A DNA stretch of 64,000 nucleotides, from NCBI GenBank assembly GCA_000004985.1, contig GG738886.1; one strand, written 5' to 3'. Below are positions 1-64,000 of the stretch, piece after piece. How positions within the stretch are numbered: position 1 is the first letter of the stretch; every line of letters starts with the position of its first letter. The notes under the pieces were generated by a model. The model did no database searches, was not told the DNA's origin, and saw nothing but the letters and a program-made list of their open reading frames with translations. A program made the translations under genes and the position numbers. This DNA is from Naegleria gruberi (taxonomy: Eukaryota).

Positions 1-699
1 CCCCTTGTCCTCCTTCAAGAAATTAAACTCATCCTTCAAATTGCAACCATTTCTATTCTTACAAATGACAAGTGCACCTTCAATGACTTCTGGAATTGAT
101 TCCTTTTCCTTATAGCAAGGAGCTACCAATTCACAACCAAAATAATAATATTGTTGAGTGCATTTCTTAAAGATGGATCCACCTAAAGCTGAGTAATGTT
201 TCATACAATTAACTCTACATGCAACACAATCTTTAGTTTTTGTAACTGTCTTCTTTTTGAAAAGATTCTTCTTCACTTTTTCTGTGTAAACTGAAGTGTA
301 AGGAGTTCTGTTTTCTAGTTTGGCTTTATATGGACCAATATTTCCATTGAATACTGGTTTTGATTGATCATAGATTGATCGAATGACTTTACTTCTTGAT
401 CTGAAAACTCTAAACAGTCTACTTAATGCTCTGGGGATGGTTCTACCAATTCTTCTTACCACTCTACTTATTCTAATCATTCTACTCATTCTTAGTTGAG
501 AATGAGTAATTGCTTCTAATAGTTCAACGTCTTCTGCTTGGAGAGTTGCTGTGGTGGATCTCTTGACAGAAATTGAAGAAACTGTTTGATCTCTTTGACA
601 TTCAGTGGAAGTTGCCTTGGTTGAGTGTGCAGTAAAGAAAACTAAACAACAAGCAATGAGCAAAAGAAGTTGTAATGTTTGTTTGGATGATTGGCACAT
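1..699 (-). CDS. Partial CDS (5' part only; continues beyond window start) for a Cys-rich, Arg/Ser-rich secreted-type protein; function unknown
   Basis: ATG at 699..697 on the minus strand. The first residues read MCQSSKQTLQLLLLIACCLVFFTAHS, a signal-peptide-like hydrophobic N-terminus. The frame stays open to position 1 and contains many Cys. It is absent from the ORF track because it runs off the window. Confidence 0.45.
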   Translation of the reverse strand, partial: MCQSSKQTLQLLLLIACCLVFFTAHSTKATSTECQRDQTVSSISVKRSTTATLQAEDVELLEAITHSQLRMSRMIRISRVVRRIGRTIPRALSRLFRVFRSRSKVIRSIYDQSKPVFNGNIGPYKAKLENRTPYTSVYTEKVKKNLFKKKTVTKTKDCVACRVNCMKHYSALGGSIFKKCTQQYYYFGCELVAPCYKEKESIPEVIEGALVICKNRNGCNLKDEFNFLKEDKG

Positions 700-3600
700 T
701 TTTTAAGATATAATGGTTGATGAGTTGTGTACGTCTGTCAAGTTAAGTGTGAGAAATTTTGGTCTTTAGAATATTGTTTCATTTATGAAGTGAACTACTT
801 GATTTGCAAATTATGTGTTTCTGTTTATCCTTAAAAAAGAATGTGATTGTGATTGTGGTTTTTTGTGCTAGTAATGGTCATTTTGCTTTCTTCTTTGTTA
901 TTCCCAATACGAAACTGAGTATTAGAAAGAGAAACTTGACTGGTGAGTTCATACGAAACAATATCCACTCCAATGGAATGATTCCTATGTAGACTCTCAT
1001 CTAATGCGAATTGGTGTGTTGAACCAATCGTTTTTGTTCAACAATATCTCGTTGCCTTCACATGGAAGAAAGTTAGAAGAGTTTCGAATTTGTACTCCAA
1101 TTGATTTGTTGAATTACATGAGAAATACAACAGGAAAACACTTGAAAATTGGAGTGGATAAGCAATATGGTTTGTTGTTTAGAGATTGTTTGGATTTTCA
1201 GAAAATTGTGATCAATGAAGATTTGAAGATGACTTCTCATGTGTTTTTCGTATAGTTTGATTCCCTTTCTATTTTTTAAAAGAAACTGTAGACCTAGACT
1301 TCCAAGAGTGTCATTCAAATTAGAGATAATCTCTTCATGGAATAGAGAAAATAATTGAAGAATCTCGCTTCTTAATTTCACTGAACGATTTCCTTGTGGA
1401 AGACGCACCATTCAACTCAAATTTGGAGTTGATGGCACTGTAGTCATCTTCAATGTCTTGAAGAATTTGCTTATTCATAGTAGAGTCACCGAATTCAGAT
1501 TTTGAGTTGAATTAATTTTTCATAGAATAGAATAGTTTCCAAACTAAATTCCTTTGTCGAAAATTCCTTAAAGATTTTCACAAAATTTTCATTGCTCCAA
1601 TTCAGATATGTTATTCTCATTCTCTTTCTTCTTAGGATGGTGTGCAAGGTTTCGAAAAATAATGTAAATCCACCACAAATACAGATAAAGATGAGACTTT
1701 CTAAAAAGAAGAAAACTCTGATTGGTATAATCGAGACTTGCATGAATAAATAGATCAATTCTAACATTAAACGGATCATCAAATCTAAGAAAACTGATTA
1801 ATCCTTTGTCTTTGATGACTTTCCAATTACACACAAAGTCAACCAATACTGTTACAATTCCAATCGTACAACCAAAGAGGATATAAATCACACAGCTGAT
1901 GGTAACAAGTGAGTTTTTGAATTGGTACGAAATTTATGAAATTCCAACCAAGAGTGTGTTATAATGGAGAAGGATTATTAGCAGGGAGCAACTAGTAATG
2001 TTGCTGAGTAAGTTACCACAAAGGAATCAAGTTTACTCATGAAAAATTAACTCAATTCGGTATGTTACATCAAATTTGGGTAAAATAATGCTTCTCCAAG
2101 AAAAATCTTCAGTGAAATTAAGCGATCAGCTTACTCTTCAATGAATCAATAAGGTAAAGAGGAGATATCTCCGTTAATAGAGTTCTTATTTGTGGCAGTG
2201 AGATTTCATTCTAAAAAGTATAATAGCCCTAAATTTCAAAAGGGATAAAAATACTCCATCTGGACTGAGACAAAACATCCTTAATAGATTGGTTATTAAT
2301 AAATATGAAATAACCAAGCTGACTTGGATTCAGAACAGAAGCCAATCATCCACATAGCAAATCTATTGTATTTTATCTACCTCACCAAGTTAGAAAATGA
2401 GTTTTAAAACACAACCAAGAAATTGACAGCTATCCTCACAGCCATTGAGAATTTCAATTGCTAGTTAAAAGTGAACTAGTTGTGAAAAAACGGAAGAATG
2501 TGAATAATTCTACTCACATTGCTACTTTTGTCTTGTTTCGTGTCGTGATTGATGGTTTTCAAAAGTTCCTGCATGGTCTACCACTCTGAGGAAGCAAGCG
2601 AGGAATGAGTACAATAACAATTTTTCTTATTGCCATAACAATCTATTGTTCTCTTGATTACGGTAATCTTTAAAAGGCTACCCGTATCCTAATTATATGC
2701 TGACATTTCGTTGTTATTGTTGAATAAGTAAAAGTGTGTTGCTTATTCGTTGAGATTATTTGTTAGGAGAGGCCCTAACATGTAAAGGGATACAGTGGTA
2801 AAGAAGAGTGTACGCTCTATTGTCCGATAGTGTGCCCTCTAAAACACAATTTTTTCATTGCTGCCCTCAACAAACAGTACAAGAAAACGTACTCGCCGTA
2901 GTCATGACAATATTAGGAAGCTCAAAAGGATTTGGATCCCTAATTACTAATCCAAAATGTTAAAATGTTGATTGGTGAAATAATATTATGTGCAATTTGT
3001 TTTAATTCAATTCTTTTGTATTTTGTTAACAAAGATTATTACTTTCTTTCCACCTGATTGTTGGTCAACCGAGTAAGACTCGTTACTTTTCTGAGAATTA
3101 CTATTATTACTATGCTCTACAAGCACATCATGTACTAATATCCAAATGTTAAAGTATAATTTCAAGAAATCAATTTTTAAAATGATAAATGGACCTTTTC
3201 AGCCAAATTTCTGTCAACTTTTTTAAGAAATTTGACAAGACATAAAACAGAAAATATTCAACATGGATTTTATAAATTATATATCAAAATGTTGTACAAG
3301 ATCTGAACAATTCAGTTATGTTGTTGATTTCAATATTTAGCCTATAGAAGCTGATCTTTGATGACATTTCAAAAATAGCAATATAGTTTTCAGAATTGTT
3401 ACAAATCTCAATGTCAAGTAATCTAAAGTGTTTCAATATTGGGTGTAATCAAAACTTACAATGAAATAATCGAAATACATTGATATCATAAAATTCCTTG
3501 TATGACATATGTACACAAATCAAGCATTTGTCCAAGAACAGCATAAAAACACTAAGGGCGATAAATTTTTGAATATTGAACAATGTTGGGGCGTTTAATT

Positions 3601-3977
3601 GTGCGTATTTTATGTCTCTTCACGGGCTAGAGTCCAACGTGTACCGTTACCCTTATTCAAACAACTGTACCCTAATTAAAAATCAACACACTTTTACTTA
3701 TTCAACAATATTGTGACCTTCACCTTTAATTTTCTTTCCTTATTGATGGTTCCTTGCGAAAATTATGTATGGACCAAAAACGCTCATTTCAAAAAAAAAA
3801 AAGATCACTCGACCCTTACCTCCTCTCACGCAACCACCGGAATTATCTTAATAGAAAACCTTAAGGAGGAATTAATTCTTCATCATCATCAGCGAGTCGA
3901 TCAATATTTTTGTTATTCAATTGGAGATTTTTACATTGTATCATACTTTCTTAATTATTGTTGTTATTAATACAATT

Positions 3978-4967
3978 ATGGGAGGTTTCTGTTCTGTATG
4001 TTTACCAGAGCATCAAGCACAACAAATCTATGATTCTGTTCAGGCTGAACCATCAACGTATATCCATCCGAGAATATTGGGAAGAAATCAATCGACAGGT
4101 TCGAGCTTGACAACCGTCTCCTCAATATATTCCTTTAGTAGCAAATCGAGTTTTACATCTTCATATAAGAGAAGAAGAATACGAGCATATAGAAGATATG
4201 GAGAAGGTAAGTGTTATTATTTAACAAAACAAGCAAGCTTAATTTGATTTCATTGACTTTTTCAAACTGTAACTTTAATCACAATAACAATAGAGGACAC
4301 TGCTTCTTCCTTTGATGATTCCAGCAATCATTTAAAACCACCTTCATTCACTGGATCACAAATCCTCGAATTTCCTCCTTCAATGAATGTAAATATTGGA
4401 TTAAAGAGAAGAGAATCTCAATCCTCCATTAACAACCTTTCCAATTCTTGCGATGAAGGAACTCTCTTACTAGGTGAATATTCAATAATCCGTCCAACAA
4501 TCCCTTCATCTCCTGTAAATAATAACATTCCACAAATCACCACTTCCCCTACCCATTCAAAAGCGTTTGAGAATCGTTCAAGTAGATCATTTGAGACCAA
4601 TGAATCTAGAAGAACCGCAGCAGTTTCATCTTCTTCACTTCATATTTCATTGTACGGTTCAGATTCTTGCTCCCAATACGGTTCACCTTCCCATTCTTCA
4701 CACTCTCCATCCCATTCTCCTTCCCATTCTCCATCATCGAGACTCTCTTCAAATCCATTCAAACCAGCAAACTCAGATGGTGAAATGCTCATGTTAAGAT
4801 TACCAACAGTGACAGACTCCAAATTTAAAAAATCAAAATCAACAGGTGAAGTTCAATACAATCTTGAAAGAAGAATGTCACTCTCTTCCAACATCATTGT
4901 TGATGGTCCTAATAGTAGATTAAATTCTCTCAAGAGTAGAAATTATCTTGTTCAACCAATAAAATAA
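3978..4967 (+). CDS. Ser-rich low-complexity protein with an N-terminal MGxxxS (N-myristoylation-type) motif; two exons, 3978..4206 and 4294..4967
   Basis: ATG at 3978 gives MGGFCSVC. The upstream track 'start' at 3921 lies in AT-rich sequence that looks non-coding. A canonical GTAAGT donor sits at 4207 and a TAG acceptor ends at 4293. The phase-1 join keeps frame into ORF 4383..4967. The product contains an (HSPS)n repeat. Confidence 0.55.
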
Positions 4968-5138
4968 TTCATTCCTATAAACACATTATGTAATCATATG
5001 ATATTATTAACTCTAAGGATAAATCATGGTATTAATAACTTTCCTCCGCTTATTCAGATCCATCCGAAAAAACATACTTAATTTGATCAGTTAATTCCTT
5101 AATAAAACGTTCCTCTGAAAATAAAAAAAAGTGATCAT

Positions 5139-6668
5139 TTACTTGTGCTTTTGAATGAGAGCTTCTAATGTTTCTGGATCAGCTCCTTGAACTTCTTCAA
5201 TCTTGGCACCATTCTTGTAGATTTGGAAAGTTGGCATACATTGAATACCACACTTGGCAGCAACTTCATTGCATTCATCAACATCAACCTTCAAAAAGAT
5301 TGCTTCAGGATAAGTTGTACTCATAGAAGCAAAGAGTGGAGCAATAAATTGGCAAGGTCTATTGTACAATATTAAATTGAAATATTATAGTATAAATATT
5401 ATAAGACAATAGACAATAGAATTAACAAACTTACCCACACCATTGTGCAGTAAAATCAACAACAACCAACTTTTCACTCTTCAAGTTAGTGTCAAATTCT
5501 TCTTGTGAGTGAATCTTGACAACATCACCCAATCTAGCCTTATCAGCAACAACTCTAATGGCTTCTCTGTCAGAACTGACACGGAGACTTTCCATCAATT
5601 TAGTTACCTTGTCAACATCTTCTTCTTCAATACTTGATTCCAACTCGGAAACAATCTTTTCCACAGCAGAAACATTTCCTTCGTCACACTTGGTCTTGAA
5701 TTCCAAATCATCCTTAGCTTCTTGGACACTGCATTCAGCTTCAAGTCTGGTTGGGAAAAAGTCGTCATACTTTTGACAGATTGGGAGATACTTGTCCAAG
5801 TCAAACTTGTTGACACAATTATCGTGCAACCAAGTCAAAATACCAGCAGCACTTCTTTCGCCATCGAATTTAATTGGATGTTCCTTCAAATCAGCTCCAG
5901 CCTTGAACAATTTCATGTTTGGAATAGTACCTTCTGGGAAGAGTTTTTCAGAATAGTCATTAAGGTCAGAATTCATCTTGGAAATGACAATATTTGGTTC
6001 ATCGGCAAGGACTTTGGCAACCTTTGCAATGAGTGGAGCAATCATTTGGCAAGGTCTATTTCCAATTAATATATAAAACGATAAGGAAGTATTAAAGAAG
6101 TATATTGAAATAGGTCAATATTATTCCAAATTAAATCGACAACTTACCCACACCAATCAGCATAGATATCAACAAAGACATCTCTAGCAGGATTCATAAC
6201 AATTTCATCAAAAGCAGAAGCAACAAGCTTGGTAAGACCCTTCTTGTCTGGGAATTCATCATTTGAAAGTCTTTCTTCAGACTTGATGGAAGGTGTAGCA
6301 GTTCCATCTTGAACAGATTGCAACCAAGTCTTGAGAGCTTCCTTATCGAGTGGTGATTTAACAGTGTTTCCAAACTTTTTACCCTTTTCTTCCAACATGA
6401 CTGCAAAAACATTTTCCTTCAAATTTTCAATATCAATACCAACAACAGCAGCAATTGATGCACCAACATAGTTGACATTTTCTTCTGGGTGAACACAACA
6501 TTTGAACCAATTAGCATTTAAAAGAACTGAATCATCTGTTGAAGTCAAGAGGGAGGAAATTTCTTCCACAACAGCATCACCAGTCTTGTAATAGACCAAA
6601 ACAGCATACTTTTCAGTGGATTCAAGTTCTGGAATATTGCTTCTATCAAGTTCAGTGAGAGTGGTCAT
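5139..6668 (-). CDS. Tandem thioredoxin-fold protein: a PDI a'-like domain with WCGPC plus a classical thioredoxin domain with WCGPC. Three exons: 6668..6148, 6055..5435 and 5358..5139
   Basis: Exon 1 ends ...VFVDIYADWCG and exon 2 ends ...[11 protein letters not shown]. In both cases a GTAAGT donor follows immediately after TGG TGT GG. The next exon begins A CCT TGC CAA (G P C Q), which reconstitutes the WCGPC active site. The C-terminal domain ([22 protein letters not shown]...CMPTFQIYKNG) matches cytosolic thioredoxin closely. Introns are 92 bp and 76 bp. CDS length is 1362 nt, in frame throughout. Confidence 0.8.
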
Positions 6669-7209
6669 CTTTATATCATTCCGAATAGAATTTCATCATT
6701 TCCAATTTTAATCAATTTTAATCCAATCATTAACAATTTGTTTTAAATAGCATACATATTCAGCAACAGCATAGACATTGTAATCACACAATGATGAAAA
6801 CAACCAACCTTTTATATAACAAAAAAGTAGTTAGAGGGTTCAATATGTTGTTCTATTTTTTTCGTTTGTGTTTTGTTTCAAGTTTGTCTGGCTTAATTTA
6901 GTCTTCCAAATTGCACCTATTAATCGATGAAGGCGAAAATTGATTGTGTTGGAACTTGATGATATTAATAATAATTTCACCTTGTTCATATTTCAAATAT
7001 TAAAAGCTATAGGGTAATATGAAGGTATTGAATGAACCATCAAGAAATTATTATTTTGATGATGATCGGAATAATAATCGGGAAAAGATGAAGATTAAAA
7101 ATTTCTTTCAGAAAAAATATTACCAATTATTGGATAGGGGTTTTATGTTTGATTTTTCAAATATTACTAGATTATTACCCCTATCGATACAGAGATTAAT
7201 GTAAGTGTA

Positions 7210-7923
7210 ATGGATTTGATGACAATTTGGACTCTTACAATTATTAGAGAAAAATTTAAAAACAATCCTAAATATTCAAAAATCATGAATTTATTGTGGT
7301 ATGCAGTGATTATCATCGGATTGGTGCCACTCTTGTTAGTCTTGTTTAAAAAGACAGATGAGGATCAACAGCAACCAGGAAATACTCAAAATGGTACCAA
7401 CAACAATACATCCAATAATACAACAGTTTCTAGGAGAGGGGATTTATCACTGAGTGGAAACAAGGTTTGCCTAAATGCCAAGGCTTTCCTTCAAGAGGAT
7501 GAATTATTTGAAAATAGAAACGATCAAAAGGAAAGTGGAGAAATCAATGATGAATTTAATAATGATGAAAGAATTAAATCATTGAAAGATTTGACCAAGT
7601 CAAATGATGTCTATCTTATCTGCCAAGTTTCATCGGATGAAGAACAAAATTATTATCAGGATTTATTAGAGACGAGATATGGATTTTTCAATCAAGTCAA
7701 GACACTTTTCTGTGAAACAAGCAAGGGTAAAATTGCATTCTGTCGTCAAATTAATCCACAATTATGTTTTGAAGTGGACAGAGAAACAACCCGAGAATTA
7801 ATCAGATTCTATCAAAATGTTTACATGATCAAAAAACAAGCCAAAAACGGATTGAATGAAGATAAAGTTTTGGAATTTTCAACCATCACAGATGCTCTCA
7901 CTAATGCATCCAAGAGAAAATAA
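7210..7923 (+). CDS. Hypothetical signal-anchor (type II-like) membrane protein, Asn/Thr-rich. An optional upstream exon at 7019..7200 would join through a 47-bp intron at 7201..7247
   Basis: ORF with a hydrophobic segment LLWYAVIIIGLVPLLLVLF. The upstream ORF 7019..7204 ends exactly at AT|GTAAGT. A TTATTAG acceptor ending at 7247 would join in frame (ATA then GAA AAA TTT). The start is therefore ambiguous. Confidence 0.4.
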   Translation: MDLMTIWTLTIIREKFKNNPKYSKIMNLLWYAVIIIGLVPLLLVLFKKTDEDQQQPGNTQNGTNNNTSNNTTVSRRGDLSLSGNKVCLNAKAFLQEDELFENRNDQKESGEINDEFNNDERIKSLKDLTKSNDVYLICQVSSDEEQNYYQDLLETRYGFFNQVKTLFCETSKGKIAFCRQINPQLCFEVDRETTRELIRFYQNVYMIKKQAKNGLNEDKVLEFSTITDALTNASKRK

Positions 7924-8033
7924 ATTTGTAAATAAATTGAAAAGTAATTTAATTGGCTGTCATATTTCTCATAATCATGATACTGTCATTGAGATACATT
8001 GAAAACAATTTAATTGTAAATATTATTAAAAAA

Positions 8034-10457
8034 ATGGCTAAACATCCACCTTTAAAGATCAAAACACAGCATCGGAATCCCGAAGAAGTGAAAGCACTCT
8101 TTTCCGAGAATATTAAATACATTGAATCATTTCTAGATAAATTTAACATTTCACCACAAGAATCTGATTCAATAGTAGATAATTTATTTGAAAAAAACCT
8201 TTCATTGCCTCTCTTTGTTTCAATTTATGATGATACCAATAGCAAGATGAAATTTAGTAATATATTGACCTTTTTGAAATATTTATTAACTGTTGGATCT
8301 TCTGCAAAAGTTACAGGAGAGGATATTACCGAATTGATTGTAAAAGTTTCACCTTGCATTGAGTTTATTCAATATGGACTAGATAATGATATTGGAAATA
8401 GTTTTGATAAATTATTGAGTGGAAATGAACGAATTGATTTTTCATCCGATAAAATTGTTGAGGAATGGCTCGTATCAACTTACCATATCTACTTTTGCAT
8501 GATTAAACAATTCATAGCTACAGGTAAACTTTCTTTGAAAATAATTCAATATTTTAGGAAAGCACTTCTTCATTTACTAGTTATTTTGAGACATATTGGT
8601 AATAGAAAAAGAATGGCAATAATGAATGGAGACACTGATTTCAACCTTTCATTCTCAGAAAAGTCATTTATGGTTTTATGTTCTAATTTACTCAAAAAGG
8701 GATTTAAACATGGTTTTTTGCAATCCAATTATGCTCATCAAAGAGTTTTCTTGGAGGGTATCTACTATTGTTTTGATAATAGGATGAATTATGCCAAGTT
8801 TCTACACACCTTGTTAGTGTCTACAGAAAAGAGAGGATTTAGAACGATGCGTTCCTTAATAAGAAATGATATTCAAGATATTGGAGAATTGACTGGAAAT
8901 GATATTATTCCACATGGAATAAGTAAGGGTGACACTGCCACAAATGTTGCTACTAGAGCGGTCAAATTTCTATGTTCTCTGTATGGTAAAATGAAGGATA
9001 TAAATATGACACTACTTCCAGTTCTCCTTGAATTCCTACCTTTCGTGTTGAAAGTTTTGAATTGGACCTTTATCCCAGCATTTTTAAAAGAAGTTGCAAC
9101 ACAAGTTTGTGCAGTACTCGTAGGAACATTTGAACATGCAGCAACACCAACAGTGGAGAATGAACATTATCTCAACATTATCAGAGACGCCCTTCCATTC
9201 CTATTTAACTATGTTTCAACAAAGATTCAAGACCTTTCTAGTGGAACGCAAGTACTGTGCTATAATATGATTATTTGGATTGCTAAAACACGAACTTCTT
9301 TCACTATCGAACAATTGACTCCACTGCTAGAGATTTATGAACCTAAATTAATAAGTAAGAAAGAGTACTTGGAAATGATCAAATCTGTATGGGTTCGTAC
9401 CGTTGGTAGAGAACATGTTCTAAATCCATTTTTTATGAAACGATTGTCAGAAATGTCAGAAATTGAAATTCTACATGAGGAAGCCTTGCCAAGAGTGAAA
9501 ATGATTATGCATCTTTTGAATATATTTTCACAATCTATTAATAATTACATTGATTTAAAAGTAGTGGCCGCTTTAACCATTAAGAAAATTGAGGAATTTC
9601 TGAACAAGACTGAAAGCACTACTTTACAGGACTTTGATATGAGCAATACCTTCTGTAAAATTTTAATCCATTGTATTGATAACATTACAGATGTGGAGAA
9701 TATCTTTCCAATTCTACACGACCTCATTAAGGTAGCCATCAGTACTGAGCATATTCATCGAACTATCAGTTCTTCTGATATTTCTGATTTGAATGATTTT
9801 ATCTTTAGACTTTTCAAATATGAAGAGGGATACTTTTTAGATTTGGTTCGTTTATTGCATGACAGAGGTTTATTGGAAAAGTGTTGCAAGGGAGAGGAAT
9901 CAGGTGAACTCATTAATAACCTTATACTGCCCTATGTACTTGAACAATCAAAAGGTGGTGAGAGTCGTGTTCCAAGTCAAGCTACTTGGGTACTCATCAG
10001 TTTAGTTGTCTCTGATATGGTATCTTCAAGAAAACTAGTCGAAAGGATCAAGCATCACATTATAGAGAGCTGTTCCTTCCTTCGTGATGGCCCTACAAAG
10101 TTTGACTTTTTACAGAGACCTTACTACAAGGCCTTACTGAGTCTTGCCACTTTAATCTTTGCATACTATCCAGAGGAGATGATTGACTATCTACTTCCAA
10201 ATAGTCAGGTTCTATTTTCCTCTGCACTTACATCACCTGACACTAGCAATTATTTCCCACTATTGTACAATTTTACATTGAGTGCTGCAGAGTATTTTTT
10301 GGATAATGATTTACTTTCTAAAAGTCCTGAGATGTTACTTTCACTTCAAGTGCTCTTTACATTTGTTCATTACATGCCACTGAATGTATCCAATATTATT
10401 CTAGTACGTCGAGTTGTGAATAAGTTTGATTTGAGTGTTAGGGAATTTTCTTCATAG
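8034..10457 (+). CDS. Large hypothetical protein of about 807 aa, Leu/Ile-rich, with no recognisable domain
   Basis: Long uninterrupted ORF 7953..10457. The first convincing ATG is at 8034 in an AAAAAAATGG context (MAKHPPLKIK...). There is no low-complexity region, which points to a structured (helical repeat?) protein. Confidence 0.5.
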   Translation: MAKHPPLKIKTQHRNPEEVKALFSENIKYIESFLDKFNISPQESDSIVDNLFEKNLSLPLFVSIYDDTNSKMKFSNILTFLKYLLTVGSSAKVTGEDITELIVKVSPCIEFIQYGLDNDIGNSFDKLLSGNERIDFSSDKIVEEWLVSTYHIYFCMIKQFIATGKLSLKIIQYFRKALLHLLVILRHIGNRKRMAIMNGDTDFNLSFSEKSFMVLCSNLLKKGFKHGFLQSNYAHQRVFLEGIYYCFDNRMNYAKFLHTLLVSTEKRGFRTMRSLIRNDIQDIGELTGNDIIPHGISKGDTATNVATRAVKFLCSLYGKMKDINMTLLPVLLEFLPFVLKVLNWTFIPAFLKEVATQVCAVLVGTFEHAATPTVENEHYLNIIRDALPFLFNYVSTKIQDLSSGTQVLCYNMIIWIAKTRTSFTIEQLTPLLEIYEPKLISKKEYLEMIKSVWVRTVGREHVLNPFFMKRLSEMSEIEILHEEALPRVKMIMHLLNIFSQSINNYIDLKVVAALTIKKIEEFLNKTESTTLQDFDMSNTFCKILIHCIDNITDVENIFPILHDLIKVAISTEHIHRTISSSDISDLNDFIFRLFKYEEGYFLDLVRLLHDRGLLEKCCKGEESGELINNLILPYVLEQSKGGESRVPSQATWVLISLVVSDMVSSRKLVERIKHHIIESCSFLRDGPTKFDFLQRPYYKALLSLATLIFAYYPEEMIDYLLPNSQVLFSSALTSPDTSNYFPLLYNFTLSAAEYFLDNDLLSKSPEMLLSLQVLFTFVHYMPLNVSNIILVRRVVNKFDLSVREFSS

Positions 10458-10883
10458 AAGAATATTGGAATCGAATTGGATATTATGGCCAATAATGAAA
10501 AATAAGAGAATCATAAAATGATAAGAGAATTGAAATGAGAATTTTTTTGGAATATTCAATCTTCTCTTTAAATACAAAGATTCAACATCAAGAATTGTCA
10601 TTACTAAGATATTCATATAATACAATGAACACTCCCAATAAAGTATTCTGAATGAAAATCTACAAGGAATTTCAAATAGAAACCAATTGCTTCATAGGCT
10701 TGTAATGGACTCATTCACTCCGCCTTACTGAAAGTGGTTGTTGGATTCCAATTAGATTCTGTTTAAATGAGCTTAAAATACCTCACCAACAGCACAATCC
10801 AATTCAATTCAGCCTGAAAAAAACAAATTCAAAACGCGTTGTTTGCGCAAACCTCTGTACAAAATACAAAACACACTCGAGAT

Positions 10884-11912
10884 ATGATGGGAAAGAAATT
10901 ATTTATTGGTGGGATTATGATGATCATGATGAGCATGATGATCGTTGCTGTAGTGAGCGAGACCACAGCTATTGCTAGCTCAGCCATTGAAATTTACACC
11001 CAAATGGATAATGCTGAAAAATCCGCTGTTACTAGCACCACTGTTGCTGTCAATAATACTCAAACTGCCATTTCTCTTTATAATTATCAATATCTCACAG
11101 TCAATAGTCTTCCTGGTTATGCTTGGAATTACTATTATGTTGACTTGAATGCCAACTCTTATGTTTCCATTTCACATGCCAGTAGAAGTGGTGGTTCTAT
11201 GGAAATTTTGATGAATCACTATGATCGTCCAACTATTTACTCCTACAGCAAGAAGAATTATCTCTACACTTATCAATCTACTTTGACCAGTGACCCAAAG
11301 AGCTATTATAACAGACTTTACATTGCTGTCAGAAATACTAATTCTTATGCCAGTAATGGTTACACTTTGAGCGTTAGAATTTATACCAATACTGTCACTC
11401 CAACCCCTACACCAACCACCACCACTATTTATAGAACTAACTATGGTTTGACTCTTGGAATGGGTGTTCCTGCTTTGGTTATTACTCTCATTCTCTTCTT
11501 TGTTGTCCTTTCTCAAATTAAGAAGATTAAGCTCTTGACCTCAAGAATTGAACAACTCGAAAAGAAGTTGCAATACAACATGCAACCACTCTCTGAACAA
11601 GAAATGCCTGTCATGATGAATATTCCACTCATGTCTGCCAATACTTTACAACAAGATCATGAAGAAATTCAACAAGTTCCACAAACTCAACCAATTGTTC
11701 AACCTCCAACTATCAATGCTGTTCCAGAACAACAACCAACTACTCTTCCACATTTCTTCCCACAATTTGTTCAACAACAACAATTGCCACCTCAATTCAG
11801 AAATGCTCAACCTTATCCATTCATGTATCCACCACAAGTTGTTTTTGCTCAACAACCACAAGTTCAACCTGTTATTGCTCAACAACAAACTACTGGTCAA
11901 TCCAAACAATAA
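10884..11912 (+). CDS. Type I membrane glycoprotein-like protein: signal peptide, ectodomain, TPTPTPTTTT linker, one TM segment, and a Gln/Pro-rich cytoplasmic tail
   Basis: ATG ATG at 10884. The N-terminus is hydrophobic (LFIGGIMMIMMSMMIVAVVS). A TM segment GMGVPALVITLILFFVVL follows a Thr/Pro linker. The C-terminal QQ/PQ-rich tail ends at a TAA. Confidence 0.5.
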   Translation: MMGKKLFIGGIMMIMMSMMIVAVVSETTAIASSAIEIYTQMDNAEKSAVTSTTVAVNNTQTAISLYNYQYLTVNSLPGYAWNYYYVDLNANSYVSISHASRSGGSMEILMNHYDRPTIYSYSKKNYLYTYQSTLTSDPKSYYNRLYIAVRNTNSYASNGYTLSVRIYTNTVTPTPTPTTTTIYRTNYGLTLGMGVPALVITLILFFVVLSQIKKIKLLTSRIEQLEKKLQYNMQPLSEQEMPVMMNIPLMSANTLQQDHEEIQQVPQTQPIVQPPTINAVPEQQPTTLPHFFPQFVQQQQLPPQFRNAQPYPFMYPPQVVFAQQPQVQPVIAQQQTTGQSKQ

Positions 11913-12321
11913 ATTATTAACATGTAAATATTGCTTACAATTTGCGTCTTTTTCTTATTGAAATCAGAAATTAGGTTCATTTTAGTGCCAATTACCAATA
12001 AGATCTGATAATCAGATCGAAATCTGAACACTTAATACATTTCTGATCACAGAAAGGGCTGTGAAAGGTTTACCTTCAGTCCAAGCCACCATAATAAGGC
12101 CATCAATTTTTCAACCTTATTTTTACTCTCCGTTTCTCTTGTTGAAACTTCTTAACAATTTTCATAATTACTACCCTATCAGTGCCAAGTCAATATCCAT
12201 TCTTAAACGGGTCCTCCTTTCCATTTTACAGAACTCGTTATTATTAATATTGTACTTTATTTAGAAAGTGGAATTGCTCAATAGGGACGAGGTACATTCA
12301 TTTGCCAAACCCTTAAAAAGA

Positions 12322-14127
12322 ATGGGATCAACAGCATCCACCCCAACTTCCTTCACTTCATCAAATCATAGAGTATCGACAACATCAACAGGAGAAGGAA
12401 GTACCTTAAGTGATCTATTGTCAGACTATAATATCACCACCAAGACAAGTAGAAGTAGTAACAATAATAATAATAGATCTTCATCACTCATATCGATTGA
12501 TTCTGAATCATCACTACTGGGTAATCAATCATCATTGTCAGGTAGTGAATTTCAGGATGGAAAACAGAGCTCTTCCTACTCTTCACTTCACTCCTTTCCT
12601 CCAACAAAGAGAAGAAGTGCAGCAGCCAATCCCTTATTGTTGAATAATAGCACTGGCAATGCCAAATCGTATCCCTTATTACCTGCAGTTGGTACGAGAG
12701 TGTCGACAGCTTCTTCATCGAAACGATCGGCTGCTCTTCATCAATCAGCTAATCAATTGAATTCTAATAAGCCAAGTGATGAATGCTATGGTGCTTCTTC
12801 GATACATTTGCCAACTCTAAATAGCAATTCATCATCAGCGATGAATATGATGAATATTAACAACACAGCAGCCTCAATAGGTACTTCTTCTACAAATAAT
12901 AACAACAATATTAACAGTATGATTAATAATACTGTTTCCACTGATGAAATGTATCACAACCTCCTCACCAAGTCCTCCTCTAAGAATTCCCTCCACAACA
13001 TGATGATGATGAATGCAATGAGCAATGTATCAGCTTCATCAACTTCATCATCACCTACCTCCTCCTCAATAACAATCTATTCAACGCCCAATCAACACTC
13101 CTCTCCTAAGTGGTCCAATACTTCAAAACCTCATCATCATCAACCACGAAATCATCCATCCAATAATTCCCACTCTTACATATCGACGCCTCCAGAGGAT
13201 TCCTTGCTTAATCATCCAATTACGCCAAAAGTTAAATCGCCACAATTCAATTTACAGAACAATTTCTCCAATAGTCCAATAATATCAAATCATTCAACAT
13301 CGTCGAGTAATAATGATCAGAATGATGAAACAGGTTCTATTAAATCGAATTCAACAGCTTCGACACCCTCCTCAGTGTCAAATTCTCCAAGAAGAGGTGT
13401 TTCATTGCTGCAAGTGGCTGAACAAATTCATCCCTTACAAGACTTAATTTCAGTTCCACGATTAACTCAATCAAGATCATTGGGAATACTTGAAGAATAT
13501 TTACCAGTAACATCAAGTACTAGTTCAGGTCAGTTACAATCATTGAATCCTCCTAATAGTTGTAATGGAAGCACATCTGCTCGAAGGAGTAAGAAAACTT
13601 CTACTCCCACACTTAAGGATATTCAAGATATGTGCTACAACTCTGAGAACCTTTCACAACAAATCGATATGGAAGAGGAAAAGAAGAGAAAGCTTGCAGC
13701 TCACAAGAAACGAACTGAATTGGCAGAACCGTATCGAGTTGGCACCACAGCCAACAAAACAAGAGAACCTCGTTATGGAGATACTCTTTCCTCTCAGCAA
13801 GCTAATAGAAGAAACCAATCTCGTTCGTCTTTAAGAAAAGGTCCAGACTCTGATCAATTGAAGTGTGAATTGACCAATTCACCAACAGGACTTGATGCAA
13901 TCCTCTTGAATTCCTCCAGAACTCTCACCAACTTTGGTAATGAAGCTGTTGCCATTTATGTGACATGCCCAACATGTGCACCTGAAATTAAAACACCAGC
14001 CAAGAGTATTGCTAAGGAAAAGAAGAGAAGAGTCTTAATGTTGCACCAGAAACATTCGGAGAGAAAGAACAATCAACATCAGCAGACGAGGAGATCTCAT
14101 TCGGTGATTGGAATTGTTCATCATTGA
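12322..14127 (+). CDS. Ser/Asn-rich low-complexity protein beginning MGSTAST (MGxxxS motif)
   Basis: ORF 12268..14127. The in-frame ATG at 12322 follows AAAAGA. It contains poly-N, poly-S and poly-M tracts. The C-terminal basic region reads KEKKRRVLMLHQKH. Confidence 0.45.
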   Translation: MGSTASTPTSFTSSNHRVSTTSTGEGSTLSDLLSDYNITTKTSRSSNNNNNRSSSLISIDSESSLLGNQSSLSGSEFQDGKQSSSYSSLHSFPPTKRRSAAANPLLLNNSTGNAKSYPLLPAVGTRVSTASSSKRSAALHQSANQLNSNKPSDECYGASSIHLPTLNSNSSSAMNMMNINNTAASIGTSSTNNNNNINSMINNTVSTDEMYHNLLTKSSSKNSLHNMMMMNAMSNVSASSTSSSPTSSSITIYSTPNQHSSPKWSNTSKPHHHQPRNHPSNNSHSYISTPPEDSLLNHPITPKVKSPQFNLQNNFSNSPIISNHSTSSSNNDQNDETGSIKSNSTASTPSSVSNSPRRGVSLLQVAEQIHPLQDLISVPRLTQSRSLGILEEYLPVTSSTSSGQLQSLNPPNSCNGSTSARRSKKTSTPTLKDIQDMCYNSENLSQQIDMEEEKKRKLAAHKKRTELAEPYRVGTTANKTREPRYGDTLSSQQANRRNQSRSSLRKGPDSDQLKCELTNSPTGLDAILLNSSRTLTNFGNEAVAIYVTCPTCAPEIKTPAKSIAKEKKRRVLMLHQKHSERKNNQHQQTRRSHSVIGIVHH

Positions 14128-14275
14128 TTTGCTTATTGGAAGAAGAATTTAGAGATTTATTTGCGAGAGAATTTGATTTTTAATTTATTATTAAACTTTG
14201 TAATTTTAAATTGAAAGTATTTAAATGTAATATTTAATATATTTAAAAAAATTGTATTTAAAAATTTAAAAAAAA

Positions 14276-17200
14276 ATGTTCACCATATTCGAAGATGACG
14301 GTGCAGATGATAATATTGAAGTTGATGATCATCCGATACAATCACTCCAATATCGGGATACTAAAATTAAAGCAACATCATCATCGTTACAAATTCATCA
14401 AGACAATGATGATGAATTGGAATTGATGGAAGAAGGAGCAGGATCAATGGTAGGTGGTTTAAAACTATACAACAACCTCTATAATTTATAATTAATATTA
14501 TTATCTAGTCAATTCCTTCGGATCAATTTTCATCATCATCAGCTTTTGGAAGAACACATCAACAACAACGAAGATTTAAAATTCATTCTGATGCTGATAG
14601 AACAGAAAATTTACCACCTTCATTGGTACAATCAGCATTGAATCAATCTGCTAATAGGAGAGTATTTGGAGCTGTTTTATCGGATAGTGGTAGCTTGGAA
14701 CATTCAACAGTAGGATCATCATCTAATACTAGGCAATCTGTTGAAACTGCTAATAATAATACAACAGAAGATGAGGAGGAAAAGCCATTTGATAAATATT
14801 GGAATGTTCAGTTACCTTCTTCAAGGATTAGACCTTCGGTTTCTTCACAATTAAATACAACATTGAATAGGAGTTCGAATAGTGGTGGAGCAGTAGGAAA
14901 TGGAGCAGATTTGCTTATGAAATCACCATTGGCAGCTCGATTATTGAGTCCATCAACAAGGAATGCCATTTCAAACATTTCATCAACAAGTCTTAATGAA
15001 TCTGTCAAGAATGTTCAAGGAACAAATGATGAAAATTTCGAAAATTATGTGCATGAAACTTTCGGAACAAATTCAAATAAGAATAATCAATCGATTGTGA
15101 ATAGAAAACCTGCAATTAGTGTATTCGAGGATGAAAATATTGAAAAATCTACCATTGAGGAACAATATTTATTTGGTGCTGAGGATGAAGAACCATCGAT
15201 GGAAACTAATGTAAATAGAAACTTTGAGAAAAGACCTTCTCAACAATCCAACAATCAATTTTCTTCTCCTTTGAAAAAAAGAAAATTAGCTTCACAACAA
15301 TTAATTTCTAATGCTGGTCATACGGAAGTTGAGGATGAGGAAGAAGATTTGGCCAATTGTTCACTTGTCATTTCACCACCTCCTTTTGATGAAGAGGAAA
15401 CATCCTCTGCTGCCAATAACATGCTCTTTGGAAATGATGAAGAAAATGTGAGTGGACCAATCTTGGAAGCAGGTCTCTACACTGGACGATCCAGGGATAG
15501 AAAGAGTAGAATTAAAAGTAGTTACTATGAGCCAGGATCACCACTCAATACTGGCCTTGAGAATAATCCTTCAATGATCATTTCGAGTTCACCACTCTTG
15601 AAATATACAGTACCATCGACGGAGAGTGCCAGCAACAACAACATGCTGAATGATAGTATTACCAATAGAAGCTCTATTCTCAATGAGAGCCTCAGAGAGA
15701 GGGACGACATTATCGATCAATTGAATAATGAAGCTGAGGGAGAGAGAAGAAAACTCAAAGAATACAAGCTTCTCATCGAAAAACTTCAATCAGAGAATGC
15801 TCACCTCAAGCAACAAAACTCTTCAATCAAAAAGAAGAATGAGGAAATACTGATAGAAACAGAAAAGGAAAATAACACTAGGGAACTTGAAATTCAATCT
15901 TTGAAAGAGAAAATTGCCGAACAACAAACCACTATTAACTTACAAAATCTTTCCAAGACTCAAAAAGAATCTAAATTTACAGAAATCGAAAGTAAAATTT
16001 CTGGAATCAACAAGACTGTAGAGACTTTGAAAAGTGATATTGTACAAAAGGACATTACCATAGAAACTCTCAATAGTCAAATTGAATCAATGAACAAACA
16101 ATTGGAGGAAGCATCAACTACCAATTCTGAACTAATGACCGTCTATCACTCTCAAAAACATGAATTTAATTTATTAAGCCATGAATATGAAATACTGACA
16201 TTCAAAACTTCACAATATGATTCAAAGATTCAAGAACTTGACCAATTACAAGATGAAATCAAGACACTCAAAGCAGAGCTAAATGAAAGAAATGAGGACA
16301 AGAAAAAGATACGAATCTTGGAAGCGGAATTGCAAAAGGCCAGTGAATCTCTCCAATCACAAGAAGTTCTCAAGGAAGCCATCAAGGACTTTGAATCTGA
16401 GTTGACCAAGTTGGAAGTTCTTCGAATTGAAAATAGTTCACTCGAGTCCAAGTTGTACAATACTGAATCACTTTTAAAGAGCTGGGAAAGTGCCTTCCCT
16501 AATAATACTCCATCGGATGTAAACTACAATATCAAGTTACAAGCCAAGAAAATAACTCGCCTCGAAGAAACCATTCAAGAAGTGAATCAAGAAAAGTTTG
16601 ACATTGCCAAGCATGTGGAACGTTTAACTGTGGAGTTGGAATCAAGGGAGACAGAATGTGCCGAACTTCGAAATGAAAACAAGCAACTCGAAGAGAAACT
16701 GGCCAGCACTGAAGTAAAGCTCTTCGCTGCCAAGAACCAATTGGAGAGCTCTATGAAATTTGCTCACATCAACGACAAGGAAGAGGCTATGAATGCTGCT
16801 GCCGATGAGGAAACTAAGGAAAAGATAGGCCATCACATGAGTAGAATAGCTGCCCTTGAAAAGATCATTGAGGAGAAGGATGTAAATACTCGTGAACTAT
16901 TTGAAAGATTGGATATTTTGCAAAAACAAATAATTGACAAACAGACTCTTATCGAAAACTTTGAACATGAAGTGGAGAAGGTTAATGCTCAAAAGTTGGA
17001 AGTTCAAACCAAATCAGATGAATTACAGGTACGAGTTGAAAAATTGGAAAAGAACAGAGACGCTCTCGAATTGGAAATTGCAAACTATGAAAAGAGACTA
17101 GGAAAGGGAGAATACAATAAGGAGAAATTCAAAATTCTTCACATGAAAATCAACCCAGAAATTGAGGCCAAAAAATCCAGTGACAATGACATTGAACGAT

Positions 17201-17661
17201 TAAAGACAGAAAATAAGCTCCTCACCGAAGAAATTACCTCCCTCAAAGAGCAATTACAAATCTCCTCCAACGATAATGCCTCCAGCTCAATTAACAATCA
17301 ACGAGAAATTGAAAAGCTCAAAGAAGAAAATGCAGATGCCCAACGCAGAATTACCAAGCTCAAAGAAGTTTTCCAAAAGAGAATTAACGAATTTAGAAAA
17401 TCAATCTATCTCTTATTTGGTTTCAGAGTTGATGTCATTGAAAATAATCGATTCAGATTGAGCAGCATGTATGCAGAATCTCCAGAAGATTATCTCATCT
17501 TTGAAAGTGATGGAAATGCCATGAAACTCTTAAACTCTGAATTTGCTTGTTCACTAGAGGAAAAATCCATGAGATTTTTAAAGAATTTCAGATCCATTCC
17601 AGGATTTTTATGTTCCATTACTTTGGATTTATTCAACAAGCAAACTGTTTTCACCCAATAA
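14276..17661 (+). CDS. MAD1: Spindle-assembly checkpoint protein MAD1. Two exons: 14276..14449 and 14509..17661
   Basis: The C-terminus reads KILHMKINP...KLKEVFQKRINEFRKSIYLLFGFRVDVIENNRFRLSSMYAESPEDYLIFE...SIPGFLCSITLDLFNKQTVF. This matches the conserved MAD1 C-terminal domain (KVLHMSLNP...[49 protein letters not shown]...SIPAFLSSLTLELFSRQTV). It is preceded by a long coiled-coil. Exon 1 starts AAAAAAAATG and has a GTAGGT donor at 14450. A TAG acceptor ends at 14508, giving a phase-0 join. The track 'M' at 14623 is actually a TTG codon. Confidence 0.85.
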
Positions 17662-17812
17662 TAATTTTGATTCATCATTATTATTAATATAGTTAAAACT
17701 TTCATCAGTAAACAATCCAAAGTTGGAAAAACTATAAAAACATGAATATTACACAACCTTACTTTATCACCACGACATTACAATACGCACGAACAAGCCA
17801 CACAAATGATCA

Positions 17813-19302
17813 TTGTTCTCGAACAAGAGAAAACAAAACAATTGGAAGAGAAACATTGATGCAGATTCAGAGTTTGATTCATGCGGAAAAAAGAGAAAAC
17901 AAGATGAAGAATTGTTACCTGATGAAATTATAATTGAAATTGTATCATATCTTTCTAATTTTGAAGGATTCCGATTCATGTTTGTCAGTAAACAATTTAT
18001 GAAAGCTTGCCGATTAATTAGAAAATGTTTGATCACTTCTTTGGATTGCACTGCCGAATTATTAAGCCTATTTTGTGAATCACCATTCGCTGAGCAAATT
18101 CACTCCTTGGTGATTGATGTTCCAATCACTTGGGAATTCTTCAATCAAATCAAACTTAATTTTACAAATTTGAAAGAGTTGAATCTGTACGAAGTAGCAT
18201 TTCTCGATTTTTCAAATTATTTTGAAAGCAACCATTTAGAATCTTTAATAGTTCGAAACTGTAATAACATTAATCTCAATTCATTGCATTTATTCAATTT
18301 ACAACATATAGAATGTCCCCTAAAGTCATCCATGGGGTCGGTAATATCATTCATTCGAATACTTTCAGCTTAAAAAGCATTACACTGCATGGGAATGGAA
18401 ATGTGATTAAGGAGGCTCACTTGTTTAAAAATCTTCCAGCATTGGAATATCTTAAACTTGTCAGATTTAACATTCCAGTTTCACAATTTAAGGAAATATT
18501 GAATTGTAAAGGTTTAAAATCACTACATTTACAATTCATTACTAACACGAGTGCCATTCTTTTGGACCAAAAACATTCACAGTTGTTCAATTTGCCAACA
18601 TTAGAAAAATTAGAAAGTTATCGAGTAGATCTTGACCTTATGCAGATTCTTATCCAATCAATGATTGCTCCTCTATTGAAATATTTATCAATTGGGGTAA
18701 ATGGTGTCTTTAATTTTACACTTTCAAAAGCCTTTAGAGAAAATACATCTCTATCAAATATTGAAAACTTGTCTATTGAGAATCAGATAGAAAATATGGA
18801 AATAATTGAAAAAATTTGTGAAAAAATATCAAAGTTACCCTTAAACAAATTTGCCTTTTCTGGAAATTCACTATGTTTCTCAAAAATTTCAACATTTAAT
18901 TTATCAAATTTAGTTCAGTTTCGTTACAATGCATCCGAAAATGTAAAATATTTGAAAATATTCAATTCCCCTCACTTTGAAAAGTTGGAAATTTTACAAA
19001 TTAATTTTAACAATTATTCTGTAACAGATGAAGAATTAGAAGACTTTGCCAAATGCACTTCAATGCCAAATCTCACCAGACTTGAGTTTAAATATCATAA
19101 ACGACACCTATCAAAATTTACAGAGATTCTGTCAAATAATCCATGTTTCTGCAAAATTGAAATCAATTACATTTCCATTCTCAGATGTGGATGCCAAACT
19201 TCTCGTCCAAACATCCAATTATTTGAAAAAGTGTCAAGAGTTATTGTTAGAGAGCAATTTAATTTCTGCTTTTGGCAGAAAGATGTTGTACGATTCAAAT
19301 AG
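17813..19302 (+). pseudogene. F-box/LRR protein locus that is disrupted or unresolved. An F-box frame (17813..18373, no in-frame ATG before the F-box) and an LRR frame (18313..19302) overlap with a +1 shift
   Basis: The F-box motif LLPDEIIIEIVSYLS is followed by LRR-type repeats. The two frames overlap across 18313..18373, where no intron can fit. One extra C in the CCCC run near 18316 would fuse them (HIECP-PKVIHGVG). The upstream ATG at 17859 is in yet another frame, and an A6 run lies at 17884..17889. The locus is either a pseudogene or a homopolymer assembly error. Confidence 0.4.
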
Positions 19303-19455
19303 ATTTCCTGTTATTGGGTATTTTAATTTGTAATCTATAAACAATTTATTCTCTCTGTTAAATTAAATTCAAATTTATTGTGTTAGTTGAATTGTAAGGA
19401 GAAGCTGTGCTTGTGAATTCTCACAAGTTGGATAATCTAATTGCTACTGATGCTG

Positions 19456-21261
19456 TCAATAAGAAGTATAGACAGAAATGTGTTCAGTTATGAAACATCC
19501 CTTCACAAACATTGCTGTTGACAATGGAATGTACAATCCGTCAAATTCCTTCTCCAATCTCTTTTTAATCCATGAATCGACTTGATTTCTAGAAACTGAA
19601 ATAGATGGTCGAATGGTGAAAGGTAATTTCCCCTTACATGAAGAAACTGTGCATGTATGTTTCTCCACAAGATATCCAATTGACAAAGCTGCCAATTCAA
19701 TTTCTTCTTCAGATTCCGAGTTTGAATATTGTGAAATTAGTGATTCCACATTATTATTTTGTTCAATGAGATTCCTTAATATTTCAGGAGAAACACCTTT
19801 GAATTTGTTTACCAAGTTTGGGTTTCGTTCAGCCAACTTGAGCATAAATTCTTCATCATTCAAGAATGGAGATAAATTAATGTTTGGTTCCTTCTCACAG
19901 GAAACATACTTTAAAATTAATTCCTTATCAGTTCCCAATCTTCGGCTCAAATACTTGAACATTTCAGGATACTGATCTAAATATTTCATGACAAATTCCT
20001 TGTCATCTTTCAATCTGTCAGAAGCATAACAAAACAGCTCTGGAACCTTAGATAATACAAATGACATAACCTCTTCATCATCTAAAAATTGCAATCTTGT
20101 TGAACTAATACATTCAGGATGATATTTCAAACATTTCAAAACAAATTCCTTATTTTCCCTAAGATATTTAGGTGCCAAATAGATTGCACTCTTAAATCTC
20201 GACAATAAATCCCAATCTTCTTCCCTACTATTTTCTAATGGATCCAATTCAATATACTCCAAATTTCCCTCCATATATTTGATCCATTTCACTTCCTTGT
20301 CAGTGAACATTAAATATTCAGGAATGAATTGAATTAGTCTTGCATCTTTCTTGATTAATTCACGTAAGAATTCCTCATCTGATTTAAGATGTTTTGGAAG
20401 GTATTTAAATAGCTCTGGATATCCATTCAAAATCAAATTGACTCTATCTTCTGCGGAATAGTCAATTAGCTCATTGTTTCCTAAAATTCTCTCAATCATT
20501 GAAACAGTTGCATATTGAAGGAGATTCTTATCTTGTGAAATGGCTTTCAACACAATTTCTTCATCATTTCTAAACTCAATATTTGCAAATTTCAAGGCAT
20601 TTGGATTACATTCAATTGCCAATAATGTCAATTCCCTGTCACCATTCATACACAAACTAATATTCTTGCTTAATATTTCAATAACTAGCTCTCTATCGAC
20701 TTCTTTCCAATTGACAAATTTGAGAATTTCTGGATTCAATTTTACGAAATAATTCACCAAATTTTCAGGAAAAATGTCTGAATTTTCTTTTAATTTCAGA
20801 TCTGCATTTCCATATTTGAAATTAAACGAAACTGGTTCATCTTTTGGGAATAATTTTGGGAAAATTTGATGATTTGCCTTGATTGCCTTCACAATAAAGT
20901 TTGGATCTTGTCTCATCTTGTCAGGAATGTCAATTTTAATGCCAAATAAATGTTCCCTCGCTATTAGAAAGTACAAAATAAAGTCTTGATCATTTAAAAT
21001 TGATAAATTTCGCAATAGATGGGGATATTTAACAAGAATGTGGCAGTCTCGATAATATTCTAATGGAATGTATCGTGGTTGATTCTTTAATATTTCGTCT
21101 CGTTTCGAACAATATTTTAGAAAGGATTTTCTTTGATTTTTGAATTTTGAGAAAAGAAGATTTGATTTGATATTAAAATCCAAATTGATCATCACACCAG
21201 ATTCATCGTGTGTGAGATTATCAATATTATTTTCTTGCATTTTTTTACAATTTAAAAGCAA
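19456..21261 (-). CDS. Tandem-repeat protein of about 600 aa with at least 8 copies of a ~25-30 aa repeat of the form [DN]-[DE]-E-F-[VML]-LK-x-[LV]-x-x-x-P-x-L-F-x-Y. It resembles DUF4116-type repeats
   Basis: Single ORF ending at a TAA. The repeats are visible by eye: SDEEFLRELIKKDARLIQFIPEYL, NDEEIVLKAISQDKNLLQYA, DDEEVMSFVLSKVPELFCYAS, DDKEFVMKYLDQYPEMFKYLS, TDKELILKYVSCEKEPNINLS, NDEEFMLKLAERNPNLVNKF, ENKEFVLKCLKYHPECISST. Confidence 0.5.
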   Translation of the reverse strand: MLLNCKKMQENNIDNLTHDESGVMINLDFNIKSNLLFSKFKNQRKSFLKYCSKRDEILKNQPRYIPLEYYRDCHILVKYPHLLRNLSILNDQDFILYFLIAREHLFGIKIDIPDKMRQDPNFIVKAIKANHQIFPKLFPKDEPVSFNFKYGNADLKLKENSDIFPENLVNYFVKLNPEILKFVNWKEVDRELVIEILSKNISLCMNGDRELTLLAIECNPNALKFANIEFRNDEEIVLKAISQDKNLLQYATVSMIERILGNNELIDYSAEDRVNLILNGYPELFKYLPKHLKSDEEFLRELIKKDARLIQFIPEYLMFTDKEVKWIKYMEGNLEYIELDPLENSREEDWDLLSRFKSAIYLAPKYLRENKEFVLKCLKYHPECISSTRLQFLDDEEVMSFVLSKVPELFCYASDRLKDDKEFVMKYLDQYPEMFKYLSRRLGTDKELILKYVSCEKEPNINLSPFLNDEEFMLKLAERNPNLVNKFKGVSPEILRNLIEQNNNVESLISQYSNSESEEEIELAALSIGYLVEKHTCTVSSCKGKLPFTIRPSISVSRNQVDSWIKKRLEKEFDGLYIPLSTAMFVKGCFITEHISVYTSY

Positions 21262-21511
21262 ATTTCAAAAATATTAACTGTTATTCGTTAATTTTAGAAA
21301 GTTTATTTTGAAATTTACTAAAACGAATTCACCATAGAACAAGATTTAGAAACATCTCTATTCCATCTATTTTCCATTTTCAAAATTTTCATTATTCGAA
21401 TTGTTTCTGATATTATTTGTGGAATTTTGAAAAGTTGACAAGTTTAAAAAATGTCTGAAAAACAAGTTAGAGTGCAACTGGTCGATTTTAACATTCCGAA
21501 AGGATCATCAT

Positions 21512-22360
21512 GTGAATCCTTTCGAATATTTGAAAAGAAAGTTAAGAATTCATCTAATTAACTCATTTTCTTGCTCTTTCGATCCAGTTGCTTCTCTAGA
21601 ACGGAAAAAGGGAATGTCCTGTATACAAATCGATAGGAATTATAATCTTTTAATGATATCAAACCAACAAACTTTATTATTTTACGAGTTGGAAACTAGA
21701 CGAAAGTTATTCGATTGTCAATTTAAAAAAATTATTTATTATTTCAAAATACTTGATGGAGATTTATTTATATGTAGTTGTGAAAGAAATGCTACATCAT
21801 TCCGAATTGAAAGATATAATTTTAAACTAATTTTGAAAACTAGAAAATATTGGAAATGTTTCGTTTGGGAAAGTCGACATTTTGGACAATTTTCTGGATT
21901 CGATCTTGGACCAGATCACTTAATTTATTTGTGTGATCTCAAAACGAACAAAATAGCCACTTTAAAATACGAAACTGGCCAAGAAATAGTTTCGTTATCA
22001 GGCACAGTTTCATATTGTTCGAATCTCACTTTTTCTCCCAATGGAGATTTGTATGTTTCTGGTTTTCTAGTATTGCACCATTTAATTAGAAATCACAACA
22101 ATTTATGGCTAAGCAAGAATCAAATTGCAATTTCAATGTTAGGGAACTTTCGAATATCTTATCCTGAAGTTATTTTCTTTGAAAAATCAAGTGAGAGAAT
22201 TTACCTATCCGATAGAGAAAGAATAGTTCTAATTTTTGATAAGAATATGAAAAAAATCAATTCGAAACTTGTTGGTAGTGACATTATTGGATTAACAATT
22301 GATGAAAGAACTGGATATTGTTATGTTGCTACTGGGAAACGATTGTTTATTTACAAATGA
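21512..22360 (+). CDS. Hypothetical protein, possibly a beta-propeller/NHL-like repeat protein; start uncertain
   Basis: ORF of 282 aa. The track start is not an ATG; in-frame Met codons occur further in (MSCIQIDRNYN). A short upstream ATG ORF (21452, MSEKQVRV...) may be a 5' exon. Confidence 0.35.
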   Translation: MNPFEYLKRKLRIHLINSFSCSFDPVASLERKKGMSCIQIDRNYNLLMISNQQTLLFYELETRRKLFDCQFKKIIYYFKILDGDLFICSCERNATSFRIERYNFKLILKTRKYWKCFVWESRHFGQFSGFDLGPDHLIYLCDLKTNKIATLKYETGQEIVSLSGTVSYCSNLTFSPNGDLYVSGFLVLHHLIRNHNNLWLSKNQIAISMLGNFRISYPEVIFFEKSSERIYLSDRERIVLIFDKNMKKINSKLVGSDIIGLTIDERTGYCYVATGKRLFIYK

Positions 22361-22601
22361 GATAAATTTCATTCAATTATTGATTTTTAATTTTGAATGT
22401 TGAAATAATCTTGTTTGGATTAATGTCACATGTCAATTTGTAATAAACCATTTGATTTTTTGATTGAAATGTCATGGTATACTGGCTGTGAAAGGATGAC
22501 GTTGAAATCCAGCTCATCAATAAATTACATTCAATAAATTTTTATTCGAAACTAAATTCTAATCTACATATATAGTCAACAAACACAATGAAATCATTAT
22601 T

Positions 22602-23484
22602 TTACAACAATTCACACTTTCCAGAAGCTGGTTTCTTCTCAGGTTCAGTTTGTTTAAACAAGAATGCTCGAATAGCCTCATCAAAAACTCCCTTCACACC
22701 TTGTTGAGTTTTTGCGGAACATTCGGCATATTTCAAAGCCTTGATTTCCTGTTTCAATTTCTCGCCTTGTTCAGCGCTCAATGGTTGTTTGCCCTTTTCA
22801 CGCAACTTTTGAACGGTCGATTCATTTTCACGCAAATCGACTTGAGTACCCACCAAAATGATTGGAACATTCTTGCAGTGGTGCGAGACTTCTGGGTACC
22901 ACTTCAAACGGACATTGTCGTAACTGGCTGGATTAACAACGGAGAAGCAAATTAAAAAGACGGAGGTACCTGGATAGGAGAGTGGACGCAATCGATCATA
23001 TCTGTGTTGTTGTGCGTTGTGTGTATTGATATTAATATAGGGTGGTGAGTTGGAATATTTTTGTTGGATTTGATGGTGGTATGGTTTTCGATATTATTAT
23101 GTATTTGATTCAATATTTTAAATAAATAATATTTTTTTGTTGTTGATGATGGAAATTTGTTTCATCACGTGAAGAAATATTTGTATTATTATTATAATGT
23201 GAAAGTTAATGTTCGAAACTAGAATAAATTAAATAGAAACTCACTCTTCTTGACCAGCTGTATCCCACAAACCCAAGTTGATAGTCTTACCATCAACCAT
23301 AACGTTAGCAGAGTAGTTATCAAAGACAGTTGGAACGTATCTATTAGAAACTTGTTAATAAACTATAATTTTCTATTCGAAACCTACTCTTCAGGGAAGT
23401 GATTCTTAGCATAGACGTACAAGAGACATGTCTTACCGACAGCACCATCACCAACGATAACGCATTTAATATGTTGAACGGTTG
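22602..23484 (-). CDS. rac: Rho-family small GTPase (Rac-like) with a CaaX box CELL. Three exons: 23484..23378, 23330..23235 and 23001..22602
   Basis: The reconstructed 200-aa protein reads [106 protein letters not shown]...CELL. This is near-identical in motif layout to Rac1 (G1 GDGAVGKT, switch regions, WDTAGQE, TKxD as TQVD). Donors are GTAGGT and GTGAGT. Introns are 47 bp and 233 bp. CDS length is 603 nt, in frame. Confidence 0.85.
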
Positions 23485-24747
23485 TCTTGCTCATTGTATT
23501 GTTGGAGTGTTGACAATTTTTTTTTTAAAGTTTTAAATGTGACAAGTGAATGACAGCTTGACAGAGGGCATGACTAAGGATCCCTTAACGGTGAACTGTG
23601 AAGAATGACTTGATGAACACAGAAATTGAGAATTTAAATGTAAATTGAGGTAACGTATTTTTGTTTGAGGTTTTTAAATTGATGCCTGAAAGGTGGCAGC
23701 AGTTAATTTTCAACAATGGCACAGAAGAGAAGAAAAAGGATATTGGTGCTCTTCTCTTATTCATCATCTAGATTCCCAATTGGTGTTTAGATAACCAATA
23801 GGAAGCTAGAACATGAATTACATTCGTGAAGGGAGAAGGAGGAACTCTGAAAAAGTGTTGGACCTTTCAAATTGATTGTGTTGATTCATCAGGAGCGAAG
23901 ATTGTGTTGGAAAATAAAGAGCAATTCAAGAATAAGATTTGGGTTTTGGTGTTTTGTTGATTATTTCACAAGTTGTTGCAATTTGATCATCGACAGTAAG
24001 TAATGTATAAAATGGATTGAAATAGAACATGATCATTGCTGACTAACTTCCTTTTAATGTTCTTGATATATTTCAATAGTTCAATGTTCTTGATCATGAT
24101 TCGTTACCTCAAATTCAAAATCGCTGTACCCTTTGGCGCCAAAATGAATTGTTAAACCTAAGGTAACTTTTACGAACACTAAAAACAATTCAAAAAAAAT
24201 ATATTAATCATGAAGTTGATGAAGGAAGTAATGTTTCCTTACAACAACACATGGTATAATTATAAGCCTATTTAATCCTTAATCAAATTCTTCCTAAGGT
24301 AATATTCCTTATTCTTACTTGGCAATTAACTAATTGGAAATTGAACGAGGTAAAAACACCGATCTTAACATTTTCATATTTCTCAATAATATTAAGAATT
24401 ATTTAAAATTACATTAAAGATGAATTAAATACAAATAGTACAATACAATCATCAAAAAAGTATAACAATATGGAATATTGCATCTATTGGACCTCAATAT
24501 ACAATAACCAAATATTGAAACGACAAATTAAAACATTGCCCTACTCAACATCCTGATTTGATCTCCCTTATGCAATTTCTTCCTTATTTATTCTTCATGT
24601 TATTATTTTACGGACCTTAAAAAAACACCACAACAACCTAGTACAGACATTGTCAATAGACTTTGTTAATGAGGAGCATACTAACATCAACAATTTAGCG
24701 ATAAATTCCAATGAACAAACATAGTACCAAATATTAATAATGAAATA

Positions 24748-26673
24748 ATGGGCTCTAGCACATCCATCACTCACACCAATCCATCCTTAATGGTGGTGAG
24801 GAAACATAAAAGACATTCAGCTCATCATTATGAAAAACACTCTCAACAACAAGAACATTACTCTGGGAATGTTACACAGTCCTTGAATTTATCCAATCCT
24901 TCAACTAGTTGTTCTTCACCACAACATTCGAAATATGTCCACAACAGTGTTGATGAGCTTGTCTTTTCAACGAATAAGCCACCCCTTCAGCTGAATAATA
25001 CCCAACAATTAAATACCCATAGACTTCAGCATGAGGATGATAATTATCATTCTTCGCCCAATTATAATTTGCAACACATTAATCATTCACAGCAATCACA
25101 AATTGCTTCACCGACTAGTAGTAGAGTGATGCTTAATTCACCACCAACTCCCACCACCAACAAGAAAACACTCCTAACAACTTCTATTGATGATTGTTTG
25201 CCTGATGCAGACCTAACCAGAAGAGGGCACGTTGTGTTGCCTCAAATTCAAGCAACAGCAACATCACCACAACCACCTTTAAAAATTCAAAGAGAGAATT
25301 CTATACCCACTAATAGTAAGGATTCGAATTCGCCGAAATTAACAACCTCCTTATCGAATGAAACATTCTATTCAGAGAACCACAGTGAAATAAGTCCCCC
25401 TGATCCATTTCAGTCTTCACAAAAGGGAGCTCCCTCCAAACTTTCCTCAACCAATTCTAATCAACAAGAAAAAGATTCTTCACCACCTAGTAAGGAAACC
25501 TTTACTCCAGTAGTTGCTTTTAGTCCAACCGTTACTGATATTGAAGATGATTCAAAGGCAATTTACATGCATCCATATCATGGAAGCTTACCTCCCCGTA
25601 GTCCAAGCAATTCAACATGCTCTTCAAAGACCTCTTCAAGCAATTGCAGCGCTTTTTCATCTCCTAAAGAGAAGATAACATCCCCTTCTCATTCATCATC
25701 GTACAATACCACATCAGCTACATACTCATCTTCACCATCACCATCATCAACAACATCAGGAGTTGCAACTAGCTCTTCTCCAACTACACTCATCCAACCA
25801 TCATCAACAACATCTGTTAATGCATCTAACACAACACCAGAAACTATAACATCCACACCAATAATCTCAAAAGAAACACCCAAACCAACCATTGAGATCA
25901 GTAAAATATCGAATGCTGCCCCGACTACGTCTTCGCCAATTTCTAAAGATAAATTAAAGAGAGCTAGACCTCTTTCTGCAACCAAAAATCCACTGGTTCA
26001 ATCTCTTACATTGGAAAAATTTAAAGACGATTTAGCTATTGGAAGAAAATCCAAATCAAATATCATTTCAGATAATTCAGTCAAGGTAGCATACAGCTCT
26101 TCACTAACTAGATCAGTGGAAGAACCATTTAAATTCACAAATCCTATAAAAACAAAGAACAGATCAACTAGTGTCAACTCGAGAAGTGTTGCACTGTCTC
26201 CAAAGAAGAGTTCAAAATTGTATGATGAAGATGACATGGTAATGATGGACACACCACCGGCCATGTTCAATAGATTTGAATTACAAAAACAATTAATGAA
26301 TACCGATCAAAAGAGTAAGGAAATGAAGATTGATTTGAGGAGTAGTGTCACTCTTGATAATCACCGAGACGTGTTGTCAATGTTTTCTCACAAACATCAA
26401 CAAAAGGATAAAGGAGGTGTTTCATCTCCAATTACCTCTCCAACTAGACACCATTCTCCTTTGAATTCTAGTAATGACGATTTTGAAAATATTGGCAATG
26501 AAGAGATTCGAATCTTCGTCACACCACCAACATTCCTTCCAGACTTGAGCCATTTAAATTTGACTCATTTACAATTGAGAATGTTATCGAATGAAAGATC
26601 GCAAAAGAGAAAAATGGCAAGATCCAACAAGAGAGAAAGTACCTTTAGTTTGAATGGAATAAAGTTTGATTAA
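24748..26673 (+). CDS. Ser/Thr/Pro-rich low-complexity protein beginning MGSSTSI (MGxxxS motif)
   Basis: ATG at 24748 in an AAATAATGG context. It is a 641-aa ORF with long S/T/P tracts, HxxH-rich near the N-terminus, and a basic C-terminus. Confidence 0.45.
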   Translation: MGSSTSITHTNPSLMVVRKHKRHSAHHYEKHSQQQEHYSGNVTQSLNLSNPSTSCSSPQHSKYVHNSVDELVFSTNKPPLQLNNTQQLNTHRLQHEDDNYHSSPNYNLQHINHSQQSQIASPTSSRVMLNSPPTPTTNKKTLLTTSIDDCLPDADLTRRGHVVLPQIQATATSPQPPLKIQRENSIPTNSKDSNSPKLTTSLSNETFYSENHSEISPPDPFQSSQKGAPSKLSSTNSNQQEKDSSPPSKETFTPVVAFSPTVTDIEDDSKAIYMHPYHGSLPPRSPSNSTCSSKTSSSNCSAFSSPKEKITSPSHSSSYNTTSATYSSSPSPSSTTSGVATSSSPTTLIQPSSTTSVNASNTTPETITSTPIISKETPKPTIEISKISNAAPTTSSPISKDKLKRARPLSATKNPLVQSLTLEKFKDDLAIGRKSKSNIISDNSVKVAYSSSLTRSVEEPFKFTNPIKTKNRSTSVNSRSVALSPKKSSKLYDEDDMVMMDTPPAMFNRFELQKQLMNTDQKSKEMKIDLRSSVTLDNHRDVLSMFSHKHQQKDKGGVSSPITSPTRHHSPLNSSNDDFENIGNEEIRIFVTPPTFLPDLSHLNLTHLQLRMLSNERSQKRKMARSNKRESTFSLNGIKFD

Positions 26674-26760
26674 ATGATGATTGTCTGACTTGGGAAAAAA
26701 TCATTAGCCTTCAAGGGGTTTATTTAATAACAACACATGAATATTGATGATTAATGTGTA

Positions 26761-26833
26761 GGGGTCTTGGCGCAGTCGGTAGCGCGTAGGTCTCATAATC
26801 CTAAGGTCGTGAGTTCGATCCTCACAGACCCCA
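26761..26833 (+). tRNA. tRNA-Met (anticodon CAU), elongator type
   Basis: 73-nt cloverleaf. Acceptor stem GGGGTCT/AGACCCC with discriminator A. D stem GCGC/GCGC. Anticodon loop CTCATAA has CAT at positions 34-36 with U33 and A37. T arm GTGAG-TTCGATC-CTCAC. The G1:C72 pair argues for elongator rather than initiator. A T5 run directly downstream acts as a Pol III terminator. Confidence 0.85.
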
Positions 26834-26858
26834 ACTTTTTTCATTTGAGTTAAATTAT

Positions 26859-27137
26859 TTATAATTTTTTAATTTTAGATCCCATGTCATCTAATTGTTT
26901 GTTTGCATGGTTCAATCTTTCCGATTGTCCTTTCAATCTAGAAGCCGATTGACTTCCAACATCAATCATTTCATTACTCATTGCAATCATATTGTCCAAC
27001 ATTTGATTATTCTTATTGTAAACATTTAATATTTCGTCCAGTTTATCCATTTGTTCCTTGGAAACAACACCTTCTTTTTTCGAATCAGAATTGGTTTTTG
27101 ATTTGTTGGCACTGGTGGATGCAGACTTTTGAGACAT
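26859..27137 (-). CDS. Small coiled-coil protein with a Qc-SNARE-like motif (SNAP-25 C-terminal-helix-like) and no TM segment
   Basis: A 92-aa ORF. The segment MLDNMIAMSNEMIDVGSQSASRLKGQSERLNHANKQLDDMGSKIKK aligns by eye with the SNAP-25 SN2 motif ([39 protein letters not shown]), including a central Gln. The N-terminus is Ser/Lys-rich. Confidence 0.4.
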   Translation of the reverse strand: MSQKSASTSANKSKTNSDSKKEGVVSKEQMDKLDEILNVYNKNNQMLDNMIAMSNEMIDVGSQSASRLKGQSERLNHANKQLDDMGSKIKKL

Positions 27138-27323
27138 TTTTTTTAAATCTATAAATAAACAAGCTCACGTTTCAAAAATCTAATTACTAGTATTCTTCAG
27201 TCAATTCCCTATTCTAAACCAATAAGGATAACCAGGATTCATCAATATCTTCATTCCAATTACCATTCGGAAATCAACAGCTTGCAATAAATTGTTGAAT
27301 TTATTCCTCAACTCTTGAAAAAA

Positions 27324-28960
27324 ATGATTCAACGTGAAAGTGAACAAGATTTTGCAATTTCTTCATCATTGACAACAACAACAACAGGAAAAAGACTACT
27401 ATTGAACCATACAACAGATGCATCAACATTAATTAATTCTGATGATTCGGAAGGTGTTTGTTGTGATGTTTCCGAGTCTTTTATGGAAAATGAAGAAGAA
27501 TTTAGTTGCATGAAAGAGGAGGAGGATGAAGAATTTGCTTGGGATAAACAAGTTGATGAAGAAATTGAAGTGGAGAAGGAGGAGAAGGGAAAGTTGGGAT
27601 ATTATGATTTTTGGAGGTCGATTGGTTCTCCGAAATATGTGGTGGCTCCGATGGTGGATCAGAGTGAAATGGGTATGTTTTGATGATGGAGTTTTTTGTG
27701 TAATTATTTAACAAATTGATTGGAATTGGGTGTGAAATTGGTGGAATTGACGTTGAATTGTGGAATTTTGAATGGAAATTGATGGAAATTTGATGGAATT
27801 AATAACAATTTGATTGAATTTGATTGGAAATTAATGAAAATTGTGGAAATTCTGTGTAAATTTGTGTAAATTTTATAGCATTTCGATTGTTATCAAAGGA
27901 ATATGGAGCTACACTTGCCTATACACCCATGTTTCATGGCATGTATTTTGCATACCATAAGAAATATAGAGCTAGATTTTATCAATTTAATCCTGATTTG
28001 GAAGGACCAGTTTTTGCTCAATTCTGCACTAATGATCCAGAGACTTTTGTTCAATGTGGAAAACGTGTTTGGGATTTGAGTAAACAGAAAATTAGCGCCA
28101 TAGATTTGAATTTGGGGTGAGTATTCAATGAATTTCAATGGAATTTTACCAAAAATGTAATTAATATTTTGGATTTTAATGAAATATTCGAAAGATGTCC
28201 ACAAAGAATTGCCAGAAGAGGAAGATACGGATCATTCCTTATGGAAGATTTACAAACTGTTCATTCAATCATCAACAAGGCCCATTTGGAATTACCAATG
28301 CCAGTCACTGCAAAAATTAGAATTTTCGAAGATTTGGAATTGACCATGAATTATGTCAAGACAGTAGTTGATGCTGGTGCTCAGGTGTTATGTGTTCACG
28401 GAAGGACAAGAGAACAGAAAGGAGCCAATCAAAATTATGCTGATTGGACTGTCATTCGAGCCATCAGAGAACAATTTCCACAAATTCCAATGATTGCCAA
28501 TGGAAATATTCGTACATTCCAGGACGTGCAAGATTGTCTGGAATATACTCGAGTGGATGCAGTCATGAGTGGTGAAGGCCTCTTAGAAAATCCAGCTCTA
28601 TTCAATGGAGGTCAATTCGTCCATCCACTCGACATTTCAGACAAGTATGTCAATATTTGTAAAACTCATTTCCCACCAGATCACAACAATATTAAGAGAC
28701 ATTTATTTAGAATTTTGGATAAATACATCCCAGAAGATAGAAGTGACCTAAGAGGCATACTAGGAAAGGCCTCACTATGGGAACATTACAGAGAATTTGT
28801 GGATTATGCAAGGAAAATTGAAAATGAATTTGATTTTAAGGAATTGGAATTTGAACCATCGATTTGTGTAGTGACAGATCCAGAAAATCATCCAATTGTG
28901 AAGAAACCATTGAGAAAGAAGGATGTTGAGACGGATAGTGGAGCTGCTGATGAGGAATAA
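27324..28960 (+). CDS. DUS1L: tRNA-dihydrouridine synthase (Dus1-like) with an acidic N-terminal extension. Three exons: 27324..27672, 27879..28116 and 28195..28960
   Basis: The spliced protein reads ...[36 protein letters not shown]...[20 protein letters not shown]...CVHGRTREQKG...ANGNI... It matches human DUS1L almost motif for motif ([62 protein letters not shown]). Donors are GTATGT at 27673 and GTGAGT at 28117. Acceptors are TATAG|C and AAAG|A. CDS length is 1353 nt, in frame. Confidence 0.85.
27713..27870 (+). repeat. Degenerate short tandem repeat (core TGGAAATT/TGGAATTG, period about 8-12) inside intron 1 of the Dus1-like gene
   Basis: Read directly from the sequence: ttgattggaattgggtgtgaaattggtggaattgacgttgaattgtggaattttgaatggaaattgatggaaatttgatggaattaat...tgtggaaattctgtgtaaatttgtgtaaatttt. 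Confidence 0.6.
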
Positions 28961-29210
28961 TGGATAAATTTGTGAATTTTTTTTATTAGAAAGGGATTTT
29001 TTCTGGAAAATCTTTCTTTTCTTTTTCATTATTTAAATTGGTTTTGTATCCATGATTAATATCAGATAATTGTTTAACCAATATTTTAGTTTTTGCAATT
29101 CCATTTTGTTTTGGATAAAATAAGGAACTTGAAGAAACTTTATTGAAGGAGATTAATGTTGATTTCAACTGTTTTTCTTTTATTTGAATCTTGAATTCTA
29201 GTGTTGTGAT

Positions 29211-31901
29211 TTACTTCTTCAAAAATTTGATTCTCTTAATTTCGTGTAGTTCTTCTTCGAAAAATTCTGAAGTCATTGAGGTTCTATGTTGAGCCAATTG
29301 TTGATTCTTGGATAATAGTGCAATTAATTTCAAGTAATTTTTCAATTTTGGCTGTTGAAAAGTGTTCGATTTGGTCTGCAATTCATTTAAGGTCAAGTGT
29401 GGCTCTTGTTGGAGAGTATTTAGCATTTTCTCTTCCTTTTCTCTTGATTTCTTTTTCAAAATGTCAGCAAACACATTAATGATTGGATCTGCATGATGAG
29501 CATCAGCTTTCAACATACCAGCATAGGTATGGAATGCTGGATTTGATGGAGAATCCAATCTTACATAATTAATTAATGCAAAAATTACAGTTTTCACAGT
29601 GCTGATTATTACAGCAGTCAAGAAACCGTAAAAATAATTGGCAACAATAAGTAACAAATCCATAAATCCAAAAACGTTGGTGTGAACAAGCCAAGTTCCC
29701 TTCTTTCTCAAAAAGATGAATCGTAAAACGAATACAGTTGCCACTGTTATCAGTTTACCTGAAAGGAAGGAAACAATTCGAAATATAAGCTCCAATCCGT
29801 TCTGGAATAAAAATCCAATACCGAAGAAAATTTCATTAATGAACAAGCATACAAATCCAATAATAAGAAGGATTGCATAAATGATGAAGAAGTAAACAGC
29901 TGTTGCTACTGCATAGTGAGCTGCTTGTGAGCCAGGATAACTGGAAGCTTTGACAATTGATTGAGATTTGAGTGAAAATTGAAGAGTTCCATTTCTATAT
30001 GAATCCATCTGTTGAAATTTGGAATAATTATTAACAATATATTGTTAGAAAGAAAACTTACATGATTCTTATAATTCTTGGCAATCAATAAAGAAATTGA
30101 GAACATGGTAATGACTGTAATTACCACGGAAAGGTAATAATTTACCTCAATAACTTTGAATGCTGGAATCAGTATGTTGGTAATAGTAGCTTGACATGAA
30201 TCCGAGTTGTTCGTAAACAAGACACAAAACAAGGTAGTCAACAATAAATAAATTATGTTAATGGCAGAATACATGACATGAACAGAGAAGGCAGAGAAAG
30301 TTCCCACAATGAGTAAGCTAATCAACAAGGCAGATGACATTCCAATAATAAATCTTGATGGGAAAAAGAAGTTAGACCACTTTTCTCTTGAATAATTTTC
30401 CAAAGCTCGTTTCAGAACTGTTTACAATATAATAAATAATCATGATTAACTTATTAAAGTAAAACCTACCAATCCATTTAATTTTGGCGTAATACTTTAG
30501 TTTCAGCAATGGAATTACAATAATTCTTCTGAAAACACTTCTTTTCTTATTTTCCCAATATCTTTCAATCTTTTCATCTAATCGATCTTTAATTTCATCC
30601 GTTTCTAGTGAGCTCAATGATGTAGAGATTGCACTAGTATCAGTTGAGCTATTCTTATTTGCATAGTAAGCAAATGATCGTTTGAGCTTTTTCTTTGAAA
30701 TATTTCTCAACAAGGTTCTAACATGATAGTAATACCTCGACAATCTGTGTCGATAAAAATTGAACCAATCCTTCATTTTGAATTTGGTATAGACCTGAGC
30801 AATGGAAGAGATGAGTAAGAGAGCAATCATGAAAATTGATCCAAAAGCAAGTATCCATTGAAGAATTAAAAAACCAGAAATAAACTGGTATTGCGATTGT
30901 TGAATATTGTAAATCATATTCTTTGAAGTGGAATTGAGAAAATCGAGAAAATCTTTTGGAGACTCTATCATGTGTGTAATATTCACAAAAGTGAAATTGG
31001 TCTGTCCTGGATTCAAGTATGGATAACTTCTAGGTATGATTTCAATTGAGAACAAACTATTATGGTAGCAATTAATTGACCATATAGTTTGTGTAATATC
31101 ACATCCTAAAGCAAGTATAACTATTAGAAAAGTACAAATTCTCTTCCAAAACGGCATTTGAACTGCATTATTCAATACTGTAACTGATAGAATAAATCCA
31201 GCCATTAATGAAATTGTTGCAACTCCACTGTTAAAATTATTTAAATAATTATTTTCCAAATTATTTAAAATAAATATTATTCGAATCCTGTCAAATATTT
31301 TGAAAACCTACCTAGTATCACCAATATAATCACAACCTACAATAATATTATCCATTCTATCATCAGCAAACCACTGCCAAACTCGTGTTACATAAATTGC
31401 ACTAAAGTACAATCTTGCAAACAGAAACCACACCACAAATCTATAAAACACATTCTCATTAATCAGGTCAACCACTGGAATCCTCAAGCAACACGAACTC
31501 AAATGATAGAATATCTTCTTTGGTATACAATGTCCTACCAAACCTTCACATCCATTAAAACAAACACAACACATTCCATAACTTGTTGTTCTCCTTCTTC
31601 TATTGGTGAGATATTCCCGAACAGTAAAGTGTAAATCATCTTGTTCAGTGGAATGGGTAAGGAATTGATTCAGTGATGGACAAGGTTTTTGATGATCATC
31701 GTGATGATGATGGTGATGATGATTACTATCAATTATTACCTTGTTGTTATTACTGGCTGATTCGTAGTAGGCCGATGATGATGACGATGATGAATTATGA
31801 TAAGTATGATGATCAAAAGGCTCTTGATAGGAATGATAATCAGTGTTGGCAATGGAGGGAGATACTCCATGAGGATTGGATGATGTACTATCCATCATCA
31901 T
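29211..31901 (-). CDS. Multi-pass transmembrane protein of about 833 aa with a His-rich N-terminus (HHHHHHHH) and a Cys-rich segment. Four exons: 31901..31312, 31227..30470, 30417..30062 and 30008..29211
   Basis: Four ORF-track pieces join with canonical signals. GTAGGT donor at 31311 and AACAG acceptor ending at 31228 (phase 2). GTAGGT donor at 30469 and AAACAG acceptor ending at 30418 (phase 1). GTAAGT donor at 30061 and AACAG acceptor ending at 30009 (phase 0). Exon lengths are 590, 758, 356 and 798 nt, for 2502 nt in frame. There are at least 10 hydrophobic segments. The family is not recognised. Confidence 0.55.
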
Positions 31902-32224
31902 CTTCTTGTTTCTTGTTTATTCCTTTATATGAAGAGTTTGATGATGATATTTTGTTTTTTTTGATTGGAAGATTTACAAATTGCCTTCCTCTTCGGAGAA
32001 GATTCTATTGGTTACATTATTTGAAATGTGCATTATTGTTATATGATAATGAAATTATCCACCACATGTAAGGAGCTCTTGAGGCGTTTTTTTAAGCGGT
32101 GAAACTTACCGTTACACTATTTGAAATTCTTAAATCAAAATTAAAGTTTTAAAATAAAAAAAGCCTTCAAGCTGTTACTATTTACACTTGTTTTTATTGC
32201 ACATCATGATGTGATTGGAACAAA

Positions 32225-33427
32225 TTATTCAATGGAAAGAACAACCTTGCCAATAGCTCTCTTCGAATGAACCATTTCGTGAGCCTTTTTAATTTCATCC
32301 ATCTTGAACGTGGTAATCTTGATCAAATTAAAGCAATTTCCCTCCGATAACACTCTATTCATCAACAAGTCAAATTCCTTCTGTGCCTTACCCATATATT
32401 GTATCAGATTGTATTTTGGATACTTTTTAGAGCAGGCTTTCATCTTGTTAGAGCTGATATAAATTCCAGTCCTGATCAATGTAGAAAGAGTTAATTCGGC
32501 AGGACCTGGTGGCACAAGACTACTATAAACTACATGAGAGTCAGCTCTTCTACAATCCAAATGTTGGCAAACATCATCGTAAAAGTAGTATCCTCCAACA
32601 CAGTCAATTACCAAGTCAATGTATTGATCTCCATTCTCACCCTTAATCAATTCACAAATGGATGGTAATTCACTGGATTCTTGATGTTTCTCTTGAGTGC
32701 CATCCTTAGCAGAGGTTTGTGTATAATCAATGACAACGTCAGCTCCCAACGATTTCACATATTCCACATTTCTTGTTGAGCACACTGCATAGACTTTGAT
32801 ATTGAAATATTTGGCCAAATAATGTTTGGCGAATAGCAAAGCAATACTTCCCGTGCCACCAGAAGCACCAATGACCAATACTTTGAAATCTTCCATTTCC
32901 TTTGGCTTTTCATTCATCTTTTCTGGATGAGCTATGTGTTTCTTCAACAAAGATTCTACGAGTGGATGTTGTCTGTAGGCATCGATTATGGTTCCACCAC
33001 TTGTTGCAAAAGCAGCTGCCTTATTATAATCCATATCCTTTGGTTTCTTAATCAAATCATGATCTTCAAAGACGCAATATTCAGCAAACGTACCAGTCTT
33101 GGCTCCTGCCTTTCCACCACAAACCAAATCACCAACTTTGAATTGGGTGACCTTCTTACCAACTGCTGACACAACACCACTGGCATCCAATCCCAAAACA
33201 CAAGGGAATTTGAGCTTGACAGCCATTTTGACTCTCCCAGAAGCCATATGACAATCGCCAGGATTAATACCAGCTGCATGGACTCGGACCAATACTTGAT
33301 GATCCTTCAGAGCATCTTGCTTTGGTTTTGGATGATCTTGCACAATTTTAAAATCAGGAAATTCAGCATAATCTTCAATAATAATTGCCTTCATAATGTA
33401 TTGTATATTGTTGGTACTACTATTCAT
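32225..33427 (-). CDS. Medium-chain dehydrogenase/reductase (zinc-binding alcohol dehydrogenase / quinone oxidoreductase-like)
   Basis: A 400-aa ORF with GroES-like N-terminal residues (VLVRVHAAGINPGD), a Rossmann-type GASGGTGSIALLFAK motif, and a typical MDR length. Real ATG at 33427. Confidence 0.7.
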   Translation of the reverse strand: MNSSTNNIQYIMKAIIIEDYAEFPDFKIVQDHPKPKQDALKDHQVLVRVHAAGINPGDCHMASGRVKMAVKLKFPCVLGLDASGVVSAVGKKVTQFKVGDLVCGGKAGAKTGTFAEYCVFEDHDLIKKPKDMDYNKAAAFATSGGTIIDAYRQHPLVESLLKKHIAHPEKMNEKPKEMEDFKVLVIGASGGTGSIALLFAKHYLAKYFNIKVYAVCSTRNVEYVKSLGADVVIDYTQTSAKDGTQEKHQESSELPSICELIKGENGDQYIDLVIDCVGGYYFYDDVCQHLDCRRADSHVVYSSLVPPGPAELTLSTLIRTGIYISSNKMKACSKKYPKYNLIQYMGKAQKEFDLLMNRVLSEGNCFNLIKITTFKMDEIKKAHEMVHSKRAIGKVVLSIE

Positions 33428-33865
33428 ACGAGTTTCAAAAGTTAGTTCTACTATCGGTTGTTATTCTTAGTTGTTATATGCCCACCACTACTACTATTAG
33501 AAGAGAGAGATGATAATAATTTTGTATTAAGCTTAGTGAGATATTAGTACTACTATGGGTGAATACTATTAATGAGATGTTGAGATGTTTTTTAAAGAGT
33601 TGTTGTTTGCTTTCTGTGCCATTTCTTGATTTAAATTGATACTCACTCGGGCAAGTGAGGGATTCATTGTTTCCAAATTGTGGCTCAGCCAATTATGGAA
33701 TTACCTCGCGGGTTTCCTAATGGCCATAGGAATTTTTACAAATTAAGAACAAGTGCTACGGAGATCCAATTCTATTTTGTTTATCTCTTATTCTTCTAAT
33801 GGTCAATGTAATATTAATAATATTACTAATAATATTTAATATTTAAATTATAATATTTAAAAAAA

Positions 33866-36656
33866 ATGCAAACAAGTAGTACTAGTAAGAGAATTGATGC
33901 CTTGCCATCCACCATCCTTCCTACCCGATATAAAATTTTCTTAAATCCAGATTTGAAGAATTTTGTATTTGATGGTGAAGAAACTATTGAATTGAAAATT
34001 AATCCACAAGAATTATCATCAGATCATACTAATAGTATTGATAATCTATTAAAATCCATTGATCGTATAGTTACGAATAGTAAAGAATTAAAAATTGATC
34101 AAGCCTTTTTAATGATCGGAGATGGTCATGGTCATAGGGTTGAATTTAAATCAATTGATTTTCATGAAGAGTTTGGAATTGTTAGTTTTGTATTGGAAAA
34201 GTCGTTAGATGAAATTTTGAATCAGTTAAATATCAAGGTTGATGATTTGAGTGTGTTTAGAATGTTTTTGCACTTGAAATTCAGAGGAGAATTGAATGAC
34301 AAGTTGAATGGCTTTTATCGATCAAAGTATGTCAGAGATGGTGTTGAATCATATGCTGCAGTAACACAATTTCAACCTGCCGATGCTAGAAAATGCTTTG
34401 TTTGTTGGGATGAACCAATTTATAAGGCAGTTTTTGAGATTTCACTTGTTGCTCCAAAGAATTACAAAGCACTGTCCAATATGAACTGCATTCAAGTGGA
34501 TGATTATGATGAAAGTAGTAATCTTCACAAATTTTCTCCAACTCCTCCAATGTCAACCTATTTGGTTGCTGTTATTGTTGGTGATTTTGATTATGTTGAA
34601 ACTATTTGTACAGAAACATCCAAGCCAATTCCTGTTCGTGTCTATACTCCAGTTGGAAAGAAGGAACAGGGTCTCTTCTCACTTGAAGTTACCTCTAAGG
34701 TATTGGCCCTTTTTGAAAAGTATTTCCAGGTGGAATATCCATTGCCTAAACTTGACATGATTGGAATTTCTCAATTGAGCTTTGGTGGAATGGAAAATTT
34801 TGGATTAATTACTTTCAGAGAGCAAATTGTTCTTGTTGATCCAATCAATACCTCTGCGGCTGCCAAGCAAAATGTTTCCATTGTTGTCGCTCACGAAGTA
34901 TCACATCAATGGTTTGGAAATCATGTTACTCCAGCTTGGTGGGAATCATTGTGGTTAAACGAGAGTTATGCTACGTATGTATTAATGGCCTACTGTATTT
35001 AATATTTACAATCAATTATTTGAAATAATGTTTTATGGAAATTATAGTTATTGGGAATACTTTGCTATTGATAATCTCTTCCCTGAGTGGGGCGTTTGGG
35101 AACAATTCGTTTATGCTGACTTTTTGAGAGCATTCGACTTGGATGGAAAGAGATCTACTCACCCAATTCAAGTATCAGTCAATTCTACTGCAGAAATCGA
35201 TGAAGTTTTTGATGCCATCTCATATAGTAAGGGTTCATGTTGCGTTAGAATGTTAATTGAATGGCTTGGTATTGACCAATTCAGAAAGGCAATTATTGCT
35301 TATTTGAACAAGTATGCCTTTTCCAATGCCAAAACTGAGGATTTGTGGACATCTTTGAAAGAATCACTCAATGTTGATGCAGCATCCATGATGAAGAGTT
35401 GGATATATTCCTCAGGTTATCCTGTTGTAACCATCAAGGAACATTTGGAAGGTAACGAAAAGGTATTAACATTAACACAAAACAGATATTTGGAAGATGG
35501 AGGTTTGGATAGTGAGGATTCAACCATTTGGTACATTCCTATTTCCTATGTTTTGTGCAATAGTGATAATTCAATTACAGAATTTAAAGAAACCATGAAT
35601 GAAAAGAGCATGATTTTGAGAATTCCCGCCTCTTCCAAATGGATCAAATTCAACAAGAATCAAATTGGATTTTATCGCGTCAATTATCAAAGCTCTGAAT
35701 ATTATAGCAAATTGAAGGTCGCCATCAAGGAGAAGAAATTATCACCAATTGATAGAATGGCATTAATAGAGGAAAGTACAACCCTCTCAAAGAGTGGTCT
35801 TGTGCCAATTGAGCAAGTTTTATCATTATTTGAAGCCTATTCCTTAGAAGATAACTATACAGTCCTGACAACTGTTTCTTCCTGCTTGTCCACTATTGAA
35901 AATCTTATCAAACATGAATCAAGCCAAGCATTGGAAAAATTTGCAGCACTTGGAAGAAGTATTTTCCTTCATTTGAGAGATGATCTTGGTTGGACTCAAC
36001 AAGAAAACGAAAGCCACTTGAGAAGCATGACCAGAAGTCTTGTATTCTCAAATCTTGTTAGTTACAATGACAAGGAAACTGTACAAAAGGCATTTGAAAA
36101 ATTTGCTCAATTCAAGGTTGATCCATCAAGTTTAATTCCAGATTTGAGAAGTGTAGTATATTCAGCTGTTGTAAAATATGGAAATGAGGAAGATTTCAAA
36201 CAAGTTTTGAATGTCTATTTAACATCGGATTTAACTGAGGAAAAAGTGAGAGTTTTGAAATGTCTTGGCCAATCTCCAAATGAACAATTAATTGATGAAA
36301 CAATCAATAGAACTCTTGACGGATCTGTTCTCACTCAAGATATTTCGTACATGTTAATGGGTCTATCACAAAATCCAAAAGCAAATGAAAAGCTCTGGAG
36401 ATTCTTTTTCAAGAATTATGCAGCAATTAGACAAAAATTCCAAGCAGGACTATTATTTGGAAGAATCATCAAATTATTCACTGAAAGTTCACTGAATCCA
36501 CAACATGTTTCAGAAATTAAAGACGAATTAGACAAGGTTGCTACTAGTGCCATCTTGAGAACTGTCAATCAAGTTAAGGAAACTATTTCACTCAATAGTG
36601 CATGGAGTATTCGTTCAGCTCCTTCCATTGTTAATTGGTTAAATAAAATAGAATAA
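33866..36656 (+). CDS. M1-family zinc aminopeptidase (puromycin-sensitive aminopeptidase type). Two exons: 33866..34974 and 35048..36656
   Basis: GAMEN-type motif FGGMENFG. Zinc site HEVSHQWFGN(x18)WLNES. Exon 1 ends GCT AC|GTATGT and exon 2 begins after TATAG|T. Together they give WLNESYATYWEYFAIDNLFPEWGVWEQF, compared with PSA WLNEGFASWIEYLCVDHCFPEYDIWTQF. The long C-terminal ERAP-like domain is present. CDS length is 2718 nt, in frame (905 aa). Confidence 0.9.
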
Positions 36657-36749
36657 ACTAGTGATATTTCAAATTTTAAAATATTTAATCAATATGGTGC
36701 CCGTCTTCTCGTGTACTATCTGTTTTTATCTTGTTGTAAAAACGAAAAA

Positions 36750-38183
36750 TTATTCAGAACAGTTAGTGTAATATTCTGCAATGGATGAATGTGAAATGGA
36801 TGCTACAAATTTGCCCAAACTCAAATCATAAAATTCCTTAATGGACTCATAATCTGCATCTTGTCCTAACCTGTTAATATTTGCATGTGTTATAAAGTGA
36901 TGAATCAGTGAATCCTTCTCTAGAAAACGATGTTTGATGAAATCGTGAACTCTCCTCTGAGACCAGTTAGGTATTACATTGAAATTGTAATCTTTAGAAT
37001 GAGAAATTATTTCAACATAGGGTAATTCGCTTAAAATATCCAATTCCATAAGATTGTCCATGAGTGAAAATCCTTGTAATGATAAACGAACTAGCTTTGG
37101 GAATCTCTTCCTATTTATACCACTAATAATGTTGTTCTCAATTGTTTTTACAAAATCCCAATAACTATCATCCAAAAATGTATCCATACGAATTGTCAAA
37201 TCTCTAACATTTGGAAACACCTCTTGTTCACTCAGAAAATTAGCATATAACTCAGAACCCTCATAAAAGTATGATAATCTACCAAATTGAAAGCATAAGT
37301 ATTGTACATGATCAGGTATAGCAAAATTCCTATAATTCCATTCATTTAACACTATGGATATTGCAATGTAATTCGAAGCTACTTGGTTAAACTGTGTAAA
37401 ATCTTGATCCTGATTCATATCAATCATCAGGCCAAGAGCTTTCGAATCTGAGGAATCTTTTGAAAATAATCCTTGAGAAATTAAACAGCAATTTTCATAG
37501 GTATCACCTTCATCATAATATCCACTCCATTTTTCACTGTCAAAGTATGAAATCATATTCAGAGATAGAATAAGTGCTTTGTGTAGGAACAAATCATAGG
37601 AATTGAGGTGGGTTAGTGCTGAAATCTTTTCAAATTTCTCATTAGAAACTACTAGTTTCTGCATTCTCTTTTCGAATTGCTCATTCATCTCAGGAGTATC
37701 CACTTCATTCTCAATAGTATCCAAACTCGGATAAGGATGGTACGATCTATAACACTTCGAAGGATCAATTATTTGAGCATATTCACGATTGGAATTCATC
37801 TCTGTTGCCTCAATTAACTTTTGCATTCTCACCAAAGGAATTGCTTCAGTCACAGATAAATCACCTGTTGCCAATGAACATCCCTCAAATGATTCATAAC
37901 GTTTCCAATAAATTACCAACTCCAAAACATTGGAAACTCTCCTCCAAAACTCTGACATTTCCTCCACAAACTTTTGATGAGCTTCCCGAGAGAGCAGACA
38001 AGTCAATTTATGAATGGTCCTAACTGTCGTTAAATCCATATAATTAATAATCATAGGATGGATTTGTTTTTTAAATTTCATAATATCATCATGATGATTC
38101 ATATTCACTTGATGGATAGGTCCAAGCAAGAACTCAAAAATACAACAACGCCAAATCTCTGAAGGAAGGTTGAGTAGTTTCAT
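36750..38183 (-). CDS. Hypothetical protein with an N-terminal F-box-like motif (LPSEIWRCCIFEFL)
   Basis: A 477-aa ORF with an AAAAATG-type start context at 38183. Weak F-box resemblance at the N-terminus. Otherwise unrecognised. Confidence 0.45.
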   Translation of the reverse strand: MKLLNLPSEIWRCCIFEFLLGPIHQVNMNHHDDIMKFKKQIHPMIINYMDLTTVRTIHKLTCLLSREAHQKFVEEMSEFWRRVSNVLELVIYWKRYESFEGCSLATGDLSVTEAIPLVRMQKLIEATEMNSNREYAQIIDPSKCYRSYHPYPSLDTIENEVDTPEMNEQFEKRMQKLVVSNEKFEKISALTHLNSYDLFLHKALILSLNMISYFDSEKWSGYYDEGDTYENCCLISQGLFSKDSSDSKALGLMIDMNQDQDFTQFNQVASNYIAISIVLNEWNYRNFAIPDHVQYLCFQFGRLSYFYEGSELYANFLSEQEVFPNVRDLTIRMDTFLDDSYWDFVKTIENNIISGINRKRFPKLVRLSLQGFSLMDNLMELDILSELPYVEIISHSKDYNFNVIPNWSQRRVHDFIKHRFLEKDSLIHHFITHANINRLGQDADYESIKEFYDLSLGKFVASISHSSIAEYYTNCSE

Positions 38184-38291
38184 TTTTTTTGTAATTCCAC
38201 AAGTTCATCTTCATCTTTAACTATTCCAATACTCAAATATAGTAGTAGAAAATATTTACAAGTTTATAATTTAGTGGTGCTACTGGTTCAA

Positions 38292-39703
38292 TTATGCAGA
38301 AACAGTAGTAACAAGACCAAATACTAAACTAAGGGTCAAATAAATAACAAATGTCAACCCAACACTCATGGCAAAAATAGTCCACTTGTAGATACGGTCT
38401 GAAACTTCGGTAATGGCGAAACAAGCAAATCCAATAATGAATCCACACATTAATCCTCCCAAGTGGCCAGCATAATCTACATAATCAGAGAAACTCCACA
38501 AAAGTGTAATTACAATAATAAATCCAACACTGATGCATTGCATAATCTTTGGCTGAGTTGGAATCTTCTTCCAACGAATGATAATATTAGCAACCTTGGC
38601 ACCAATCAATCCCATAATTGCTCCAGAAGCTCCAACTGAAACACTATCTGGAAGGGCAACACAGCTCAATAAATTACCTCCAACACCTGCAATAATATAA
38701 ATTGGAAGAACACGATACCACTTCCAAGTCTTTTCATAACCCATACAAATCATTACTTGAACAAATAAATTCATAAACAAGTGCAAAAATCCTGCGTGCA
38801 TTATGAGTGGAGTGAATAAACGCCAAAGTTGATATTCCTTCTTGATCTTGTAAGCAGATTTGGCTCCTAATAAGAGAAGAGTTGAACTAGATGGCCCAAT
38901 AGATGGATTAGAACTATCAATACCTCCAACAGATACCTCTACAATAAAGTAAATGATTTGTACAATGGAAATCCAAAAGCAAAATGTCTTGAGCATATTC
39001 TTGTAATCTTGCTTTCTGGTTGGTGAACAAGGTGGTCCAACAAAACAAGGACAACAACACATTAAACAGGTCTAATTCCGATTAATATTAAATAATAGTA
39101 TACAAAACTTACATGATACCATTGTGGTGTAATACCATGCAAATTATAACTCCAAAACATGTCCTCATTCATATCATATTGTTGTTGATAAGGATCTGTA
39201 GGTCTATTTTGTGATTCAACATCAACTGGTTGACCTGTTGCACTATAACTTCCACCTCCTAATAATAATAATATTAATTTCCAATATTGTTATTATTATT
39301 GTTGTATAATTTTGTATATAATTCAATTGAAAAGGGTCAAATAGAAAAACCTACCAGCAGTACTACCAGATCCTTGAGAGAACATACCACCAAGTCTAGA
39401 AAACATGCCTCCAAACATTGATCCTCCTCCAGAAGAAGAACCTCCATTATCAGCAGCTCCACCAGCATAATTAGCAGAAGAAGGTTGATAAGAAACAGCT
39501 TCTCCCGAACTTAATACTCTTCCTGATGATGATGATGCATTGTTATTGTTGTTTGAATTGGAAGAACCATTACCGAGAGATCTTCCTCCTCCAAGGCTTC
39601 TACCACCTCCACCACCGAGGGATCTTCCTCCTCCTGATGATGGATTATTGTTATTGTTATTATTATTATCGCTTGGTAAATCACGAATTGTATGAACAGG
39701 CAT
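38292..39703 (-). CDS. Rhomboid-family intramembrane serine protease with an Asn/Gly-rich cytosolic N-terminal extension. Three exons: 39703..39355, 39258..39113 and 39071..38292
   Basis: The catalytic GASGAIMG (GxSG) motif and the downstream His in AGHLGGLMCGF lie within a 6-TM core. Exon 1 ends G|GTAGGT, with a 96-bp intron and a TTATTAG acceptor. Exon 2 ends CAT|GTAAGT, with a 41-bp intron and an AATTAG acceptor. CDS length is 1275 nt, in frame. Confidence 0.65.
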
Positions 39704-40116
39704 GATGATTGAATTATATACAAAAATTATTCTACAATGGATACAAAAAAAACTAAAAAGACTCGAGAATTCGGTTAAGGTTATTAGAGTTTGATATTTT
39801 GTTTTTTAATAAAGTTGATGGTTGTTGATGGAAAAAGTTTGAGAGAAAAATTGTTGTTCTCCTCTTCCTTTGTTTTTTTTAAATTTTATTTTAGAATTAA
39901 AAACGAAGAAGGAATGTCGGGTGATGGCGCTGTTTTTGTGGGGTTGTGAGTTCGATTCTGGATGGTTGCTTCTACGATTTTTTCTAGTTTGTTTGAAGAG
40001 TTCGTGATTTGCCAGTTTGGTAATTGAGAAGTATGCAGTTTTGAACAGTGCATTGTCTAATTCAGATATTTTTCTCACGCAATTGAATTGTTCAGGTTTC
40101 GAATATCAATGGATGA

Positions 40117-41190
40117 TTAGCTGTTATTCGATTCATTCTCATTGTTGCATGCGGCATGTTGATCCTTATCATTGAGAATAAACTTCATAGACATTGGATA
40201 GAAATCATCAAAGAATGAATAGTGTCGATATTCCAAATAATTATGTGGCCACTTGTCAATACCTAATTCGTTTCGAATAGAATAAAACTTTCTCTTAATG
40301 GTCGATAAACTGCATCCTAATAAGGTACATGCTTGTTGTTGAGTTAAATGCAAAATTCTAATCATCTCATCTGTGGTAATATTCTCAACTGTTCTCTTTC
40401 TAGTAAATTTGACATTAGAATCTATTTGAACAATTGAAACTCTTTGATCTTTCGAATAATTAAAACAAGTTTCACCCTCAGAAAAGTGTTTTTCTAATAA
40501 TTCATTCATCGATTCACATGCATCCAATTCCTCATCATCCATAATCACATACGAAACTTTTGTTTGCGTTGGTTTCTCCACCTCATTCGAAACTGTTCCT
40601 TCCTTTCGTTTAAATTCATACTTTCTCTTTATCTTTTTCGATTTTTTAATTCCTGCTGTTTCTTTAAACATGTAATCCACAATAAATGTTTGATTATCTT
40701 TAGATTTCGAATCATTGACACCCTTGTTCGTTATTGGAAAGTTTACAATATTAGAAATATTGTGATTACCACTTGTGGAAGCAACTGCTACTGCTTTGAT
40801 TCCTTGTGGATGAGAATTTGTTGGTGATGAAACATTTGAATGATGAGCATTCACATGTGATGAATGTAAACAACTTCCATGCTTGTTAAATTGGTTTAAA
40901 TTATTCGAAACATCCACTTGTTGATGATACTTTACATGTGGACTAGAGACGATTGTTGTAATGGTAGAAGTGAGAGGTGAAGTGGTTGGTGGAGGAAGCA
41001 CGACAATGCTTCTTTGATGTTCAAAGTTATTCGAAAGGTTGTGGCTGGAAGTGTGTCCATGATTTGAGTTGGATACAAGTTTCGAATAGTTTTGAAGTGA
41101 ATTATTAACATGTTGTTGTTCATGTTTCGAAAAAGATATGTGTTCTTCTCCATGCTCATGTGGGGCGGTTGATATTATTCGATTCAACAT
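40117..41190 (-). CDS. RWP-RK domain protein (putative transcription factor) with a His/Ser/Asn-rich N-terminal half
   Basis: The C-terminal segment DEMIRILHLTQQQACTLLGCSLSTIKRKFYSIRNELGIDKWPH fits the RWP-RK consensus (L..A..LG...T.LK..CR..GI.RWP.RK), with KWPH in place of RWPH. Confidence 0.5.
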   Translation of the reverse strand: MLNRIISTAPHEHGEEHISFSKHEQQHVNNSLQNYSKLVSNSNHGHTSSHNLSNNFEHQRSIVVLPPPTTSPLTSTITTIVSSPHVKYHQQVDVSNNLNQFNKHGSCLHSSHVNAHHSNVSSPTNSHPQGIKAVAVASTSGNHNISNIVNFPITNKGVNDSKSKDNQTFIVDYMFKETAGIKKSKKIKRKYEFKRKEGTVSNEVEKPTQTKVSYVIMDDEELDACESMNELLEKHFSEGETCFNYSKDQRVSIVQIDSNVKFTRKRTVENITTDEMIRILHLTQQQACTLLGCSLSTIKRKFYSIRNELGIDKWPHNYLEYRHYSFFDDFYPMSMKFILNDKDQHAACNNENESNNS

Positions 41191-41959
41191 GTTTGAAACT
41201 GAAACCCAAAGTGTGGCCTTTTTTTACGTTGTTTACCTTCACTGTGTTTGATTGTCCTCGGTCTTTCATCTCTGGGTAGTGTAATCTTGTGGGAGAAACT
41301 AGACGAAAGTTGAATTATTATAATAATGGGGTCTCTTTTTTACAACTTCAGAGGACTACCTGCTTTTGGTTGTTGCTTCCATTTGGAAAGCCTTGTTTGG
41401 TGCATGTGGAGCTTTGTTTACTTGTTACGAGTTGTGCTCTGAGATGTTGCGTAACAATTGACAAACTAAACTTGACAAAATTTGCCCTTTGAGTTTTGTT
41501 TCTCTATGAAAATTGAGATAAAACCAATTAAATTGGGCAGAGAGCTGCAATTTATTGATACAATAAATTATCTAGAGTTACAACTGTTGGATTGTTTACA
41601 ATAACTTGTTCTAGACGAAAGTTTTCGAATAGTTTCTAGTAGGTTGGAAATTTGTCTTACTGTTCATTGAATCTTGTGGTTGCTGTAATTTGGAACTGTA
41701 TTGTTGTAATACAATTCTGGATTTTTTACATTTACCTAAATAAAAATTATGCAAGTCAGTTTGAAACTGTCAAATGTTATCTGTGGCAACTACTTTGCAC
41801 TTCACAAGTTAAGTAATCTAGCATACAATTTGGGTGGGTACTGAACTGTTATTTTATTTTGATATTTGATGATGGTACGTAGTTGTACGAAATCATGCGG
41901 TAACGAATTGCCTTATTCGAAATTTGGTTTCTTTACATTTTTTAAATAAACAATTACTT

Positions 41960-43360
41960 TCAAATACAATCATCTACAATTGCATTGGATATGTTGCATT
42001 CTCTAAATTCAAGTAATTTCTTTCCAAAGTTGTTATTTTTCAATGAAATGTATTTCAAATGTTTGAATTTTTCGTAATTTTCAAGGATTGAAGTGGCACC
42101 CTCTATTCCAATGAAATTAATATCCAATTCAATAATGGTCAATTGAGATAGTAATTTGGAATTGGAGAGGAGAATCATTCCCTTGTTAGAAATCTTATTG
42201 TCATTCATTTTGAGAGTTTTTAAACTTTTGAGACAGTTAATGGTTGGATTGACCAATGCTTCAATGAATTCCCAACCAAGTCTGCACTCTCTCACTGTTA
42301 AATTTTCCAAACTTTTTAAGGATTGGTTTCTAATGACGGATTTGAAAGCTTTCTCTCCAATTTTCAAACCAGACATGTCCAAAGTAATCATATTGTTGAA
42401 TTTAACTCGAGGAGAAATTGCAAAGGGTGAAAACATGTTCCAACCCATCCTTAATGATTTCAATTGTGTAAAATTCAAAGTTTCTGATAATTTAACCTCT
42501 TTCATATTATCAATTGAATATTTGAAACTTTTTTGAATATTCAAATAGGTCAAATTGCAAAGATTCGAATTTGGAGCAACAAGTAGTTCAAAATCTTGAT
42601 CTGTGAATGAGCAATCAGATGCTGAAAGGTAGGTTAAATGAGAGGCATATTTCCAATTTGCAATGGATGATAATGATACTCTTGCTTGGTCGATAATTAA
42701 TTTCTCAAGCTTTGTAACTTTGGAATTTTCACTGAAAAGTGAACTCAAATTTAAAGAGGCACATCCAGAAACATCCAAAACCTTCAAATTTCCAATTAAA
42801 TCCCTCTCCATTATTGTCAACAGGTCATGTTCAGCAAAGGTATAACTAAAATTGAGGTCAATCTTTAATTCTTCCAAATTTTTGAAAACTTGCATTGTTC
42901 CAATTCTATCAAACGGAAAATAATCATTTCGTATAATGAGTTTTTTCAAATTTTCACATTTCAATTCTTGTATTAAATACAATGGCACAATTCCATTATC
43001 TTTCACTTCCAATTCCAAATATTGTTTCGAAAATCTATTCCCACCACAACCTTTATACGATTTAAAATGATTCGAACTAATTTCTCTTAACGAAACCTTT
43101 CCCACACAATATCTAAACTGTCTACTCACCACCCCACAAACCCTCATCACAAAAACTCCCTCCAAATACTCGAAAATATTCATCACCATTTCATTCAATA
43201 AAAATTCATTATCCGATGCTAAATTAAATTCGCAATACACTTCATCATCATTTAAATAATCGAGAGAGTGATCGTGATAGAGAGGTGTTTGAGAAAGTGG
43301 TTTTTGATTGTTGTTATTGTTATTTGGAGGAGGAGATTTTTTGAATAGTTTTCTTGACAT
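41960..43360 (-). CDS. F-box/LRR-repeat protein with an N-terminal poly-Asn tract
   Basis: The F-box-like segment MVMNIFEYLEGVFVMRVCGVVSRQF is followed by many Lxx[LI]xLxxN-type leucine-rich repeats. The ORF is 466 aa. Confidence 0.55.
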   Translation of the reverse strand: MSRKLFKKSPPPNNNNNNQKPLSQTPLYHDHSLDYLNDDEVYCEFNLASDNEFLLNEMVMNIFEYLEGVFVMRVCGVVSRQFRYCVGKVSLREISSNHFKSYKGCGGNRFSKQYLELEVKDNGIVPLYLIQELKCENLKKLIIRNDYFPFDRIGTMQVFKNLEELKIDLNFSYTFAEHDLLTIMERDLIGNLKVLDVSGCASLNLSSLFSENSKVTKLEKLIIDQARVSLSSIANWKYASHLTYLSASDCSFTDQDFELLVAPNSNLCNLTYLNIQKSFKYSIDNMKEVKLSETLNFTQLKSLRMGWNMFSPFAISPRVKFNNMITLDMSGLKIGEKAFKSVIRNQSLKSLENLTVRECRLGWEFIEALVNPTINCLKSLKTLKMNDNKISNKGMILLSNSKLLSQLTIIELDINFIGIEGATSILENYEKFKHLKYISLKNNNFGKKLLEFRECNISNAIVDDCI

Positions 43361-43680
43361 TTTTTAAAGTTTAAAACTTCAAAGTTCAGAAAAAGAGTTT
43401 TGGTGGGATGCATTTCAGAGAATGTTTGATGAACCTGAATATGCATAAATTGAGATTGTGGAAGACATCAGTCAGTAATCAAAAATTAATATCACTGAAA
43501 TATTCAATTTCTGAATAGAAGATCAATACAAAGCCCCTCAATATTTAACTAGAACACCAATTGTTCTAACTTCTTCCTCTTCACTGACCGATCCATCAGT
43601 CAAACGCCAAATGTCACTGAAGATCTAATCATTCATCAACAAAAAACTCTCCCAAATTAACTCAAAACAACAAAAAAAAA

Positions 43681-44385
43681 ATGGGTCAATCAGCATCTCA
43701 ACCAAACAACATTTACGTCTCCAAGCAATTCTCCTCTCCCTTCTCACTCACAGAAAAAACTGTACAAACCTTCTCGGATTCAGTTTTTTCGGTTGCACAA
43801 TCTGCCGCCTCTTCTGGTTCTTTTTTGGAGGGAAATTTTTCATCTGCACCGTTAAAAAGAGGCGGGAGTTTTAATATTACCTCATCATCAACAAGTAGTA
43901 GTAAACAACATAGTCCAGGGAGTAGTGGAATTGGAGCAATGTATTTGGGAGGAGCAAATAGTACGGGAATTGGAGAATTATTGTATGGTGGAAGTGCTAG
44001 TGTTCATAGTAAGAGGGAGAGAAGGCGAAGTGTTTGTGCTAGAGAAGTGAGAGTTGAAAAGTATTCGATTCGTCATGAAGATTTGATTAAATCGTATTCA
44101 TTGAGAGGGTATTTTGTGATGGATAGTGCTAATGTGTTTGTGAATGATAAGTTGGTTGTGCAGTATTGTCATATATTTGGGCCAATTTCGAATAAGAGCC
44201 ATTATATGAAAAGATATGTTTCGACCCAAGTGGAAGAAACACTAAATTTGGGAAATGATTCTAAATGGGTAGGAAAGGACTTTGATTTTATTATAAAACA
44301 TGATTATAAGAGGATGATTACTGAAGAGAAACTAACCCTACCTGACAGCATTATCGTTTCAACAGTTGAAGAAATTAAGTGTTAA
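43681..44385 (+). CDS. Hypothetical protein beginning MGQSASQ (MGxxxS motif), with a Ser-rich N-terminal half
   Basis: ATG at 43681 after an A9 run. The ORF is 234 aa. No recognised domain. Confidence 0.45.
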   Translation: MGQSASQPNNIYVSKQFSSPFSLTEKTVQTFSDSVFSVAQSAASSGSFLEGNFSSAPLKRGGSFNITSSSTSSSKQHSPGSSGIGAMYLGGANSTGIGELLYGGSASVHSKRERRRSVCAREVRVEKYSIRHEDLIKSYSLRGYFVMDSANVFVNDKLVVQYCHIFGPISNKSHYMKRYVSTQVEETLNLGNDSKWVGKDFDFIIKHDYKRMITEEKLTLPDSIIVSTVEEIKC

Positions 44386-44729
44386 TTTCTGTGCCAATTT
44401 GCCAAAGATTTTCAATGAAAATTACAAAAATTCAAAACTACAGTAGTGAGCCCACCATCCAAACTCTTGAGAAACCTTCAATTCAATTCCGAATCATGCA
44501 TACCGTGGTCAATTCCGTTCAAAGAGCAATGCAAGGTGTAAAATCCCAGTATTCATTGTAATGCGCATAATCCTCAACATTTGTGCGCTTCAACAAAACA
44601 ATAAAGGCGGACACAAACTAAATCTCAACACTTTCAATTAAAACGCACGCTTTGCATTTTGATAAAACAACCAAACAAAAAAAACAAAAAATCGTTTAGC
44701 CTCAATATTTATTAAATATCTTCATCAAC

Positions 44730-45143
44730 ATGTCCACTACTACAATTGAAGTCCCACAAGCATTCGGATGGGTCTTGCTTATGGCTGTTGCTCATGCCTT
44801 TGAACTTTTTGTATTTGGAGGAGTTGTCGGAAGCTATAGAAAGAAGCACAATGTCAAGTATCCTGATGTTACTGGACCTGAGGAATTTAATCGTGCCATG
44901 AGAGTACATTACAATGCATTGGAAGGTGCTCCATTCTTCTTTGTTACCTTATTAATTTGTGGATTTTATTGGGCTGAATTAGCTGCCCTTGCTGGTTTCA
45001 TTTACATTGTTGGTAGAGCTATTTATTGTGTGGGTTATCTTAAGAGTGTTGAAGGTAGAACTACTGGAGCAATTATTTGTCATTTGGCCGAATTGATGTT
45101 GTTGATTGGTTCAATTGTTTTCATCTTTAAAATGATTGTGTAA
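44730..45143 (+). CDS. MAPEG-family membrane protein (microsomal glutathione S-transferase 3-like)
   Basis: A 137-aa protein with 3-4 TM helices. The segment RVHYNALEGAPFFFVTLLICGFYWAELAALAGFIYIVGRAIYCVGY matches MGST3 ([46 protein letters not shown]). Confidence 0.8.
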   Translation: MSTTTIEVPQAFGWVLLMAVAHAFELFVFGGVVGSYRKKHNVKYPDVTGPEEFNRAMRVHYNALEGAPFFFVTLLICGFYWAELAALAGFIYIVGRAIYCVGYLKSVEGRTTGAIICHLAELMLLIGSIVFIFKMIV

Positions 45144-45228
45144 ATATACAAGCGAGCTCAATGATAAAATTCATTTTCTTTTAAATTCGTATACTTTTGT
45201 TTATTATTAGTGGACTAAGAATTGCATT

Positions 45229-46454
45229 CTATTGGAAGTTTAATACAATGGTTAAATCACATAATCGTTTAGCTAGTCTTGTTTGTTGAAGTTTCCTTGC
45301 AAATTGGTCCAGTTTGGTATTCCTCTTTCTTGTCCGAGCAAGTAATTTCATTTCTCTTTTAGTATTTCCAATAATTTCTTCCGTTTTCATAGATTTCAGT
45401 ATTGTGAAATCCGAAAATATTGTATCATTTAATTTGTAAACTGGTGTAATATCCCAATCTCTAAACTCATCAAAATAGGGATGTAGAAGAGCTTGAGACA
45501 CTGTCATTCGATTATTTGGATTGAATTGTAAAAGGTTTTCCAATAAATCCAACTCATTACTATCCAAATAGGAGAATAAACTAGCTATCTGTCTCTTCTT
45601 TGGCTCACTTCCAATTACATTTTGAATGCAATCCTTAATCATTTCTGGTTTCGAAGAAATAAGTCCAATCTCTTCATCTGTGGGCATTCCTAAAATTTCA
45701 ATCATAGTAATGATCATATCAATAGTACTATTACTCCTTAACAATGGTTTTCGTAAAATAAGCTCAGCAAGTAGTAATCCAACACAGAACATGTCCATTT
45801 TGGCAGTGCACGAAAAATTAGTAGAAAATAACTCTTCAGGACTTCGATGAGGATTATTCCAAAGATACACTGTAACGAAAGTATCTCCTTCCCTTTGCCA
45901 ATTAAGAAACCCTTGCAGTGTAATTTCGCATTCAGTATTGACCATAATATTGAATGGCCTGATTCCTAAATGCACAATTCCATTCACATGTAAAATTCTC
46001 AATCCCACCAATAGCTGAAAAATTATATATTTTCTATGAATTAATTCCAAAGATAAACTCCTCAACACGGTATGAATATCAAAGAATTCAACATAAGTGC
46101 TCATAATAATCAGATCTTTTCCGATAACTTTCAACCTGCTTCCTAAATTCAAAGCTTTACAATCGGAATTATTTACACTCAAATTAATCATCAACATGGC
46201 ACTCCTACAAATCAGCAAATGGTAGGGATGTTCATCCTCCTCGGTTATTTCCTTCTCATCAAACAAATTACAATATTGCTTGATAAATAATTTATTCTTC
46301 CCTCTGAACCCTTTATAACATTTCAAATACTTTTTTGAGAATTATAATTCATTCCAATTCGTTTTTCCAATCATGATGAACCTACACTTTTGTCGGTTAT
46401 TTTTTCGAGTGAATGAAAGGATTTCTCCAGGTAGCTCAAGCTATCTTGATTCAT
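45229..46454 (-). CDS. MAPK/CDK-like pseudokinase with degenerate catalytic motifs. Two exons: 46454..46386 and 46329..45229
   Basis: The C-lobe is MAPK-like (ILGMPTDEEIGLISS..., NPNNRMTVSQALLHPYF). The catalytic loop reads HLGIRPFN instead of HRDLKPxN, there is no DFG, and there is no Gly-rich loop. Exon 1 (MNQDSLSYLEKSFHSLEKITDKS) ends AGT|GTAGGT. A 56-bp intron ends AAAAAG, giving a phase-0 join to YLKCYKGF... Confidence 0.5.
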
Positions 46455-46501
46455 TTTTTTTAAATTTTAAGGAATCCAGTTGAAAATTATTCTAAATAAG
46501 A

Positions 46502-48468
46502 TTATTTCATTAGAGAATCAATGCATTCTTTGAGAACTAATTTGTGGATTGGCTTTGTGAGTAGTTGATCAAAGAGTGGTGATTTCTCTATCAATACATC
46601 TCCTGTCAACGCTACAACCTTAATATCTCCTTGATGTCTATTTCTAAGAATTTTGGTTGCTTCAACTCCATCTAGAACTGGCATATTCTATAAAGAAATA
46701 TATTATTTTCTTTTAATTTAAAAGAAACTTACCAAATCTGTAATAATAAGCTTGTGCCTTCCCTTATCAAATAGTTCAATTAATTCTTTTCCGTCATTGG
46801 CAGCATCTACAGAATAACCAAGACTTTCAATAAGTTTTGTAATGACTCTCCTGTTCACAGAATTGTCATCAGCAATTAGAATTTCAGCTTTCGAGTTGCT
46901 TGCCTTATTTTGACAGCAAGTTGAAAAGAGACGAATATAATTTTCTTGAATGGCTAGTTGTCTCTTGATGGAAGGATCAATTTCGTGTAAAGATTCGCTA
47001 CTATTCTTACTTCTCTCTAATTTGCATTGTACAATTTCCAAAGGAAGAATTACAGTGAATTCTGCTCCACAATTTTCATCAGATTCCAATGTAATATCTC
47101 CTCTCATGGCTTGAACATTGTGTTTTACAGTTGAAAGTCCTAATCCACTCCTTTTTAAAGGATTAAAAAATGTTTAAGCTACATCTATACGTACCCAGGA
47201 ATGATTGACTGATTCAAATTATGTAACTGTGCAAAAGGTTCAAATATTTTGGCTTGTTTTGATTTTGGAATGCCAATTCCGTTATCTTTCACTTTGAAAA
47301 TGATATCTCTTTCAATAACTCCATTCACCTGTCGTTCATCTCCTTGGACAAAGCATTCCAAATCGATGGAATCTCCAATTTTTGATGCCTTTACGCCATT
47401 GGTCATAAGATTTGATATTACTTGATGTATTCTAGTTTGATTAGCTCTCACAAAGAGGTCTTTCGCTTGTTCATCAATTGAGACGTTCACATTGACTTGA
47501 AATTGTTTCGAATAACTCTTAATGATATTTCCCATCATTTTCACACAGTTATTCAAACTAAATATTTTGAAAAACTTGGTAGCCTCTGAAGATTTATCAT
47601 CTGACTTCTTTTCATGTTCAATTTTCACAAGTGTCAGAACATCCTCAATAAGATTGAGTAAAATTCCATCCGAGGAGGCAATTGTCTCAACTAACTCTCT
47701 TTGATATTCTGTTAGATTTGTCTCTCTCAACAATTCAACACTTCCCAAACTACTCAAACAAGGAGATCTAAACTCATGACTGATATGGCGAATAAAAACT
47801 TCCTTACTTGACAAGGCCATTTCTAACTCCTTTGCTGTTTGTTCCAATTTTGTTATTTTTGATTGGAGAGCTGAGGATGTTGACAATACATAATAGCTCA
47901 ATAAATAAATACACAAAGCAGTTGCCAAATTCTCGAATATTAACTCTATCGAATTCGAAAAGATCAAACTATGAACTATTGTTCCACAATATAAGAAAAA
48001 TGTTACAAAGAATGGAGCCAACGTATAATGCAATGAAGTCATCGTGTTTGATGACATGAGTATCAAAATATACATTGGAGAAAGGAGAGCCCGATTATCT
48101 GCCACCAAGAAGTACCTAAAACAAAACAAGAGCAATGAAACAGTCATTCTAACCTTTTCCTCTGCCTCTGTAGATCTCACAAGGCCCACTCCAAGCATGG
48201 AACGAATAAATTTTCCATTCACTATAACTCCAAATATAATACTACTCGTCATGATGATTAAATGTTGCCATCCCTTACAAAATGAATAAGCAATCAGAAG
48301 GGCATACTCCATTATTAGTACTTTTAAAATTACGTTATCCTTCATAGGAAGCGTAAGTACATGTTTAAAGAAGGGTCTTAGTCTCGGATGTAAACTATCA
48401 TATATTGCTTGATCCTCCAAATCCAAGGCAAATCCTCTCAAGGGATCCACTACTAATTTTCCCACCAT
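46502..48468 (-). CDS. Hybrid histidine kinase: N-terminal TM region, HisKA, HATPase_c, and a C-terminal receiver domain. Three exons: 48468..47195, 47150..46733 and 46687..46502
   Basis: H box ISHEFRSPC. G1 motif KVKDNGIGIP. G2 is reconstituted across intron 1 ([14 protein letters not shown]), with a GTACGT donor and a 44-bp intron. Receiver motifs ILIADDNSVNRR...[17 protein letters not shown]...LTKP are joined across a 45-bp GTAAGT intron. CDS length is 1878 nt, in frame (625 aa). Confidence 0.8.
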
Positions 48469-49011
48469 AATATTTATCTACAGTTCGTTGTGTTGTTGTT
48501 TGTAAAAAAATTCTCTGCACAGGCAAACTTGTGTGATGAGGAGGTTTTTTTGTTCTCAAGCAAGCAGTAAAGTTCTTGATATTGTTGGTGGGGTGGTGAC
48601 ATGTTGTGAAGAGAGAGGGAGTTAATGAGTAAGAACTGAACATGATGAGCTCTAAACCTTAATAAGGACATGGATGGGAGATAAAATACAGAGGTCCAGA
48701 TCCTCAGGAATTGAAAGATAAAAAGGTGGCCAATAAGATGTACTGCAATGGATAACACTATTAAAGTTAAATATTTTACAACACTTCCATTTGGTCTAGC
48801 TTTCCTTTATGTAAACAAATACAGAATTGCCATTAAATATTAACCCAGGAAAACTTCACATTTACTGTACATTTTTCCATTCTTGTTGGAGGTGGCGAGG
48901 AAATGAAGCTTATCGACTGTGAATCTGATTGGTTTGGTGAATAAGGTTTCGAGCATTTTCTTTCGTTTCAATAGATCTTTCTGTTGAGTAACATATTAAA
49001 TAATGACAAAA

Positions 49012-49599
49012 TTAAGAGTTTACCCTGATTTTGTAATGTAAACTTACAGTTTTAACATAGGAAATTGAAATATGAGGAACATATTCATGATTCTCTACAA
49101 TATTAAAACACTCTACTATTAAATCATGCAATTGAATCAATAATTCATCTTTCCTCTCATCTCCAATCCAAACTTTAGGTTTCATTACAATAATTGAATT
49201 AATTGTATGTTCGAAAATATCCAACTCATCAAGTTCAATATCAAATGGTTGTATATCATGCTCCTTTAACAGTTGTTTCAACTTTCCTTTCGCCACACTG
49301 AATCCTGCCTGAGCAACGAAAGGGTAAGCACTGAAATAAAATCCGAAACAGTTATAACTCATCTAGATCTGTTGAAAAACTACATACACATTGATGTGTG
49401 CTGGCCAACAGGATTTATTTCCCTCATAGTCCAACACTTCATGTTCGGGATGGTGAGGAAATAATTGTGGCCACAAATCGAGTGGTGGAATAATAGTACA
49501 AGCAGTGCTGACAGTTGTGTAAGTAGAAGAACTTGTTGTTGGTGCCTCGTCAGAAGAAGAAGAATTATCAGATGATGATGCTTTTTGTTGCTTTTTCAT
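49012..49599 (-). CDS. 2H-phosphoesterase / cyclic-phosphodiesterase-like protein interrupted by an in-frame TAG at 49365..49363
   Basis: Two H-x-[ST]-x-type motifs sit in hydrophobic context: CWPAHINVYVV and YVPHISISYV, about 105 aa apart. This matches plant CPDase (PHVTV...PHLSLLY). The two ORF-track pieces are in the same frame, separated only by ATC TAG ATG. This is either a disrupted gene or an unresolved feature. Confidence 0.35.
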
Positions 49600-49738
49600 T
49601 GTTGTTGGTGATGGTGATGAATTGTTTTTTTCTTGCTGTTTGTTTAATGCTACTGGACGATTTTGAACTTGATGAAAATAGTTTCAATTTCAAAGTTGAA
49701 ACACAATTTTATGTAATTAATTGACTCTGCTAAAATGT

Positions 49739-50721
49739 CTAATACTGATTATATTTAAACATAATGTAAAGTACCAAGGCACTTTGAAACCAATTCAGAA
49801 AAGTTCCCTCCGTAATGGTTCTATTCTGTTTGAGCTCTGCCAGAACAGAACCGACATCTAGAACAATCTGATTACTACTTGCTAATGAGGCGGCAATTGA
49901 ATCATCCTCGAATGGATTTTCCAAATCTTCATCTCCTTCATCCAATACATCCTTTATAATTAAAATGTCTTGACCTAGTCCTCGTTCGCCCATTACTTCT
50001 CTCAAATGTGTCAATAATTTATCGAATTGACTTCTTGACATTGTATAGCAACTTTCCTCGACGTTAAAAGTTTTTGCATATCTATAGAACACATATCTTG
50101 AGATCCAATTATCTGTTTCATCAATTGATAATTTAACTTCATGAGGTTCAACATATTCCAGTTCAGAATCAAAATCTGCATATAAATCTCCACTCTTTTC
50201 ACATTCTACCAAATCACTCTTCAATCTATCAATTTCTATCAATCCTTTATCCATCAATTCATTAATTTTAAGAATGGTGTCAACACAACAAGCCACAATA
50301 TTCCGTTGATGAAGTGATTGTTTGAAATTATTACAATGTACAGTATTTACAAGTTTTTTCTTCTTTATAGAAGTTTCCTTCTTCTTTTGCTTCTCCTCCG
50401 ATGAGGAATCATAATTCAATGCAGGAGGACCCTGATACAAATGATTAAAACTTTCTTCTTATCATTTGCATCATCCTTTTCCTCATCCTCCTCGGCTACC
50501 TGATTAGAGATTTGATTCCTCTCAAACAGCACTGATCCATTCAATATAAGTCTATCAATGATATTTAAAATTGATTGTCGTTGCTTTAAAAGGGTATCCT
50601 GATCAAGCATTGATAGAGTATCAGCTCCACCACCCATCAAATAGTCATCACGATAAGTCCTCCTATGATTGTTATTATTATTTAGGAAGAGACAGAGTCC
50701 ATCATCATAATCGGACAACAT
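49739..50721 (-). CDS. Hypothetical acidic protein. Two ORF pieces overlap in different frames across 50416..50440
   Basis: The upstream piece ends ...DDANDKKKVLIICIRVLLH*. The downstream piece begins at a TTG, not an ATG. A 20-nt GTTTTAATCATTTGTATCAG segment would restore frame if removed, but it is too short for confidence. An indel is equally possible. Confidence 0.3.
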
Positions 50722-53078
50722 TTTCCAGCATATTAATAAATTAAATTGTTGTTATTATTATTTGTATTATTACTATATTACTATTATTGCTAATATATTA
50801 AATACTACTAGTATAATTATTGTTGTTGTATGAAGATGATGTTAAAGAGTTGAAGTGAAACTGTCTTTTTTCAACACCAATAGTGATAGGCAATGAATGT
50901 TGACAATTTTTTTTCAATTCGGAAAGTTTGTTTAATGATGGTGATTGGATTTATTTGTATTGGTTGAGGTTTGATGGGAGTTGGACAATCGGAAATAGTG
51001 TAGGGCTTTGGCCTCTTTACATTCGATAGGTCCAAACAGAATAATAATTATTATCAGGGGGGAACAATGTTGATGTCCGCGTGTTACTGGAAAATAAAAT
51101 AAATAAAATTATGGGTCAAAAAACTACTACCTAACAGCTGATTTTTAAAAAATATTACTGCACTCTTTTTTGGTTGATAAAAGTAGTCATCGAATACTGT
51201 GGTATTATTTACAATAGTGGTATTATTACATTTAATATAGATTGAGGATATGATACAAGCCATCATCTTGTAGTTACACTCAATTTTTTGAACAATTTTA
51301 ATGGTTATTAATGTAGTACAAAAGAGGAGTGTAGTTGTTAGTTTTGATGGAGAGGAATTTTGACTTGATGTTGACAGTCAAGATTAAAACCATTGTAACG
51401 TAATAAATATATAGTTTAAGGATACCATTGTTTCGGAATCAGTGACACACTATGTAAGTGTTCGTATCATGTCTATTTGTTAAGTATAATCGTGTTTTGA
51501 TTGTTTGTGAAGGCAAATATGGTATCCCTTTATTTATATTGATGATTTTCTCTTATAAAAACCATCTCCTATAATCAAATAGCTCATTCTAGATATATGT
51601 AGATTTCAAATGCATAAGGTTCACTATAACAGTAGAATACATTGCTTTACGTGAATGCTGTGATTTTTAATGTTTTATGTGCACTAGTAAATTAGTTCTA
51701 TCTTCAAACGAATGACAGTTCAAAAATTGTATCTATTTTTTGGTGAAATTTTTGGAATAGGTAGTCAAAACACTCATACATACCGTATGAGTATTATGAC
51801 TGTATGATAATTAGAGAAGTGATACAAAACCGTGATGAGTGCAAACTGTAGAAATTTCAAGAGATGAGTTAATCGTGCAACCAGATTAAGAACTTAACTA
51901 AATTAGAACATTTTTTAAACCAGTAAAAATTAAGAGAAATCTCTCTACCAACTTTAGACAAGCTCATTTCTGATAATTAAGAAGATAGACCATTCAAGAT
52001 TTATAGAAAACGTAGTAATACATACACTCTCCAGAATTTGAGGAGATGAAGCTTTGGTACGACCGTGCAACATATGAACATGTTGTTAGAAAGTTTAGAA
52101 TGTTATATCTTTTTGTATACACGGTAATTTCCCTTTGTCTTTTTACAGTAAATTGCACGAAATGTGATCATGAAGGAGCTGTCTATTCATCAAATAAAAA
52201 CATGTATTTATTAATTCCGAGCACAAAGTCTGGGACTTTTGGTCAGTAACACTACTTTCAGGCCATTTTTGATCACTATGTTCTCCCCTGATTATTATTA
52301 AATATTAATTAATTTATTAAATTATTATTATTATTGATTTGTATTTCCAACTTGGAAATTCCAACAATTGTTGGAGAAACAATAATACTATTGAAGAAAG
52401 AAGATGTTATCTGTTGGGTAAATGCATAGCAGAAGAAAGTTTGATTTGATGATTCCGTAATTTAGTCCTGTTTGTTTATTATCTTGTACTTCAATAATGA
52501 AGAAAATCCAATCTCCAAGATTCACCACATTTTGAACAATCTAATTGGCAGTTTTGTCATCAAGATTGATAAAAATTTCAAACAATAAATTTACTATTCT
52601 ACTATTTTGATGAATATCCAAAGGTGATGTACAGTCAACATCAATATTTTCTGTGTTGAATTGATGAAGAAAATCAGTAATGATTTTGATGAGCCACTCT
52701 CCAATTCCAAATACTTCAAGTACAAAGGAGCTGATTATCAGCTCATAAAGTTATGAAATTCTCAGAATTTCCGATGCACTCAAAGACACTTCAACACACA
52801 CCAAGCCAATTACCGTTTTGCTTGTTTGAATTTTAATATTTTTAAAAATTCAAACTTAAAACAACATCATGAGGAATCAATCAATTGGTGTTGTTTGAAG
52901 GCGGCTGCATTATAGAATCTTTTTACAGTACAAATGGTGATATCTCTAGAAAACTTTTGCTTGACAGGTGCTGATTTCTTCACTAGAAAAGCAATATCTA
53001 AGTTTTACTTCTAACGGAGCCTCTATTTAATTTAGATTAACTGAAAAAAACAATCAATTTCCATCATTTAATTATTTA

Positions 53079-56000
53079 ATGATGATCAAAACGACAGAGT
53101 TGAGATCGATATTAGTATCCGCATTATTATTCTTCTTCTTGTTAATCATAGTATTTTGTGGATCGATATTTGGGTTGAGTGGATTTACTTTCGATCAGGA
53201 TGCATACAACAAGATTTGGAATGATGAAACGGAAATTTGGTTTGGTCAATCGACAGCTCTTACAGGTCAAACTAAAGAGTGAGTAATCTTTTCTCCAATT
53301 ATTATAATGATGTAAAGACTAGGATATCCAATGATGACAGGAGTTCAGGCAGCCTTTAAAGAAATCAATGAAAATTCTGGTGGAGTTTGGGGAGGTAAAA
53401 AACTGAGGTTAATTACATTGGATGATGGTTATGAGCCAGCTAGAACTGTAAATAATACGATTCAGCTCATTAATAATAACACAATATTTGGATTGATTGG
53501 ATATATGGGGACAGGTACTTCGCAAGCTGCATTTCCATATCTTACTGAATCAAAACTTCCATTTATTGGTGCATTCACGGGAGGATTGTTTTTGAGAACA
53601 CCTTTTGTTTCTAATATTGTGAATATTAGAGCTAGTTATCAAGACGAAACTGTAGCTATGGTAGAATATTTAGTTACAGTAAAAATGGTGAGGAGAATTG
53701 CAATCTTTTATCAGAATGATGCATTCGGCATGTCAGGGGTTGATGGTTCTAGTTTGGCATTGACGGCTCTTGGAATGAGTTTAGTTTCAAGAGGTTCTTA
53801 TGAAAGAAATACTATTGTTGTCGCGAAGGCAGTTTCAGATATTGTTGCTGGAAATCCACAGGCAATTATCTGCATGTCAACATACAAACCAACATTGGAA
53901 TTTATCAATACAGTCAAGAATAGGACAGATTTTGACCCAAACATTGTTTTCATGACTGGCTCTTTTATTGGTTCTAATATTTTACCATACAGAGATAGTG
54001 TTGTCATTACTCAGGTATTACCTCCACCAACCAACACAAAATACCCAATTGTTCTAGCCTATCAGAGAGCTATGAAAGCATCCAATCCAAATTTCGTGCC
54101 TTCCTATGTGGAATTGGAAGGATACATTGCTGGAAAGATGGCAGCAAATATATTGACTCAAAGAGTTTCTGGAGATTTGACACGCAGTAATTTTCTTCAA
54201 CTTGTCTATTCCACTAGTACCTATATTATTGATAATCAAGTTATTGGACCGTACAAGCAATGTAGCTCTTCTAGATCCTTGCATTACTTTTTTGATGATC
54301 CTCAAAATCAAGATGCCTTTCTCTATCCAGTTTTACAACCACGTACAAGATTGATACCACGAAAAATTGAATCAACATTTGTTGCGCCTTGCTCTTGTAA
54401 TCAAGGTTTGAGATCTATTTGGAAAACTTCTCAAAATGCTGATAGTTCATTTAGTGAAATTTCAGATCCAATGGTTTGGGATACTACTAGTACTACTAAT
54501 TATACCTGCTTCTATGATCCAACAAAGACTCTCCCACCAATTGTATTTGGACACATATCATCTGGAGATAAGTATGATGAAGATTTTCTAGTTGGAGTGT
54601 TATTAGCATTCAACGAAAAAAACAATCAAAAAGGTATACGTGGAAGCGTGCTAAGAATTCTCACAAAAACCCCATCCAATAGTTCTGCTTCTGCCCTTAT
54701 TGATACAGTTAATTTGTTGAAAAATGATTTTAATGTACTTGGAATTTTGGGTGGATTTTTACCAAGTTCTAGTTATGCTCAATTCGTAGATCAGTTTAAA
54801 ACTCAATTACCTAACACATTGTTTCTATCGCCTTCCACATCATATGACTCTCCAACATTGAGAAGTGTATTTTCTCCAAATATTATTCATATTGGATTAT
54901 CTATTCGTGAAAAGTTGGCCACCTTTTTCGATTTTGAAATGAATGCAAATGGGCATTCCAGATTTTCTGTAGTATATGGTAAATCCACTGAAGGGGCAGC
55001 AGATTGTAAAGAGTTCAAGAACCAATTGAGCCAATTTGGATTAACTGTTGAGAGTGAATATGAACATTCATCATCTGTTACAGATTACAAGTTAGTCACA
55101 CAAGCACTTGTTTCAAATGATGGTAACCCTCAATCTGTTGTTGTTCTACTTCCTGAAAATATATCCTCATTCTCTTATTTGAGTACTGTAATCAAGGGTA
55201 TTGTGAATATTGGAAAGAGAGATGACTTGTCAATATTCTTTTTGTACTTTAAATATACATCTTGGGTGGCAGATGTTTTTAACTTGATGGCTAGTCTTAA
55301 TACCAAAAATAATGTATATCTTATTCAAAGATATCCTCATGTTGTGGACACTCAATTACCTTTAGTTGCAGCTTACAATAATTTGTTCAGCAAGTATTAT
55401 TCTTCTTCTGTTTCTACAACTGGATCTTTAGAAGGTTTTTTGGCTGCAAGCTTTTTAATTGAAGTTTTGGAGAATATTTCTCCATCTGCAGATATTAATG
55501 GACCAAGTACAATTTTCACAATTTACCAAACGCAACAATTTTTGAAATATTCCATTCCATTTGGTAATTTCATTAGTAATTCTTGCAATTTGGGCATGAG
55601 AACAACCTATTTGTACAAGCTGGACGGATCGACCTTTACAAATGTCAAAATTCAATCATTTGACAAGACTAAATGTGGTCTTTCAGAAGATATTTTTTCC
55701 TCTGAAAGTTCCATTGAAAAACAACTTTTATTTGGTAGATTACTACCCGTGGAAGATGCTTCACTTCCATATGATGATTTTAGTGTTGGTTTGAATGCAT
55801 TATTCACATCTTATAACACTAAGGGAACACTGGATACTGCAACTTTGCACTTAAAAACTCTGTACTATTCAAGCAGAGAGGAAATGACCAAGAAGGCAGA
55901 GGAGCTCATTCTAAAATACAAAATTTTTGGATTTTTAGGATCTAGACTAGTCTATGATGTTACTGAACTCAAGGCTATAATGGAAAATTACAAGATACCA

Positions 56001-57752
56001 ATTATAGGTCCACTTTCTTCTCAGTTAGCTTTGAGAGAACCTTACTCAAGGTTTGTGGTCAATTTAAGACCTAGCATTGTTGAGGAATCTGTAGTTTTGA
56101 CAAGATATCTGACCTCTGTTATTACCTCAAGAAAACCAACAGTTCTCATTCTCAGCGGATCATCTTACTATTGGCAGCAAAATAGTAATAATGTTGTTTC
56201 ATTTTATTCGAAGAGTATTGAAGGAGTTTCGATTTCATCAACTAGTATTTCGTCAGTCTCTTCCACTTCTGGTAGAGCTGTAGAAGGTTCTAAGCCAGAC
56301 TTGGTTCTTTTGTTGGCCTCTCCAACAGAAGTTTCACAATTTCTAACCAACTATCCCACTTTTTCCTCTCTAATTGGAATACCTTCAGAAATTTCATCTA
56401 TTTCTAGTTTCAAAACACTCTTAAATGATATACCTTCTTCAGTAATAATTAGTCCTCAATTTTTAGAAAGGTATGATAAGGCTTCATCAACAAACTTTAT
56501 GGCCAGAGATTTCTTGATAGACATGGCCAAATACTCAACCTCATCAAATACCTCCACACTAATGTATGAAGCTTATGCAGTGGGTTATATGACAACAACT
56601 GTTCTCAAGTTCATGTCCCAAGCCAATATGGATTATAGCAGAGAAAAATTTGTTTCCACATTTTTCGAGAGGTCTGTATTTGAATTAGGAAATAATGAAT
56701 TTGGACCGTATGGCGATGAGTGCTCCATACAATCCACTTTTGTAGTGAAAGGCTCTTGTGAATCTGTTTCTGTTTGTAATTGTAGTCAAGGCGTGAGAGC
56801 TCTTCAAATCAATTCTCTAACCTCATCCTCGGATAGTATTTTATATGAAATGAATTTCAAAACATGTGGATTGCAAGCTATTGAACCACTTCTTTCAGAT
56901 GGAGCCATTGCTGGTGTTGCTGTTGGGGGTACACTAGCTTTTTTAGGTACTCTATTTGTTATACTAGTACTGATTTTCTGTGCAAGAAATAGATCCTCAG
57001 TTAAGAATGCTCCCAAGTCAGGAAATATCACTTGTGCATTTACGGATGTTCAAAGCAGTACAAAACTTTGGCAAAATAATGAAAAGGCTATGAGAAATGC
57101 ATTAGAAATTCATGACAAGATTATGAGGAAAAATCTTGAATTATTCAGAGGTTATGAGGTCAAGACAAATGGTGATAGTTTCTTTGTTGCCTTTAAGGAT
57201 CCATTTGATGCTGTTTTATGGTCTTTAACAGTTCAATTAGATTTATTGAATGCGAATTGGCCTTCAGAATTATATCACGAATATGATTGCAGACAGGAAT
57301 GGGATGAACGAATCAAGAAACCTTATTGGAGTGGATTGAGAGTGAGAATTGGACTTCATTACGGAAAGGGAGATTGCAAATGGGATAAAACCATGAAACG
57401 CTTCGACTATTTTGGAACAGTTGTAAACAAGTCAGCACGTATTGAAGCATTAGCACATGGAGGACAAGTTTTGATCAGTGAAGAATTATTGGAAGTAACT
57501 AAAGACCTCTTCCAAGATGTTAAGAAAATAGCCAGTTGTGATGAATTTCCAGCCTATCAAACCACTACAAAAGAGGAGAAGAAACTAGCTGTGGACGACA
57601 AAACCTCAACAACAGCTAGTCTCAAACATCAAAATTCTCTCTCTAGTGTATTGGGTAGGAGAAGAACTAAAATTCTAATTGATAGAACATTCACAGCCGC
57701 TGAGTTGGGAGTTTATCCATTGAAGGGACTATCTGAATCGAGCAGACTTTTC
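53079..57752 (+). CDS. Receptor-type class III adenylate/guanylate cyclase: signal peptide, two tandem periplasmic-binding-protein type 1 (ANF-receptor-like) ectodomains, one TM segment, and a cyclase catalytic domain. Two exons: 53079..53278 and 53318..57752. The 3' end is lost in a 50-N gap
   Basis: Exon 1 (MMIKTTELRSILVSALLFFFLLIIVFCGSIFG...GQSTALTGQTK) carries the start of a PBP1 fold. It ends GA|GTGAGT, with a 39-bp intron, and continues ELGYPMMTGVQAAFKEINENSGGVWGGKKLRLITLDDGYEP. A second PBP1-like unit begins near FGFLGSRLV... The TM segment is IAGVAVGGTLAFLGTLFVILVLIF. Cyclase motifs are FTDVQSSTKLW, KTNGDSFFVAFKD, RIGLHYG, FGTVVNKSARIEALAHGGQVLISE and ELGVYPLKGL. Confidence 0.8.
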
Positions 57753-57802
57753 NNNNNNNNNNNNNNNNNNNNNNNNNNNNNNNNNNNNNNNNNNNNNNNN
57801 NN
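57753..57802. other. Assembly gap (50 N) immediately after the cyclase catalytic domain
   Basis: A run of n characters in the sequence. Confidence 1.
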
Positions 57803-58976
57803 TTAGTATTACAGAACTTTGACAACCTTCAAACTCAATCAAATTAGCAAATAATCTATTTATATAAATTGAAACCCTGCTATGTGATGTATACATCAAT
57901 GTTACAAATAATTGTTTGTTGGATATATTTCTCTATGTAATATATTGAGTTTGATTGAATACTGTCAATAACAACACTATTAAACTGTTAAAAGGGACCT
58001 ACATTTTATTTGATAATATCATTTATCTATGTATTATATCGACAAATACCTGGTATCATGATTATATTTTCTATATTTTCAATTTGGGAAATGTCGCAAT
58101 GTCAGTACTTAATTGAAATATTGCCATAATACCAATTATTGATTATATATCATGAAACTGATATTATAGACTTTATTTGATGTATATATGAATATATGAT
58201 TGAAATATTTCAATTTTGACTTTTCTTAATGACATGGGTAGTTCACTAAGGTAGTCACTTTGCCATATGACAACTATCTAAGATGATATTGAAATCATTC
58301 TAAAATTGATATTATGAGAGTATTTGATGATTACAACATGATGAAAATGAAAAGGAATTAATTATTACAATATTTGACATGTAAGAATGTTACCTTTGAT
58401 CAATTGGATAAGTAGCTTGACAGACATTCCAATTATATAGATATTGATTTCTATTACTCAGATACTTTACAAATATCATTTATAAGAGTAGTGGTATATT
58501 CTGTTTTTTTATACTTCTTGATATTGACTTGTCATAATATCATGAGTAATTGCTTACATGGTTAAATGACATGTATACTGAATGATGTCCAAATGATATG
58601 AAATTGATAGGAACCTCTTTATATGATGTTTATAACATATTGTATCAATTTGGTATTGAATCTCATTGATCTTAGGGAACTCTCCTATTAAATTTTGTAA
58701 AATCAATATTTACCTTCCTATGGCACCATTTCTAATTATTATGATATGAAATTGAATTCTACATCATTATATATCATCTAAATCATTATGGTAAAGTTTC
58801 AATAGTGGTTCTTTTTCAAGATTTCATCCTTTTCATCATAGTTGACTATGTTTGATTGAGTTAAGAAATCTGTAAACATGAAAGTTAAAATAAATTTGAT
58901 ATTCGATGTTTACTCATCAAGTGGAACATTTTCATATTAGGATTCAATATGTTTTGATGAGAAACTCAAAAGTTAT

Positions 58977-59364
58977 GGGGTTTGGGGTTGGGTTTGGGTT
59001 TGGGTTTGGGTTTGGGTTTGGGTTTGGGTTTGGGTTTGGGTTTGGGTTTGGGTTTGGGTTTGGGTTTGGGTTTGGGTTTGGGTTTGGGTTTGGGTTTGGG
59101 TTTGGGTTTGGGTTTGGGTTTGGGTTTGGGTTTGGGTTTGGGTTTGGGTTTGGGTTTGGGTTTGGGTTTGGGTTTGGGTTTGGGTTTGGGTTTGGGTTTG
59201 GGTTTGGGTTTGGGTTTGGGTTTGGGTTGGGTTTGGGTTTGGGTTTGGGTTTGGGTTTGGGTTTGGGTTTGGGTCTGGGTTTGGGTTTGGGTTTGGGTTT
59301 GGGTTTGGAATTGGGTTTGGGTTTGGGTTTGGGTTTGGGTTTGGGTTTGGGTTTGGGTTTGGGT
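58977..59364 (+). repeat. Telomere-like tandem hexamer array (TTTGGG)n, about 64 units. The G-rich strand runs 5' to 3' toward the window end and abuts an N gap
   Basis: Direct reading gives ggggtttggggttgggtttgggtttggg... with a few variant units (GGGTTG, GGGTCT, GGAATT). It is preceded by about 1.1 kb of AT-rich ORF-free sequence (57823..58976). Confidence 0.8.
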
Positions 59365-62300
59365 NNNNNNNNNNNNNNNNNNNNNNNNNNNNNNNNNNNN
59401 NNNNNNNNNNNNNNNNNNNNNNNNNNNNNNNNNNNNNNNNNNNNNNNNNNNNNNNNNNNNNNNNNNNNNNNNNNNNNNNNNNNNNNNNNNNNNNNNNNNN
59501 NNNNNNNNNNNNNNNNNNNNNNNNNNNNNNNNNNNNNNNNNNNNNNNNNNNNNNNNNNNNNNNNNNNNNNNNNNNNNNNNNNNNNNNNNNNNNNNNNNNN
59601 NNNNNNNNNNNNNNNNNNNNNNNNNNNNNNNNNNNNNNNNNNNNNNNNNNNNNNNNNNNNNNNNNNNNNNNNNNNNNNNNNNNNNNNNNNNNNNNNNNNN
59701 NNNNNNNNNNNNNNNNNNNNNNNNNNNNNNNNNNNNNNNNNNNNNNNNNNNNNNNNNNNNNNNNNNNNNNNNNNNNNNNNNNNNNNNNNNNNNNNNNNNN
59801 NNNNNNNNNNNNNNNNNNNNNNNNNNNNNNNNNNNNNNNNNNNNNNNNNNNNNNNNNNNNNNNNNNNNNNNNNNNNNNNNNNNNNNNNNNNNNNNNNNNN
59901 NNNNNNNNNNNNNNNNNNNNNNNNNNNNNNNNNNNNNNNNNNNNNNNNNNNNNNNNNNNNNNNNNNNNNNNNNNNNNNNNNNNNNNNNNNNNNNNNNNNN
60001 NNNNNNNNNNNNNNNNNNNNNNNNNNNNNNNNNNNNNNNNNNNNNNNNNNNNNNNNNNNNNNNNNNNNNNNNNNNNNNNNNNNNNNNNNNNNNNNNNNNN
60101 NNNNNNNNNNNNNNNNNNNNNNNNNNNNNNNNNNNNNNNNNNNNNNNNNNNNNNNNNNNNNNNNNNNNNNNNNNNNNNNNNNNNNNNNNNNNNNNNNNNN
60201 NNNNNNNNNNNNNNNNNNNNNNNNNNNNNNNNNNNNNNNNNNNNNNNNNNNNNNNNNNNNNNNNNNNNNNNNNNNNNNNNNNNNNNNNNNNNNNNNNNNN
60301 NNNNNNNNNNNNNNNNNNNNNNNNNNNNNNNNNNNNNNNNNNNNNNNNNNNNNNNNNNNNNNNNNNNNNNNNNNNNNNNNNNNNNNNNNNNNNNNNNNNN
60401 NNNNNNNNNNNNNNNNNNNNNNNNNNNNNNNNNNNNNNNNNNNNNNNNNNNNNNNNNNNNNNNNNNNNNNNNNNNNNNNNNNNNNNNNNNNNNNNNNNNN
60501 NNNNNNNNNNNNNNNNNNNNNNNNNNNNNNNNNNNNNNNNNNNNNNNNNNNNNNNNNNNNNNNNNNNNNNNNNNNNNNNNNNNNNNNNNNNNNNNNNNNN
60601 NNNNNNNNNNNNNNNNNNNNNNNNNNNNNNNNNNNNNNNNNNNNNNNNNNNNNNNNNNNNNNNNNNNNNNNNNNNNNNNNNNNNNNNNNNNNNNNNNNNN
60701 NNNNNNNNNNNNNNNNNNNNNNNNNNNNNNNNNNNNNNNNNNNNNNNNNNNNNNNNNNNNNNNNNNNNNNNNNNNNNNNNNNNNNNNNNNNNNNNNNNNN
60801 NNNNNNNNNNNNNNNNNNNNNNNNNNNNNNNNNNNNNNNNNNNNNNNNNNNNNNNNNNNNNNNNNNNNNNNNNNNNNNNNNNNNNNNNNNNNNNNNNNNN
60901 NNNNNNNNNNNNNNNNNNNNNNNNNNNNNNNNNNNNNNNNNNNNNNNNNNNNNNNNNNNNNNNNNNNNNNNNNNNNNNNNNNNNNNNNNNNNNNNNNNNN
61001 NNNNNNNNNNNNNNNNNNNNNNNNNNNNNNNNNNNNNNNNNNNNNNNNNNNNNNNNNNNNNNNNNNNNNNNNNNNNNNNNNNNNNNNNNNNNNNNNNNNN
61101 NNNNNNNNNNNNNNNNNNNNNNNNNNNNNNNNNNNNNNNNNNNNNNNNNNNNNNNNNNNNNNNNNNNNNNNNNNNNNNNNNNNNNNNNNNNNNNNNNNNN
61201 NNNNNNNNNNNNNNNNNNNNNNNNNNNNNNNNNNNNNNNNNNNNNNNNNNNNNNNNNNNNNNNNNNNNNNNNNNNNNNNNNNNNNNNNNNNNNNNNNNNN
61301 NNNNNNNNNNNNNNNNNNNNNNNNNNNNNNNNNNNNNNNNNNNNNNNNNNNNNNNNNNNNNNNNNNNNNNNNNNNNNNNNNNNNNNNNNNNNNNNNNNNN
61401 NNNNNNNNNNNNNNNNNNNNNNNNNNNNNNNNNNNNNNNNNNNNNNNNNNNNNNNNNNNNNNNNNNNNNNNNNNNNNNNNNNNNNNNNNNNNNNNNNNNN
61501 NNNNNNNNNNNNNNNNNNNNNNNNNNNNNNNNNNNNNNNNNNNNNNNNNNNNNNNNNNNNNNNNNNNNNNNNNNNNNNNNNNNNNNNNNNNNNNNNNNNN
61601 NNNNNNNNNNNNNNNNNNNNNNNNNNNNNNNNNNNNNNNNNNNNNNNNNNNNNNNNNNNNNNNNNNNNNNNNNNNNNNNNNNNNNNNNNNNNNNNNNNNN
61701 NNNNNNNNNNNNNNNNNNNNNNNNNNNNNNNNNNNNNNNNNNNNNNNNNNNNNNNNNNNNNNNNNNNNNNNNNNNNNNNNNNNNNNNNNNNNNNNNNNNN
61801 NNNNNNNNNNNNNNNNNNNNNNNNNNNNNNNNNNNNNNNNNNNNNNNNNNNNNNNNNNNNNNNNNNNNNNNNNNNNNNNNNNNNNNNNNNNNNNNNNNNN
61901 NNNNNNNNNNNNNNNNNNNNNNNNNNNNNNNNNNNNNNNNNNNNNNNNNNNNNNNNNNNNNNNNNNNNNNNNNNNNNNNNNNNNNNNNNNNNNNNNNNNN
62001 NNNNNNNNNNNNNNNNNNNNNNNNNNNNNNNNNNNNNNNNNNNNNNNNNNNNNNNNNNNNNNNNNNNNNNNNNNNNNNNNNNNNNNNNNNNNNNNNNNNN
62101 NNNNNNNNNNNNNNNNNNNNNNNNNNNNNNNNNNNNNNNNNNNNNNNNNNNNNNNNNNNNNNNNNNNNNNNNNNNNNNNNNNNNNNNNNNNNNNNNNNNN
62201 NNNNNNNNNNNNNNNNNNNNNNNNNNNNNNNNNNNNNNNNNNNNNNNNNNNNNNNNNNNNNNNNNNNNNNNNNNNNNNNNNNNNNNNNNNNNNNNNNNNN

Positions 62301-64000
62301 NNNNNNNNNNNNNNNNNNNNNNNNNNNNNNNNNNNNNNNNNNNNNNNNNNNNNNNNNNNNNNNNNNNNNNNNNNNNNNNNNNNNNNNNNNNNNNNNNNNN
62401 NNNNNNNNNNNNNNNNNNNNNNNNNNNNNNNNNNNNNNNNNNNNNNNNNNNNNNNNNNNNNNNNNNNNNNNNNNNNNNNNNNNNNNNNNNNNNNNNNNNN
62501 NNNNNNNNNNNNNNNNNNNNNNNNNNNNNNNNNNNNNNNNNNNNNNNNNNNNNNNNNNNNNNNNNNNNNNNNNNNNNNNNNNNNNNNNNNNNNNNNNNNN
62601 NNNNNNNNNNNNNNNNNNNNNNNNNNNNNNNNNNNNNNNNNNNNNNNNNNNNNNNNNNNNNNNNNNNNNNNNNNNNNNNNNNNNNNNNNNNNNNNNNNNN
62701 NNNNNNNNNNNNNNNNNNNNNNNNNNNNNNNNNNNNNNNNNNNNNNNNNNNNNNNNNNNNNNNNNNNNNNNNNNNNNNNNNNNNNNNNNNNNNNNNNNNN
62801 NNNNNNNNNNNNNNNNNNNNNNNNNNNNNNNNNNNNNNNNNNNNNNNNNNNNNNNNNNNNNNNNNNNNNNNNNNNNNNNNNNNNNNNNNNNNNNNNNNNN
62901 NNNNNNNNNNNNNNNNNNNNNNNNNNNNNNNNNNNNNNNNNNNNNNNNNNNNNNNNNNNNNNNNNNNNNNNNNNNNNNNNNNNNNNNNNNNNNNNNNNNN
63001 NNNNNNNNNNNNNNNNNNNNNNNNNNNNNNNNNNNNNNNNNNNNNNNNNNNNNNNNNNNNNNNNNNNNNNNNNNNNNNNNNNNNNNNNNNNNNNNNNNNN
63101 NNNNNNNNNNNNNNNNNNNNNNNNNNNNNNNNNNNNNNNNNNNNNNNNNNNNNNNNNNNNNNNNNNNNNNNNNNNNNNNNNNNNNNNNNNNNNNNNNNNN
63201 NNNNNNNNNNNNNNNNNNNNNNNNNNNNNNNNNNNNNNNNNNNNNNNNNNNNNNNNNNNNNNNNNNNNNNNNNNNNNNNNNNNNNNNNNNNNNNNNNNNN
63301 NNNNNNNNNNNNNNNNNNNNNNNNNNNNNNNNNNNNNNNNNNNNNNNNNNNNNNNNNNNNNNNNNNNNNNNNNNNNNNNNNNNNNNNNNNNNNNNNNNNN
63401 NNNNNNNNNNNNNNNNNNNNNNNNNNNNNNNNNNNNNNNNNNNNNNNNNNNNNNNNNNNNNNNNNNNNNNNNNNNNNNNNNNNNNNNNNNNNNNNNNNNN
63501 NNNNNNNNNNNNNNNNNNNNNNNNNNNNNNNNNNNNNNNNNNNNNNNNNNNNNNNNNNNNNNNNNNNNNNNNNNNNNNNNNNNNNNNNNNNNNNNNNNNN
63601 NNNNNNNNNNNNNNNNNNNNNNNNNNNNNNNNNNNNNNNNNNNNNNNNNNNNNNNNNNNNNNNNNNNNNNNNNNNNNNNNNNNNNNNNNNNNNNNNNNNN
63701 NNNNNNNNNNNNNNNNNNNNNNNNNNNNNNNNNNNNNNNNNNNNNNNNNNNNNNNNNNNNNNNNNNNNNNNNNNNNNNNNNNNNNNNNNNNNNNNNNNNN
63801 NNNNNNNNNNNNNNNNNNNNNNNNNNNNNNNNNNNNNNNNNNNNNNNNNNNNNNNNNNNNNNNNNNNNNNNNNNNNNNNNNNNNNNNNNNNNNNNNNNNN
63901 NNNNNNNNNNNNNNNNNNNNNNNNNNNNNNNNNNNNNNNNNNNNNNNNNNNNNNNNNNNNNNNNNNNNNNNNNNNNNNNNNNNNNNNNNNNNNNNNNNNN
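59365..64000. other. Assembly gap (N run) to the end of the window
   Basis: A run of n characters. Confidence 1.

Follow-up and report, generated by a model that had tools for sequence, protein, structure and literature searches.

The Locus and Its Subtelomeric Setting

The stretch of DNA analyzed here (the window, 64,000 nucleotides of contig GG738886.1 from the Naegleria gruberi assembly GCA_000004985.1) carries at positions 53079-57752 a real gene that runs into an assembly gap and is followed by a telomere-like array (Table 1). Downstream of an ATG exon starting at 53079, the ORF list gives a stop-free frame on the plus strand (53331-57752, 4.4 kb), which stays unbroken against a genome background of 33% GC. 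Exon and frame can be connected by five in-frame, stop-free GT..AG joins, among which only 53279-53317 recovers the PBP (periplasmic-binding-protein) N-terminal motif ...TGQTKELGYPMMTGVQAAFKEIN; the resulting junction is spanned by the alignment to the Willaertia homolog P0003, and the 39-nt intron is a predicted one. The two exons together encode 1545 residues with an incomplete C-terminus, the end of the protein being lost in the 50-N gap, as had been pointed out in a previous reading of this DNA made from the sequence alone (henceforth the sequence-only reading). Indeed, homologs extend some 55-70 residues beyond the RLF motif at which the frame ends, and at most 14 open codons are found on the 3' side of the gap. 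The corresponding NCBI entry, an N. gruberi "predicted protein" (P0001), matches the locus product with 100% identity over the shared part and is shortened at both ends, exon 1 included, because the short intron was missed and a spurious 1.19-kb intron was drawn over the gap.

Table 1. Coordinates of the gene, its encoded domains and the neighboring features, in positions of the window.
Feature	Position	Strand	Description and basis
Exon 1	53079..53278	+	ATG start, hydrophobic signal-like stretch (aa 5-40), opening strand of VFT module 1 (EIWFGQSTALTGQTKE); ORF, hydropathy, Willaertia alignment
Intron, 39 nt	53279..53317	+	GTGAGT...AAG; predicted from motif restoration and alignment to P0003
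Exon 2	53318..57752	+	Remaining coding sequence as far as the 50-N gap
VFT/PBP module 1	53220..54437, intron included	+	aa ~48-440; distal, best conserved of the three; Pfam, PDB match
VFT/PBP module 2	54525..55622	+	aa ~470-835; Pfam, hhalign, AlphaFold
VFT/PBP module 3	55710..56837	+	aa ~865-1240; membrane-proximal; hhalign, AlphaFold, Foldseek
Single transmembrane helix	56904..56984	+	aa ~1263-1289, followed by basic stop-transfer ARNR; hydropathy
Class III cyclase homology domain	57012..57752	+	aa 1299-1545; ends at the gap after ...LKGLSESSRLF
Low-complexity insert	57504..57695	+	~64 residues (aa 1463-1526), inside the cyclase domain
Assembly gap, 50 N	57753..57802	.	Hides the last part of the cyclase domain together with the C-terminal tail
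AT-rich subtelomeric spacer	57803..58977	.	ORFs of at least 60 aa absent
Telomere array (GGGTTT)x64.7	58978..59364	+	G-rich strand 5' to 3' toward the sequence end

The telomere array begins 1.2 kb downstream of the gene, shows 97% matches in TRF and is unique in the window, with a chance expectation of 0. As positions 59365-64000 are all N, the array is where the assembled sequence stops; the 2 kb from 58001 to 60000, telomere array included, has 22% GC and is N over more than a quarter of its length. A repeat check of the spacer between gap and array returned short, chance-level repeats only. The cyclase gene is, as proposed previously, the last one before the telomere-like array, although the expansion of a receptor family expected for such a place is not seen, no paralog having been found within the 64-kb window. 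The amoebozoan-like genome supposed by the sequence-only reading has to be abandoned: the perfect match to an N. gruberi predicted protein places the host among the heteroloboseans (Discoba), and TTTGGG is the candidate N. gruberi telomere repeat (PMC3622300).

An Ectodomain of Three Venus-Flytrap Modules

The product had been described as a receptor-type class III cyclase with a PBP-like ectodomain, and a Pfam scan of the whole protein bears this out, with matches far above chance to Peripla_BP_6 (E 3.2e-53), ANF_receptor (E 2.6e-16) and Guanylate_cyc (E 4.1e-24). The proposed order of signal peptide, PBP folds, transmembrane (TM) segment and cyclase also holds. However, the number of PBP folds does not: the ectodomain contains three homologous type-1 PBP modules, or Venus flytraps (VFTs), instead of two, as indicated by hhalign, AlphaFold and Foldseek. 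Module 1 is readily recognized by Pfam (Peripla_BP_6, E 2.6e-40; ANF_receptor, E 2e-10), matches PDB entry 4kv7 in sequence with an E value of 1.4e-50 and shows 33-41% identity with binding proteins of the bacterial LIV type. Module 2 also lies above the Peripla_BP_6 cut-off (36.7 bits, against 31.7), aligns with module 1 in hhalign at 98.9% (E 3e-17) and is modeled by AlphaFold, in blocks with a pLDDT mostly of 85-92, as an alternation of beta and alpha elements. Module 3, when scanned alone, remains below the Pfam thresholds (PF13458, 16.9 bits; PF25493, 25.2 bits), and its identification comes from the hhalign match to module 1 (98.7%, E 4e-16) and from its structure: modeled alone, it reaches a pLDDT of 80.6 and a pTM of 0.83, and its top Foldseek match is again 4kv7 (E 4.6e-18, TM 0.72/0.79 over 399 columns), with 1dp4, the hormone-binding domain of the ANP receptor, at rank 30.

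Profile-profile comparison of the three modules in pairs yields homology probabilities of 97.5-98.9%, and the model of the ectodomain has a pLDDT of 81; each module is taken to be a complete, two-lobed PBP fold. At the sequence level the modules are widely divergent, module 1 being about 21% identical to module 2 over 324 residues and matching module 3 over no more than a short C-terminal stretch. The family profile PF25493, which describes a PBP-like ectodomain of adenylate cyclases, scores 33.3 bits in the whole protein (cut-off 27.2), in a match restricted to profile positions 277-331, and PF25495 remains at 13-15 bits, below its cut-off. A conserved Cys motif closes each module, with the form CxCNQG in modules 1 and 3 and the single-Cys form CNLG in module 2, and the linker after each module adds one more conserved Cys, found in a T/K-C-G context after modules 2 and 3. 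As for the binding pocket, whose presumed positions were assigned by reference to E. coli LivJ, with a self-check of the numbering, module 1 has the residues of the bacterial 4kv7-like subfamily, from which modules 2 and 3 differ. Since module 1 departs from the amino-acid-binding LivJ (Glu226 is replaced by Ser), the class of ligand cannot be read from the pocket.

Exactly two strongly hydrophobic segments appear in the Kyte-Doolittle profile, the N-terminal signal-like one and the TM segment (aa 1263-1291), which is the only internal window exceeding 1.8 and keeps its position in the homologs. The cyclase domain begins only about 10 residues after the helix; no kinase-homology, HAMP or coiled-coil domain is found in this linker, and the Pfam scan of the protein gave no kinase match. 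The protein thus presents the layout of a receptor adenylate cyclase, namely a signal-like segment, a large ectodomain, one TM helix and a catalytic domain directly after the membrane.

The Catalytic Domain

The Guanylate_cyc profile (PF00211) covers residues 1299-1462 with 85.6 bits (cut-off 21.9), and the FTD, GDSF and ELGVYPLKGL motifs are found in the translated protein. All six catalytic residues (D1310, K1349, D1353, D1430, N1437 and R1441) are present and are conserved in nine full-length homologs; following the roles established for class III enzymes, D1310 and D1353 would bind the metal, N1437 and R1441 would stabilize the transition state, and K1349 and D1430 would select the substrate. 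This last pair, for which the sequence-only reading had contemplated either Lys/Asp (ATP) or Glu/Cys (GTP), is of the Lys/Asp, adenylyl type. From these residues, the locus product is probably an ATP-type class III cyclase, a putative producer of cAMP triggered by an external cue. The catalytic domain had also been considered complete, which is true only up to the gap, where its final strand(s) are lost together with the tail.

The closest solved cyclase domains are those of Trypanosoma brucei GRESAG4.3 (1fx4, E 1.8e-30) and GRESAG4.1 (1fx2, E 4.4e-29), followed by the bacterial Ma1120 (E 1.2e-11), so that the trypanosomatid receptor adenylate cyclases were rightly chosen as the term of comparison. 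An insert of 22 residues occupies the position of the trypanosomal Delta-subdomain and shares with it W...Y.E[FY]...W.GLRVR features, whereas Ma1120 has about four residues there. The trypanosomal Delta-subdomain is a two-helix insert of 36 residues (PMC6027212), of which the shorter Naegleria insert would be a candidate equivalent. The low-complexity insert located further downstream is also present in the Willaertia homolog.

Relatives and Comparison with Known Systems

Homologs combining several PBP modules with a cyclase, with two to four VFTs, were identified in Naegleria fowleri, Naegleria lovaniensis, Willaertia, Acrasis, Euglena and Rhabdomonas. Three VFTs are also found in Willaertia and in a second N. 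gruberi protein, and apparently three to four in Acrasis, while the Euglena receptor cyclases have two, PF25493 falling on the membrane-proximal one. The cyclase-domain phylogeny that had been envisaged could be realized in part: the heterolobosean and euglenozoan proteins group with GRESAG4.1, separate from the sampled bacterial cyclases, with a support of 71/100 in a crude neighbor-joining tree of 133 columns, whose sampling was biased to matches of the query and included no amoebozoan or metazoan cyclases. The occurrence of homologs across Heterolobosea and Euglenozoa points to a Discoba-wide family of receptor adenylyl cyclases and, as Naegleria and the trypanosomatids both belong to Discoba, a trypanosome-type receptor cyclase in this organism is phylogenetically unsurprising.

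The receptor adenylate cyclases of kinetoplastids (T. brucei ESAG4/GRESAG4 and those of T. cruzi, Leishmania and Bodo saltans) are likewise type I proteins with a PBP/VFT ectodomain and one TM helix directly before one class III domain. Traits attributed to them also include a variable C-terminal tail of about 110 residues, flagellar localization and activation by dimerization. Where the two can be aligned, their catalytic core shows 40-50% identity to that of the Naegleria protein and has the same K/D signature for ATP, and both carry an insert at the Delta-subdomain position (22 residues in Naegleria, about 36 in kinetoplastids). In the kinetoplastid enzymes the membrane-proximal VFT matches PF25493, which module 3 of Naegleria alone does below threshold. 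The differences are the host, a free-living heterolobosean amoeboflagellate, the extra low-complexity insert of about 64 residues late in the catalytic domain, seen only in the Naegleria protein of the two, and the presence of three VFTs versus the two described for most trypanosomal cyclases (PMC6027212). Tandem VFTs are, therefore, not unusual in themselves, contrary to what the sequence-only reading supposed, and the locus product is a three-VFT relative of the trypanosome receptor cyclases, which makes it a variation on an established type of system rather than a novel type.

Three other groups of proteins share parts of this architecture. The metazoan natriuretic peptide receptors NPR-A/B also cross the membrane once, presumably act as dimers and join a type-1 PBP (ANF_receptor) fold on the outside to a class III cyclase at the C-terminus; however, their ectodomain is a single module, a kinase-homology domain and a coiled-coil precede the cyclase, and Glu/Cys specifies GTP, and the Naegleria protein shows none of these traits. 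The bacterial LIV-type (cluster B, type 1) proteins resembling 4kv7, some of which are fused to Ser/Thr kinases, have the fold common to all three modules and the pocket residues of module 1, but in Naegleria the module is triplicated and Cys-containing linkers join it to an enzyme and its membrane anchor, whereas the bacterial partner is an ABC transporter. Finally, class C GPCRs from protists (Paulinella micropora g62502 and the metagenomic P0005-P0009) contain two or three tandem PBPs similar to module 1, with the same C-terminal Cys motif region and 26-35% identity to the Naegleria ectodomain, although their output is a 7TM domain instead of a single TM helix and a cyclase.

A Model for the Receptor and Its Alternatives

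Judging from sequence and predicted structure, we consider it likely that the locus encodes an N. gruberi type I receptor-type adenylyl cyclase from a family that spans Discoba and counts the kinetoplastid ESAG4/GRESAG4 proteins among its members. By analogy with class III homodimers and with the trypanosomal enzymes, the protein would act as a homodimer with two symmetric active sites, each formed by both catalytic domains. A small ligand could be caught by the distal flytrap, proposed for this role because the pocket signature of the nearest solute-binding proteins of bacteria is retained in module 1, and its binding would alter the geometry of the ectodomain dimer. This change might be relayed through the divergent modules 2 and 3 and the TM helices, setting the productive pairing of the catalytic domains and raising or lowering cAMP synthesis. 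Gating by a ligand is an assumption, since no ligand is known for the trypanosomal cyclases, which react to acid or osmotic stress (PMC6027212).

This last circumstance leads to the possibility that the ectodomain is not a ligand receptor but a sensor of pH, osmotic or membrane stress, working through ligand-independent dimerization or release from inhibition, as in trypanosomal cyclases, whose activity rises 10-100-fold under acid, hypotonic or proteolytic stress (PMC6027212). The lack in modules 2 and 3 of the pocket signature that module 1 has in common with the bacterial proteins would fit such a function. Yet module 1 combines its substantial identity to bacterial solute-binding proteins with the retention of that signature, which is hard to account for without selection for binding, and similar tandem modules are placed in other protists on class C GPCR 7TM domains, normally a ligand-sensing architecture; we thus regard a pure stress sensor as unlikely, albeit worth keeping in mind.

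The bacterial likeness of module 1 admits a further explanation, namely that this module came in recently from bacteria through lateral transfer and was joined to an older receptor cyclase with two VFTs, which would give the source of both the third module and its resemblance. Module 1 is indeed far closer to bacterial PBPs, including several from Myxococcaceae with an attached Ser/Thr kinase, than to modules 2 and 3, and the euglenozoan relatives have two VFTs. However, the N-terminal VFT of Euglena also matches Peripla_BP_6 (E 1e-27 to 3e-32) and has part of the pocket pattern at the aligned positions, so the family as a whole may have started out with a distal module of bacterial type, and, given the three-module layout common to Naegleria, Willaertia and Acrasis, any acquisition of module 1 would be old. 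A recent transfer is accordingly judged improbable.

The vicinity of the telomere, the gap interrupting the 3' end and the public model shortened at both ends could evoke a decaying subtelomeric pseudogene or an assembly artifact. A non-functional locus is nevertheless very hard to reconcile with a 4.4-kb frame unbroken in a genome of this composition, with catalytic residues, conserved cysteines and domain boundaries all shared with the Willaertia homolog at 30% identity, and with a clear N. lovaniensis ortholog (54% identity, bootstrap 100); in addition, the truncations of the public model are traced to its intron errors. The weakest alternative, a natriuretic-peptide-receptor-type guanylyl cyclase, could invoke the ANF_receptor and 1dp4 matches and the single-TM receptor cyclase topology, and is barely credible for a protein with the Lys1349/Asp1430 ATP pair and not Glu/Cys, about 10 residues and no kinase-homology domain between TM helix and cyclase, trypanosomal adenylyl cyclases as nearest catalytic domains and three PBP modules that score better with Peripla_BP_6 than with ANF_receptor.

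Returning to the receptor adenylyl cyclase, VFT receptor cyclases have been called a trypanosomatid hallmark, extended only to Bodo in the literature searched (PMC6027212, PMC7719234). The distribution described here suggests, in a proposal to which we give somewhat less than even confidence, that flytrap receptor adenylyl cyclases may already have existed in the ancestor of Heterolobosea and Euglenozoa, and that heteroloboseans, the pathogen N. fowleri among them, may keep a three-flytrap form whose distal module, still similar to solute-binding proteins of bacteria, would bind a defined small nutrient-like molecule. If this were true, it would offer a free-living, culturable system for finding the long-sought ligands and the activation mechanism of this class of receptors.

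Gene structure and correction of the public gene model

The receptor-type cyclase recognised in the sequence-only reading is real, and lies far beyond chance, once two corrections are made: its ectodomain is built of three modules, and the genome is that of Naegleria. In the window, whose composition is approximately 29-38% G+C (2-kb windows), the bulk of the gene is a 4.4-kb open frame preceded by an upstream exon (positions in the table below). Enumeration of the GT..AG joins between both frames yielded five that were in frame and stop-free, and one of these, with a 39-nt intron, produces a canonical type-1 periplasmic binding protein (PBP) start (...EIWFGQSTALTGQTKELGYPMMTGVQAAFKEIN); the alignment of a Willaertia homologue spans this junction without a break. 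The spliced model comprises 1545 aa, its C-terminus being absent, and is 100% identical, over the shared 93%, to an NCBI entry named 'predicted protein [Naegleria gruberi]'. This public model (P0001, 1444 aa) begins at an internal Met of exon 2 and therefore misses exon 1, which codes for the signal segment and for the first strand of the PBP. The C-terminus of P0001 is also an artefact, generated by a spurious intron of ~1.19 kb that bridges both the 50-N gap and the subtelomeric spacer, so that the last four residues of the model ('VDYV*') are encoded beyond the gap. As originally read, the true C-terminus is lost where the frame meets the gap. Homologues carry ~55-70 residues beyond RLF and, since at most 14 codons are open past the gap, this probably hides more than 50 bases.

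The telomere-like array reported beside the gene, 1.2 kb downstream of it, was recovered as the sole one in the window. It contains a few variant units (GGGGTT, GGGTTG, GGGTCT and GGAATT) and closes the assembled sequence, its G-rich strand running 5'->3' outward. The unit matches TTTGGG, a candidate N. gruberi telomere proposed from genome data (Fulneckova et al. 2013, PMC3622300). This match and the 100% identity to an N. gruberi protein refute the amoebozoan-like origin initially attributed to the genome, which is heterolobosean (Discoba). The very AT-rich spacer holds no ORF of at least 60 aa and only short repeats at chance level; a repeat search covering the spacer and reaching past it gave nothing more, and no subtelomeric repeat family is definable from this one chromosome end. 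Nor was a paralog of the gene found elsewhere in the 64-kb window. Further upstream, two adjoining ORFs resemble by eye one intron-split hybrid sensor histidine kinase, with an H-box-like FIRHISHEFRSP, an ATPase region and a receiver-like ILIADDNSVNRRV.

Positions of the cyclase gene and of neighbouring features in the window
Feature	Position	Strand	Remarks
tRNA-Met (CAT)	26761-26833	+	Only tRNA predicted in the window (ARAGORN)
Two adjoining ORFs	46718-48468	-	
Exon 1	53079-53278	+	ATG start; codes for the hydrophobic N-terminus
Region missed by P0001	53079-53330	+	
Intron	53279-53317	+	
Exon 2	from 53318	+	
Open frame	53331-57752	+	Stops at the 50-N gap
Ser/Thr/Lys-rich insert	57504-57695	+	aa 1463-1526
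Artefactual 3' part of P0001 (spurious intron and last residues)	57642-58855	+	
Last four residues of P0001	58841-58855	+	
Spacer	57803-58977		1.17 kb
Telomere array	58978-59364		(GGGTTT)x64.7
Run of Ns	59365-64000		To the window end

An ectodomain of three flytraps

By Kyte-Doolittle analysis, the whole protein has two hydrophobic segments and no more, one at aa 5-40 and one at aa 1263-1291, in agreement with the signal peptide and the single transmembrane (TM) segment before the cyclase that had been described. When the whole protein was scanned with Pfam, Peripla_BP_6 matched in three stretches (E 3.2e-53), and matches were also obtained with ANF_receptor and with PF25493, an adenylate-cyclase PBP-like domain (33.3 bits, cut-off 27.2). 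The thirds of the ectodomain were also scanned one by one: the distal module 1 (E 2.6e-40) and module 2 (36.7 bits, cut-off 31.7) were significant on their own, while all matches of the membrane-proximal module 3 were sub-threshold. Nevertheless, three lines of evidence show module 3 to be a complete PBP. Pairwise matches between profiles of the modules, built from Naegleria, Willaertia and a third homologue, had probabilities of 98.9%, 98.7% and 97.5% and covered 317-331 columns. The AlphaFold model of the ectodomain from exon 2 onward (aa 68-1267, mean pLDDT 81) shows three alternating beta/alpha domains in series. Finally, module 3 modelled alone (pLDDT 80.6, pTM 0.83) superimposes on the LIV-binding-protein-like structure 4kv7 (E 4.6e-18, TM 0.72/0.79 over 399 columns), followed by dozens of type-1 PBPs, AmiC, glutamate-receptor N-terminal domains and the ANP-receptor hormone-binding domain. 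The PBP character of the 'duplicated' ectodomain thus stands, while an ectodomain with just two modules is ruled out by the profile homology and the fold match of module 3.

Each module is closed by a conserved Cys motif, which reads CxCNQG in modules 1 and 3 and CNLG, with a single Cys, in module 2. The linker that follows each module contains one more conserved Cys, with T/K-C-G after modules 2 and 3. This pattern fits a disulfide-stabilised extracellular stalk.

The catalytic domain carries an adenylyl cyclase signature

The Guanylate_cyc family matched aa 1299-1462 (E 4.1e-24), and among solved structures the nearest are catalytic domains from the Trypanosoma brucei receptor adenylate cyclases GRESAG4.3 (E 1.8e-30) and GRESAG4.1 (E 4.4e-29), a mycobacterial cyclase coming third (E 1.2e-11). 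Six residues, invariant across 9 full-length homologues aligned, are all present, which we take, from what is known of class III enzymes, to be the metal aspartates (D1310 and D1353), the Lys/Asp pair specifying ATP (K1349 and D1430) and the transition-state pair (N1437 and R1441). The substrate signature is adenylyl, and a guanylyl cyclase was rejected on the K1349/D1430 pair. The core looks competent as an adenylyl cyclase, to judge from these residues; the catalytic domain had been regarded as complete, which holds for the six residues and not for the end of the domain, lost in the gap.

Two insertions distinguish the domain. Where trypanosomal enzymes have their Delta-subdomain, of 36 residues (PMC6027212), the Naegleria protein has an insert of only 22, the bacterial enzyme having ~4. 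The second is a low-complexity Ser/Thr/Lys-rich stretch of ~64 residues (aa 1463-1526), located after the GGQVLIS helix region and before the last conserved strands (...AAELGVYPLKGLSESSRLF). It is not an unspliced intron, as it is in frame, the last strands continue in frame after it, and Willaertia has a coding equivalent, which is longer; it may serve as a loop for phosphorylation or regulation. The cyclase lies only ~10 residues from the membrane, and no kinase-homology, HAMP or coiled-coil domain was found in the protein by Pfam and hydropathy.

Relatives in Heterolobosea and Euglenozoa

Module 3, the TM segment and the cyclase together served as the query of an exhaustive HMMER search, which returned 656 representatives at E<1e-30; these were scored with profiles of the four parts. 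Proteins combining PBP modules with a cyclase occur in other heteroloboseans and in euglenids.

Proteins with PBP modules and a cyclase domain in relatives
Species	Protein	Modules or identity
Naegleria gruberi	XP_002673284.1, second such gene	three modules
Naegleria lovaniensis	P0075, ortholog of the gene	54% identity
Naegleria fowleri	present	
Willaertia magna	present	three modules
Acrasis kona	present	apparent three to four modules
Rhabdomonas costata (euglenid)	present	four modules
Euglena gracilis	present	two modules

In Euglena, PF25493 spans the entire membrane-proximal Venus-flytrap (VFT) domain, of which module 3 of Naegleria would thus be the counterpart, as judged by this profile. 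The phylogeny of the cyclase domain that had been proposed was run with heterolobosean, euglenozoan (GRESAG4.1 included) and bacterial sequences. In the bootstrapped neighbour-joining tree (133 columns), all proteins listed form a group with GRESAG4.1 that is separate from the bacterial cyclases sampled (71/100), with a heterolobosean subclade (68/100) and the pairing of the N. lovaniensis ortholog with the gene (100/100). Since the tree is crude and leaves out amoebozoan and metazoan cyclases, it is supportive, not decisive.

Receptor-type cyclases have been called 'a hallmark of trypanosomatids', most having two VFT domains (Salmon 2018, PMC6027212), and they are also present in the free-living Bodo saltans (Durante et al. 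2020, PMC7719234). The gene is a heterolobosean member of this Discoba family, with three flytraps, one more than the trypanosomatid form, a comparison based on PDB catalytic domains, Pfam PF25493/PF25495 and the literature. Within the literature that was searched, nothing relevant was found tying receptor adenylate cyclases or periplasmic-binding domains to Naegleria, Heterolobosea or Discoba; hence the three-VFT form of heteroloboseans appears to be undescribed, the gene standing in databases as an uncharacterised prediction.

Ligand pocket and proposed mechanism

Outside eukaryotes, module 1 is closest to bacterial LIV-type solute-binding proteins (P0010, P0226-P0270; 33-41% identity), many of which have as fusion partner a Ser/Thr protein kinase (in Myxococcaceae) or a PF14332 domain. 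A homologue search started from an alignment yielded bacterial PBPs as its sole additions. Pocket positions were placed using the sequence of E. coli LivJ, the numbering of which was self-checked. At these positions, module 1 has the residues of its bacterial relatives, and modules 2 and 3 differ. Because of this similarity and of pocket residues absent from the other two, module 1 is taken as the putative flytrap for the ligand, with modules 2 and 3 forming a stalk that would transmit the signal or dimerise. The pocket signature does not match an alpha-amino-acid binder, as Glu226 of LivJ is replaced by Ser, and it does not point to a particular ligand. Separately, P0004-P0009, from Paulinella micropora and metagenomic eukaryotes, carry two to three tandem module-1-type PBPs (26-35% identical to the ectodomain) on a class C GPCR 7TM domain, which points to a multi-flytrap cassette common to cyclase and GPCR outputs.

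By analogy with class III homodimeric cyclases and VFT receptors, two chains would pair, each active site being formed by D1310 and D1353 of one and K1349, D1430, N1437 and R1441 of the other, and the ectodomain dimer would govern this pairing by way of the TM helices and of the very short linker behind them. The main rival to such control by a ligand is that the ectodomain is not ligand-driven and the enzyme senses stress independently of any ligand, as reported for trypanosomal enzymes; the pocket residues of module 1 are what suggests a binding flytrap.

Significance

For trypanosomal receptor adenylate cyclases no ligand is known to date, despite their roles in immune evasion, social motility and transmission. 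The known picture of how a receptor cyclase is built is unchanged, so the importance of the finding is moderate. The faulty public model, with no signal peptide and an artefactual C-terminus, would mislead automated surface-protein prediction, and the family also occurs in N. fowleri, whose surface signalling proteins are medically interesting. Members with intact catalytic residues in free-living heteroloboseans would mean that the class arose no later than the ancestor of Heterolobosea and Euglenozoa, and their presence in such organisms argues for the sensing of environmental molecules, not host factors. As the distal flytrap is near enough to bacterial solute-binding proteins for expression and screening, the value of the gene lies, besides the correction of its public model, in a wider range for the family and a tractable system for ligand discovery.

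Follow-up and report, generated by a model that had tools for sequence, protein, structure and literature searches.

The assembled sequence of this Naegleria gruberi scaffold stops inside a run of TTTGGG hexamers, which raises the question of whether the run is the telomere of a chromosome or a repeat in which the assembly broke off. The window that we analyzed, a stretch of 64,000 nucleotides, has a GC content of 33% and contains standard-code open reading frames (ORFs) of up to 1,050 codons. Four of its proteins match N. gruberi proteins with 100% identity, and all four lie on one scaffold of 358,576 bp. One is the cyclase that precedes the array; the other three ORFs match XP_002674093.1, XP_002674096.1, and XP_002674167.1 exactly, on the cyclase scaffold. 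A ciliate origin for the window DNA, suggested at first by the motif, was rejected because of the long standard-code ORFs and the identity to N. gruberi proteins. A dictyostelid origin, toward which the low GC content and poly-N tracts might point, was also considered; for dictyostelids, TTAGGG and TAAGGG have been published as the repeats, and protein identity decided against this source. Far from the array, positions 27713–27873 hold a degenerate tandem repeat with a period of about 10–21 nt and AAATTGATGG-like units (65–81% matches), located where ORFs overlap on both strands. A tRNA-Met gene (anticodon CAT, 26761–26833, + strand) was the sole Rfam or ARAGORN match in the window.

Tandem Repeats Finder identified a period-6 tandem array with the consensus GGGTTT at 58978–59364 (64.7 copies, 97% matches, score 739). 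Counted from the first G at 58977, the head-to-tail (GGGTTT)n array is 388 bp long (58977–59364) and comprises 65 units. An earlier reading made from the sequence alone had reported about 64 near-perfect TTTGGG units running into N; this count was confirmed to within a unit, and the first N is at position 59365. In the 64-kb window, the repeats form one period-6 tandem array, which closes the called sequence. The dimer TTTGGGTTTGGG occurs 63 times with up to one mismatch, compared with 0.26 expected from dinucleotide-preserving shuffles, and no exact repeat dimer was found outside the array in the window's 59 kb of called sequence. The array is thereby a long head-to-tail run of a T/G-rich unit within the 5–8-nt range of the telomere class. 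Its length of 388 bp is a lower bound fixed by the assembly and is not a telomere length.

The units are not distributed uniformly. At the junction between subtelomere and telomere (58977–58989, + strand), the first unit is GGGGTTT (58977) and the second is GGGGTT (58984). Degenerate proximal units are usual at many such junctions, and these two fit that degeneracy. The array core (58990–59223, + strand) consists of units 3–41, which are 39 perfect GGGTTT hexamers and constitute the longest perfect run. The distal array (59224–59364, + strand) has 20 perfect units and three interrupting variants: a 5-nt GGGTT that has lost one T (unit 42, 59224, + strand), followed by seven perfect units; GGGTCT (unit 50, 59271, + strand), followed by five; and GGAATT (unit 56, 59307, + strand), followed by eight and then by a partial GGGT, the last called bases, which ends at 59364. 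Overall, at least 59 of the 65 units (about 92%) are pure GGGTTT. Four consecutive Gs are found in two units at most, both of them proximal, and only unit 2 has the T2G4 form. Three of the five variant units lie in the distal third of the array; these distal variants could be genuine heterogeneity or Sanger read-end errors, and the two explanations are equally good. This weakens the statement in the sequence-only reading that such variants are typical of arrays synthesised by telomerase. The sequence-only reading had listed the variants as GGGTTG, GGGTCT, and GGAATT. The latter two are present, but the supposed GGGTTG is the 5-nt GGGTT, and the two proximal four-G units had been omitted.

The G-rich strand of the array is the + strand, and the called sequence stops at 59364 on the 3′ side of the array. 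The G-rich strand therefore runs 5′ to 3′ toward the terminal N run, which is the polarity of a telomere, where the end in question is the end of the assembled sequence. The N run (59365–64000) consists of 4,636 N and is either padding past the scaffold end or a scaffold gap. The array is thus flanked by unique sequence proximally and by N only distally. Three observations describe the anatomy: a 388-bp array at the assembled end, a G strand that points outward, and a 1.17-kb AT-rich stretch, with no ORF over 53 codons, that comes before it. Very likely, the assembly has captured here the inner portion of a chromosome telomere of N. gruberi (strain NEG-M, JGI assembly), the terminal position of the array being a property of the assembly. 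The orientation of the G strand and the assignment to a right-arm telomere, both proposed from the sequence alone, agree with these data: the (TTTGGG)n strand is + with the N run on its 3′ side, and the class of the motif, the length and polarity of the array, and its location where the assembled sequence ends all fit.

The stretch that leads up to the array (57803–58976, + strand) measures 1,174 bp and has a GC content of 25.4%, the minimum for that size in the window (the next lowest value is 27.1%). Its stop-free frames do not exceed 53 codons. We found no internal periodicity or repeated element in this stretch (there was no autocorrelation peak, and short repeats were at chance level), and BLAST gave no match between it and the rest of the window or the 124 fetched loci. 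On its proximal side is a scaffold gap of 50 N (57753–57802), a placeholder size, which separates the contig that carries the genes from the telomeric one. Because the flank starts directly after this gap, the array and its flank constitute a separate contig of 1.56 kb, which has no coding sequence to tie the contig itself to Naegleria. The description of about 1.1 kb of gene-free subtelomere is therefore correct with respect to size and coding content, but it left the 50-N gap unmentioned, and this gap is the sole connection between the stretch and any gene. The linkage of the last gene to the telomeric contig is provided by scaffolding and by nothing else.

That last gene encodes a receptor-type class III adenylate/guanylate cyclase (53316–57752, + strand), present as an ORF of 1,479 codons broken by the scaffold gap. 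The predicted protein combines periplasmic-binding-protein/ANF-receptor domains, a transmembrane segment, and a cyclase domain (PF01094, PF13458, PF25493, and PF00211). The ORF is 100% identical to an N. gruberi entry annotated as "predicted protein" (P0001, 1,444 aa) on the scaffold of 358,576 bp. Two homologues from a Logan assembly (L001 and L002, 44–48% identical) extend 45–100 codons past the point where the ORF breaks. Both contain a conserved cyclase C-terminal segment, EIKC.EI..R.YPPLR, which was found on neither side of the 50-N gap; since this segment is missing, the true gap is longer than 50 nt.

The P0001 gene model bridges the gap in a different way. Its exon ends at 57654 (donor GTAGGA), and a last "intron" of 1,187 nt runs over the N gap to an acceptor AG at 58840–58841. 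The "last exon" that follows is 14 nt long (58842–58855, + strand), lies 122 nt proximal to the telomere array, and reads G/TT GAC TAT GTT TGA across the splice junction, which encodes VDYV and a stop codon, such that the protein ends SLSSVL/VDYV. This splice drops 33 in-frame codons (57655–57752) that are conserved in the homologues. The 14-nt exon is an annotation artefact, and it arises from the scaffold gap.

The contig L001 (logan:SRR29240419_893), from a related organism with about 48% protein identity, was compared over positions 206–7623 with window positions 44742–57641. There, the cyclase homologue is followed by homologues of the window genes at 49.8–50.4 kb, 44.7–45.1 kb (MAPEG), and 48.8–49.3 kb. 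These genes are thus downstream of the cyclase in L001, whereas they are upstream of it in the window. The difference stems from a rearrangement close to the end of the chromosome or else from a cluster of paralogues.

The gap and the homologues bear on whether the telomere belongs where the assembly puts it. The 1.56-kb contig could have come from another N. gruberi chromosome end by way of misleading mate pairs, or two telomeric contigs could have been joined across the N run through clones containing the repeat. With nothing more than a 50-N placeholder at the join, misplacement is possible. Moreover, the 45–100 further cyclase codons expected from L001 and L002 are absent after the gap, and in L001 it is other genes, not an end, that come after the cyclase homologue. 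Scaffolders, on the other hand, require several consistent mate pairs, and because the subtelomeric flank is unique, mate-pair links into it would not have been driven by repeats. L001 and L002 may also be paralogues or come from distant species; at 44–48% identity, their gene order says little about this scaffold. We consider a true but misplaced telomere quite improbable.

The motif itself had been assigned to this organism before. Fulneckova et al. (2013, Genome Biol Evol) scanned 143 genome assemblies for arrays of the TnAmGo type and judged them by position and orientation (PMC3622300). For N. gruberi, TTTGGG emerged as the candidate telomere motif, from the same assembly as that used here, and the pattern was rated convincing because of its dominant terminal position with the right orientation (PMC3622300). 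The survey states that terminal position needs experimental proof, and its main text gives no coordinates (PMC3622300). Organism, assembly, motif, and reasoning are the same in the two studies; the present array is one instance of the pattern, and nothing substantive differs. The suggestion in the sequence-only reading that the hexamer may define the telomere repeat of this lineage is thus in accord with the 2013 survey of the same assembly (PMC3622300) and is not new: the present finding is correct but already known. Our literature searches returned no Bal31, terminal restriction fragment, or TRAP data for Naegleria telomeres, and full-text searches yielded no description of Naegleria TERT or telomerase RNA and no later telomere report beyond PMC3622300.

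Metagenome contigs were scanned for (TTTGGG)6, which yielded at least 120 contigs with six or more units (L003–L122). An array was called terminal if no more than 10 nt separated it from a true contig end. Among the matches listed, 91 of the 120 contigs have internal arrays, which are 36–133 bp long and are found mostly in GC-rich contigs (e.g., the Ga0115006 and Ga0209302 sets). In eukaryote-like environmental contigs, (TTTGGG)n is thus a fairly common internal microsatellite, and the motif alone is not diagnostic of a telomere. The other 29 of the 120 listed matches are terminal, with 22 in telomere polarity and 7 in the opposite one (binomial p = 0.008). When the listed terminal arrays were restricted to those with flanks below 42% GC, the ratio was 18 in telomere polarity versus 2 (p = 4e-4). 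In the WGS set JAESGV01, all 13 of the listed arrays are terminal and in telomere polarity (p = 2e-4).

The abundance of internal (TTTGGG)≥6 arrays (91 of 120 contigs among the matches listed) lends some weight to the idea that the N. gruberi array is an interstitial, telomere-like microsatellite. Assembly would have broken off within the repeat, with unique distal sequence concealed by the N run; the window has no called sequence past 59364 that would speak to this directly. The environmental internal arrays, however, reach only 36–133 bp and occur mostly in GC-rich contigs, whereas the array described here is at least 388 bp and includes 39 perfect units. Its polarity is that of a telomere. 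In addition, the survey of the whole assembly found the N. gruberi pattern convincing, dominantly terminal, and in the right orientation (PMC3622300). An interstitial origin is accordingly improbable, and we retain the interpretation as a chromosome end.

Two of the environmental contigs with standard-code genes were examined for their relationship to Naegleria. L077 (VFQO010000557.1, positions 7570–13361) represents the right end of a 38.6-kb metagenome contig with 30.6% GC and long standard-code ORFs, and the contig ends in a (TTTGGG)n array in telomere polarity. The best named match of its Cu-ATPase is from N. fowleri. In a small neighbour-joining tree with thin taxon sampling, the L077 Cu-ATPase, the N. 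fowleri protein, and environmental sequences formed a cluster with a bootstrap support of 100 of 100, which excluded the sequences from plants, fish, Acanthamoeba, archaea, and bacteria. This is a modest hint that TTTGGG may also cap chromosomes in a relative of Naegleria. An ORF of L077 comes as close as about 50 bp to the array, and this end is thus one without a gene-free subtelomere. In L085 (JAESGV010000876.1, positions 1–11509), the (CCCAAA)n end adjoins a gypsy/Ty3-like pol ORF with reverse transcriptase, RNase H, and integrase. Its genes are in the standard genetic code. Past pol lie two PPR genes, and a DYW deaminase domain was found in the one that was scanned. DYW-type PPR genes are known for Naegleria. 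A homologue search with the L085 PPR sequence returned plant PPR proteins only, at 21–25% identity, which is uninformative on taxonomy. Contigs L001 and L002, which carry the cyclase homologues, contain no TTTGGG array. The end of a Willaertia magna contig (L123) was considered as a telomere and rejected, as the contig breaks inside a gene.

Several of the environmental contigs with terminal TTTGGG look ciliate-like, in that genetic code 6 gives them much longer ORFs, and in these the repeat passes straight into unique sequence that is unrelated between contigs. They bring into consideration a contaminant, for example from a ciliate with TTTGGG-containing telomeres, or else a cloning or sequencing artefact. 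The telomeric contig is small and lacks identifying coding sequence, and the macronuclear telomeres of Paramecium contain TTTGGG (PMC13085455, PMC5855555). Four-G units, however, account for no more than 2 of the 65 in the present array, the telomeric contig is scaffolded to Naegleria sequence, and a terminal pattern that extends over the assembly (PMC3622300) could not be produced by a stray contig. Since the array does not resemble Paramecium telomeres and TTTGGG is terminal across the genome in this assembly, contamination is unlikely; we regard this class of explanation as highly improbable.

How such an end would be made can be outlined from what is generally known of TnAmGo-type telomeres. 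Telomerase would extend the 3′ end of the G strand in successive rounds, each copied from a short RNA template that is complementary to about 1.5 repeats, and for the array described here the template would be some permutation of CCCAAACCC. The C-strand would be filled in by lagging-strand synthesis. Capping proteins bound to the double-stranded repeats and to the G overhang would shield the end from repair and compensate for the shortening that comes with replication. Neither a telomerase RNA nor TERT was found in the window, where the Rfam scan returned the tRNA only.

TTTGGG is probably the genuine end repeat that telomerase makes in Naegleria, and perhaps in a wider group of heteroloboseans. 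If so, this would be a non-ciliate lineage with a pure T3G3 telomere, one that arose independently of the Paramecium variant, and the template motif (a permutation of CCCAAACCC) could be used to seek the telomerase RNA of Naegleria. With this array, a probable end of a chromosome can be placed in the draft assembly of N. gruberi, and one end of a scaffold is anchored. The array agrees with the published in silico call that this heterolobosean uses TTTGGG and not the ancestral TTAGGG. The practical value is modest: the motif can serve in telomere-length assays, in completeness checks of long-read assemblies, and in a template-based RNA search. The analysis also exposed the annotation artefact that the gap caused in the last gene. 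The array itself opens no new question.

The closest comparison is with Paramecium, in which both macronuclear and micronuclear telomeres are mixtures of TTGGGG and TTTGGG (PMC13085455, PMC5855555). The TTTGGG hexamers of Paramecium are by-products of misincorporation or stuttering at one template position, and the two hexamers are interspersed (PMC13085455, PMC5855555). The N. gruberi array would share with them telomerase-made TTTGGG hexamers at chromosome ends with the G strand outward. It differs in composition: whereas the Paramecium type (TTKGGG) has TTGGGG and TTTGGG interspersed throughout, the array described here is about 92% pure GGGTTT with its G4 units confined to two proximal positions. 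Since four Gs occur in the first two units only, the array is not of the Paramecium mixed type. The organisms also differ, Naegleria being a heterolobosean with the standard genetic code and Paramecium a ciliate.

TTAGGG has been inferred to be the ancestral repeat of eukaryotes and of Excavata, with motifs such as TTTGGG as secondary replacements (PMC3622300). The N. gruberi repeat resembles this human-type repeat in its 6-nt unit, its three Gs, its T-rich 5′ half, its polarity, and the presumed telomerase mechanism, and it departs from it by one base, an A to T change at position 3. This one-base change implies a different telomerase RNA template. With the TTGGGG repeat of the Tetrahymena type, the N. 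gruberi repeat has in common a hexamer that consists of T and G only, without A (PMC3622300); the two are distinguished by their proportions, T2G4 in the Tetrahymena type versus T3G3 in N. gruberi.
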